Of a stretch of DNA of 64,000 bases, positions 1-64,000 are shown piece by piece. The notes under the pieces were generated by a model. It did no database searches. It was not told the DNA's origin and saw nothing but the letters and a program-made list of their open reading frames with translations. Source of the stretch: Macrostomum lignano (taxonomy: Eukaryota); the NCBI GenBank assembly GCA_002269645.1, contig NIVC01000129.1, positions 604,755 to 668,754 on the forward strand, written 5' to 3'. The position numbers were made by a program, and so were the translations under genes. Positions within the stretch are counted from its first letter, which is position 1; every line of letters begins with the position of its first letter.

Positions 1-96
1 GTCTGTTTTAGTGCAGGTTCCGTTTTTAGTTTTGAGATTCGAAATTTTTAATTGAAGAAATACAGAGATGAGAAAGCTTGAGATTAGAAAAATTCT

Positions 97-1770
97 TAAA
101 TTTCAAGGTATCTGGATCGGTAAGTTTCTGGATTAAGAATTTTCTGGATTAAGAATTTTCTGGATTAAGAATTTTCTGGATTTAGAATTTTCTGGATTGG
201 GAAGTATCTGGATTGGGAATTTTCTGGATTGGGGAGCATCTGGATTGGGAATTTTCTGGATTGGGAAGCATCTGGATTGGGAATTTTCTGGATTGGGGAG
301 TATCTGGATTGGGATTTTGGGAATTTTCTGGATTGGGAAGTATCTGGATTGGGAATTTTCTGGATTGGGAAGTATCTGGATTGCGAAGTTACTGGATTGG
401 GAAGTATCTGGATTAGGAAGTATCTGGATTGGGAATTTTCTGGATTGGGAAGTATCTGGATTGGGAAGTATCTGGATTGAGAATTTTCTGGATTGGGAAG
501 TATCTGGATTGGTAAGTATCTGGATTGAGAATTTTCTGGATTCGGAAGTATCTGGATTGGGAAGTTTCTGGATTGGGAATTTTCAGGATTGGGAATTTTC
601 TGGATTCGGAAGTATCTGGATTGGGATTTTGGGAATTTTCTGGATTGGGAAGCATCTGGATTGGGAAGTATCTGGATTGAGAATTATCTGGATTGGGAAG
701 TATCTGGATTGGGAAGTATCTGGATTGGGAAGTATCTGGATTGAGAATTTTCTGGATTGGGAATTTTCTGGATTGGGAAGTATCTGGATTGGGAATTTTC
801 TGGATTGGGAAGCATCTGGATTGAGAATTTTCTGGATTGGGAAGTATCCGGATTGGGAAGTTACTGGATTGGGAATTTTCTGGATTGGGAAGTATCTGGA
901 TTGGGAAGTATCTGGATTGGGAAGTATCTGGATTGGGAAGTATCTGGATTGGGAAGTATCTGGATTGAGAATTTTCTGGATTGGGAATTTTCTGGATTGG
1001 GAAGTATCTGGATTGGGAATTTTCTGGATTGGGAAGCATCTGGATTGAGAATTTTCTGGATTGGGAAGTATCCGGATTGGGAAGTTACTGGATTGGGAAG
1101 TATCTGGATTGGGAATTTTCTGGATTGGGAATTTTCTGGATTGGGAAGTATCTGGATTGGGAAGTATCTGGATTGGGAAGTATCTGGATTGGGAAGTATC
1201 TGGATTGGGAAGTATCTGGATTGAGAATTTTCTGGATTGGGAATTTTCTGGATTGGGAAGTATCTGGATTGGGAATTTTCTGGATTGGGAAGCATCTGGA
1301 TTGAGAATTTTCTGGATTGGGAAGTATCCGGATTGGGAAGTTACTGGATTGGGAAGTATCTGGATTGGGAAGTATCTGGATTGGGAAGTATCTGGATTGA
1401 GAATTTTCTGGATTGGGAAGTATCTGGATTGGGAAGTATCTGGATTGGGAAGTATCTGGATTGGGAAGTATCTGGATTGAGAATTTTCTGGATTGGGAAG
1501 TATCTGGATTGGGAAGTTACTGGATTGGGAAGTATCTGGATTGGGAAGTATCTGGATTGAGAATTTTCTGGATTCGGAAGTATCTGGATTGGGAAGTTTC
1601 TGGATTGGGAAGTATCTGGATTGGGAAGTATCTGGATTGGGAAGTATCTGGATTGGGAAGTATCTGGATTGAGAATTTTCTGGATTGGGAAGTTTCTGGA
1701 TTGGGAAGTTTCTGGATTGGGAAGTTTCTGGATTGGGAATTTACTAGATTGGGAATTATCTGGGATAATA
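97..1770. repeat. 16-bp minisatellite (TCTGGATTGGGAAGTA / TCTGGATTGAGAATTT variants), about 100 units, in calpain intron 2
   Basis: Directly visible tandem array; ORFs 197-1784 are repeat translations. Confidence 0.97.
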
Positions 1771-2303
1771 TGTTTCGGAATTAGATCGTCTAAATTCTAA
1801 GCAGTATTAGATTTTCATAAATATTGCCTGTTTCAGAATAAAACAAAACTTTGAAAATTTCAGTCATGGGAATAGGTATACTCGTAGAGAAGAAAGGGCT
1901 TCCCTGTACGCAAGGCATACTCGTGTCTGCAATTTAGGAGATCCTCATTGTGAACAGTGGCAGATAAAATTGATTATCAATATTATTATTAACAATCAAG
2001 AATTTATTGTGAGCTTGTGTAAGTCAGCTATACATGTAGGACCACACTGCACGGCGTTGTCAATGTACATTCACTCTGTAGTTGTTGAAATTTAAATTTC
2101 TAGCCAACTTAGTTTAGAAGAATAGAAAGCCAGTTGGGTCAAACAATTTTCAACTGGATGCAACTTTGCAAATTTTGTTGTAAATTGTTTTAAACATATA
2201 GGTTTGCATATTATAACTGCTTTCAATTGCATGTTGGAATTCGTCAATGTTATTTGAGTTGAGCTCAATCTACACGTCAGAGTTTGGAGGGGCAGCCACT
2301 CAC

Positions 2304-3762
2304 CCAGTTTTCCTTGGTTAACGTCAAACCGACTGGCGCCTCCGACGAAGAATTTTGGATTTTTACAGATTTCCTGAAAATTGGGTCTGAATTGAGTGAG
2401 CTCATGCGTACTTGAGTATACGAGTGAGTGACTGAGTGACTGAGTTTACAAGTGAGTAAGTTCATTGGTGAGATCATGAGTGAGATCATGCGTGAGATCA
2501 TGAGTGAGATCATGATTGAGATCATGAGTGAGATAATGAGTGAGATAATGAGTGAGATCATGAGTGAGATCATGAGTGAGATCATGAGTGAGATCATGAG
2601 TGAGATCATGAGTGAGATCATGAGTAAGATCATGAGTAAGATCATGAGTGAGATCATGAGTGAGATCATGAGTGAGATAATGAGTGAGATAATGAGTGAG
2701 ATCATGAGTGAGATCATGAGTGAGATCATGAGTAAGATCATGAGTGAGATCATGAGTGAGATAATGAGTGAGATCATGAGTGAGATCATGAGTGAGATCA
2801 TGAGTAAGATCATGAGTGAGATAATGAGTGAGATAATGAGTGAGATCATGAGTGAGATCATGAGTGAGATCAGATCATGATTGAGATCATGAGTAAGATC
2901 ATGAGTGGATCATGAGTGAGATCATGAGTGAAATAATGAGAGAGATCATGGGTAAGGTCATAAGCGAGATCAAGAGTGGGAGCACAAGTGTGCCTTTATC
3001 GGTGATAATATCTTAGCGAGTTCACGAGTTCAGGAGAGGAAAGCTTGAATACTGGTATACTCAGTAACACAGAAAGTTTTCTTCCAGTCCATAAAAGTTA
3101 AAACTGAATTTAGCAAATGGGTGGCTTCTGATTCAATTTTGTTGACAGAACTAGATTTCTGTTATTTTTGCCGGGTATATTCTGTCTCATTTTATAAGCT
3201 AACTCTACTTCAGCCCAACAGCAAACACGTGATTTACAACTCTTAACTTCCAACCAGTCTCAGTAGCCTTGTGCATTCCCTGTACACGAAATCTACGGTT
3301 TCGCTCGCACCTGCTCTAAAAAGCTGTGTATGTACACTGATTGCCCTGAGTACACTTTAACCATGTGCCACAAGCACCACCACCCCATTTCTCTGATTGG
3401 TTATTAGCTAACAGACCGTATGTCAGCTGCTTATAAAAGTACATTCATCACTTTCAGTGTTGACTTACAGATTCGCCTTCAAATTTTCCAGAATTTCTAT
3501 TTGACGTATCAACTTTTTACGTTGTTAACAAAAACCTTCTTTATAAATTACGTCATTTATCAATCATAAAAACAGACATATAATAAAAGCTTACATGGGG
3601 CCGTTTCCATGCGTGGTTCACTTTGCGCGTGTAGTATATGTTGGATGACTCGGCGGGAAAGTCCTGATCTTCGAACAGCTGATCCTTTGCCAGGAGCTCT
3701 GATTTTAGAGCAGTGATTTTGTCCTCGGTTACAATGCTGCTTCCCAACAGCTGCTCAGCCAT
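2304..3762 (-). CDS. Calpain (CysPc catalytic domain), first two coding exons; gene continues left of the window
   Basis: Exon 1 3762-3595 (56 codons, ...LFEDQDFPAESSNIYY...WKRPH, donor GTAAGC, phase 0). Exon 2 2373-2304 (acceptor TTTTCAG, EICKNPKFFVGGASRFDVNQGKL-G, donor GTGAGT). Matches calpain motifs FEDxxFP, WKRP and GASRFDxxQGxLG just before the catalytic DCW, which was not found in the window. Confidence 0.92.
2463..2960. repeat. 12-bp minisatellite (ATCATGAGTGAG), about 40 units, in calpain intron 1
   Basis: Directly visible; ORFs 2277-2861 and 2452-2880 are repeat translations. Confidence 0.97.
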
Positions 3763-4993
3763 GGCTAATTTAATGGGCGTTTGTACCTGCGTTTTATTGA
3801 TGATGGCGTGATAGGGAGCCAGTTTTAATGAGTTTTAATTTAACATAAAACATTTACTAGTGCAGAGCACAATCATAAGAATACGAAAAAGTTTGATTTG
3901 TATCTTTATTGCTTCATATGATTTCCCGTTAATTATTTAAACATATAATGGAAAACATTAACTAAATAATAATCACCTTCTTTAGGCTGACGCGCTGTCT
4001 TGTGTCAGAATACCAAATCCGTACGTTCCCGATACGTATACGTATTGCTTTTTAGAGCTTGTCTGGTAGCTTTGATACACTAACTCATTGATTTATTTTT
4101 TAAAAAGTTAAAAATAATTAAAGAATACACAACCAAACATATTTCTGTTGTCTATTATTGGTACCTACTTTTGAACACAATTTTTAATAGTCAGTAATAA
4201 CTATTCGGGGACAAAACGAGCGAAATAAGTATTTAGTTATAAAGTTAAAATTTACGGATTTACGTATATTAAGTTGCTATCGCTCGTATAGTTTAGTTTC
4301 GAGAGCGATCGCCTCAGGTATTGTGCTCAGGTGCTTATATTTCAATATAGCAATATTCCACTGAAATGTAACGAATGACTCATCACTACTTGATTACAAT
4401 GCCCATGGAAAAACATTCCAAAACTTAGCCAGTTAATTGTATAATGTTTGGTCGGAATCTTTGGGCTGCATCTTCATAGCCTGCATGCATCGATCGCATC
4501 AGATAAAGCCTGACTTTATCCCAAAACTTTTCCCAAAAAGTTGTCTATTGATCATATGGGGCGTTGCATGGCTTCCCCTTTTCGATGGCTTCCTCGCAGA
4601 GTCGATAAAAGCTGGAGCTGCAGTAGAGCTTCCGCTAGCTAGTGTGTGCTCAGCCTCCTCAGCGTTCCTTTCTCTTTCTTAGTCTACCATAGAAAATGGT
4701 AATGCATCTGCGCAATGCAGTGATCAACAGGGCTATCTGAGAAAAGCAACCCTGCAACTTGTTCCTAGTTGTTTAACCCCCCCCCCCACACACACACACC
4801 GGGATCTGTAGAAGTTCAGCAACGTTCAGGCAGAAACAGCAATGTTGGTAGCGACAACGGAAGCTGTGAATGCTGAGCGAAAGGCTTAAAGGGAAATAAG
4901 ACAGTTAGTCAGTCAACAGAAGGCATGAATTTCTTTACTTACTTTACTTCACAGGCAGGGACAGTTTTCTTTGCTTCGGGAGGAAGCTACATG

Positions 4994-5056
4994 CATGGAC
5001 AACTAGAGTCCTACTACTACTAACTCCTACTCCTACTACTACTCTAGTTGTCCATG
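4994..5056. mobile_element. 63-bp hAT-like micro-MITE
   Basis: Perfect 16-bp TIR CATGGACAACTAGAGT (4994-5009) / ACTCTAGTTGTCCATG (5041-5056), a 31-nt CTA-rich loop, and a perfect 8-bp direct repeat GCTACATG on both sides (4986-4993, 5057-5064). Confidence 0.7.
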
Positions 5057-5810
5057 GCTACATGTACATGCGTGTGCATCCGGTCGGAAGATTTGTTAGC
5101 TCAGTGGGCATTGCCCGTCACCTCTCAAGACAAGCGCACCGCGTGAGCTGGTGGTAAGTTAAAAAATTAAAAGCTTCCCAGGATTAGACGTAGATTTTTA
5201 AAAAGTGGAAATTTGATCCTGGGGTCCAGAAGCTAATGCTGCATCACTGGTTCTACCTTAAAAGGGCTCTAAATGTAGCTCCATCTCCTTTGGCTACATG
5301 CACTTGTTTCAAAAGTTATGGCTAAATATTTGACACATTGCAGGTTTCTGTCTTTTCTTGATTTGTCAATCAATCATAAGAGACAATCAGATAGAGGTTC
5401 ATGAGTAGTTACAAGCTCGCTGGATAACAAGCAAAGCTAAATTTACAAGACCAGAAAAAAATAAAGAAGATCAAGCTACTATAAAATTGTAAAAGTTACA
5501 ATTGACATGACAGAAAACTTTGACCGATGATGAGGACACTAAAACACCCAGAGTTATCTTTCCTGGGATATCATGTGATATCGATTTTAGCATTTATCTT
5601 GACTTTTCAAAATATAAAGACTCTTTTTTTCTGCCATTGCTTCAACCCGCAGAAAGAGTGCCAGAATGACGCGACAGCTATTGGGTTGCTTTCTCAATCC
5701 AATCATTGGTTTCTCCACGTGTTGCTAGGGAAACACAATAAGTTTAGAAACTGCAACATATAACGGCCGCAGCTAGAATTAACCCTTCTCAATACAGATC
5801 AACTTTTGGC

Positions 5811-8800
5811 ATGATGCAGCCACAGTACTTTAACTACCTGCTGTGGTCGCTTCTCATCGGCTGCCTCGGCTCATTTTGTTTCGGCTACAGGTGGGACTAC
5901 GTCAAGGTGCCGAACTACAAAGGCAGCGAGTACATCTTCCGTTACCCACTGAATAGCTACAACAATTTCCACGACTCAGAGTCATACACCACCTTCGCAG
6001 CAGACTGTCTATCACTGACGGAAAACACGCATCCGATTTTCGCCCCGCTCAACGACACAAGAGCAGTGGACGCCTTCACAAAATTGTTCGCAGAAAAGTG
6101 AGTCAACTTGGCTGATCTGATTCAAAACTCTAGAACGCATTGATATCAATGCTGATATCAAACGTGTGTAACATCAACACAGCGAGCTGCTTACAAACAT
6201 GTGCACTCGTAGAGTCATAAAAATTTGCGTAGCTACCTTGCATTTCAGCGCCACGCTGATGAACATACTAAAGGGTAGGCGGCTCTGCACCAACTGGACC
6301 TACCAGCCCTATCACTACACCGGAGGAGCCCCGGTGCCCTTGGCCTGGAACATGTTTGGGCCGAGTTTCACACCGCCAGCATCCCTGTGGGACAGCGCTT
6401 TAGTCGACGATAGGTGTAACTTAATTGCGCTAAAGCGAGCCTCGAATATGTTTCAGTACATCGCTGTGGATGTCAACACTGATATGTACCCAGTGTGCGA
6501 GTACTTTCCGCTGCGTAAGTTTTTAGTTCCTTTTTGCTTAATCAGTGGATTCTGTATCGATTGGGTCATCATAGGCCGCGACAATTTCTTTATTTTTAGT
6601 AATCCGGATGATTTGAATTGGCCTTTACGAAAGAAGATAGATAGAAAACTATAAATTGTGACGTCTATACATATTTTACGAGAATGCGACTTCACACTTT
6701 ATTAAGGGAATAAAAACCGTCCCCTTTCCCCTAGTGTCATTCCAGCCTAGTGTCAGTACAGTCGAGTGTCATTGCAGCCTAGTGTCATTGCAGCCTCAGT
6801 GTCAGTACAGTCTAGTGTCAGTACAGCCTAGTGTCAGTACAGTCGAGTGTCAGTACAGTCTAGTGTCAGTACAGTCGAGTGTCAGTACAGTCTAGTGTCA
6901 GTTCAGTCTAGTGTCAGTACAGTCGAGTGTCAAAATGTCTATACATGTACAAAGTAATTTCCTCACCCCGTCCCCCTACCTCGCAGCAAACGCCTCGGCA
7001 ATGGCCGGCTTTGCGTGCAGCCAAGCGAGCCTGGTTGCTACAGTGGACGGGGGCCCATCGGTAAATCAGAGCTACTGCGTTCACTCCACTCAGTTGCAGC
7101 CTGATAACGATTACAAGTACGACAACTACCGTCTGTTCTGCGAGAAAGGCGATGGACGGCCCGCTCAGGCGGAGAGCAGTGAGAAGAGAAGCAAGTTATG
7201 GTGAGAAAGTGTTTTTCAAACAGCAAAACATTTCTAGTATTCCTAGCAACGAATCAAACATATGAAGTAGTACACGCAGTTACATACGATCTTCTTAAAT
7301 GACTTCTAAGAAGCAGATGTCTGCCCAAACGTCCAGCTCATAAAATATTGCACTTAAAATTTTGTCAAGGAAATTTCTTAATGACTCAATTCTACCCGGA
7401 TCAAACGTGCAAAACGGAAAATACCTGATGCTGGCTCTCATGTTCGACACGGGAATGACAAACTGGAGGCATCAGTCCTTCTGTTTGCCTGGGACTCCGT
7501 GTCGGTCCAGCATCAACAGAGATATTCTTTCACAGTCTAAAACAAAAGGAGGCATTGTGTATTACAGCTGGGAAGGCAATGGGCCGAGAGAAGTTCGCAT
7601 ATTAGAATATAACAATAATTGCGCCGCGTTGTGCACAGGTTAGTTGACGCTTATATTGATATACTGTTACACACTGATGCAATAACAGCTGAGTATTGCA
7701 TCAGTCCGTAAGTCTGTCAGCTGAGCTAAAGTTGATTAGCTAAATCAACTTTGTGCTTCAGCCATGACCTGCCCAAGTCCGCACACTGACGACCAGCTGA
7801 CGGAGAGGCATCTCGTCTGCGCCTCCTGGAACAGCTCGCTCTCCGCTGCGGAGCTGCAGCTGAAGAAGCTGCCGTTTCACCACATTGAATACACTTGCGC
7901 TCCCAACTTTGTGTTCGTCGGTGCCGAGCAAAATAACAGCATTGTGAGGCGATGCACTCAGGTAAAACAGCTGAATGACGTTTACTACATTCAGGTAACA
8001 TGCTACATAAGTATTTCACGCGCCAATACTGTACACAAGCGCTATATCTCGTAGGATAAACTTAATGGGAGAAAAGTGGAAAAAGATCAAAACTTGTGCA
8101 TAGTCAAATGAGTTTCCATTATTATACCAAGCATTAGACTGAGCTAATTTTGTTGCCTGTGATTCAACAGGATGCCGTTTGGGACAGCGAAATCCCGACC
8201 TGCGTCTCGCTGCCGTGCACCCAGATGCCCGTCTACCCGAATGACACCGCAACTATCACCAGCTTCACCACAAAGGGCGTCACCTACAACAGCACTGATA
8301 GCCAGCTGCTGACGCACCTCTTGTCGAACGGAACATTCCGACCCGGGGACGAAATCCACATCTCCTGTGAATCCGGTCTCACAGGCTCCAGCCAGACCGC
8401 CTCCTGCATGCCTGGCGGCAGCTGGAGCCCCGTCACCATGGACTGCAGCCCCGGATACTGCGGCGGAGTCTCCGTCCCTCCGACCGTGGCCAACTCGCAG
8501 GCCAACGCCACCCTCGGAAACACCTCCTGGGAGGGCGCCAGCCTCGCCTTCACCTGCAACACAAACTACAGCGTCGGCGGCCTGCCCAACGGATCTGTCA
8601 GCTTCGTCATCAGCTGCATCAACAGCAGCTGGACCTCGTTCACCCACCTGAACTGCCGACCGACCGCCTGCTCGAGTCTGCCGCCGGGACTGGGAAACTC
8701 CAGCCTGTACAGCTCGCTGAACCTCGAGCAGGAGCTGCAGACGGGTCTGCCGGCTTCCGGAGTGCAGGTCGACGACAGCCTCAGCTACGAGTGCCGGCCC

Positions 8801-10303
8801 GGCTTCGTTCGGACGACGCAGAACCGGCGGTTGAGCATCTTCTGCAGGCTGGGAGACCGCTGGGAGCCGGACGTTCCCGGTCCGTGCGAGCTGCTCAACT
8901 GCTCACAGCCGGATGCCGTCGTGCTGCAGCCTCAGGCCGCTCGCATGACCGTCATCAATGCATCGTTCAACTTTGCTAACAGCTCGCACCTGCCCTACAC
9001 AAGTTTGGTGCGGCTGAGCTGCGAGGAGCCGTACTTTGCCATGCCGGGCAGCAGCGAGCTGGCCGTGTGCGGACTGTCAGACGGAGATCCGCCTGCGGCA
9101 GTGTGGCGCAGCGTCGGCTCAAATGTGGCCTTCAGCTGCCGCAGTGAGTAGCTTGTCATTATTGCTTCTAATTTGTGACTTGAAGTGGTCGTTTGGAAAA
9201 GAATGCACACCAATCTTGGCAATCTCGTTCTAGATACCGGTATATAATTATTCAATGAATTACAGTCTTTTTCAATAAAAAGCCATCTCTGAACCTCTTG
9301 CAGAGCACTGCAACAACAGTCTCTTGGTGCATCTGGTGGGATTCGGACTGGTCGACTTCCACACCAGCTCCTACACGGATCCCGACCGAGTCGCCAACGT
9401 CACCTGTTTTTCGAGCGCCTTCGCTCCGCTGGCGGCGAACGTCAGTCTACAGAGCGACTCGCAGTTCCTCCTACAGGCGGTCTGCACTGCCGGTGACTGG
9501 ACGGTGCTCAACCAGCTGCTGCTGCCGACATCGGAGACTCTGTGCCAGCCGAAGCCCTGTCTGTTTCCTACCAACCTGACTCGATCTACAGCCGTGCCCA
9601 GCAACAACTTGGGAAACGTGACTACGGGAGACGGTCAGGTGTACCTGCCAGTGAACAGCACCGTGGAAGTGAGGTGCTGGCCCAACAGCCGGTTTGTAGA
9701 CGCGTACGCGAGCTCTCGGACGGCGACATGCGATATAGGTCTGGCTTGAGCATTTCACGACATCAATTAGTTACTCGTAGATCTTGCAGTTTAAGTCAAG
9801 GTGCACATTAGGAGAATAACGAAAACTTAGGCAGTCAGTCAGTCAGCCAGAGAAGGATTTGTCATTCAATTATATTTTGTTTATGCTTTGGCAGATCCGT
9901 ACATAGATTGTACCAGAATCCTACCGGTTGGATCAGCGCCTTATAAAGATTACTAGATGCTCAACTGAAAAGTATGCTAAAGAATGCTAGAGATCTGTGC
10001 CACCATACCACCATTTAATCTTGCCAGGCCCTCAGTGGAGCATCGGCGGCTCCATGAACTGCCAGCCGGTCGTCTGTCCTGACCGAGACTTCGGTCCCGG
10101 GATCGAATCCAGCGTGCTGGTTGGTCCTCTGAACGCCTCCTCTCCGGCGGAGACTGCGACAGGGCCGTTCCTCATCGGAGACCAGGTGGCCTTCGCGTGC
10201 CGGGAGAACGCCTCTTCTCCTGGCTTAGTTTTGCTCAACTGCACCGCTGGGCCGAACTTCACCGCCGTCTGGCGACCAAACTTTGAGCAGCTCTACTGCA
10301 CAG
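5811..10303 (+). CDS. Secreted-type protein: signal peptide + 2 divergent C-type-lectin-like domains + about 8 CCP/sushi modules (copy A); 3' end unresolved
   Basis: Phase-compatible exons 5811-6097, 6249-6514, 6987-7200, 7370-7638, 7762-7961, 8171-9143, 9304-9738, 10028-10303, all GT-AG. CCP signatures (YxC..F...C...W....C, e.g. YECRPGF...CRLGDRWEPDVPGPC), hydrophobic leader, many NxS/T sequons. The lectin call rests on weaker motifs (FAADC..., W..G, YPVCEY). Confidence 0.85.
6733..6931. repeat. 16-bp minisatellite (AGTGTCAGTACAGTCT/G) in intron 2 of copy A
   Basis: About 12 visible units. Confidence 0.95.
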
Positions 10304-13300
10304 GTGAGCACTTTTCTATGAGTTCGATGGGGATTTTTCGGGGCTAATGGTGGTAAAAAGATCGAAAAAATTTAAGAATCGCTCTTCAGTAGCGAGGTAG
10401 GGTTTTTTATTCCTAACCTCAACTTTTAAGGATGAATGGTTCTACATAGTGGCTACGATCTCTTTTGTCACCACTGGTCCTTGAGTGATTTACCTGTGGC
10501 TTTTTGTTTTTCCGAGGTGGAGCTTTGGAGTTTTGGATCGGGTAAGTTTAGCAGAGTAAGTACCAAACTCACCCCTCGTACCATTCAGCGAATGCTTTGA
10601 ATAGCTTCGTCGATGCTGCAGGCAGCCAAGATGCTTATTTATGATATTTTCAATTTTTGTTACAGTTGGTTGAGTCTGTTTTTTCTCAGAAATGTTCCTT
10701 GTTTCGTTTGAATATCAGACGTGATTTATCTTTTTTCAATTTCTAATAATACTCGAAAGGCAAGCGCATTGTAAATGATAAAATATTTCGAATTAATTTT
10801 TTTTATCTGATAAAGCAAATTTCTTAGAGAACCACTTATTTCTTTGTACTTTCCACTCAATTCAGGTTTTGTCATTATTTCAATGGTTTTTGCTAGAATT
10901 GTTTAATCAACCTACTTATTAGTAGCATAGTTGCGCAATGGTTGCATAGTGTTTAAAATATTGTTTGCAGAATTATAAGAAACGCTTAATTTTGTCTTGT
11001 CTTGGTGCATTTGAAAAATAGACGTAACAAAGCAGCAGTAAAATGCATACTTTTATGTTATCTATTCTTCGATACTTCCCAGAAAGTCTTAATTACTTTG
11101 CATGGGTGAACCCACTGACTGACTGACTGACTGACTGACTGACTGACTGACTGTGACTGTGAATGAGGTGAGGTGAGGTGAGGTGAGGTGAGGCAACGGA
11201 GGCGTGAATGAGCTGAACCGAAGAGACGGATGGTGTCAATTGCTTACTAGCATTGCTGAAGCGGAACTCCACGCTTTTCGAGCGCATGCAGCCAAAGAAT
11301 CGATTTGCTCGCGAACCGTGGGGAATTGGGAGAAGTTGCCAGACTCCTGTCTTCACACGTAAATGCATACTATGCACACAAGTTCAACTCGAAACATGAG
11401 CAGGCAAACACGCTGGTATCGCACGAGCGTAAATACTTCAAGTATGTAGCTTGAATGTACTTTTAAGTGACGTTTTTTATTTGATACTTAAGGTAGCAAT
11501 TGAAGAAACAGGAAGAAATGGTCAGTAACAAACAGTGGCAAAAAAATCTGCTGAACAAAATCACAGTTCGAGACTATCGCAGCAAATTTAAATCGATATT
11601 GAGAGACAGAGAGTTAAAATAAAATCTTTTCTTACTTTTAAAAACGGCGGACTAAAGTCTGTTTAATAAATAGTCAGAAGTACTGTCATACCGTCATACA
11701 CAAGAGAGGCACAGATGTCCGTGATGTCAGCCTAAGTCTAATAACGTCTAGCTCGTATCTCTAGCAAAAAGGGCAACTCGTTCCAACTTACCAATGAAAA
11801 CTTACCATATCTGGCAGTGTGCCAAGCCGCTAAATTTCATTCAGGCCTCCATAAAAGAAGAGACTTACCAGTGCAATACGGTCGGGTAGAATTCGACTGC
11901 CAGACGGCTGTGAAGTTCGGCCCAGCGGTGCAGTTGAGCAGCACTGAGCCCGGAGAAGACGCATTCTCCCGGCACACGAAGGCCACCTGGTCTCCGATGA
12001 GGTACGGCCCGGTTGCCGTCTCGGCCAGGGCGAAAGCGTTTAGAGGGCCGGCCAGCACGCTGGGATCGATCCCGGGACCGAAGTGGCTGTCCGGACAGAC
12101 GACCAACTGGCAGTTCATGGAGCCGCCGGCGCTCCACTGGGGGCCTGGATTTAAAAATGAAAATGTTGGCTCACGTGGCCGCATTTCAGTTTGTCAAGAC
12201 TGGGATAACCCAGACACGGAAATCGCGGGTAGTTATAACGTAAATTTGCAACTCTCGTCATAAACTAGGAGCCTTCACGACCATAAAAATTTGAAGGACT
12301 TTTAGCAGTAGAGCATCAAATTTCATCGTCTGAGCACACGTACGCCGTGATAAAACAAAGTAACTGATAATTAGACGAAAAATCCTACAGCTATTATAAG
12401 CAACATGCATTATCAGTCAGAGAACATACCTAAAACACAAGTAGCCGTCCGGGAGCTCGCGTACGCGTCTACAAACCGGCAGTTGGGCCAGCACCTCACT
12501 TCCACGGTGCTGTTCACTGGCAGGTACACCTGACCGTCTCCCGTAGTCACGTTTCCCAGGTTGTTGCTGGGCACGGCTGTAGATCGAGTCAGGTTGGTAG
12601 GTAACAGACAGGGCTTCGGCTGGCACAGAGTCTCCGATGTCGGCAGCAGCAGCTGCCGGAGCACCGTCCAGTCACCGGCGGTGCAGACCGCCTGTAGGAG
12701 GAACTGCGAGTCGTTCTGTAGACTGACGTTCGCCGCCAGCGGAGCGAAGGCGTTCGAAAAACAGGTGATGTTGGCGACTCGGTCGGGATCCGTGTAGGAG
12801 CTGGTGGGGAAGTCGACCAGTCCGAATCCAACCAGATGCGCCAAGAGACTTGTTGCAGTGCTCTGCAAGAGGTTCAGAGATGGCTTTTTATTGAAAAAGA
12901 CTGTAGTTCATTGAATAATTATATACCGGTATCTAGAACGAGATTGCCAAGATTGGTGTGTCTTCTTTTCCAAACGACCACTTCAAGTCACAAATTAGAA
13001 GCATCGTGAAAAGCTACTCACTGCGGCAGCTGAAGGCCACATTTGAGCCGACGCTGCGCCACACTGCCGCAGGCGGATCTCCGTCTGACAGTCCGCACAC
13101 GGCCAGCTCGCTGCTGCCCGGCATGGCAAAGTACGGCTCCTCGCAGCTCAGCCGCACCAAACTTGTGTAGGGCAGGTGCGAGCTGTTAGCAAAGTTGAAC
13201 GATGCATTGATGACGGTCATGCGAGCGGCCTGAGGCTGCAGCACGACGGCATCCGGCTGTGAGCAGTTGAGCAGCTCGCACGGACCGGGAACGTCCGGCT

Positions 13301-14409
13301 CCCAGCGGTCTCCCAGCCTGCAGAAGATGCTCAACCGCCGGTTCTGCGTCGTCCGAACGAAGCCGGGCCGGCACTCGTAGCTGAGGCTGTCGTCGACCTG
13401 CACTCCGGAAGCCGGCAGACCCGTCTGCAGCTCCTGCTCGAGGTTCAGCGAGCTGTACAGGCTGGAGTTTCCCAGTCCCGGCGGCAGACTCGAGCAGGCG
13501 GTCGGTCGGCAGTTCAGGTGGGTGAACGAGGTCCAGCTGCTGTTGATGCAGCTGATGACGAAGCTGACAGATCCGTTGGGCAGGCCGCCGACGCTGTAGT
13601 TTGTGTTGCAGGTGAAGGCGAGGCTGGCGCCCTCCCAGGAGGTGTTTCCGAGGGTGGCGTTGGCCTGCGAGTTGGCCACGGTCGGAGGGACGGAGACTCC
13701 GCCGCAGTATCCGGGGCTGCAGTCCATGGTGACGGGGCTCCAGCTGCCGCCAGGCATGCAGGAGGCGGTCTGGCTGGAGCCTGTGAGACCGGATTCACAG
13801 GAGATGTGGATTTCGTCCCCGGGTCGGAATGTTCCGTTCGACAAGAGGTGCGTCAGCAGCTGGCTATCAGTGCTGTTGTAGGTGACGCCCTTTGTGGTGA
13901 AGCTGGTGATAGTTGCGGTGTCATTCGGGTAGACGGGCATCTGGGTGCACGGCAGCGAGACGCAGGTCGGGATTTCGCTGTCCCAAACGGCATCCTGTTG
14001 AATCACAGGCAACAAAATTAGCTCAGTCTAATGCTTGGTATAATAATGGAAACTCATTTGACTATGCACAAGTTTTGATCTTTTTCCACTTTTCTCCCAT
14101 TAAGTTTATCCTACGAGATATAGCGCTTGTGTACAGTATTGGCGCGTGAAATACTTATGTAGCATGTTACCTGAATGTAGTAAACGTCATTCAGCTGTTT
14201 TACCTGAGTGCATCGCCTCACAATGCTGTTATTTTGCTCGGCACCGACGAACACAAAGTTGGGAGCGCAAGTGTATTCAATGTGGTGAAACGGCAGCTTC
14301 TTCAGCTGCAGCTCCGCAGCGGAGAGCGAGCTGTTCCAGGAGGCGCTGACGAGATGCCTCTCCGTCAGCTGGTCGTCAGAGTGCGGACTTGGGCAGGTCA
14401 TGGCTGAAG
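7756..14409. repeat. Large inverted duplication: arms about 7756-9735 and 12433-14409 around a diverged centre
   Basis: Mirror coordinates sum to 22165 (8150+14015, 9151+13014); ORFs in all frames are identical in the two arms. Confidence 0.97.
11114..11193. repeat. Adjacent (ACTG)n and (TGAGG)n microsatellites
   Basis: Visible at 11114-11153 and 11164-11193. Confidence 0.95.
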
Positions 14410-17400
14410 TGAATTGGAAATTATGGCTTAAGATAACTGTTGTTTGGATTATGCTTTGAATTGGCGTTACAAACTCTGTTGTTTACTAATCATGAGAGAC
14501 TTGAATTTTACGAGTACGAAATTAATGATTTTTAACGTTTGCATGTAGCATGGGTAACTTCCCAAAATCTCAATATCGGAAAAGGCCTATTGCACTTTTT
14601 TTATAGAAATGTAGTCGTTAAGCTTTATTTGCTGTCACGCAAGAAAATAGTGTAATGTAGAACAGATGAAAATATTATACTAGATAAACTAGATAAATAA
14701 GAGCCAGAATAGTGGTTCCGACCTGTACATAGGACAGCCACCTCTTCATCAAAGTCCTCCTCCTTGACTTCTTTCGGAGCACCATCGTCCCATTTGGAAA
14801 CCACTATCAGTCCTTTCGTCTTATCGTGATCAAGGATGTCTTTGTTGAGACTGGACCGGCAGTGAATTCTCGGCAAGCAGAAGGACTGATGCCTCCAGTT
14901 GGTCATGCCAGTGTCGAACATGAGCGCCAACATCAGGTGGTCTCCTTCGTTCACAGATTGGCTATGCAGGATAGACTTGTTCAGGAATTCCCTAAATGAA
15001 ATAAAATCGATTTGCACAGTGTCACTCCGATGCCTGCGATTTGAATGTTTGATCAGAATGAACATACAAAGCATTGGCATTTACATCACCTGTGTGGAAT
15101 GCTTTGAATCGATTTGTTGGCGAGACGTCTGCCAAAACTTGATAAAAATATAAAAGACAGAAATGTGACTTTGAGCAACAGAACGAGCTGTCGTTTGGCG
15201 TGAGGTTTTTGTGATAAAAATGATGAGGTAAAATACGAGGGTAAGATAAAAAGTACACTAAGAATCCAAAGGTAGAAACGCACCACATCTTTTGTCGCTT
15301 CTCTGCACTCTCAGCTTGAGCAGGCCGACCGGTCCGACTCTCGCAAAACAAGTTATATTTGTCTTTTTCGTACTCGTCCTCCAGTTTCAGTTTTTGAAAA
15401 TGAACGCAATAGCTTTGATTCACTAGCGGCCCTTCGTCAATGCTGGCAACCAATGTGACAGGGCTGCAGGTGCGGCTTCCAGTTGAGCCGTTGGCTGCAA
15501 ATTTTTCGAATAATCAGATTTTAACTCTTGTGTAGCTAAACAGAACAGTGTGGCAGAAATAGGAAACTGACTTCAGGTAAAAGTATCAGCCGCCTACATT
15601 AAATGAGATTGGTCTGTTAATATCATTCTCTATCCTCCATCCCTATCACCATATTCGATCATTTGCAGTAGTTCTGTCACCCTCACTACGATAGCTTTGT
15701 CACCCTCACTGGGGTAGCTTTGTCACCCCCACTGCGGTAGCTTTGTCACCCTCATTGCAGTAGCTTTGTCACCCCCACTGCGGTAGCTTTGTCACCCTCA
15801 TTGCAGTAGCTTTGTCACCCCCACTGCGGTAGCTTTGTCACCCCCACTGCGGTAGCTTTGTCACCCTCATTGCAGTAGCTTTGTCACCCCCACTGCGGTA
15901 GCTTTGTCACCCTCATTGCAGTAGCTTTGTCACCCCCACTGCGGTAGCTTTGTCACCCCCACTGCGGTAGCTTTGTCACCCTCATTGCGGTAGCTTTGTC
16001 ACCCCCACTGCGGTAGCTTTGTCACCCTCATTGCAGTAGCTTTGTCACCCCCACTGCGGTAGCTTTGTCACCCCCACTGCGGTAGCTTTGTCACCCTCAT
16101 TGCGGTAGCTTTGTCACCCCCACTGCGGTAGCTTTGTCACCCTCATTGCAGTAGCTTTGTCACCCCCACTGCGGTAGCTTTGTCACCCCCACTGCGGTAG
16201 CTTTGTCACCCTCATTGCGGTAGCTTTGTCACCCCCACTGCGGTAGCTTTGTCACCCCATTGCAGTAGCTTTGTCACCCCCACTGCAGTAGCTTTATCAA
16301 CCTCATTGCAGTAGCTTTGTCACCCCCATTGCAGTAGCTTTGTCAACCTCATTGCAGTAGCTCTGTCATCCCCATTGCAGTAGCTCTGTCACCCCCATTG
16401 CAGTAGCTCTGTCATCCCCATTGCAGTAGCTTTGTCACCCCCATTGCAGTAGCTCTGTCAACACCATTTCAGTAGCTCTGTCATCCCCATTGCAGTAGCT
16501 TTGTCAACACCATTTCAGTAGCTTTCGCGCTCTAGGAATTATTTTCTACTCATTGAATAATTAAGCAACTTGAGAATAAGCGGCTACTCACGCAGTGGAA
16601 AGTACTCGCACATCGGGTACATGTGCACATCGGTAGACACGGCCGTGTACATAAACGAATTCTGAGTTTGCTTCAATGCGATCAGATTGATTTTTTTAGT
16701 AACGGATTTTTTATCCCACTGCCAAGCTGGCGGGGTGAAAGTCGGTCCGAACATGTTCCAGGCCAGGGGCACCGGGTCTCCTCCATAATAGTAATAGGGC
16801 TTGTAGGTCCAGTTGGTTGCCAGCTCTTCGTCGTCCACAATTATTCTGACTGTGGCGCTGTTGCAGTTTCGTATGAATTAAAAGTATATAAAGATATTGA
16901 TTTGGTGTAATAATTGAAAAAAAATCTTCTAAATAAGTCTTCTAAAAAATCCAAACTAACAGGGATTGATCGGTCGGTTTCGTTCAGGAATACGACGGGG
17001 ACTTCTACTGTCAGCATTTAAAAACGACCACTTTTGCTAAGCTTTCCCGAGGCAACTAATATTTTTTGTGAGAAGTAGCTTGACTGAAGTTTTTGATAGT
17101 TATATATTGTAGCTCGTAGTACTATTGTGTTGGTTGTTGGTCTTTGTCGTCCATTTTTGGCTCTCCGGTCAGACCCCAATAGACGCAAATTGAAGTAACA
17201 CCATTTGGTGCGTTTTAACGACTTTTTAATCACTCAGGAGGGGAAGCTCGCAAAATCTTGGTGAAAAAAGTATGAGGCTCGTTCAAAAGCACTGTCTGTG
17301 GCCAAGCCTTTATACAAATAATTAAGAACTGAATTAGTTAACCATTTTTCCGACCATCAAACGCAAGTGTGAATTGACCAAGGACCACTAGAAGTCAATA

Positions 17401-18060
17401 CAGTAACAGGAGATTAAATAATATTTTAGAAATCAAGACATCAGAGAATATCCAGAGAATATCTATGGATGCTTCATCAAAGGGCTTTCAACACTGCAAG
17501 CATCTTTCAGTGAGGAAAACTCACTGATAATAGGAAGATAGATTATGGATATTATTATAGATTTATCTAGATATTCTCTGGGCGACACGTAATGCAAGTT
17601 TTAGTACGAGCTTATATGGAGTTTGTACGAAGTATAAGGCTTGGCCATAGACGATGAGTTAAAACGAGCATCGTTACTTTTTTCACCATTATTTGCGTGT
17701 TTCCCATCGACCTGAGTGGTCTAGTCTGGACTTAGTCTATGGTAAAAAGCTGTGGCTTACAACTCTCACTTACTTCTCAGCCAATAGTTTGGTGAACGCG
17801 TCAAGCGCTCTGGTGTCGTTGAGCGGTGCGTAGATCTTGTGACCTTCCTCCGTCAAGTTAAAACAGTCAGAGGCAAAAGTCGTATATCGCAGGTCGGTGT
17901 ACAAGCTGGAGCCGTCGATCGGGTAGCGGAAGATGTACTCAGTGCCCCTGAAGTTCGGCATCTTGACGTAATCCCACCGGTAGCCAAGGTAGACCGGACC
18001 GTGGCAGCAGCAGCACACGAGCCACCAAAGCAGGAATCGAGCAGAAATCTTAGAAGTCAT
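11869..18060 (-). CDS. Lectin-like/CCP paralogue (copy B), same 8-exon structure, with a 2-nt deletion in exon 7 (possible truncation, pseudogene or assembly error)
   Basis: Exons 18060-17774, 16857-16592, 15494-15284, 14991-14723, 14403-14204, 13994-13022, 12862-12430, 12144-11869. Lengths match copy A (287, 266, 211 vs 214, 269, 200, 973, 433 vs 435, 276). Confidence 0.85.
15663..16525. repeat. 23-bp minisatellite (GTAGCTTTGTCACCCCCACTGCG / GTAGCTTTGTCACCCTCATTGCA) in intron 2 of copy B
   Basis: About 37 visible units in two alternating variants. Confidence 0.97.
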
Positions 18061-21000
18061 GTGTCTATTTCTCCACTTAGAACCCGTTAATTTTCTCAAC
18101 TCCCGCTCCCTTGCTTGGATACTTGTGCCCAGCTATAAATCAAGCTGTAAAGTCTTCCCCCTTCTCTTTTCGACTGTTTTTCTGTTATTGCCCCTAGCAA
18201 CGGGGAAGAAGACTATCGCTGACAAGTGAGCCCTGAGACTTATCAAGAGCCTGCTGCTATTGTTTTCTTCTTCTGTTGTAGCGCAAGAGTTTCCTTGCCA
18301 AGTGTGCTCAGGTCTGAGGTAGGAAAAGGATATAGTCAAGGACGATAATTGACAGGGAAATCATAACTTGCTGACTGATTTGCTTGCTGGCTAACGCCCG
18401 TTATACCTCATTGTTGTTAAGAGTCTGAATTTCGGTGTGATTTTTTCCTCATTATTAGTTTTAATTTTTAGTATATGGATGCATCTTTTGCACCACCAGG
18501 AATGAATGAAGAATTACAACATTTCTTATCTGGATACATAACTCCGATCTTACATAAAACGTCAAAAGAAGGTAAAGAGCTGCCACTGTTCTCAAACTAG
18601 AATTCGACAAGGAATTTATAACAATTATAACATTTCTAATGTAAAATTAAAAAAATTAAAATATCAAACTACTTTTGACTACTAAAAGTAGTTTTCCTCG
18701 CACTTTGACAATGGTAGCAAGATTTCTGTGTGTTCTGAAAATTGATTTCAGATAAAATGAGTTGTCTGCTTAGATAGATCGAAAAACAGAAATAACAGGA
18801 ACGCTTGCGTTTTTATAAAATCTAACGGATCTCCATTGACCAACTGTTGCAATATCAGCTAGGGTTGCTTCTAACCCGTGCGACCAGGACTTGCTCCATA
18901 GAGTAGCTTGTATTTATAATTTCACGTCATTGCCTTTGATATCGAAACGCAACGACAGTGCGACCGTACCGATCCTGGCTTTCCGTTCTGGTGCTGAAAG
19001 TACAACCATCGTGCTTAGTTTCCTAGACATATTCACCTAGCCCCATGCTGCTACCTGGTTCGGATGCACCGGAGTGGCCAAGGTCCCAATATGCTAAACT
19101 AGTGGCACTTGGGGACCAGAGGCATGACCACAGGTCACCGGTCACATGCACACCCAAATAAACTCCTGCTAATGAGAAAGGACTCCAAGCCAGCCTTGAG
19201 GACCCCGGATAGTCAGTCTAGCCAAGGCACTTCGGCTGATTGCGAGGTCGCGGTGGATGATTTAGGAATTGCTCTCAGATCAGATTGGGATTAGAGATGG
19301 ATTACTAAGCAAAGCAGGTGGGTGTGAGTTCAAGTTTATACAAGGGGATCAAATTGATCCGATAGGCAAGAAGTAGATTAAGGGACAGTAGCGGGTACAA
19401 AGAGGGAGGATGACGGTCCTTCAGCTATTCGAAAGTCGATATCGAAGTGAGGGGAGACCAGACACCTGTTCACGAAAGCATGGAAAAGTTTCTGATTAAA
19501 TAGAGAAAGGTCATATCACGAGTCATGCGCGTGATGCGTGAAAAGAAAGTCCTTGACTGAGCGTCCCTTTTCTTGGGGTCGCGGCAAAGGGGTTGTAATT
19601 GTCATGATGATTTCAAAAAACGTTGGATGGAAGTAAAGTTGAGTTGAGCGTAAGGTGTGTCATATTATATTATGACCCATCTTTTAAACGATGATTTATC
19701 TGAATCGTAACCATATACGAAAGACATTGAATTACGTGAAACAAAAAAATTGGGGACACGCGAATCTCCGTTGCGAAACTCGCAAATTGGATCAAATAAT
19801 AGTATAGCTTAGATAAACTACTCTCAGTGTTTGAGGACCACTTGCAGTTGAACTTAAAAACAAGGGTGCGCATAATAAGAGGGTCAAACTGCCTGCAATC
19901 TGGACTGCCGATATTTAGCTAAATGAGAGATTAATGTGATAATAGCACACCTTGCTTTGCCTGTTGGGTAGTGCCTTTTTTCGGCCTCCAAGTCGCATCA
20001 TTTCTTTATACCAGAGTTTCTGGAAAGTTCTGGTCATTTAAGAGTGGCACACTTCTTCTTTCTAATAAATTAAATCTTGCTCAGTGTGGTAATTTCATTC
20101 AAAAGTCAGTCTTTTCAAGACAGGCTTCACATGTAGCAACGCACATCTCCGATCGCTTGAGCATCCCGTCAGTCGTATCAGAGCAGCGTTGTCTTGGAAG
20201 ACCACGGGAGGCCAAGGACTGCTTAAGTACTAGGACGGGAAACTGTATGTTTCTCGGAAAAAAATTAGGTTTTACCGAAAATGAAAAACATAACGCAGAT
20301 GTGCTTTCATTTATTCAGCACAAAATTTGTTATTGTTTTTGATAAAATGGAGACCCGATATTCATCATTTGATAGCCTTGCCTTGCTTATAGCTCTATAC
20401 TGATATCATAAAGGTTTTTAATTAGAAGATTATCATTCTAATTGATAAGATTCTAAAGAATGATAAAAATGAGATCATACGAGATAAATATCAATTCAAG
20501 ATTATAGTATATTTTTCGTAGTAGATTATAGTAGATTATAGTATATCGTATATTTTTCGTACGATGGCTGGAACCGTCCTAAACATTATAATACGGAGCT
20601 GATGTTCTTCCATTCGTAAATGTCGCTGTTGTTTTCTAGCCCAGCAGCTTGGCAAAAGTTCAAAAAATATTTTCGATTTGAGCTTATCATTTAATCTATG
20701 CTATAGCCTTGAGATTTGGGGATTTTTAATTTATCATAACTCGCTGAGCCTGATTTCTCACTGATTAAAACCGATTTGACGCAGTTAGTGCTGTCTGTTC
20801 CTACGAGCGTACGAGCTAATAAATTGGCACCCAGAACCAGATAACTGCTATTGAAAATATTTTTTAATAAACACTAAATGAGCGGTACCTTCAGTAAAAG
20901 ACAAACGACCATCTATATTTGTGCCTGGAGAATCGAAAGGAAGACTTGAGGGTGCTTTCTCTCGTGTCGAACATGCTGTAGGCCTGACAGTGTAGTTCGG

Positions 21001-22779
21001 GTAACTGAGTACATTGTGCCCGCTCAATTCTTTTTACTCCTTGCGACGTCCACCAAACATGCAATGGTGAGCTCGGCATGCCTTTGAATTATGAGACAGA
21101 CCAGTCTTAAGAGCTAAGGTCTGCGATCCTACACACCTGCACCCCCTCTAATCTGGTGCACGAATGGCTGGAGAACTCTCTCCAAGCTGACTCACAAGCC
21201 GACACAGGGGTTTACGCCCCGAATGTGCTCAAGGCAGCCCATCCGTGGCCTTGGCTTCTGTCTCGGCCGTATTGGGTACGGGCTCTGCCCAGAAGTGAAC
21301 CTGTGCGCATCAGGTATCTCTGGCCGCGGCTCTGAGGAACAGGTACCACCCTCTGGCTTTAACAGGGCCTGCAGCCAGTCCGCAGGCTCCGGAGACAGTT
21401 TTCCTGTCTCCCTCAAGGATCATCAACTTCTTACGGGTGGAGACCATACCAAAATATATGAGTATTGGATTTATACTGTCTCCATCACTAAAGGACTACA
21501 ACGTCTGATCAGTAGTAAACCAGCGGCTGCACAATTTCTATGCCAATCAGTCTAGAGAATTAAATTTCATAAAATTTAGTTGACGGGAGTAACATCGAGA
21601 ACTGTGCATCCCAAGTGCAGCATAAATGCAGTTTCTAAATGAAAAAGTACGAATTGTTGGATGGACCTAATAGTGAGGTTTTTATACGCCTGTACGCTCC
21701 CATCTTGGGGTACGGGTAGATAATTCAGAAAAACGTGACCACAGTTGCATTATAACAATAACTTTTGTTGCTTCATAAAAACTGGAGAACTGGAGAACGG
21801 GAAAATTCGGAAAAGTTATACGAGTCCGTCTGAGAAGATTTTTTAATTCACAATTTTTGCGCTGCTACACGGGTTACATTTTCAGGGATCTGCTGAACAT
21901 TCTGGTCATATGGTCGATTGTTTGCCCTCAGTCGCTTATATAGCTTATACTCGCATTACTTCATAATGCACTAGAAGTACTCAATTCACAATTGCAATCA
22001 AATACGTATCAAGTCTCAAATCGGTGTGCAAACTGTTTTTAAAGTAATTTGAGAAATGACTGACGGAATTCGAGTTCTCCGCCTCGCGTCATTGTAGCTA
22101 CTTGAAATTCGTCAGCTACAAATAGCCGAAAGAAAAGAGGAATGCAATCATTTTAGTTCGTGATGACGTGATGGGTGAATTTGAGCACCCAGAAGCAATA
22201 GCGTAAAAAGTACCCGCATTTTGCAACGCTTCATTCTCAATAGCCGTGCAACTCACTCAATACGTCACTCAATTCATAGCACCTGGATTAAACTGAAGTT
22301 TTTGAAGACGGTAAAACAAAAGCCCAATGTACAATTCAATGGATGCATTGTATCTTTAGTGCAGAAAAATTAATAAAATAATAATCAGCGACCTTTATCA
22401 GCCCCTAACTCACGCTGCCCAAAAGTTTGCATTCTCGTGCTTTCTACCCACGATACTGAAAATGTCAATTGCATTAAAGACTGCTTACTATATTTATCAG
22501 TTGAAATTTATTTACCCTTCTGATATTTCGATGTTATTCGCCGGTTGATCTATTTGATGTTTGAAAAAATTATCAAAACCCGAAGATGTAAAATAATGTA
22601 AAATTAAAATTAAAATTATGCTCATGGGGGAATATTGCTGAGATGCCAAGGTTGATGGGGGAATCACTGAAACGGAGTGGCTCATTGGTAGTTGCTGAGA
22701 TACCAAGGGGTCAATTGTGAGTTGTTGGTAGGCCCTGCATCCAAGGGACAGTTAGGGTAATGCAATTTATGGTATTTCG

Positions 22780-23110
22780 GATGCGTCCCTCTTTTCTTGC
22801 TGACTGTCGCTCATTCCTCCTCCATCAGAAAACGTCACCAGAGCCTCGTCAGATTCTGCGTCTGGAATTATCTTTCTGGCATTGTTAACGTGGCTTCTTG
22901 ATTGTGCCACTTTTGTTCTCCACGATCAGCAGTCCTCCGACTCGCTTCCTTACATAGTATGTATTGCTCTGTACCAAAAAGCTATCGTACTTTTTCCTTG
23001 CCTCCGTTTCAATCACTACTGTTTTGTCACCTGTTTTGATGTCGCACTCCCGAGCGTTCCGACTAGCATAGTTGGACATTTTTCTTTTGTAGTCGTAAGA
23101 CAAGAGCTAA
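22780..23110 (-). mobile_element. Probable Gypsy-type LTR retrotransposon integrase C-terminal remnant
   Basis: ORF 22885-23103 (KRKMSNYASRNARECDIKTGDKTVV...YYVRKRVG) resembles the K.KMK.YAD.R...L..GD.VLV...Y.V...G pattern downstream of Gypsy integrases. Recognised by eye only. Confidence 0.45.
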
Positions 23111-23241
23111 GAGCGTAAGACAGGTCACATGTGTGATCGAACAAGGAGTTGTACTCATTGTACTCAGATGCATCGAGCACTGCAGCCGGTCAGGCGATTT
23201 TAAATCAGCATAATTTACCGTGATTGTATTGATAAGCTAAT

Positions 23242-24833
23242 AATATAGCTTTTTGCAAGCCATTTGATACTACGAGCAAGCAATTAATTATTCAGTGGGG
23301 AAAGCCAGTGTTAAAATATAGATTTCTCAGTACTCTATAGCTCAAACCATGGGCTTTGGAGCAACCAATTTAATAACCCGAGCACCATTTAGTCATTTCC
23401 AGTGTTACTTGTGTCGCATTGGCTGCAAATAGACGCACACATTCAACATGGTAGAAAACGAGGAATCCAGCGAGCTTTTGGAAGAAGTCGGAGGAAGCTT
23501 TGTCACTGCTGATGAAGCGCTAGAAGAGCAAGATCATGCAGCACCGTGGCTCCACTGTTGACGCTAAAAAGTTTGCGAAACACTGGTCTTGAGTGGTCTT
23601 GAGTGAAGCCACAATAAGCAAAAGCCTAGACTAGCATGGTTGATCACTTTGAAGTACCTGGGAAGAGATGCGGACATGCCGGCGGTTCGGAACTCGCCAG
23701 AAAACATAGCATGGAGGCAGGAATTCGGGCTTCTTAAACTTTAGGTTAGATAAAATAGTTACAGTTTTGTTAGTCTTAATTTTGTCTCATAGGGATTTTT
23801 GATGGTGCTGATTTCAAATTTGAGCTTCATTTTTTCGTAGCTTAAAGCCAACCACTGGGGCATGGGGAATGGGGGGTTTATGGTGGGGAGAATCTTCATG
23901 GGAATTGATTTTTTGTACCTAAACTTCAATAGAGGAACGGGGGTCTATTGAAGATTAGGTTAAAAATTCAGCAAGTTATCAAACACCTCCATGGAGAAAA
24001 AATAGAATCCTATCAAAACTAATTGATATCAGCAGCTGTAGTTACCTTCAGAATGGAAGACAACGCAGATTAGTATAAATTACAGCTTAGTATAGGTAAA
24101 CAAATAATGAATGTACGGTTAGTAGTCACAACGATGAGAGAACGACAGCGAATCAAAAAGCGGGAGTGATGGGGGCGGGTGGCGAACAAACAAATTGAGC
24201 TTGCGTTACCTCTGAAAGTACTCGTATTTTTTGCATTTTTTTGCTTTATTATCACTTGGACACTTTTTAAGACTGGCGAAAGTTTCAGAAATATCGGAAA
24301 ATCGGAAGTATTTTACGTACCTAAAGTTCAAGAGTCCGGAAGTCGCCCATTGGCTGACTGATTTGACCCCAGAATGTCATCTGATCTGTGTTGATGAAAA
24401 CCATCCAGGAAGTTTCACCGGATCTTGGCCTGGTTCTCCATAAGATCGTGAGCCAGATACGTACTGATGCGCGAGATCGTACTGACTGCCGACCTATTCC
24501 AGGTGTTTATCGAGGAGTTGCTCAACTCGGTCAATAATCCAAAGGCGTCGGCAAGGCGCTTCATTTCACTGATCCGCTTTGTTAATTTTCTGCCCTATCA
24601 GTTGTCGGTTCAGTTGTTGTATTCTGTTTTGTTTCTCAAGCTGCTTGAGCGTTGTCTCCCCAAATGCAGTGTTTATATTGACTATTAGGGTGCTCAGATT
24701 ATTAAATTGGTTGCTCCAAAGCCCATGCTTTGGACCATAGAGTACTGAGAAACCTCTCTTTTAGCACTGGGTTTCCCCACTGATTATTAAATTGCTTGCT
24801 CATAATATCAAATGGCTTGCAAGAAGCTATATT
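23242..24833. repeat. Two inverted 145-bp copies of a dispersed-repeat end (23242-23386 and 24689-24833)
   Basis: About 85% identical by eye; similarity ends sharply at GAGCACC / GGTGCTC on the inner sides. Confidence 0.8.
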
Positions 24834-26665
24834 TCATGATTAATCAAATTAATTTGGGATCAATTACTCGAATTCAGACCCTGGAGGAAAAAAGAAAATT
24901 TGTAGTATTACTTCGTCGAAACTCTGCCCTTAGGACACGGAAGTCGCCTCATAAATTAATAGCCTAGGGAATTTATCTGATTTATCTAAAAAGCACAGTT
25001 TGGAAAACCGAGAACGCTTTTTACGTTCGCAAGTAATTAGTTCAGTCCCTGCTGCCACAGCGGCATAGTTTTAACTGTCTCCACTTTTTCCCAGCAATAA
25101 TATGCACCTATGGAGTTGTTGTATTCTGGGGCGTGGCCAAGCAATCGTAATGATTCTTTTGGCGAATGTGTATTTCTATACATAATATAGATATTACCAC
25201 TGCGTATTAAATGGTTATCTAATTGATTCATTCTGAGCCTGAAATCCGTAGTTTATGGAAAAAGTCGCCACTTTTAAGCAGAATTAAATCAGTTAACCAT
25301 ATCAGGAGCAAAACTGAAATACTTTCTACCATAGTCTTAATATGTAGTCTATGGTCTATAGACTATTCATCATAGTCTATGGTTAAGCTCTGACTCTTCA
25401 AATATAGAAGGTGTATCAAATAGTGTATACAGAATAGCCAATAGTCTATGGTAAAGATCCAAATGAACTGAAGCAGTCAGTGTGGAAATACCACAGGAGT
25501 TAGCGATCGTGGGCGAGAATAGCACAAAAAGACCCGGGCAAACTCAGTGGTCAGGATTATAGTGACAGGTACTAAGGGCTTGCACCCAGGTACTTAAAAT
25601 GCGAGTCCTTCAAGTATTACCACTAAGCAATTTTTTCCAATTTCCCAGCTTATAAACTCCTTTGTACACGTACTGTACGAGCTACTAGCTGATGCGCACG
25701 TGTCCATCAAACGATTTAATCAGTTTCTTAGCCGTATCATTCGCACGGCAGAAGTTTTTGCTTCTAGAATTTTTTAGACTTCCCAGCAGAAGCCATCGGC
25801 GGGAAGGGAGGCTACAGAAAACAGAGGATGCTATCACGGATCTGCGGATTTCCCTAAAAGCGTGTGGTCAGGTTCTCAAGCACTTTCATCTTCTAACTCA
25901 AAGAGGGTTACAGTAGGAAAAGAAGATTAAGTTCCGCTACGGTAATGAGCACAGAGGTAGAGATGCCAGGAAGTAGATTCTGCTGGAGCTAATTTGTCAG
26001 CTAAGTGATAACGAATCCTATTTAAAAGTATTGAAGACGCAGTTTGGCCTAAGGCCTATATACTGCCTACGTTTTGGTCAGTGCGCTCAATCCCACACAG
26101 CGTGGCATTGTAAAATTTGAATGTCTTATTTAGCACGCCATCTTGAGCTCACGCTTTGGACAAGACATGATTGCAGTGGAGTGCTCAGTAATTATGCGGA
26201 CCTGCCATCTCGAGTTGCTAGGTAGAGTAGTTCAGGCTCTAGAGACCGTCTTGGTAAGTGTTGAGCATGAAAGCTTCGCCAAAATTTCCGACATCCTTGA
26301 TGTAGAATTTTTTCCTTTGTAAATGTAGGCTGCGACAATACTTAACGAACAAGAATAATTCCGTGACTTACAAAATTAAAGCATAAAGAGACCGAGAAAG
26401 GAACTCGTTATTTTTTCATTTGTTAAGCTTAGATATAGATATTTTTATAATTCACATTTGAAAAAAAACTTACACTGCTTTGCTTCCAAAACGCAGACAA
26501 TTTTTAGAGAAAAAAATAGCGATGAAAATAATATCGAAAATAATATATTATTAAAATAATATGACAATAATATCATACCTAATCGTCATTCTGGAAAATA
26601 GCTTTTGATTGATCTTTTTTATAGAGAATTCTTAGAGCGCCGTGACGTTGTTCAGCAACATCAGC

Positions 26666-27895
26666 TCAATCTTTAGCCTGACCGGCCGTCAGCACGATCT
26701 GTCGCTGCCGCTGCAGTCTGAGCTGCTCCGAAGTCATCAACGATGAGCTGCTGCGCGATTTGTTAAAGCGGCGAATGGCGTTCGCCCTCTGGCTGTTCAA
26801 CGTGGCGGCGCCACCAGCCTGGTAGGAGGAGCCGCGCAGGCCGCCAGTGTATCCCAGCGGACCCCGAGTTTGCAGAGAGCGGCGCAGAACGGCTGAACGA
26901 AACGCCCAGTTGGTCTTCATGTAGACCGCAAAGTTACACGTGGAGTCCAGATTGATGCACAGGTTCGACACCTCAACGGCGTAAAACATGAAGGCGTCCC
27001 AGCCCGAGCTGTCGTTCTTCGTCATGATGCCGAGTAAGACGGTAACGAACATCGGCATCTCCAGGCACACGAAGACTCCAAGCAGCAGCTGGATCATTCG
27101 CGTGGCCTTGCAGTGGGCTCGACTTGACGCGAGTCCGGAGCGCCTCTGATGAGCCCGGAGGCCCAGTGTCATCGCCGCGGTGGCGACGCCGACAATCAGG
27201 ACTGGCAGCACGGCCTGGCAGAACACCGTGCCCAGATAAAACTCGCCGTAGTGCGGAAACGGCGGTTGGAAGTCCCTGCCGACGATACGCAGCTGCCCCT
27301 CACTGAGGCACAGATAGTAAAGCTCCTGAAAGGCCTTCGGCGCGCTGAGGATTGCAGCCGTGACGCTGATAATAACGAATGCCGCTATCACAGTTCGAGG
27401 CCCGCAGCGACGGCCGGTGTTGCGCGAGAACGGGCGAACCACGGCTTCACAGCGGCTAACAGCGATGAGCACGACGCACCAGTTTCTGGCTAGCAGGGCG
27501 GCGTTGGCCAGCGACCAGGTGACGGCCAGAAACTGCACGAGTCGGCGTGCCGCCTCCGGCGAGTTGTACACTATATCGTTGCGGCGAATCTCCAAAGCGA
27601 TACGACTGGCCTCAACGCTGGACATCGCGAAGCTCGCAGCGACCTCTGTGAAGGAGAGCAGAAGCAGCAGCAGGCGGATCAGGCGGCCTTTCTGCTTTCG
27701 CTGGCACAGGAAGATAACGGCAGAGAGACTATTGAGGACCAGATTCAGGGCGCCGAGTGCCACAAATACCGACTTGAATAGCAGCGCATTCGGCCCAACT
27801 GGATCGGCGCTGCCGGCAGTTCCGTCGCAGGAGACATTGCTGCTGTTGCTTGAGTTGTCACCTGGGCTGAGCAGCACTAGCTGGAACATTGTCAT
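26666..27895 (-). CDS. Intronless rhodopsin-like (class A) orphan GPCR, peptide-receptor-like, 409 aa
   Basis: Seven hydrophobic segments; N-terminal sequons (NSS, NVS); TM3 RNW...SRCEAVxxP (DRY equivalent); TM5 LP; TM6 VCLEMP; TM7 DSTCNFAVY. Confidence 0.92.
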   Translation of the reverse strand: MTMFQLVLLSPGDNSSNSSNVSCDGTAGSADPVGPNALLFKSVFVALGALNLVLNSLSAVIFLCQRKQKGRLIRLLLLLLSFTEVAASFAMSSVEASRIALEIRRNDIVYNSPEAARRLVQFLAVTWSLANAALLARNWCVVLIAVSRCEAVVRPFSRNTGRRCGPRTVIAAFVIISVTAAILSAPKAFQELYYLCLSEGQLRIVGRDFQPPFPHYGEFYLGTVFCQAVLPVLIVGVATAAMTLGLRAHQRRSGLASSRAHCKATRMIQLLLGVFVCLEMPMFVTVLLGIMTKNDSSGWDAFMFYAVEVSNLCINLDSTCNFAVYMKTNWAFRSAVLRRSLQTRGPLGYTGGLRGSSYQAGGAATLNSQRANAIRRFNKSRSSSSLMTSEQLRLQRQRQIVLTAGQAKD

Positions 27896-28096
27896 AATTC
27901 AAGTGCGCCTCTTCTGTTTCTTGCTGCTGTTGGGAAGCCTCGGCTGCAGAATTTGAGCTGCGGCAATGCAGCGATTTCCAGCCAATCCAAGGCCGACCCG
28001 GGGAGTCTCACCTCAAAACGACTTGAAGATTTGAGATCTCTAACTGCAGCTGCTCATCTGCAGGTAGCCAATCGGTGTTGGATTCGATATGGCTGC

Positions 28097-28160
28097 GGGA
28101 GACCTGACAAGACTGCGGGAGACCTGACAAGACTGCGAGAGACCTGACAAGACTACGGGA
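28097..28160. repeat. Three 20-bp direct repeats (GGGAGACCTGACAAGACTGC) upstream of the GPCR
   Basis: Visible. Confidence 0.85.
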
Positions 28161-29910
28161 GAAGATGCAAAGAGAGGCATCTGATTGTGGCTGGAACAAT
28201 TTACATTTTTCGCTGTCTTTTTTTACATATCGGTCAGGTGCCATCAGAACCCGATACCCCCAGAGGTATCAGAACCCCCATCAGAAGCGATTTTTCTAGC
28301 CGATAGGAACCGCCTTCGGTCCGAATCTGTGGCAGGTAATCAAGGCGCGTTCACACGCCCAGCAATCTAACCTTCAAATCGCGTGCACACGTACCAAAGA
28401 TGGATCAAGCGAAGAGAAAAGCGGTTTACCTGACCCTTTATCGGCTACTGTGAGTAGAAATTGAAGTATACTAAAAGAGAAAATTTTCAAGCTATCTGAT
28501 TTTTTTAAATTTGTTGTTAAGCCCTGTTGTTGTTACTATAAGTAATGAATTCTTGTAAAAGGAGCTGAAGGAATTTCTGACAGCTGTAGCAGAAACAATT
28601 TAGCGCTATTTTCTTATTTTCAAGCCTATTTTTACATTTCCGAATGTGCTCTAACTACTCACGTATGTAATCGAATTAACTTTAGTTCAAATCGAATTCC
28701 AACCAGCTGTTCCAGTGCAACCCTTCTTCAATACTTCCCGGGCATACAGTTCTGAACTGATGGAGAAGGGGCCGGCGTTCGTTTTGGGAGCCATATTGCA
28801 TAGTCTCATGATAAATTTATGCATTTATGAATAAAATGACACGTGGTCGGTACCATGTGTTTCTGGGGAGCCTGAAGTAAGTACAGTGGTGGCATGCAGA
28901 AGATCACCAGAGTACAGCGCCTACGCATCAGCCAAGGGGTTAATGCTGTAAGTTGTGCTAGAATTCGACATGCCATTGTGTGTGTCTAGATTTTTTGCGT
29001 CATAGCGTGTGTGTGTAATGGATTTGATCTGGTTAAGTATGTCAACAGAGCCGTTCACGCAACAGTATAACAAAAAACAATCCACTCAGGAGGATGTGAG
29101 CATGGTGGACTAGCTTGTGGACGATTCTTGTATTAAACATAAGGTCGTAAAAATATACGCACACTAAAGTTACGCCTTCTTTACACAACTAACAGATTCG
29201 TGTAGTTAATTAAAAGATTCGAAATTCTCGGAATCTGCTCAGTGTATTTTTGGTGCTAGCAAGCAGAACAACAACAGTTCGCTGGGAGCGTGTGCATTGA
29301 TAAGGTATCGGTGTGAAGTTAGACTAGATCCATGGAAATCTGCATACATAATGTATCATATTTATCATTAGCAGCAAAATCTTTCAGCAAATTGCAATGC
29401 AGTGACCGCAACAATAGTGATTGTGAAAAGATATCTTCTTTTGCAAAAATAATCTATAAAACCTATCAGAGAGTTTATCGCAGCGGAAAATGGAATAAAA
29501 AAATTGAATTTTTCCAAGCAGTTTGCTGATATTTCGGAGAGTTAAGATGCATGCTGGAAAGTTCCGTGATCGAGCTCTGAAGCAATGTGCATGCGCATTT
29601 AGCAAGGCAAAACATCGATTGTGCAGACGCCAAAACAGGCAATTAAAATAATGATTTTTGCATATGACAGATCTAGTTGTGCATGTATGCTAAACATGTG
29701 GTTTAGGGGCAAAAAACTACAGGATTCCGATTTACTCGTACAATACAAGTGAATTATCTATAGAGTAAGAAGATCGAACAGAAAAAGCTCTCAGTCACAA
29801 CAGATTGGAATATTAAATCAGAAAGGACAAATGAACAAATTTTAGAATGTAGACGTTCTCACAGCAATGACCTTGCAACTCATCAAACAGCTGACTGCCG
29901 CGACTCTCGA

Positions 29911-32160
29911 TTACATCCGAACCAAAATGGTGCCCCGCGAGGCCAGCGGAATCGTCTCGGCAGTGCAGCCGTTGGTAGTGCGATGGTTGCAGGCGGTGGT
30001 GTAGTTCCGGTTGAATCCGGCGGTGGTTCCACGACCGTCGGTGCCGCGGCAGCCGCCGCCTCCACCGGCTCCGCCGCCACCGAGGGGGCCACCGGGAGAG
30101 CTGCGGCTGTCCTGCTTGCGAATGCCCAGCATGCGGCCGGCGGCGTGCAGGAAGCGGCGGTTAGACAGCACGATGATCACCAGGTTGCAGTATGAGTCCA
30201 GGATGATCAGCAGGTTGCCGATGACGCGGCTGAGCACTACACTCTGCGTCTCCTCCCTGGAGTCCAGCAGGGCCAGCACTGTGGTGGGGATCTCGCACTG
30301 GGCAAACACGAACGCCACTAGTAGAGTCCGAACTACAGCTCTAGTTGACAGGTCGGCCCGGCTGGAACTGTTGCTGGGTATTGATGAGCCGCGTCTGAGC
30401 AGCTTGAATGAGATGGCTACAGACATGAGCACACAGAGGCCGGCTGGCAGGGGGCCCTGCAGTGCAAAGATGATGGAGTGCACAATGTCATGGTTCTCCG
30501 ACAGCGAGACGGCGTAGCGCGGCAGGGACTCCTGACTGACGTACATGCTGAATGCCTCCGCCGAGAACCTGGAGCAAATGAGTGAGACGCTCAAAATGTC
30601 AAGTTCTAGTTAAACGAAGTAATAATTCTAGCAACCGTAAGGCATGAAACATCAACTTTCTAACGCTCGTACTTTTTCAACCCTGGAAGCGCTTTGAAAA
30701 GAAACTCTCAAGATACCGTAAATGCTGCGTAGTCAATTTTGTAACTCTAAAAAACATAATCAATTTGAGTCTACATATTAGTATTTTTGTCCCATCGAGC
30801 ATGTCAACACATCACATCAACTTTGATTTTGTCATCTGGAATTTGAACTTCATTGCGACTTTTGGAATTTCAACATTTCTATTAATGGTAAATATTTTTT
30901 AAATTTGAACTGATGCCAGATCGCATCCTCGTCTTCAATTTGGCGTATTGAACTCGGACCCAGGATGCCAAACGACACTGCAGTTTCTGACGCTTAAAAT
31001 CCAGCTTTAAGAAAAATGAATTCGCATATTTTTCATCCACTGGGCGGAGTTCCTCTACCTATGCAGTCTCTTGGATCAAAGTCGTCTCTTTAATTAGACG
31101 CAATTTCGCTGAAAAGCCGGATGCTTGCAAGACCTTTCATTATCTTTCATTAGGAAGCTGGGGGCTTATTCGTGTCATTTCCGCGCCAGGCAAGTTTCAT
31201 TGTCGAACACAGTGGCAGCAGGATAATTATGAGTTCGCTTCAATGCGAATGAGCAATTTTTGCAGATTTTTTCTGAAAAAAAGTTTACGCATCATGAGAC
31301 CTTGAAATTGAACGATCCCTGACTGGCACACTTTTCGACGCTGCTACACTACACGAGTAGGATTACTGGGATTTTTCATCTACGCCAAACTAAATCCTAA
31401 AAGATTTGAGTTTTGATACAGAGAGGGAGCTTAGAAACTGCAAAAATGGGACACTCTCTGTCCCTGGGGGTTCGCCATCTCGAATTTTCGCGCACACAAA
31501 CCCCAATAAAACGACAATGCTCTTTTCGAGACTATAAGATTAAGGCAGTTGCTATATGAATGCTTGCCACTTGGAAAGCCTTGACTTAAAGGGTTCGTAA
31601 AACTACAGTGGGACACCTTGGCAGGCGATCCATCATTCTGCGTACCGAGACGCCACGGGCGCTACGACCAGCAGGTAGCAGGACAGGTAGGCCAGCCGCA
31701 CCCGACGGCTGGTCAGGGCGGCCCTGGCTCGCATCGGGCTGAACACGTGCGCGGCGGTGAGTGCAGCTTTCACCACAATGCAGTAGTTGCGGACAAACAG
31801 AAAGTAGTTGGTTAGGTAGAATGTCACCATCAGCGGCAGAGGATAGGCGTGGTGATCCTCACTGTGCAGCGAACTGTTAGTTAGTGCTGAATCATTGTGC
31901 GGCGGTCGCACCAGTTCGAGTAGGCCGAGTTTAAAGATGAGGCATAGGCCGCCGCTGAGACAGCAGAGGGACTCGGTGACCGTCAGGACTAGAAATCCGG
32001 ACAGCACGGCAGCCGTGTGCCTGTCGTGCTTGCTGATGCGATGAAAGATGGCTGAGCCGAATGCGAAAACCGCGGCAGCTACGAAGCAGAGAGGCGTCAT
32101 GGCTGCGTAGCTGGCGTACTCAAGCAGCCAGGCGGAGTACAGCTTGTCTGGAGCTGGCAT
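29911..32160 (-). CDS. Two-exon class A orphan GPCR: exon B 32160-31646 (TM1-4) + exon C 30568-29911 (TM5-7, C-tail)
   Basis: Phase-2 donor CG|GTACGC joins acceptor TTTGCTCCAG|G to give APVASR-FSAEAFSMY. TM5 GPLP, TM6 QCEIP and TM7 LDSYCNL parallel the neighbouring GPCR. Confidence 0.85.
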
Positions 32161-32809
32161 TCTGTCTGCAAAGCTGATCTCCACTGCTGATATGGCGCTC
32201 GAGCCTAGAGGCTAATCAAGACGCAGCTCTCCGCCTGCAGTAGCGTGAGCCATTTTTTATCGAATGGCGACAGTCTGGCATCAGCCGGCTTAAAAATGAG
32301 ATGGCGGCAAGGCAATGGCTGCCTCTGAGCTTGTCTGATTCGAGGAAATAGCCCGGGGAGCGGATGAATAGAGAGGTAGAGAGGGCTGCTTTCACAGCGG
32401 ATAAACTCACCAGGAGCACAGATGCTCCCGTGAATATTTGCGCTCACGGTTAAGCCTTTCTTTTTCGTTGATGGAATTTAGTCTTAATGTGTCAACGTTG
32501 TTAATCAGAAAGGAATTGCATCGAAATGTTTCTTTCTGGAACGCTCAGTTTGTTGATCCTTGATCTCGATTCCCATCTGAAAAAATGCGATTCTAGAATA
32601 GCAGCTGCATCAGAACTCACAGCTCAATAAAGGATTTCTTCTTTTCTTGGGGACACACTAAACTTGACTAAAATTGAATCGATCGCAATGGAGCTGCCTA
32701 TTTACATTTGTTTGTAAGTATATTTGGCAGAGTGAGTCTGAATCAACAAAAACCTGATTAACCGGATTAATCAGAATCTAACTTTAGTCGGCATGTAAGG
32801 CATCAGATT

Positions 32810-33166
32810 GGGGGGCCGTAGCTCAGCGGTAGCGCAGCTGCTCTGGTGTGCCGCGACCCAGGCTCGATTCCAAGTGCAGCCACATTAATTTGGGGCTGGA
32901 TTGGAATCTTGGCTTGGCTCGCTTGTGCAATTAACGGCCTTGAGAGCCAACCCCCCAAGGCGCAGTGAAGTGTACATGCCTAACGATAATATAAAGTTAG
33001 GGCCGCTGTACACTCCTGTGTGAGTGTGTGCCTGCGTAACGTATCCGCGCGCTTGTATGCCTGCTCAGGGGAGTCGGCGGAATGGGCAGTAATGCCTCTC
33101 GCCGGTTGTGTGCCTATGTCACTTAAATTGCGCCAGGGTGCACACAACCCCCCTGCCTCTAAAAAA
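32810..33166 (+). mobile_element. Full-length tRNA-derived SINE (family 1) with 13-bp TSD
   Basis: A box TAGCTCAGCGG, B box GGCTCGATTCC, A-rich tail, TSD AAGGCATCAGATT at 32797-32809 and 33167-33179; two more copies in the window. Confidence 0.92.
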
Positions 33167-33374
33167 AAGGCATCAGATTCTTTGTCTTACGGTTACAAAA
33201 TTGCTTATAAATGAAGCAAACCTTCCAAAGGCAAAACATTCACCTAATTCACGATAGGTAGCATCCTAATTCACTTTTTTATGGTGGCGCCCACACTTGT
33301 GGCATCCACATGTCGTGGTTTTATGAAGCTACCCTCGCAGAAAAACCCAGAAAACCTGGCAGTGCTCTTCTTAC

Positions 33375-33916
33375 CTGATGAAGGTCGGCGCCGAGGCAGC
33401 GAGGTAGCAGGCGATGAAAGTCGAGCGCAGCCGCTGACCAGTCAGCATCACCCGGGACTTGAGCGGCATGGCCACCTGCACCAGAGTGAGCCCGGTCTTG
33501 GCCATGATGCAGTAGTTGCGAGCGAACAGCAGGAAATTTGTAGCGTAGAAGGACACCAGCAAGGGCAGGCCAAAGTAGACTCTGGAACCGCCGCCAGCTC
33601 CGGTTCGGTTGTCGGAGCCGTTCCCAAGAGTGACATTCCAGTATAGTTGATCGCACATGGCCCGCTTAGCAAGGATTTGGTCAACGTGCAGCACAAGGCA
33701 GAGGCCGCAGGCCATGCACACCAGAGTCTCCGTGATGACGATCGCCAGGAAGCCGGTCAGGCCGGCGCTGCGCCGTTGTCGCTGCATTCGGCGGAAAACG
33801 CAGGCACCGAAGGCGAAAACCGCGGAGGCCAGAAAGTCTAGCGGGGCGGCAGCAGCGTAGGGGATCAACTCCAGGTGGAGCAGCGAGCAGGCGGCTGGAG
33901 ACGGCGTTGCAGACAT
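33375..33916 (-). CDS. GPCR exon A (TM1-4), paralogous to exon B, with no private TM5-7 exon
   Basis: Intact 180-codon ORF, about 40% identical to exon B by eye. Strong acceptor TTTTCCTCTTCTCCAG directly before the ATG; phase-2 donor AG|GTAAGA at the same aligned position as the exon B donor. Confidence 0.8.
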
Positions 33917-35500
33917 CTGGAGAAGAGGAAAAACTCTGTTCATTAGCCAAATTGTTGTGCACGTGTGCGCGGCTGTGGGGGGGGGGGTTCATGAATGCCT
34001 TGAACCACGCCCTCGGCCGGGGCGGGGGCTTTTCTGAATAATAAAATTGACAACTCGTAAAATCATCAATAAAGCTAGCAGATTGCTACTGGACCCCGAG
34101 GGGCAAAACAGGTGACTGTCGCTTCACGATCCCAGGTAGGATTCTGTTCACGTCTTGATTACTTTGGGGATTGTGAAGAAAATTGGCTAAGGGGTTGCCC
34201 CAGGGGTTTTCACAAGCATGAAGGCCAACCCGCAAGGAACAGAGAGTGTACATGCTAGACGAACCAGTCAGGGCCCCTGTACATCCAGTGTGGGCGTACA
34301 GTACTAGCGCGATTGTATGTGTTCAGGAGTCAGGAGAATGGGCGCAGAATTGCCTCACTAGGTAGAATTGTGAATATTTTTATACTAGACCCCGCGGCAA
34401 ATGGCTTTTATATCGAAGTGTGCGGAGATCTCAATCGCCATGAAAACTTATAAAAGCCACAAGGCAAACAAGACTGCCAGAAACGCTTCGAATTGTTCTT
34501 TTGTAATCAACACTCGCGAAGCTCTCGCGGCAATCGTCAGTCATGCATCGATAGGCACTGTTGAACTTGAAATACGTTTAGTATGATACAAAAGCTTTGA
34601 ATTCAGATGATCAATCAAGTCAATTATCGGAGCGGACTAATCCAAGCTCGGCAGGTTTCGTGACGCGGATCGGTGATTTTCTGTGCTTCTATATAAGGAA
34701 AGCATTAATTTGCTCTAAAGAAAGGTGAGCCCTAGAATGATTTCTAGAATGCCGTAGGCACTAGCAAATTGCCGCTATTCCTTTTCGATGAAGAGACAAA
34801 AGCATCGAGCAATGGAGAGATTTTTGCTTTTCAACCAGAAAAACAGTCTGTAGGAAACCCGCATTGTTGTTTCAAATAGAAAAATTCATGAAAGCGAAAA
34901 GAGACAGCTGAATTCTGTTCTGATGCAGCTTATTGTATTCTATTACAATGGAGCGCCATTGCGAAGGCTCAAGGTAGACGCAGCTAAAAATCATGAAGTA
35001 TTTTTTAACAAAATTCCCTTTTTCTAGTGTGAGGCGGAGGACACAATATGATCGCATGCGTGAGATGCCTTGTTGAATGAGTCTCAATATCTTGTCCCAG
35101 TATTTCTACAGTTAAAAACAGCCTGTCAGCAATCAGCATGCAATTTGGCCCTCAGAAATTATTTTGAAAAACCACTTTACACTTGATGAAAAATCGGATA
35201 CACCGATGCAACGCTTAATTTGACACCTTTGTTTGCACGCACGGCTTGCACTGAGAGTGATTCTGTATTTTAGTTTGTCAGATTAAACTCAATTTCTGAT
35301 TTTCACTCAATGGGGACATTGTAAAAACCTTTACATAGACACTGCTACGAGCTACTACGCTATTTTGTTTTACGCTCATACACTCATTCGTTTTCTAAAA
35401 GGATTTCCCGGTAAATTGCTTTATTGTCAATTTCAAACAATGACCGGTAATTGCTTGAATGTCATTGCCTTAACGTAAATTACCATAGACATTTTGAACA

Positions 35501-35790
35501 ATTACTGCTCATTCCGCCGACTCCCCTGCGCAGGCAAACAAGCGCGCGGATATGTACGCAGTCATACGCACAGGCACTCGCACAGGAGTGTACAGCGGCC
35601 CTAAATTTATTTATCGTTAGGCATGTACACTTCATTGTGGCTTGGGGGGTTGGCCCTCAATGCCGTTAATTGCACGAGCAGAGCCAAGCCAAGATTCCAA
35701 TTTAGCCCCAAATTAATGTGACTGCACTTGGAATCGAGCCTGGGCCGCTGGCACACCAGAGCCTGCGCTAAGCCACTGGGCTGCGGACCC
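35501..35790 (-). mobile_element. SINE family 1 copy, 3'-truncated
   Basis: Reverse complement matches 32811-33100 including the tRNA-like head. Confidence 0.9.
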
Positions 35791-36563
35791 TGCCCAGCAG
35801 TGTTCTCAGCTGGAATTTGAATTAAATATGATTTAATTCAACTAAGGACACTGCAGGATTGGTGCACAGTGAGTGCACACCTTGCTAGGAATTGTTCAAA
35901 TATGTCTTATGTTATAAATCGTTTCAAGTGATCGATTGAATCGACCCCATTGCACAGCGATAAACAAATTTAGGTATTCGCAAATTTTCTAAAAGAAAAT
36001 TCAGAAACGCTACGACGCGGTACAGAGAAGCGCAGAGACGGCATCAGCTGTTGTTTTTTCGTTTTAATTAGGTCCTGGGAATTGAATCTCCCCTGGGACC
36101 AATGGATCCGTCAAAACCGAACTGCCAGCCAATGAATCCCGAAAATGGTTTGTACTTTTCTGATTTTGCTTTACAGAGACAGAGAGAGGAAAGCAGGCCA
36201 AGTTCCTTCACTTTGCATCTACAAAGTTTTTTTTTCCAAAAGGGATTTAAACGTTTCTGGTGATTCCAGTTTAGTTCAGCTGGTGTCCCTTCAACACCTG
36301 CTGCAAAGCAGAACATTGGTGCTATTAGCACAATTTGCAGGACCTCGGGCACATACGTGGTGCCTGTAACAGCAAGTCACATTCCTTGTTAATCATTTTT
36401 CTATCAATGATATGCTTCCGATGCTTTTTATTCGTGTTTTGTACTAATGAGGACATGCTCTGCTTTGTGAAAATAAAAACGGTAGAAAGCAGATGCCTAT
36501 GAATATGGTAGCGAATGGATTCGTCTGGTCAAAGCAGATACTTGGCTTTCACCGATCACTGAC

Positions 36564-36699
<136 letters not shown>

Positions 36700-37624
36700 T
36701 AGTATCTGTTACAGCTTGAACTGAATCGTCATAGCATCAATTATGTCAGAAAATGATTGAACACTATTTACTCATTTTTCAAGAGTGTCCATGCGATACT
36801 TTTGGCTATGAGTAGTCACTACATAATTTGAGAACTATTTTATACGCGAACGCATCTCATTAGAGTTGATTGTCGGATATACGCTCGTAGCAGCTGCCTA
36901 ACAAGAGCAGAGCTGTGATTACGAATAAGCACACAATGTCATCATCATATGAGTGCACAGAGAGGACAATTTTAGTAAATGGCAGTCAGTTGATTCCCGC
37001 ACTGGGCTCAGGCACTAATAATATGTCTCATAGCCAGCACTCACGCCAATCTCTTTTGGACAGTCGTTGCTGATAGCATAATTACAGTACAGCTATACAA
37101 GGCCCGCTTGCATAGTAAAAAAGTGATATACATTTCAGAGGCAGTGAGTGGCTTTAGTGCGACTGTCCATATACTGTACTCAAAAATACTTTGCTGTGTA
37201 TAGCTTGCTGTCACTTGGCACTTGAACTGAGCTGAGCACATGCTGTGTAGCACAGCTGTCTTTGTGACTGGAAGTTTTTCGTAAGTCATGGCTAGAGGAC
37301 ACTAAAGGCAAAAACTATTCTTTTAAAAAAATCGCTACCGAAATTCCACCTCTGACTAAAAAATATGATCTGCATAGCAAGGACTCTGCTAACTTATACA
37401 TTTTTGTATTGCAGTTGAACGATTATGCGTTCTTTAGTGGGATCCAACTTGCAATCAAACCTGAGACTGCATGGGTCATTAATGCGCTTTACGTGTATAA
37501 ACATTTCAAGCTAAACTTGAACCTTAGACTATCAATAAAATGCTGTATCTGCAGTTGAAGCTAAATCTTATCGTTTACCACATGAAGAGGAATTTACTGT
37601 TTTCCTGTTTCCTTTTTGGGTGTT

Positions 37625-38623
37625 CCTGTCGCTTGGTAGATGTCCCTGTCTCTTGGTGGGGCCCCTGTCTCTTGGTGGACGCCCCTGTCTCTTGGTGGGC
37701 GCCCCTGTTTCTTGGTGGGTGTCCCTGTCTCTTGGTGGGTGTCCCTGTCTCTTGGTGAACGCCCCTGTCTCTTGGTGAGGCCCCTGTCTCTTGGTGGGTG
37801 TCCCTGTCTCTTGGTGGGGCCCCTGTCTCTTGGTGGGTGTCCCTGTCTCTTGGTGGACGCCCCTGTCTCTTGGTGAGGCCCCTGTCTCTTGGTGGGTGTC
37901 CCTGTCTCTTGGTGGGCGTCCCTGTCTCTTGTTGGGCGCCCCTGTCTCTTGGTGGGTGTCCCTGTCTCTTGGTGGGTGTCCCTGTCTCTTGGTGGGCGTC
38001 CCTGTCTCTTGGTGGGTGTCCCTGTCTCTTGGTGGGTGTCCCTGTCTCTTGGTGGGTGTCCCTGTCTCTTGGTGGGTGTCCCTGTCTCTTGGTGGGTGTC
38101 CCTGTCTCTTGGTGGACGCCCCTGTCTCTTGGTGGACGCCCTGTCTCTTGGTGGGTGTCCCTGTCTCTTGGTGGGGCCCCTGTCTCTTGGTGGACGCCCC
38201 TGTCTCTTGGTGGGTGTCCCTTTCTCTTGGTGGGGCCCCTGTCTCTTGGTGGGTGTCCCTGTCTCTTGGTGGGGCCCCTGTCTCTTGGTGGGTGTCCCTG
38301 TCTCTTGGTGGGTGTCCCTGTCTCTTGGTTGGTGTCCCTGTCTCTTGGTGGGCGTCCCTGTCTCTTGGTGGGTGTCCCTGTCTCTTGGTGGGTGTCCCTG
38401 TTTCTTGGTGGGTGTCCCTGTCTCTTGGTTGGTGTCCCTGTCTCTTGGTTGGTGTCCCTGTCTCTTGGTGGGTATCCCTGTCTCTTGGTTGGTGTCCCTG
38501 TCTCTTGGTTGGTGTCCCTGTCTCTTGGTGGGTATCCCTGTCTCTTGGTTGGTGTCCCTGTCTCTTGGTTGGTGTCCCTGTCTCTTGGTTGGTGTCCCTG
38601 TCTCTCGGTTTGTGTCCCTGTCT
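37625..38623. repeat. 20-bp (19-bp variant) minisatellite CCTGTCTCTTGGTGGGTGTC, about 50 units
   Basis: Visible; ORFs 37568-38731 etc. are repeat translations. Confidence 0.97.
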
Positions 38624-39226
38624 AAGAGAATAAGAGAACAATCTACGAGCTTTTTGGCATAAGTCAATTTTACGATATCGTAAATCTGTGTTTACGACCA
38701 TTGGAATTATTGCAAACTGGTATACAATCAATACATGCCGACTTCTAAGAGAAAAGATAAAATCTTCACTTTATAATGGGATCAGAAAAATCTTGAGAAC
38801 AGTCTTAAACAATTACGAGCGTATTCGCGCTTTTGTAAGCCAAAACATAATTTTGAACATCGGAGTTGAACATCGTTTTATAAAATATATGGCGGTTAGA
38901 ACGAATGTCTGCACAAAAGCCTCTCAATCTTGATCGATGATATCTATAGCTGCATTGAGATATAGCTTTTGAGTCTCGATCGAAGTCAAAATTTATGTTT
39001 GAAGCTCGGGTCATATCTCAGCTTGCAAATCAAGAAGTCTTGGACTGGAATTCAGCCCTGATTTACTTAGTCAAAAAAATAGGAAAACGTCTTTATAAGC
39101 CTCTCTCTGGTGCTTGCTGATAAAAGCAATCAAAATCTTTCTATGAATAGGTCTACAACTACAGGAAAAGTATAAATTAGGTTGAGTTAATTTAGGATAA
39201 AATTGGTAAACAAATAGTGGGCGGAA

Positions 39227-39519
39227 TTAGGACAACCTCTAAAGTCTAATTCAGACATCGAAGAATGTCACTTGTACAGAATATCGCTTTTTGCAGCCCA
39301 TTTGGGTCTACGCGCATTGAATTTAATCCAAGATACGTTTGCCAATGTAACGCCAATCAATTTGCCGCTGTGCCAGCCTTGCTACCATAGACAAAAGCTC
39401 CGTTACATTGGCAAACGTATCTTGGATTAAATTCAATGCGCGTAGACCCAAATGGGCTGCAAAAAGCGATATTCTGTACAAGCGACATTCTTCGATGTCT
39501 GCTTTAGAGGTTGTCCTAA
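39227..39519. repeat. Near-perfect 293-bp inverted repeat (MITE/foldback-like hairpin)
   Basis: Arms 39227-39352 and 39401-39519, 48-bp spacer, one mismatch and one 7-bp indel; TA at both outer ends. Confidence 0.9.
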
Positions 39520-40758
39520 CTTTAACACTGGTATTTTTAGCCTTGAGACAGAATCTAAAGTATCTTTAAATTGTGCTTAGCACCTGACTTCCATTTAGGT
39601 TACCCCCTATATAACCGAATGTTCACTGTCATCACTGTCAAATTGGCTGCAGAAAGCTATATTAAACAAGAAATTTTCACTGCTGTTACCACTGATCTAC
39701 TCCATACAAATCCATCAATAGAGGTTGGGTCACCGAGTCCAAAAAACAAACGCTAAGCTTACCAAGTACGATACAAGAACGCGGAGGCAGCTACAAATGC
39801 CGAAGCACTTTTCGGACGAGTAGAAACGAGTTCGGGAAAATCGAAACGGGTGATCCAGCTTTTGATCTCGTACTAAAAGCCCGATGTAATTCTGATTGAT
39901 TATCGCATGCGATGGAACGAAGCGACTTTGATAAAGGGTCCGTATATTATGTCAAGGAGCTTTTAGCGTCTGCAATACATGCCCAGCTACTAGTATGCCA
40001 AGCCAATTTAGTTGTACTTGAGCGCTAAACGCAAATCATTTACGACGCGAAGCAACCCAACGTCACTTACCAAAGAAGACTAGTCCAATGTAAAAATCGA
40101 GACTGTTTAAATAGGCCTAGCAACTTCTGGCTAAAAAAGATGCAGTTCAAGGCGTGCAAGCCTTTATTTAACAGAGTTAGGAGAGCTTTTATAATTTGGT
40201 AGAGGGTGTCAATCGAATAGCAGCAGAGATGGGCGAAGTCAGAAACCGCAACGCCGCTAATGGTATGAAATGGGGCAGGCCAGTGCGGAGTTGAAGAATA
40301 AAGCAGTCACCGGGCTTCTATAGGGCAGGGCAGGGTAGCCTCTCTGTGCCAGGAAATTTTTTAGAGGGAAAGCTGGCGAAGGTCGGGATTCGGGAAGTAG
40401 ACCTCCCACTGGCCAAGGGAAGCAATTTTATACTGGCAGGGGAGCCGGCTAGCGCGAGACTCGCCGCGAATGGTACAACGCTGCAGGAGGGAGGGCGAGG
40501 AACCGTTGGCGCGGAAAGGCGGAACCTGGCGCGGCCATATGCATGCTTTTAAAATAATGGTCTCCGCGCGTTCATGCGCGCTTCCGGCTTGTTGAAATGA
40601 ACAATTACTAGAAATTATCTACATTAAATGTCTTTCCATGTCTGCTAAAAAGTAAATAGGAAAGTAATCGCGATCATAGCGAATTCGTCTTGATATTAAC
40701 TTAATTATTTTTGCAAAGACATACCAACATTTTCTTGTTTAACACCCTTATTAAATTA

Positions 40759-41086
40759 GGGGTTTGTAAGACTCGAGTGGTTAGAGCGTCAGACTCACGA
40801 CTGAAAGGTCGGGGGTTCGAACCTTGACTTACTCGGAACAATTTGTGTCCTTGAGCAAGGCAATTAACTTTACATTGTTTCAGCTCGATCAATTCAGCTG
40901 TAATTCTGTAAAATGGGTGCCAGCATTAGCTGGGGTAATTGAGGGTGTGTGTGGCGACCCTCCCCCTCAGTCCATGGACTGAACAGCCGTACGTTGCAGA
41001 CTTCAGATGCGCGGCGCAATAGCTGCGGCTGAGTTTTCGGCTGCACATCTGCCCATTAGGGCAGGTGCAATCAATTATTATTATTT
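40759..41086 (+). mobile_element. tRNA-derived SINE (family 2) with CORE-like central domain
   Basis: Head GAGTGGTTAGAGCGTCAGACTC...GGTTCGAACC (A/B boxes), then TGTGTCCTTGAGCAAGGCAATTAAC...CTGTAAAATGGG resembling the MIR/CORE-SINE domain; (ATT)n tail. Confidence 0.75.
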
Positions 41087-42134
41087 ATGTTTGACGAGTA
41101 ACTCAAGTAATGCAATAAGTAAGTAATGCGTTGATTAACGAGTAACTTAAGTAGCTGGTCAATGAGTATACGCGGAAAGTAACTGAAGTTAACCATGAAA
41201 CTCAAATAACTCAAATTCTGAATCGATCGATTAGGATCTGAAGAATCATGCGCATGCGCACTTCATTAAGAATAGCCAACACTAAAGCTAATATTTGAAG
41301 CAATCTAAAACACAGCAAACACCCCGATGTGTTGCATTCCAGAGCACACGCGTGCTGCAAAAACAATTAAATCGGTCAGTGTACGTACTGATATCGAACT
41401 GCCCTCGTACATGATAAAAATTTTATTGCCTTTATTTAAGTTACATGTACTTTGCCTTCATATGTTACACCCGCAACAGTGTTATGCAAGGCCGCATCTG
41501 CTAAAAAGGCCTTATGTTTTCACTCATTCTATAAGCGCCTTCTTACCCTGTCATGCATGAATTATTTCGCTAATCAATCGAGACTCCACAGTTGGAAAAG
41601 TTTAGAAATTACAAATAGTAGAGCTTAGAGCTTGGTGCAGCCAAGTTCAGAAAATTTTATTTGAAGTTTTTCGCCCAACACCAATGATTAAATGCACTGC
41701 GCCTTCAAATGCACTTATATTTGAGAGGAAATTAACTTGCGATGCAGTCAAAACAAAGTTTGCAGAATAGTTAGCGCTCTGTTTTGCTGAACCCAGCTGT
41801 TGTTCGGCATGAACTTCTGACGAATAGCTGAACTGGGACTGTTTGTTACAGCAAGTGCTAATTAAACATGACCGTCTATCATAAATTAGGCAAAAGTGCG
41901 CCTCATAGGCACACGATACGCCATGTACATTTTTCAACTCATGCATGAATTATACTGATACATACGCTCGTAGTAGTAGCACCATCAATACACAAGCCAA
42001 TCTCACGTCATGTGATCTCGCATGGTTCAAGCAGTGCTGAATTTGATAAGTGACCATGCTATAGGGAGTGTACATGTATGTTGTTTCCCTCTTGTTTTGT
42101 TTATTGTGGACGCTAACGGCTGAGAACTCGTTTT

Positions 42135-42285
42135 TGGAATAAATACGTTTTTTAGTCTATGGCCAAGCCGAAGTGGGGAATAAATACGTTTCTGTAGTCT
42201 ATGGCCAGACCCGATTAGGGAACAAATATGTTTCTGTAGTCTATGGCCAAGGCCCGAGTGGGCAATAAATACGTTTCTACAGTCT
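42135..42285. repeat. About four 40-bp tandem units (AAATACGTTTCTGTAGTCTATGGCC core) abutting the LINE remnant
   Basis: Visible. Confidence 0.8.
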
Positions 42286-42289
42286 AGAT

Positions 42290-43570
42290 CTCTACAGCCG
42301 TAGAGGCCGTAGAGGAAGATGGACTCGACCGCAGCTCGGAAGATGCACAGTTTGAGCTGGTCGTCCATCGATTAGGTGAAGGCAGGGCTGAGCTGGCCAG
42401 CTGCCCTCCAGGATTGTCCACGCCGGTCCGCAATAATTTCATCTGGAGGGGCAACAAGGTCGAGCCGAGGTAGCGGAACTCCCGCGGCACTCTACAATGG
42501 TGTCGCCGCTGTAGGGAAGATCAGAGCAGAGGCGTCCGTGATGCCGATGTGTAGGACCTAGGTTTTTTGGCGCTGATTCTCAAGCCTACTCGCTCGCCTT
42601 CTTGACAGAGGCGGAATTGAGTGTGCGCTGTGCGCGGCTTCCGGGTCTCGGCAGGAGAGGGCGATGTCGTCCGCATGAATCAGGAGGGCAGCGATCGTGA
42701 CACCGGGAAAACGTCGGCTCCTGCGGCGTGCGACGACAAAACCGTCTTCTTTCTCGAGCACGCGGCGGAGGACGTACAATCGAGCACAACGATGAAGATG
42801 GAAGGGGCGAGGGTGTCCCCTTGCAGGACGCCAGAGCTGGTGGAGAAGTCATCTGTGCGATCTTCGCAGAGCTGGAAAAAAGCTTTGATGTTACTATATA
42901 TAGGTCCATCACCGCGCAGAAAGGGGCTCGAGTAACTCCGTAAGCGGCAAGAATAAGGGGGATGACGGCGTTCGATGGTGTCAAAAGCTAATTAATGAAA
43001 TCAACAAAGATAATGCTGACATCATGTGTCTCAGCCTGCATGTTTCGACAATCCACTGGACGGTTGCGATTTGCTAGGTGATAGACTGGCCCGGCCGAAA
43101 TCCGCTCTGAACGGCGATGACACACACGAGCCGGTTTCTCAGAATCGAGTTGAGCAGTTTAGGAAGTGTGCACTCGAGCGCAATTCCTCTCTGGTTGTTC
43201 AGGTCGGTCGAGGTGCCCTTCTTCGGGATTAACACAATTTTTTTAGGTGCGCCAGGTCTGCGGGGCCTGGATGGAAAGGTCACCTCCGATTGGCGAGTTG
43301 ATGTTAAGTAGAGCCGTGACGATGCCAGTCAGTTCAGGGCCCAGGCAGCTTGAGCACCCTGGGAGGGATGCCATTGAGGCCCGGCGGCAGCAGTATCAGG
43401 CTTCATCAGCTGTCAAGGGCGTAGCGAACTTCACTCACAGTGATGGGTCCAAATCGAAGTCACTCTCATTCGCGGGGTTGAGACCCGGGATAGGGAGGAG
43501 GATCTGAACCGCAGGTGGCGGTGCGTTAAGGACACGGCTGTAATGCTCCACCAGCTTTTGCTTCCTGTCC
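42290..43570 (-). mobile_element. Degenerate non-LTR retrotransposon (RTE/RTEX-like) reverse transcriptase with stops and frameshifts
   Basis: RT motifs in order across frames: EHYSRVLN, IVLIPKKG...NQRGIAL...KLLNSILRNRL, QSGFRPG, VLQGDTLAP, HADDIAL, FRYLGS, RAAVESIFLYG. Confidence 0.88.
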
Positions 43571-45754
43571 TCCATAGAATCAGCCTCAAGCTGGAGAGCA
43601 TGTTCTACTTCTACAGCAGATCTATACTGTAGTCAGTCAAAACGTCGCGTCCTTACACAACCCTATAAGCACGCACGCACAAAATAGTGCATCGCAGTCT
43701 ATAGCATGCTTATGGAAACAAAACAAATCTACGAGTATTTAAAAAGAATGCCATTTAAGTGAAATGTGGGTTGCAACAAGAAGTTGAACTGGACGCACCA
43801 GGCACGCATTTTTGTCTTAAGAAATGCTTAGGAATCACTGACCTTAGTGCTACGGTCGTACAGTCGTATGCATTTGTCCAAGTCTAAGTCTCGACAAAAA
43901 CTTAAATAAGCAAACTACAATATACAACAATATGTACATGTACAGTCTGTTTGAAATCTACATGTACATTTGCAACATTACAGTATGGTTGTGGTAGATT
44001 TTAACTAATAAGTGTATGCAAATTCGCAAACTGTATTCCTTGGCTTATGGAAGACGGTTTTTTGTTAAATTACATGCAGTTAGTTCAAGTCATTTAATAA
44101 TAAGTATAGCTTTTTTCGCGCTATCTGGAAAAGAGGGGGCCATGCAAAACGGAACGGCCCATAGAGTTCTATGGCCAAGCCTTTGAATTTACTCTAGAAA
44201 GCAAGCCGTATGGAATGATAAACCAGAATGGAATTAACGTTTTGATCTTTTCACAGAGATAACAGAGACAAAGACTTTACGTTACGGTTTGCATGGCAAT
44301 TTCTTCGGAGTGAAGGCCTAAGGCACTTAGACGGAATACTCAAGCGATGGGAAAAGTGTGTTGCTACAGGCGGAGACTATGCTGAGAAGGCTGCCTTGAA
44401 GGTTGATGATGTATGACCAAAATTCGTTTCTTTGAGGACAAAACTGTTGTGTCGTGTAACCTGACAGACCAACTTAATGATAGATAATATTTTAAGAATG
44501 TTTCTACTATAACGTAAATGCTACCTATATTATTATTATTGCCTATTACTTATACTGCCACTTTAAGTAGAGTAGTTGATAAATTATCTGTATAATATAG
44601 TATTAATCACGTGATATCTCTAGCTCTTGAATTTATCGATCGTGGTTTTTCTTAAATATAGAAAATATACATAAAGCAACTGTGCGCACCTAGCACTTTA
44701 CCTTTTCAACTCAACTGAAAAACTTCAAGCCTTGGCTACACAACAAAAAACATCGCTTTTTATATTTTTTTAAAACTTTTTCTGTAAGACTATCAGTGGC
44801 ATTGCGGTTTTTCACACAAATTTTGAATGAAATGACCCAAATACACGCGACTGAATTCATTGTAAAGAAGAGATGTACCGCTAATTAAAATGACACCAAA
44901 GATATGCTTGCAGCTGCTACTGTTTTTGCTCTGGGATTAAAAGTGTCAGAACTTTCCGGACATCCCTCGTACATGTATGATCTTTGGCATGCCCTCTGTT
45001 TCACACAGCACCACAAAAGCTATAGTTATGATAGTTAAGTTTAGAACTCATTGAATTTTTCCCTGCTTATCCAAACCAAAATAAATTGAAAAGTCTTTTC
45101 AAAAAATGACCTGACTTGACTTGATAGTATTGATACATTTTAAAATTTATTACACAAAATTTAATTTATGCTGGCAGGGCTTAACTGGTCAAACAACTTG
45201 CATGGATAGAACACACCAATTGCTTAGTTGCTGTTTAAATTTCTTATTAAAAGATTTATTCAGAAGCATCAAATATACAGTATACTTTTGGATACATCTA
45301 AGAAAGAAGTTGCATTTATCGCATAACCAAAATAAAGAAACCCGAACAGTGAGTTGGGTCTGAACGAAAGGGGATTATTAAAATGCAGGCAAGAGCTATC
45401 GCACAAGGCAGCTTGTTATTTTTGCACAAATACTGATAGCACTAGGACAGGGGAAACTCTGGCTGTAGTTAATGAACAGACTGTTTAATGCAAAGCGAGC
45501 AGATATATACAGGCTCTAAAAATCTTACTGCTGTTAAAGGCCCTGTGTGTACTTGACGATACACAAGAATCTGAATAATACGCATCGAACTACAGCATGC
45601 ACTAGTCGAATTAAGATAAAATGATTCACACCCATATCTTTTGATAAGCCCGAAATTTTTAGGCCCCTTTCACAGTGGCGAAAGTTCATAACCCTGAATA
45701 AAATCCTACCAATACCTAACAAGGCCAGATGTCAAGGCATGACCAAAGGCACTG

Positions 45755-47802
45755 TTAAGCGTCTAGTTGACATACGCTATAGACGGATGTCTTTCGCTCA
45801 TAAACGGACGCCCAGAGCAGTCGCCGCTTATCGTTTCCATGGCAACTGGCTGGCGCAAATCCGTGACGTTTCAACAGGAACGAGCGCAGCGACGCCTGCA
45901 GGTCTGAGCAGACGGCTCGGACAAGCCGCAGCCGGCCGCTCGGCACGGCATGTCGCAGGGCGGCGCGGAGCAGCGCCGAGCCGACGCCTCGACGCCGGAG
46001 CGACCGCATGACAACCAGGTGGGTGAGCTCCAGGACTGGCGGCTGCTGCTGGCTATCGGCGTCAACTGGCGGAGCAGACGGCGGCGAAGGCAGCTGGCGA
46101 AGGGCCAGCACGCCTACAATGTTGCCGTTGCTGCTGAGGGCGGCCACCCACAGCCGGCTGTCGGAGAGACTGGCGGCGCGCAGCAGGCTCAGGCAGGAGG
46201 AGGCTGTCAAACATACAAATATATATGCTTAGAATTCATTTATCGCTACATATCGGGGACTGAAGTTGCAACTATGGGAAGTTCAATGCCTTTAATTACT
46301 GCGGTAAAGTGCAACGCGATACTGTAAGTTAAGAGATTGTACTAGCTCAACCTCTCCCAGTCTGAAGAATCCCCTTACTCCCCCTGCATGAGGAACCGCT
46401 TCTCCCTCCCTGAAGAATCCCCCGTGTCCCTGGACTCGCTCCACCCTGAAGATTCTTCTCTGTGTCCCTGAAGACTCGCTTCTCCCTGAAGATCCTCCTC
46501 TGTGTCCCTGAAGACTCGCTCCTCTGTGTCCCTGAAGACTCGCTCGACCCTGAAGATTCTCCTCTCTGTCCCTGAAGACTTGCTCGACCCTGAAGATCCT
46601 CCTCTCTGTCCCTGAAGACTTGCTCGACCCTGAAGATTCTCCTCTCTGTCCCTGAAGACTTGCTCGACCCTGAAGATTCTCCTCTCTGTCCCTGAAGACT
46701 TGCTCGACCCTGAAGATCCTCCTCTCTGTCCCTGAAGACTCGCTCCTCTCTGGAGAATTTCCCTCTCTGTCCCTGAAGACTCGCTCCTCCCTGAAGAATT
46801 CCCCTCTCTGTCTCTGAAGAATTCCCCTCTCTGTCCCTGAAGACTCGCTCCTCTGAAGAATCCTCCCCTGTCCCTGAAGACTCGCTTCTCTCTGAAGAAT
46901 CCTCCTCTCTGTCCCTGACGACTCGCCCCTCCCTGAAGAATCCTTTCTGTTCGTGGTTCTTTAAGAATGGCCCCAATTTTACTGTCTGAGAGAATATTTC
47001 AGTTGACCTATTAAAAAATTTACGCAGTGAAACTTACAACTTCCATGTGTGTGAGATTCAGTTATTACTGAAAGTAAAAATGCAGGGATTTGACAAATTA
47101 AAAAAATAGAAATCTAATCGTGCTTCATTTAAATAAATATTTCGGAATACGCCCAAAGCCAGAAAGAAGGAAATTAAGGGTGCCTATTCCGCTCACACAG
47201 GAGTTGTTTATGTGGCCTGCCATGAACACTTTGTGTGGCTCATTGTAGGCCTAAAAAACTAATAGTCAGATATTTGGCCACATTTCTACAGTAAGTAGAG
47301 TAAACAAAACATACATGCGCAACGATAATTAGCTGACAAGGCGTTTAGCTCAAAAAATACAGTCATAGTTACTCCTGCTGTTTACCCACAATAATATTAA
47401 TTTTTGCTCAGGTTTTTTATATGCAAGTTACACGGCCAGTGTAAATCAGGAGGTTGCGCATGTATGTTAACAAAAGTTAAAGCAACACTGAGCAGGCAGC
47501 TCACTAGGAAGGCAGCCGCTGCCGCTATCGCACAGTCTGGAGCCGCAAGCGATGCACACTAGCAGCAGCAGCATCAGCACAATCGCTGCCAGTAGTTCCC
47601 AGCAGATGCCCAGAGCCAGAGAATTGTGAGACACAGCGCCGCAGGCCATCAGACAGGTGAGGCTTAATCGAACCTGGTCAGTGGCCAGCAGGCGGGGAGC
47701 AGATTCTAAGAAGCTCCATAGGATGGCCCGCCGCATGAGAGCGACAACACTGACCTGATCGGCGGCCTCATAGGCGCGAATTCGCAGGCGGTGGCGCGCC
47801 AT
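45755..47802 (-). CDS. NAT8/camello/NAT14-like membrane GNAT N-acetyltransferase, 2 exons (about 248 aa)
   Basis: Exon 1 47802-47505 (RIRAYEAAD..., hydrophobic segment, phase-1 donor GTGAGC). Exon 2 46203-45755 (acceptor TTTGACAG; LWVA...IVG, LELTHLVV, acetyl-CoA motif A RRRGVGSALL, HGF). Confidence 0.85.
46360..46945. repeat. About 40-bp composite minisatellite (CCCTGAAGA-based) in the GNAT intron
   Basis: Visible; ORF 46347-46976 is its translation. Confidence 0.93.
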
Positions 47803-48094
47803 GAGATTGAGTTTAAAAATTGTTGATACTTCAAATAAAATACGAAAGCATTGGAAATGCAAAACTTGAAAATAAGGCATTTAGCTTAAAAGCGCAGGGT
47901 GCCAATTAGACAACAGTGTCCAGATTTATGGAATTTGATATGCCATAAGACATACCATGGCACAATAACTTAGGTTATAGCTTAGAAGGACAGACTATAA
48001 AGTAGAGTTTTGCCATTACTAAACATTACCCATATCTGTATCCATAGCAATAATAGCCTATCTATATCTAATATCTATATCTACCTTGTTCATA

Positions 48095-48275
48095 TAGTGC
48101 AATAATCCCTTTCTAATCTAGTGCAATAATAATTTTCTCTTCTAGTGCAATAATATTTTACCTATCAAAGTGCAATGATATTTTCTCATGTAGTACAATA
48201 ATCTCTTATTAAGCCAGTGCAAAAATCATTTACTCATGCAGTGCAGTAATCCTACTTATCTAGTGTAATGATATA
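48095..48275. repeat. Degenerate 24-bp tandem repeat (TAGTGCAATAAT core)
   Basis: About 8 units at 24-bp spacing. Confidence 0.8.
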
Positions 48276-48329
48276 AACTTTTAATAAAAAATTATGCAAC
48301 TAAGATTCAATCCTAGATTGCTGCATTAA

Positions 48330-49743
48330 CAGTAGGAATACCAAGCCATTTTTCCGCCCGTCGAACTACCAAGAGGGGGGGAAAAATTTCCCCCACCCCC
48401 TGACAATTTTTTTTGCTGCGCCGGAACGGAGCAACGCAGGCACACGAAATTCAAGAACACGGGCTAACTTTTTGTTGCGCACCTTCTCAAACAAGAATCA
48501 AGTCGCCAACCCTCCGGACTGTCGAGATATTCGACGATTCTGCCAGAAGGTCGGATTTTTCCCATAAGCGCCAGTGTATTCAGTACACCCCTGTGCGCCA
48601 GTAAGCACTGCGCCTCAGTGCAGCCTTGCCAAGTCTCCAAATTTCATCAGCACGTCGACCAAATGTGTCTGCATCAGCTCTGACTTCGTTGGTTACTGGC
48701 CTTCACCGAGACGGAGCTTCTAGACCTTCAACAGGTGGCACCAGGTGACTATGAACACCTTGATGCGAATTTCTCGAGTTTCACCGATCAAGCCTCGACA
48801 GTAGGCAAGCCTCAACTGCCGGACACCCTCAGCTAGTCTCCTGAGCATTCCGTCATCATCCCGACACCGTCGGCTCCTTCAACAGGTGGCATCAGGTGAC
48901 TATGGACGTCCTTTTGCAACTATGTCAGGTCTTTCTTATCAAGCTTCAATAATGGGCAAACCTCAACCGACGGACATTGTCAGCTAGTCTCTCAAGCATT
49001 CCGTCATCATCCCGACGCCGTCGGCTCCTTCAACAGATGACACCAGGGGAGTAAGGACACCCTGATGCGAATTTCTCTAGTTTCGCCGATCAAGCCTCGA
49101 CAGTAGGAATGCTTGAGAGACTAGCTGAGAATGTCCAGCAGTTGATTTTTGCCCACTGTCGAAGCTTGATCGGCGAAACTAGAGAAATCCGCATCAGGGT
49201 GTCCTTACTCCCCTGGTGTCATCTGTTGAAGGAGCCGACGGCGTCGGGATGATGACGGAATGCTCAGGAGACTAGCTGAGGGTTTCCGGCAGTTGAGGCT
49301 TGCCTACTGTCGAGGCTTGATCGGTGAAACTAGAGAAATTCGCATCAAGGTGTTCATAGTCACTTGGTGTTATCTGTTGAAGGTCTAGAAGCTCCGTCTC
49401 GGTGAAGGCCAGTAACCAACGAAGTCAGAGCTGATGCAGACACATTTGGTCGACGTGCTGATGAAATTTGGAGACTTGGCAAGGCTGCACTGAGGCGCAG
49501 TGCTTACTGGCGCACAGGGGTGTACTGAATACACTGGCGCTTATGGGAAAAATCCGACCTTCTGGCAGAATCGTCGAATATCTCGACAGTCCGGAGGGCT
49601 GGCGACCTGATTCTTGTTTGAGAAGGTGCGCAACAAAAAGTTAGCCCGTGTTCTTGAATTTCGTGTGCCTGCGTTGCTCCGTTCCGGCGCAGCAAAAAAA
49701 ATTGTCAGGGGGGGAAATTCCCCCCCCCTTGGTAGTTCTACTG
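48330..49743. mobile_element. 1.4-kb non-autonomous foldback-type DNA transposon with TTAA flanks (piggyBac-like ends)
   Basis: TTAA at 48326-48329 and 49744-49747; about 370-bp highly similar outer arms (48362-48725 vs 49385-49740); inner 151-bp subrepeats at 48725, 48876 and 49027 mirrored on the right; no coding capacity. Confidence 0.85.
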
Positions 49744-49841
49744 TTAATAGGTTAGGCTATTTGTACCTAGGCTCATTCTTAGGCCTAGAACTTATAAAAT
49801 AAATTATAATACTTATAATTCAATACTCATAGACACTCAGT

Positions 49842-50101
49842 GAGCCTTTTCATATTGCTTGTTCTGGTTCTAGAACCAGAACCAATTTGTGAAGTATAAC
49901 TTTTTGTCTCCATAACTAGAGGGAGATATGTGCTATACAGTTTTTATTATTGAATGACAATCGCCAAGAAGAAAGTGAAAAATTGTGCTTAGTTAGGTTG
50001 TTACGGCAGTCAAATATTAATAGAGTTTAATAGTTATACTGCTGTTTTTCTTGGAATTCCAAACCAGTTCTGGTTCTAGAATTGGTAATATGAAAAGGCC
50101 C
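49842..50101. mobile_element. 260-bp PIF/Harbinger-like MITE
   Basis: 15-bp TIR G(A/G)GCCTTTTCATATT (14/15 match), 3-bp direct repeat AGT on both sides, subterminal GTTCTGGTTCTAGAA near both ends. Confidence 0.6.
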
Positions 50102-51469
50102 AGTTAGAATAAAAGTTATACAAAGCAATTATGACATAATTAATTTCTTTGGTAGTATTAGTCTCAATTAAAGTTAACAATATGGATATGCAATGAAAAT
50201 CAAGTCTTATGCCTATTCTATGCTTCCATACTAATAGCATTATTATATTTTCAATTTTATAATGCATGTCAAGTCAGATTCACTATTTAGTAATTAGTTA
50301 TAATTGTAAAAATTAATGCAATTTTGATCAGAATTAGAATTTAACCAGTCAGTTTTTTTCAAACATTTTATAATAAATTTAAAGTTGAAAAGTCCACTAG
50401 ACCTTTGCAAAAACATAACTTCTTATATTTAATCTTTTTAGCATTGAGCAGTTTCTTAGACTTAAGGGGCCTAGTTGCAACATATATTATCATAGGAAAA
50501 TTTCCAATTAAATAGCATACTTTTGAAGAATAGTACACTAGTACACTAGCACAATTTTTGTTTAAATCAATGATGTAGGACCAAGACTGCCACACACCAA
50601 GACCACTACACTTGAGGAGCTAGGGGAGGAGGAATTTGGCTCAATATATTATTGAATGGTACTAGAGAGGAACCTATGAGAGGAATAGCAATGCTAGAAG
50701 ATTGGTAGCTCCCCCTCAATACCAATAAGCTAGCCAGTAATAGTTGTGGCAGTCTTAGTCATGCACCAAATCAATTAGGGCCTAGGGTCTACATCCAATC
50801 CAAATATACTAAATCTCTAATATTTGTATGCTTGCTTGCTTGCTTGTCCTCCAATATACTAAAAATGAAAATCTTGCTTGCTTGTAATCAATTAGAGAAA
50901 AAATGGCTTAACCGATTTTCATGAGACTTGCACTGTTCGATCAGAAATTTTCCCGTGACGGTACATGCATCGTGGCTAAGAAATTGCTTGATGCTAAAGG
51001 CATTAAATATTCAAAAAACATGCTTTTTGCAAAGGTCAAGCAAACTTTTCGACTTGAAATGCATTGTAAGAATGCTAGAGAAAAAACTGACTGGTTGAAT
51101 TCTGATTCTGAAATTGCATCATAACTGAATTGTAACTCCGACTTGAATTGAAAATGCAGTGTGGAAGTGTAGCACCAGACTTGATTTAAATTGCGTAACC
51201 ATATTGTTAACTGATACTGACTAACTGAGAAACTGATTATGTCATAACTGCTTCGTGTGATTTACTCTATGCTTGGATTTTAAAGTGTTGAATTATATAA
51301 GTGCAAAATTTGATGTTATCAAACTGATGAGAGCTAGCCTAGACGTGAACAAACTGAACTGCTAAATGCAGCGACGATGGTTTGAATTTACATAGAGTGG
51401 AATTTTTTTAAGTAAAGCTTTTCAACGTCAGGAAAACTAAAAGACTTTTTAAAAAGAAGTGTCATGTAA

Positions 51470-52620
51470 AAATCATAGAAGTGTCATGCAAACAATCATA
51501 GAAGCGTCATGTAAAAAAATCATAGAAGCGTCATGTAAACAATCACTGAAGCGTCATGTAAACAATCATAGAAGCGTGATGTAAACAATCATAGAAGCGT
51601 CATTTAAAAAAATCATAGAAGCGTCATGTAAACAAGCATAGAAGCGTCATGTAAAAATCATAAAAGCGTCATTTAATCATAGAAGCGTCTTTTAAAAAAA
51701 TCATAGAAGCGTCATGTAAACAATCATAGAAGTGTCATGTAAACAATCATAGAAGCGTCATGTAAACAATCATAGAAGCGTCATGTAAAAAATCATAGAA
51801 GCGTCATGCAAACAATTGTAGAAGCGTCATGTAAAAATCATAGAAGTGTCATACAAACAATCATAGAAGCATCATGTAAACAATCATTGAAGCGTCATGT
51901 CAAAATCATAGAAGCGTCATGAAAAAATCATAGATGCGTCATGCAAACAATCATAGAAGCGTCATGTAAAAATCATAGAAGTGTCATGCAAACAATCATA
52001 GAAGCGTCATGTAAAAATCATAGAAGCGTCATGTAAACAATCATAGAAGCGTCATGTAAAAAATCATAGAAGCGTCATGTAAAAATCATAGAAGTGTCAT
52101 AAAAAAATCATAAAAGCGTCATGTAAAAATCATAGAAGCGTCATGAAAAAATCGTAGAAGCGTCATGTAAAAAATCATAAAAGTGTCATGAAAAAATCAT
52201 AGAAGCATCATGCAAACAATCATGGAAGCGTCATGCAAAAAATCATAGAAGCGTCATGTAAACAATCATAAAAGCGTCATGCAAACAATCATAGAAGTGT
52301 CATGTAAACAATCATAGAAGCGTCATGTAAAAAATCATAGAAGCGTCATGTAAACAATCATAGAAACGTCATGTAAACAATCATAGAAGCGTCATGTAAA
52401 CAATCATAGAAGTGTCATGTAAACAATCACAGAAGCGTCATGTAAACAATCATAGAAGCATCATGTAAACAATCATAGAAGCGTCATCAAAAGATCATAG
52501 AAGCCTCATATAAAAACTAATGGAAGTGTCATTTGAGAAATCATAGAAGCGTCATGGAAGAATAAAATAAGCGTCATGTAAAAATCAAAATAAGCGTCAT
52601 GTCAGACATGAAAGAAGTGT
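51470..52620. repeat. About 23-bp minisatellite (AATCATAGAAGCGTCATGTAAAC), about 50 units
   Basis: Visible. Confidence 0.96.
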
Positions 52621-52639
52621 CATGTAAAAATTAAATGAA

Positions 52640-53705
52640 GCTATTGTGCTGTGCTGGGGAGAATTACTAAGATGTCAAGGCTCACGGAGAATAACTGAGA
52701 TTATGGGGAGGGGGTTTCTGAGATGTCAGAGAAGCAAAGAAGCAAACGTCAGAAGCTACTTCAAAGTACATGTAGTTTACTCATTTTTTTATTACATTCT
52801 TTGTTGGCTTGCTACGGGGGAGGGGGCGCTGATAGAAGAAGAGTCATGTAAAAAAGAGAAGAAGCACTATGTGTACATAAAAGAAGAGTCATTATATCAA
52901 AGTTAAAAGATTCATTCGGGAATTGCTACGATGCCAAGGCTTGGAGGGAATCGCTATAGTGCTGTGATTCTTAAATAAGGAATCACTAAAATGTCAAGGC
53001 TTAGGGAAGAAGAATTACTGAGATTCAAGGCTTTAGGTTGGGTTAAAGTTAGGTTTAGGTCAGGTTTGGGTTGAGGGTTAGATTTTAGCGGGTTTCAAGA
53101 TTAACAGGGGATTTTTCAGATATCAAAGTTTATGGGGGGCATCGCTAACATGTCAAGGCTTACGGTGGGAATAGCTGAGATGTCAAGGCTCACGGGGGAA
53201 TAACTGAGATGTCAAGGCTAAATTCACAAGCTACATGTAGTTTATTGAAAAATGTTTTCATTATTTGTTGGCTCTTCACGGGAAGGATTGCTGATAGATA
53301 AAGTGTAATATAAAAAATAAAAGAAGCTTCATGTCAAAGTTAAGAGATTCATTTGGGAATCCCTACGATATCGAGGCTTGCAGGGAATCGCTATAATGCT
53401 GTAGTGCTATAATGACTCTCAGAGAGAATTACTGAAATGTCAATGCTTTAAGGTTAGGGTTAGGGTTAGGGTTAGGGTTAGGGTTAGAAGGTTAACAGAT
53501 TTTTTTTAAGATTTCAAGGCTTATGGGGGGAATTGCTAAGATGTCAAGGGGGAGTTGATATGCTAAGGCTTGTGGGGGGAGGAATTGCTGACATATCAAG
53601 GCTTACAAGGGGTTGCTGAGGTATAATGCAAAGAGACACTTATATGTAGTTTATTAAAAAAACTTGTGCTGTATTTTTTTGGCTCCCCAACGGGGGGCAC
53701 TGATT
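52640..53705. repeat. Degenerate about 430-460-bp repeat (2-3 copies) built from GGAATTGCTGAGATGTCAAGGCTT subunits, containing interstitial (TTAGGG)5 at 53454-53487
   Basis: Anchor TA(C/T)ATGTAGTTTA recurs near 52768, 53232 and 53642; degenerate TTAGG run at about 53033-53085; a related motif also occurs at about 22630-22710. Confidence 0.75.
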
Positions 53706-54438
53706 GCTAGTAAGGCCTATAAATAGACAATTCATTTTCAGTAGGCCTATGTTGACAAATCTTAGACATTAGGAATCAGGTAGATTTTTGTTTTATGAGT
53801 GAATATTATCTTATTAGGCCTATGTTATTCTACATTTGCACTTTTGATTTAATTTTTGTACATATTTTGTTCCTTAGGCCTATTTTTGTTGCATAGGCCT
53901 ACTGATAGGCCTAGTGATACATCACATTTTAATTTTTTAGCTTAATACTGATATTGATAGGCCTAGGCCTAATTAATAGCAAAGTGCATTGCATCTTTTT
54001 GAAAGTTTTCTATCCTGCTTTTTAAGGCCTAGCCAAGGCAAAAATGATAATAATATTAAATAAAAAATCTTGCAAATACATAAAAAATATAGATAATATC
54101 CTAGGCCTAGAGCTATGCTATAAGTATATCGGTTGATGGTCGTTTGTCTGATGCCAGTTTGTCTGCCCTAATCGCATATTTAGGGCTTAGGCTGGGCCTA
54201 TATAGCATAGCCTTAGGCCCTATACATTTTAAGGGTACCCGGTAAAATGTGGAATCTAGCTGTAGCGGAATCAGAATAGAATAGCACAGTAACATGCTGA
54301 ATCTGCAGCGGAAAGTTAAATTGTGAAATGAGCTGCAGTTTCCGCTAGGCCTAACTTGAAGTAGGCCTAGGCTAAAAATCAAAATGTGGGAATTGAAAAA
54401 TTAGCATTTTTGGAGTTGATACTCATATCCAGGACCAC

Positions 54439-54678
54439 CAGTGGCGGATCTAGTTTCATTTGGGGGGGGGGGGCGGTCCAAGTTTGGGGAGCAAACACGA
54501 GTATAAGAGGCGCCAATTTTTAAGCTGGGGGGGGGAATGCGTGTACGGCCTACGGGGCAAAAAATCAAGCTTAGGGGGGCAAAAATATAGGTTTTTTGGG
54601 GGCGCAATATGTTCTGTCAAGCTATTTTTGGGGGGGCGCCCCCTCCCCCCCCCCGCACAACCCCTAAATCCGCCCCTG
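54439..54678. mobile_element. 240-bp G/C-tract-rich MITE with CAG(T/G)GGCGGAT(C/T)TAG TIRs (hAT-like ends)
   Basis: TIR CAGTGGCGGATCTAG / CTAAATCCGCCCCTG (13/15). Confidence 0.7.
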
Positions 54679-56022
54679 TCAAGGACTACTCAAGTAAAAT
54701 TAATATGCGCATGTATAATGTAATGTATTTATAAGATCAGACGCCGGTCCTCAGTTTTTGGGAATCGTAAAATATAATTATCTAGAAGAACTACAATGTA
54801 GTATATTTATATGCATGAAAAAAGTAAAAAAAAATAAAAACATAATTTTATTAGGTCTACTGCATTTAAAAGTTATGGTAAATGTGATTAAAGTTTGTTG
54901 AAACTTAATTACGTTCTAAATTGAGCAATCTGTATTATACATTTTAAAATTACAAAACATTTAAATTTACCGACATCTAGCTAGATCGCAGTTGCAGTTG
55001 CGAGTGATTCGACATTGTAACTTAGATAGTTAGATTATAACGAAAACCAAATAATACATATTCAGGTTCTAAAAATGATAATAATGATATAATAATGTTA
55101 ATTACCTTTTTAAACAAACGTAATGCCCTAAACTTAGTTTCAAATACATTTAGCATTCATTAGGCCTAGACGCACGTGGAGTGGTGCAAGCATGCAACGC
55201 AGTGCGACACTTGGCGTAGCCGCATAGTGCTTGTAATTCATATCAAAAAGGCCATGCACAGAATGGCCTAAATGTCAAAATTTGGCTAAATTATTGGCGT
55301 GCTCTGTGTAGGCCAAGCTGTGTTGTTTTGTTGGTATTGCCACCACTACACTACAAGGCTCTAGCCTCCAACAAGACCTAGAACAAGGCACAATGCCAAA
55401 AGATCCTTTATTGTCCTTGATTGATGCAAGGCCTCCTGGCCCTGGGCCTTGGCACACACTTTGATGCAGTCTATGTATCTTGGAGAGTGATTCCTTAGTT
55501 AGGCCTATCACATTTTTGCAGGACCCTTGTTCTTACTGGCTTAATGTCTACACATTTTCAAATTTATTCTATCCAAAAGGGCCTAGGTGTATATATTTGC
55601 TTAACTTTTTTTAGGGTAACATTTTAAATTAAAACATTTTCAATATTTTTGTTATGTATTGTCATTGATTGTCTATTAAATTAGGCCTTATGTCATGATC
55701 ATATATAGACCTACCTAAAAGCATCATTGACATTGTAGGCCTAATATTAATAATAATATAGGGCCTAGGCCTAATTATAAAATAGCTAAAATAGATATTA
55801 TACCACACTTATAAAAATAGCAGCTATGTTTCTAGGCTAGGCCACCTTGTCTATAATATTAGAGTTAGGCCTATAAACATAATAGCTATGTTCAACTCCA
55901 AAGAATATAGAATGTATCTCACATTGGAGATTATAGCCATATCAACAAAGTCTATAAGCCTATCTTATTTAAAATAGTTAATCTTATTTTCAAGACTTAA
56001 ATATATTAAAAAGAGTAAAAAC

Positions 56023-57383
56023 TAGAGATAGAACAAATATTAGATTTTACCAAATCTAAATACTGAATACATATATGCGCAACCTCCAAAATTTGGTCGG
56101 CCGTGCTACTTAGTTTTAGCAAAAATGTAATGTAGTTGTTGGCCAAAAATGTGACTTACATATAAAAAACGCAATTAATACAATTTTGGGTAAACAGCAG
56201 GAGTAACTATAACTGTCTTATAAAGCCAAAATGCCTTATCAGCTACTTAGTACTACTACTTGGGTTTTTTTCGGGTGGGCATTTTTGTGACTTCCATGGT
56301 TGGCTGCCAAATTGGTCAGCTAGATTGGCTGACTATTGCGCATATATGACTAAATATTTGGATATAAACTTGCCAAATAATGAATACCAAATACCATTTT
56401 ACTCTTGACAGTACCTCACAATAACTATTACACTGCCTTAAACTTATCCTCAGACACTGTGAAGTACTACCATAGAGCAGATCTGGCTTTCTTTATAGTA
56501 GCCATAAGCCATTCAAGTTAGAATTCTTATACCCTTCTAGAATATTTTTGTAGAAAAATGTAATAATAGTTTTTTTTAATATATAAACTGTTATATATAC
56601 TCGTGCATATATGTCTTCCATTTGAATGCATCCTACTGACAGGAACATTTCATTATCAGCCATTAAGAAATTAACTCCGATTGGATTGGTTGGTACACAA
56701 AGCAGTCTAATGCAGAACTTTTGCACTTCTTTCTTGCATCTATTGGACTAAGTGCTAAGCTTCATAGGCTAAATTTTAACTACAGTCTCCTAGCATCAAT
56801 GTGCATTGGCACAAAATAGTCTTGTGCTAATAGTATTATAAGAATAACTTGCATGTTGGAGGAAGACTGTGCCTATACAGTTTGCTTAATTACATGTATT
56901 CTTGCACACACATTATTCATACCTGTATAAAATCTGCTAAGCTTTGAGAATACTGGCTTGAATAAATCTTTTCCACATTTCATGATTTGCTAAAACTGCA
57001 AAAATACATTTTCTTTTGGACTATAGGCTATAGCCTTTGACACAATAATGATGCAGGAGCAAAGGCTATCAAATCAGATAAATCTTGCTAGCCAAGCAGA
57101 TAGGCATGAAAGTGGGGGTAGGGAAGCAAGTAGACATGAAAGTTAAGGTACCATAATGCATTGCATGTAGATAGCAAAGCAAGTGTTATCATATCTAAGC
57201 TTTGAACTATAATAAAAATACTGCTTCTTATATAAATTTGCTCATTTAAAATATTTCATTTGCTCTTGTTTTATTCTTGTATTTGTTAAAAATTTGAAAC
57301 AAATCCAAGAACAAAACAAATAACAAAAAATAACCTACTTTCCAAATACTGAATACAAATACCAAATATTTGCTCCATCTCTA
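56023..57383. mobile_element. Old non-autonomous hAT-like element
   Basis: TIR TAGAGAT(A/G)GA(A/G)CAAATAT (16/18); degenerate 8-bp TSD GTAAAAAC / GTAGAGAC; subterminal AAATACTGAATAC near both ends. Confidence 0.55.
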
Positions 57384-59118
57384 GTAGAGACTGGGGCAAT
57401 ATTTTTGGCCTTTTACTCTAACAATATTGGTATATATACAAATAGCTAAGTTTCCTTAACCTTTTAAAAAATTGGTAAATTAAATTGTATTTATTCTCAT
57501 TTAAAATTGTTATTCTTTGACTTTGCCTTATTTTTTTCTACTAAGTTGTATAGCTTTCTTTTTTAATACTAAATTAAAGTTTTTTAGTTTCTTTTTTGAT
57601 TTAATTTTGATTTTTTAATTTATTGAAATGTACAATGACCTTTGCAGCTTCTGCCTCCTGCCTTCTACTAAGCTGCTAACGCTGATTGTTAATGTAAGTG
57701 TTCTAATTTTTTATCTTGAAATAAAAATTATTTTTCTATTTTCAGCTTTTCCCCTTAAAAAGTCATCTTTTTGCAAGAAAACTTCAATAAATAATTGCTA
57801 TTAAAAATAAAATGATAACTTAATCAAAACAAATTTATATTTTGCACATCATAATATAAAACTGGCTTGGAAGAAACAAATTAAATCAAAAGGTTAAACC
57901 ATAGCTCAGATATTTTTTGCCTTAGCCACTTGCTTTTTGTTTATTAAAAGTTATACTAAGTGCAACTTGGTAATTCTAAAGTGGTTATTTCACAGCTATT
58001 GCATAAACATCAATTAATTGTTTTTGGAAGTGCCCTGAAGTTTCATCTGGTTCATATAGATTCTAGATTCCCCTCAATTTTTTGCAAGTCCTAATAAAAT
58101 GTACATAAAAAGCAAAAATATTGCACATGCTCTCAGAAATGGCTCAAGGTAAATTAAGAGCTAATGGATAAATCAGTAGTAAAATGCTTTTGTAGTTCTA
58201 AACTTTCATATCTTGGACTGCACAAGAATGTCAATGTAAGTATATCTTTTATAATTATTGAAACTTTATTACAGTATTGATTAATAATGTTTTTATTTTG
58301 TAAAAGAAACATGTCTAAATAGTGCACTTTATCTTGATGTTTGTTTTGTACAAAGATTATTTTTTGAGTTACTAAAAGCTCAAAATTTGACTAGCTTAGC
58401 TTAATTTTGCTGTCACAACAGTTTCAACTATTGTACTTAAGACTATACTAGGCATTTATTAAGTTTTAAGTTCAAGTATTTATCCAAATTTTTTTCTAGA
58501 TTGTTAGCTCTGAAGTTTATGGTGTAGGATTTATTTAATAGTTGTAATCTCAAGGCATGAGATTTATGACTCATTAATGACTCATGGCATTAAACAATAA
58601 TTGCTTGATCCAATTATGTAAATGCAGTACATTAAATTATAAAACCTTAAGTTTAATCGATTTTTTAAGTGTAGACTAGTTAGTTGGTTAATTATATATC
58701 ATATGTAGAATTTTAACAAAAGGAGTAAAAAGTTATTTATTACTAGAATTAGTGCCTAGAAATTGTTAAATCAAAATTTTTGTTCTAAATGCATGTGCTA
58801 CATTTTAGGCTTTTAGGCGTTTTTCTATTATAACTTCAGTTTTAGTTTTGTTAACATTGTTTTCTGTTTCATGCTGCGAGTCGAAATAGTTTTTGAATTA
58901 ACAATTTAAGCTTCGAAACTATCAGCATGTTACTAGTAATAATTTTTTGACAGCTAAGTTTTGATAAAAAAAGCAAAATACTTTTTAACTCCAATCAGTT
59001 CTATTTAACACTAAAGCCTCCTATTCCCTGGCCAGAATCAATAATTCTCCCAGCCGGCTTGGCGGCTCCCCACTGCTTCATTGCAGATCTGCAATCCACT
59101 GCCTCCGCGCTGCTTCTC

Positions 59119-62100
59119 ATGGCCGACTCAGACGACGACTACGATCGGCGCAAGGCCCGCGACAAGTTCAAACAGGAGCGACGCGACTTCGACAGCGGCA
59201 GCAATCGGTCCAGGCAGCAGTCCGATCGCTCCTCGCCTTCTGGCGGCTACGGCGGAGGTCCCCGCCGTCAGAACTACCACCACTCGTCGCGTCAGGACTA
59301 CTATTATCACGATAGGGGCGGCGGCTACGAAGGCGGCGGCGGTGGCGGCCCGCCGTTCAAGCGACAGCGCCGAGACGACGGCCCTCCTGGTCCACCGCCG
59401 CATGGCGGCGACGACGGCTGGGGCGCCGGCGGTGGTCGCGGGCCGCACGGTCGCTACAATTATCCGCGTGACTCGCAGCCGCCTCCGCCGCCCTTGATGC
59501 CGCCGCACGGAGCCGGTGGCATGGGACCGCCTCCGCATCAGCAGCAACAGCCGCCAATGATGCAGCCGCTCATGCAGCATCCGCACGGTTCGGCTGGCGC
59601 TTCTAGCTCTTCGAATGCCAATGTGTTGAAGACGTTTAAACAGTTTCTACTTGAGCAGGATGATGGCATCACTGAGCAGGAGGCCCTAAATAGGTTTGTA
59701 ATGGTTTACTTTTCTTGTCAGCTAGGCTGTTATACTGTATTTAAAGGCTGGTCCTGTCTGTCAACTAATCTGTAATCCTGTTTGTCAACTGATCTGTAAT
59801 CCTGTCCGTCAACTAGGCTGTAGTCTTGTCTGTCAACTAATCTGTAATCCTGTCCGTCAACTAGGCTGTAGTCTTGTCTGTCAACTAATCTGTAATCCTG
59901 TCCGTCAACTAGGCTGTAGTCTTGTCTGTCAACTAATCTGTAATCCTGTCCGTCAACTAGGCTGTAGTCTTGTCTGTCAACTAATCTGTAATCCTGTCCG
60001 TCAACTAGGCTGTAGTCTTGTCTGTCCTCTAGGCTGTAATCCTGTCTGTCAACTAAGCTGTAGTATTGTCTGTTAACTAGGCTGTAATACTGTACCCCGT
60101 ACAGACTGATCCTCTGTCAACTGTAAACTATCATGCCGAATAGTAACTAATAGAATAAAGCCACCGCCTGCCAGGTACCGAGCCTACAAAGAAGAATTCG
60201 TTCGTCGCCAACTGGCGGAATTCTTTGACGCTCACAAATCCGAGGAATGGTTCAAGGAGAAATACCATCCGGACTTCTACGAGGAGAATATTCGCCGCTG
60301 CCAGGAAAATGTTAACAAACGTCTGCGTGCATTCAACGAGCTGCAGTCTATGGGCCTGTTGGATGACCGCGTGGTGCACATCGACCAGGCCAAGGAGCTG
60401 GTGAAGTTCATGGACTCGCTAGTGATCCTGCTAGAGGGCGGCTGCGCCGAAGACTTCGAAATACTTGACGCGCCGCCGGACAACGCCGCCGACGATGGCG
60501 ACGGAGACGACGCGGAAGAGGGCGAAGCTGAGAGGCCGCCAATCAAGGCTAAACCCGCCGCCTCTTCTGCTTCTGGTGCTGCGGCCGCTAAAGCAGCAGC
60601 AGCAGCAGTCCCTGATTCTGGCAAAGCTGACGACGAAGCGGGCGGCAAGTCGTCTAAGAAAAAATCGCGTCACAAATCCGCCGGCAGCAGCTCCAGCTCC
60701 AGCTCTTCGTCCAGCTCCTCGTCTGACTCGTCATCTTCATCTTCGTCTGACAATTCCGACCATTCGGATGCCGAGAATGGCGGTAAGTCGCTTTGATCCC
60801 AAAATCTGGAAGCTGAGTCGTTTTTCCCTGATCCCCAAATTTGAAAGTTGGTCGCTTTTCCCTGATCCCCAAATCTGAAAGTTAAGTCGCTTTTTCCTGA
60901 TCCCCAAATCTGAAAATTGAGTCGCTTTTCCCTGATCCTAAAATTTGGAATTTGAGTTGGTTTACCTTCATCCCCAAATTGGAAATTTAGTCACTTATCT
61001 TGATCCCAAAATTGGGAAGTTGAGTCGCTTAACCTTGATCCCAAAATTGGGAAGTTCGAGTCACGTCATTCATTCTCAATTTGGGATTTTGATAAGCCTG
61101 TCTCAGATTTCAAGCCAAACTGAGATGCCTACTGTCAGAACGATGCATTCCAGATTAGTCTAATAAGTCTGTCACTAACAGAAAACCCAAAACATGCCAA
61201 TTACCCACAGAACGCAAGGCGAAGTCCACCAAGAACAAGTCCAAAGATCAGGGCAAAGCTGAAGAAGCCACATCAGCTGCTGGCGATCTGCCAGTTAGCG
61301 GCTACTCTGCTGCGGCTTCAGCTGATGACGCCCCAGCTGACACGGCTGCCGCTGCTGCACCAGACAGCGGCAAGCCCGACGCTGCCGGCGATGAGGCTGC
61401 AAAGACAGAGGCCTCATCTGCTAAGCTGGAGTCGCCTGCAGAACAGCCAAAGGCGGAGGAATCGCAGTCCACTGAGCCGAAGCAGCCAAAAATTGACAGC
61501 TCAAAGGCGCAAGACGAGGAGCAGGATGAGCAGGGCGAGCTGAGACTGCCTAGGCGGCCTCGGCCTCTGCATAAAACTCAATCGATATTTCTGCGCAATC
61601 TGCACCCCAGCATCACCCGCAAAGAAGTTGAAGCTCTGTGCAAAGCCTATCCAGGCTTTGTGCGCCTGGCACTGCAGGATCCTCTGGCTGAACGAAAATT
61701 CTTCCGGCGCGGTTGGATTACGTTCAAGCACGATGTTAATATCAAGGAGATCTGCTGGAATTTGAATAATATTCGGTAGGTTTTATTTACTATTTACAGT
61801 TAAATACTGTTGGGTCTGTCAAGCCCTATGAGAACGACTCAAACGACTAATGCATGCGACGGAGAGTCATGTTGAGTAACGAGCGCATCACTTAGTGTAC
61901 ATGCCTAACGATAAAATAAAGTTAGGGTTGCTGTACACTCCTGTGTGAGTGTGTGCCTGCGTACGTATCCGCGCGCTTGTATGCCTGCTCAGGGGCGTCG
62001 GCGGAATGGGCAGCAATGCCTCTTGCCGGTTGTGTGCCTATGTCGCTTAAAGTGCGCCAGGGTGCACACAACCCCCTGCCTCTAATAAAAAAGATAATAA

Positions 62101-64000
62101 AAAAACGGCTGGGTGAATCACAGTTTGCGCAGGTATGCTGGGGCGACGCAAGTGACTCTGGGACGCCTCTGGCCTGGGTTTTTATGAAACTTTAGGGGAT
62201 GTGATGTGAGCTTTGGCCATAGACAGCAGCGCGTTTTTTCATGCTTAGTGTGGTTGAGAGCGAGGCGATTATACGAGCATGCTTTCTTTTGATTAATCCC
62301 ATCAATAACATCACCCTTCAATACGCCACCAGCCTGAAAGAGTGCGACCTGGGCGCTATTGTAAATCGCGAGCTGTCTATGCGGGTCAGACCAATCATGA
62401 CCGTGGCCAATCATCGCACAGTGATGCGCCAGGATATTCGATTGGCTGCTAAAATTGTACAGCAGCTCGACGCTAAGCAGGGCCTGCATACGGTGGCAAA
62501 CGGATCTGAGTCAGCTAAGCCGGCCGCTGCGCCGCAACTGCCAACTGATTTGGTCACCTCAGCGGCTGGAGCCAACTGTCCTATGGTGGGCGCCGCCGCT
62601 AGCAGCAATCCTTTGTTGAAAAACTTGGCCGAGTTTATCGTCGATGAGGGCAGCTACGAGGAGGAGGCTCTGTTAGGTTGGTTATTTAAATTTTGATTTT
62701 GCCTGTGCGATCATGCAGCCACTTGTGCGTCACCTGTGCTATCATGCAGCCATCTCTGTGTGTCACCTGTGCTATCATGCAGCCATCTCTGTGTGTCACC
62801 TGTGCTATCATGCAGCCACTTGTGCGTCACCTGTGCTATCATGCAGCCATCTCTGTGTGTCACCTGTGCTATCATGCAGCCATCTCTGTGTGTCACCTGT
62901 GCTATCATGCAGCCATCTCTGTGTGTCACCTGTGCTATCATGCAGCCACTTGTGCGTCACCTGTGCTATCATGCAGCCATCTCTGTGTGTCACCTGTGCT
63001 ATCATGCAGCCATCTCTGTGTGTCACCTGTGCTATCATGCAGCCATCTCTGTGTGTCACCTGTGCTATCATGCAGCCACTTGTGCGTCACCTGTGCTATC
63101 ATGCAGCCATCTCTGTGTGTCACCTGTGCTATCATGCAGCCACTTGTGCGTCACCTGTGCTATCATGCAGCCATCTCTGTGTGTCACCTGTGCTATCATG
63201 CAGCCATCTCTGTGTGTCACCTGTGCTATCATGCAGCCACTTGTGCGTCACCTGTGCTATCATGCAGCCATCTCTGTGTGTGTCACCTGTGCTATCATGC
63301 AGCCATCTCTGTGTGTGTCACCTGTGCTATCATGCAGCCACTTGTGCGTCACCTGTGCTATCATGCAGCCATCTCTGTGTGTGTCACCTGTGCTATCATG
63401 CAGCCATCTCTGTGTGTGTCACCTGTGCTATCATGCAGCCACTTGTGCGTCACCTGTACTATCATGCAGCCATCTCTGTGTGTGTCACCTGTGCTATCAT
63501 GCAGCCATCTCTGTGTGTGTCACCTGTGCTATCATGCAGCCATCTCTGTGTGTGTCACCTGTGCTATCATGCAGCCAGTTCTCACGCCAGCGCCCCTCTT
63601 GACCATACAACAGGTGGCGTGTCTCTCGAGTCGCAGTCTGGCGGCGACGCCGAAGTGAAAATCGAGATCGAACCGTCCCTGCAAGGCAAGCTAGACCGCC
63701 TCATTCTCTATCTGCGTGCCGTGCACAGCGTTGATTTCTATTCGGCCACCGAGTACCCGAGCGAGGACGACATGCCGCACAGATGCGGAATCATGCACGC
63801 CCGCGGCGCTGTCACCATGCCTGACAAGCCAATTTTACAGCGCGAAGTTGACAATTACATGCGCGAATTCGAGTCTAAAGTGCAATCACTGACGCAGTTT
63901 GTTAATCCTATCGCCTCCGAGGACGCCAAGAAGTTGGGATTGCGCGATGAAGAATCTGCCGTTGAAAAATTCATCCAGGACAATACCAAGGAGCTCGGCC
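59119..64000 (+). CDS. SRRT: Serrate RNA effector / Ars2, 5' part (runs off the window)
   Basis: Exons 59119-59693, 60175-60782, 61211-61775, 62333-62676, 63614->64000, phases compatible. Hallmarks: [49 protein letters not shown]...FFRRGWITF...[31 protein letters not shown]...[15 protein letters not shown]. Confidence 0.97.
59750..60095. repeat. 48-bp (24+24) minisatellite in SRRT intron 1
   Basis: GTCAACTAATCTGTAATCCTGTCC / GTCAACTAGGCTGTAGTCTTGTCT alternation. Confidence 0.93.
60783..61055. repeat. About 36-37-bp minisatellite at the start of SRRT intron 2
   Basis: AGTCGCTTTTCCCTGATCCCCAAATCTGAAAGTTG-like units. Confidence 0.88.
61894..62100 (+). mobile_element. SINE family 1 copy, 5'-truncated, in SRRT intron 3
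   Basis: Matches about 32969-33166, with A-rich tail. Confidence 0.9.
62705..63578. repeat. 31/33/35-bp minisatellite (CACCTGTGCTATCATGCAGCCATCTCTGTGTGT) filling SRRT intron 4
   Basis: Visible; ORFs 62693-63658 etc. are repeat translations. Confidence 0.97.

Follow-up and report, generated by a model that had tools for sequence, protein, structure and literature searches.

The minus strand of the 64-kb stretch of DNA analysed here (hereafter the window) carries two paralogous TM1-4 exons, A and B, and a single TM5-7 exon, C. Both TM1-4 exons show signs of long-term purifying selection and have correctly phased donors, and only one TM5-7 exon is present; the DNA is most economically read as a pair of variable exons followed by a constant one. 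We propose, with a probability of roughly 0.6, that these exons form one receptor gene, in which the alternative 5' coding exons A and B are joined to the constant exon C and the choice between them is made at 5'-end formation. The preliminary description of this DNA had already suggested one locus making two receptors. The layout is in agreement with this, whereas the use of both junctions (A-to-C and B-to-C) and the way of choosing between them are read from the DNA only. The relevant features are as follows, with a slash at each exon boundary:

29911..30568, minus strand: constant exon C, with ECL2, TM5-TM7, helix 8, a glycine-rich tail and the stop codon (29913-29911)
31640..31645, minus strand: donor of exon B, TCTCG/gtacgc after 31646, weaker than the donor of exon A
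31646..32165, minus strand: variable exon B, ATG at 32160, TM1-TM4, 515 nt from the ATG, ending in phase 2
32166..32179, minus strand: acceptor-like site of exon B, cagctttgcag/ACAGAATG, boundary 32166/32165, 5 nt 5' of the ATG
32810..33168, plus strand: tRNA-derived SINE in the A-B intron, antisense to the gene, with a poly-A tail and a perfect 11-bp target-site duplication
33369..33374, minus strand: donor of exon A, ATCAG/gtaaga after 33375, near-consensus
33375..33916, minus strand: variable exon A, ATG at 33916, TM1-TM4, 542 nt, ending in phase 2
33917..33936, minus strand: acceptor-like site of exon A, a strong polypyrimidine tract with CAG abutting the ATG, gtttttcctcttctccag/ATG

Every checkable detail given earlier for coordinates, frames, phase-2 donors and acceptors near the ATGs holds. 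The donors of A and B lie in phase 2 at one and the same aligned position. Reading through the donor into the intron leads to a stop codon after one codon in exon A and after four codons in exon B, and since these stops come almost directly after both donors, the exon boundaries look real. Exon C follows an acceptor (ttgctccag/G at 30568) and contains no start codon 5' of TM5. Spliced A+C is an open 399-aa protein and spliced B+C an open 390-aa protein. Use of the first AG in an A-to-B junction changes the frame and puts a stop 15 codons past the junction, so that this product would be unproductive; the AG 4 nt further downstream (32163-32162) gives an in-frame 571-aa protein. The preliminary description had reported both outcomes correctly. 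Joining A, B and C through the second AG would yield a protein of 11 helices (TM1-4, TM1-4, TM5-7), with an in-frame junction and a consistent topology, as four helices bring the chain back outside. However, the better-placed AG 4 nt upstream would have to be skipped, and start codons are kept at homologous positions in A and B, where an internal exon has no need of them. No 11-helix receptor of this type is known to us, and such a product seems extremely improbable.

The acceptor-like site of exon A, in short form ttttcctcttctccag/ATG, ends 0 nt from the ATG and fits YTNCAG, a motif found in the window at a density of 2.95 per kb per strand. From this density, the chance of an acceptor-like motif at 0 or at 5 nt from an ATG is estimated at roughly 2-3% each. 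Acceptor-like motifs are present just 5' of all four start codons examined. The acceptor of exon B is comparable to those of two introns of a sushi-domain gene in this window (cctcttgcag/A and atcttgccag/G), as placed by the ORF boundaries of that gene.

In the proposed gene, exon A or B would provide the start codon, helices 1-4 and a private glycosylated ECL1, and exon C would provide helices 5-7, helix 8 and the tail. A+C and B+C would thus differ in the front half, including ECL1, and have intracellular loop 3, helix 8 and the cytoplasmic tail in common. Such a gene may have arisen by tandem duplication of the first exon in an ancestor that had two exons and, after TM4, a phase-2 intron. 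The A-B intron measured 839 nt before the SINE arrived, a spacing like that of the B-C intron (1077 nt), which fits exon duplication. The choice between the two front halves would most likely fall at mRNA 5'-end formation, each exon having its own promoter or spliced-leader (SL) acceptor. A transcript starting or SL-capped at B would contain the B-C intron only and give B+C. A transcript starting or SL-capped at A would use the strong donor of A and would have to skip B to reach C. This skipping is a point against the proposed gene, as a B acceptor working in cis would make A-B-C inclusion with a premature stop the default, and a mechanism for skipping would be needed. Competing RNA pairing of the Dscam docking/selector type is not apparent, since the sole complementarity between the introns (33176-33203 with 30734-30761) was equalled in 15 of 60 shuffles and is not above chance. 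A search for a common promoter motif upstream of A and B gave nothing beyond chance k-mers. For the more specific idea of a class-A-type locus that swaps its whole TM1-4 half, hypervariable glycosylated ECL1 included, on a constant TM5-7/helix 8 half by alternative 5'-end formation, possibly via alternative SL trans-splicing at the acceptors abutting the ATGs, we see the odds as evenly balanced.

Exon C had been described as the sole TM5-7 exon downstream of A and B, and this was confirmed over the 64 kb by tblastn and by a profile HMM in all six frames with filters off, neither of which found a second one. The only TM5-7 sequences in the window are exon C and an unrelated intronless neighbour, N. 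Likewise, no trace of a lost TM5-7 exon was detected in the 839 non-SINE nt between A and B, nor elsewhere in the window. The SINE previously noted in the A-B interval is real, its poly-A tail and 11-bp target-site duplication (GGCATCAGATT at 32799-32809 and 33169-33179) both being present. As this duplication is intact, the SINE represents a clean insertion and no deletion came with it. Further SINE copies are found at 35501-35790 and 61894-62091, and exon A is placed between two inverted copies (32810-33168 and 35501-35790). The window is also rich in minisatellites and contains a 2-kb inverted duplication.

Minisatellites, SINE copies and the inverted duplication are prone to mis-assembly, and two tandem two-exon genes could have been collapsed or mis-joined with loss of the TM5-7 exon of A. 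Against such an artefact, the window contains no assembly gaps and no Ns, and the A-B interval consists of unremarkable unique sequence and a single SINE, whose matching target-site duplications on both sides argue for a contiguous and correct join. Moreover, at an identity of only about 40%, A and B would not collapse together. We consider an artefact very improbable.

Exons A and B had been called paralogues of about 40% identity with different ECL1 loops, which is correct: amino-acid identity is 38-41% (tblastn, E 1e-34), with 48% in TM1, 46% in TM2, 55% in TM3, 35% in TM4 and only 11% in ECL1. The ECL1 loops also differ in length, and both contain N-glycosylation sites. Exon A has a loop of 35 residues with three sites, and exon B a shorter, unrelated loop with two. 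GC3 reaches 0.72-0.78 in A (0.77), B (0.73), C and neighbour N, vs 0.40-0.47 in introns and flanking non-coding DNA. Only about 1% of shuffles of A or B are free of stops. Nucleotide identity between A and B is 0.54/0.65/0.39 at the three codon positions, with dN 0.56 and dS about 2. The duplication is therefore old, as synonymous sites are saturated. Both exons retain the residues that are invariant across five aligned family members, and the motifs TE (TM2), RNY (TM3) and the ICL2 proline are kept in both. The two exons thus resemble coding sequence subject to purifying selection; the pairwise signal averages over both lineages and is compatible with recent inactivation of one of the exons.

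According to the main rival explanation only B+C works, exon A being an orphaned partial duplicate. Exon A could be what remains of a whole gene duplicated in tandem whose TM5-7 exon was lost, or the recently transposed first exon of a paralogue elsewhere in the genome, and a partial copy of recent date would be intact whatever its divergence from B. It might then be untranscribed, be degraded after splicing into B because of the premature stop, or give at most a 4-TM fragment. The B acceptor appears normal for this genome, which would make A prone to splicing into B and meeting the stop, and the case for A-to-C use is drawn from genomic sequence rather than from expression. The BLOSUM sums against three outgroups are somewhat lower for exon A (60/55/37) than for exon B (77/90/78), the A+C model is the poorer one (see below), and the position of A between inverted SINE copies is compatible with a rearranged segment. 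On the other hand, the 180-codon ORF of A, its start codon, strong acceptor and near-consensus donor are all intact, and the codon-position pattern of divergence together with the family motifs kept argues for constraint. Unique substitutions of A vs B (12 vs 12, 10 vs 8 and 11 vs 5 with the three outgroups) are without significant rate asymmetry. The lack of any lost TM5-7 exon trace between A and B or elsewhere in the window, with a clean SINE insertion, also speaks against this explanation. We regard an orphan exon A as unlikely, and as a serious competitor nevertheless.

The predicted protein is an orphan class-A-like 7TM receptor of a very divergent rhodopsin type. The preliminary description had proposed comparing predicted structures of A+C and B+C. 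AlphaFold models of both contain seven long helices and helix 8, in agreement with hydropathy, with a predicted extracellular N-terminus and with the N-glycosylation sites within the predicted ECL1. Confidence is lower for A+C (pLDDT 56, pTM 0.49) than for B+C (pLDDT 64, pTM 0.62), both resting on a 5-sequence alignment, and this difference also counts against the two-receptor reading. Among the top 50 Foldseek PDB matches listed for each model almost all are class A GPCRs, with TM-scores of 0.45-0.58 (B+C) and 0.3-0.46 (A+C) for what are two low-confidence models. The earlier label of GPCR needs qualification. Both proteins score under the Pfam 7tm_1 cut-off of 30.5 bits (A+C 19.9, B+C 18.4), which neighbour N passes with 36.3 bits, and in both the DRY arginine, the NPxxY tyrosine and the ECL2 cysteine are absent. 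At the DRY position in alignment A1, A and B read LT, vs SR or FR in N, P0001 and P0002. TM7 reads N..LDSYCNLVII, without proline or tyrosine, and the ECL2 encoded by exon C provides no cysteine for a TM3-ECL2 disulfide. Exon C contains the family motifs F..E.P (TM6) and N..LDS..N (TM7). Pfam gave no match to insect receptor families.

The preliminary description was not aware of any swapping of half a 7TM bundle, which does not stand. The ecdysis-triggering-hormone receptor (ETHR), a rhodopsin-type GPCR of insects, is made with one or the other of two mutually exclusive 3' exons that span TM4 through the C-terminus (PMC5572281). Similar to ETHR-A and ETHR-B, A+C and B+C would be two receptors from one gene, with about half of the 7TM bundle exchanged via homologous exons and the break at TM4. 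The arrangement is however the mirror image, as the common part of ETHR is N-terminal and its variable exons are 3', whereas here the variable half is 5' with its own start codons; no sequence relationship to ETHR was detectable. Alternative long 5' exons spliced to common 3' exons are described for Drosophila Gr39a, Gr28b and Gr23a and for Tribolium Gr214 (PMC6307266). As in these insect Gr/Or loci, tandem paralogous 5' exons encode the N-terminus and several helices, and the common 3' sequence the C-terminal helices. Insect Gr/Or proteins are 7TM ion-channel subunits unrelated to GPCRs. They vary TM1-6 and keep TM7 constant with up to 30 variable exons, vs a class-A-like fold, a break after TM4 and only two variable exons here.

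The tandem variable exons, each with a start codon and a same-phase donor, and the constant exon downstream also resemble the clustered protocadherins and UGT1A. In those clusters the variable exons lack acceptors, and each is driven by its own promoter, which contains a conserved element. Here, acceptor-like sites lie at both ATGs and no shared upstream motif was found. Adjacent homologous exons with acceptor and donor motifs, whose joint inclusion breaks the frame, are likewise features of mutually exclusive cassettes of the ETHR and Dscam type. Half-bundle swapping being known from insect Gr/Or genes and the ETH receptor, the present locus would be a variation on it. It would be the first N-terminal half-bundle swap for a rhodopsin-type GPCR, as far as literature searches show.

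Production of both isoforms would mean that the TM1-4 and TM5-7 parts of a rhodopsin-type receptor are modules that can evolve and be swapped, a natural experiment in 7TM modularity. Front halves with an identity of only 40% and unrelated ECL1 loops would both have to pack against one back half, and would offer a natural test set for the tolerance of helix packing and for which half sets ligand specificity vs coupling. In a lineage that has been little sampled, the strategy of many receptors from one locus would then extend to the N-terminal half of a protein with a GPCR fold. Gene predictors would probably call B+C only or a frameshifted A-B-C, so such loci could easily be missed in chemoreceptor-like expansions.

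The lineage was missing from the protein and contig collections searched, and exact look-ups and homology searches with three proteins of the window found nothing. A 33-mer from exon C was absent in a metagenome scan, and a search of 1.84 billion representative proteins returned two matches only. One of them is GCR101 of Schmidtea mediterranea (E 9e-4, 20-23% identity), a match of marginal significance that suggests a planarian Srfc chemoreceptor-like GPCR as the nearest detectable relative. GCR101 belongs to the Srfc subfamily of the flatworm Srf/w "chemoreceptor" GPCRs (PMC4862687). The preliminary description had named SL trans-splicing as an alternative role for the acceptors if the DNA came from a flatworm, which gains a little support from this relative and from the motifs at all four start codons. 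Similar to the proteins described here, GCR101 has TE in TM2, RNW/RNY in TM3, F..E.P in TM6 and N..LDS..N in TM7. Unlike A+C and B+C, GCR101, P0001 and neighbour N possess the arginine at the DRY position.

The sequence observation on the receptor gene is solid. Two paralogous exons coding for TM1-4 (A and B) and one downstream exon coding for TM5-7 (C) were derived by reading the minus strand of positions 29500-34400 and assembled by script, which reproduced every feature listed for them in the preliminary description. These exons, the neighbouring intronless receptor gene (gene N) and the interspersed elements discussed with them are the following.

33916 (ATG) to 33375, minus strand: exon A, flanked by gtttttcctcttctccag (5′) and gtaaga (3′)
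32165 (ATG 32160) to 31646, minus strand: exon B, flanked by cagctttgcag (5′) and gtacgc (3′)
30568 to the stop codon 29913-29911, minus strand: exon C, preceded by ttgctccag
26666-27895, minus strand: gene N, intronless, 409 aa, rhodopsin-family GPCR (Pfam 7tm_1, 36.3 bits)
28086-28162: tandem 20-nt unit GACAAGACTGCGGGAGACCT, 3-4 copies, 190-270 nt 5′ of the gene N start codon
32810-33168, plus strand: tRNA-derived SINE between A and B, poly-A tailed and flanked by a perfect 11-bp target-site duplication
35501-35790, minus strand, and 61894-62091, plus strand: further copies of the same SINE family (~360 nt, poly-A tail)

Exon A comprises 542 nt and exon B 515 nt counted from its ATG. Each ends with two bases of a codon, which the first G of exon C completes to arginine, giving open proteins of 399 aa (A+C) and 390 aa (B+C). 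Unspliced read-through meets a stop one codon past the donor of A and four codons past that of B. As described earlier, joining A to the first AG of B shifts the frame and leads to a stop 15 codons on, and an AG 4 nt downstream in B gives an in-frame product of 571 aa. Such an 11-helix A-B-C product is highly improbable, since A and B have each retained a start codon and a better-placed AG lies just 4 nt upstream.

The full-length alignment of A and B showed 38-41% identity (tblastn E 1e-34), in agreement with the roughly 40% previously estimated. Identity was 46-55% in TM1-TM3, 35% in TM4 and 11% in extracellular loop 1 (ECL1), which had been described as entirely different and is of unequal length in the two exons. 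N-glycosylation sites are present in both.

Both exons have coding properties. GC at third codon positions is 0.72-0.78 in A, B, C and gene N, and the GC content of introns and flanks is 0.40-0.47. When either exon was shuffled, only about 1% of the resulting sequences were free of stop codons. Positions invariant in five aligned relatives, namely T-E in TM2, R-N in TM3 and the proline of intracellular loop 2, are kept in A and B. The nucleotide identities of A and B by codon position (0.54, 0.65 and 0.39 for the first, second and third), together with Nei-Gojobori values of dN 0.56 and dS saturated near 2, indicate that the duplication is old and that its divergence was filtered at the protein level; these tests average the whole history after the duplication, and are still compatible with recent inactivation of one exon. 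Unique changes relative to three outgroups showed no significant asymmetry between A and B, the score of A being somewhat lower. Exon A may instead be an orphaned partial duplicate, in particular a recent first-exon copy of a paralogue elsewhere, in which case its intactness would be uninformative on function; we consider this unlikely, although it is a possibility to be taken seriously.

Exon C had been proposed as the only TM5-7 exon downstream, and the searches agree with this. Using exon C and the C-terminal half of gene N as queries, tblastn (accepting E up to 50) matched exon C and gene N alone in the window. The same two matches were returned by a TM5-7 profile HMM based on the four distinct sequences of the family and applied with all filters off to all stop-to-stop pieces of the six frames, and a TM1-4 profile HMM matched A, B and gene N alone in the six-frame window. 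A second TM5-7 exon, hidden or degraded, was detected in the window neither by tblastn nor by the profile HMMs, and the same holds for extra variable exons. A weak match of exon B at 54382-54203 falls in non-coding sequence and was rejected as chance.

Between A and B, the SINE was found and the profile search detected no TM5-7 exon, as formerly reported. Since the target-site duplication is perfect, the SINE represents a clean retroposition that removed nothing, and exon loss via the SINE is ruled out; it also suggests that the family was recently active. The tRNA-like head of the SINE was not called by ARAGORN or Rfam. Before the insertion the A-B interval measured 839 nt, similar in size to the B-C intron (1077 nt). 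No AATAAA or ATTAAA signal was found in the A-B intron or within 600 nt 3′ of exon C. That mis-assembly produced the arrangement is improbable, as the sequence is gap-free, with no N bases in the window, and the target-site duplications are matched.

The start codons of A and B are homologous, and therefore both are translation-start exons and not internal cassettes. An acceptor-like YTNCAG motif lies 0 nt (A) and 5 nt (B) from the ATG; at the density of 2.95 motifs per kb per strand in the window, each placement has a chance of ~2-3%. Acceptors inferred from ORF boundaries of a sushi-domain gene in the window (cctcttgcag, atcttgccag) resemble that of B. The motif also precedes the start codon of gene N by 48 nt and that of an SRRT-like gene by 32 nt, and is thus found 0-48 nt upstream of four out of four start codons (33916, 32160 and 27895 on the minus strand, 59119 on the plus strand), with ~0.15 expected per 50 nt. 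In this small sample of four, this hints that 5′-UTR introns or spliced-leader (SL) trans-splicing may be common in the genome. The trans-splice acceptor motif of Macrostomum is [T/C]TNCAG (PMC8629364), and 0.2-1.4% of its genes have more than one SL site (PMC10468722), which fits the weak flatworm affinity of the receptor. The SL sequence of Macrostomum lignano is not in the window, and Rfam and tRNA scans of the whole window gave no match.

The regions upstream of A and B have no promoter element in common, sharing chance 9-11-mers alone, and no intron-intron RNA pairing above chance was found. A Dscam-like pairing of 33176-33203 with 30734-30761, which would loop out exon B, was equalled by 15 of 60 shuffles and was discarded. 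Because both exons carry start codons and acceptor-like sites, and neither a common promoter nor RNA pairing was found, exon choice at 5′-end formation is the preferred mechanism. An mRNA begun or capped at B would yield B+C as its sole outcome; one begun at A would have to skip B, and the A-B product would be destroyed by its premature stop. Two variable TM1-4 exons, predicted to be spliced to one constant exon C, are the best available reading of the locus. The exon sequences partly support the claim that one locus makes two receptors, with the A-to-C splicing a prediction.

The designation of the receptor as a GPCR holds in part. AlphaFold models of A+C and B+C, a comparison proposed earlier, both have seven helices and helix 8 at low confidence (5-sequence alignment; pLDDT 56 and 64, pTM 0.49 and 0.62, respectively), and class A GPCRs make up almost all of the PDB matches listed by Foldseek (highest TM-score 0.58). 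The Pfam 7tm_1 match is below threshold (19.9 versus 30.5 bits), and the receptor has no arginine at the DRY position, no NPxxY tyrosine and no cysteine in ECL2. For this reason 'divergent rhodopsin-like 7TM receptor' is the defensible label, and any G-protein coupling is putative.

Gene N passes the 7tm_1 threshold, has a weak Srw match and possesses the DRY-position arginine. Its identity with A+C and B+C is ~20%, and all three have the TM3 'RNW/RNY' and TM7 'LDS..N' motifs. Gene N and exon C are on one strand, with gene N 2 kb further downstream, so that divergent receptors form a small cluster at this locus. Unlike the A/B/C gene, gene N has no TM4/TM5 intron. A word-indexed search of 5.8 billion proteins gave no match for B+C or gene N. 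Exhaustive HMMER comparison of A+C with 1.84 billion representative proteins returned two marginal matches (E 5e-4 and 9e-4), one of them GCR101 of the planarian Schmidtea mediterranea, which its authors placed in Srfc, within the flatworm Srf/w 'chemoreceptor' expansion (PMC4862687). No match was obtained in a PDB sequence search, a metagenome scan for exon C or an exact-sequence look-up of gene N.

The preliminary description knew of no exchange of half a 7TM bundle, and there are two precedents. One is the ETH receptor of insects, a GPCR of rhodopsin type with two mutually exclusive 3′ exons covering TM4 to the C-terminus (PMC5572281). In the other, insect Gr genes have as many as 30 alternative long 5′ exons that splice to common 3′ exons (PMC6307266). 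In contrast to the ETH receptor, the half that would be exchanged is here N-terminal, and unlike the Gr genes the predicted fold is that of a GPCR and the variable exons are two. Alternative first exons for TM1-4 were not found for any rhodopsin-type GPCR in the literature searched, whose incomplete coverage makes this short of proof. If the splicing is true, a known design would be extended to the N-terminal half, in a GPCR fold, with two variable exons.

Other features of the window are as follows.

7756-9743, plus strand, and 12425-14409, minus strand: sushi/CCP-domain inverted duplication, 2 kb, 98.4% identity
59119-59775, plus strand, continuing to ~61000: N-terminal exon of the putative SRRT-like gene
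45755-46210, minus strand: GNAT acetyltransferase ORF (Pfam Acetyltransf_1, E 4.6e-11)
108-1763, 2453-2978, 15664-16525, 37617-38623, 51455-52628 and 62702-63577: minisatellite arrays, periods 12-33 nt, 26-104 copies

The inverted duplication holds two copies of the multi-exon sushi/CCP-domain gene, head-to-head around ~11.1 kb, whose first 333-aa ORFs (8150-9151 and 13014-14015) are identical; either recent palindromic duplication or mis-assembly may account for it. The exon at 59119-59775 we take to be SRRT/ARS2-like, by eye, from its resemblance to the human protein. It gave no Pfam domain and no word-indexed match among 5.8 billion proteins, probably due to low-complexity sequence. The GNAT ORF probably belongs to a larger gene as one of its exons, and an ORF at 47467-47880 on the minus strand looks related to it. 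Minisatellite density is unusually high, and the arrays yield spurious long ORFs in several frames.
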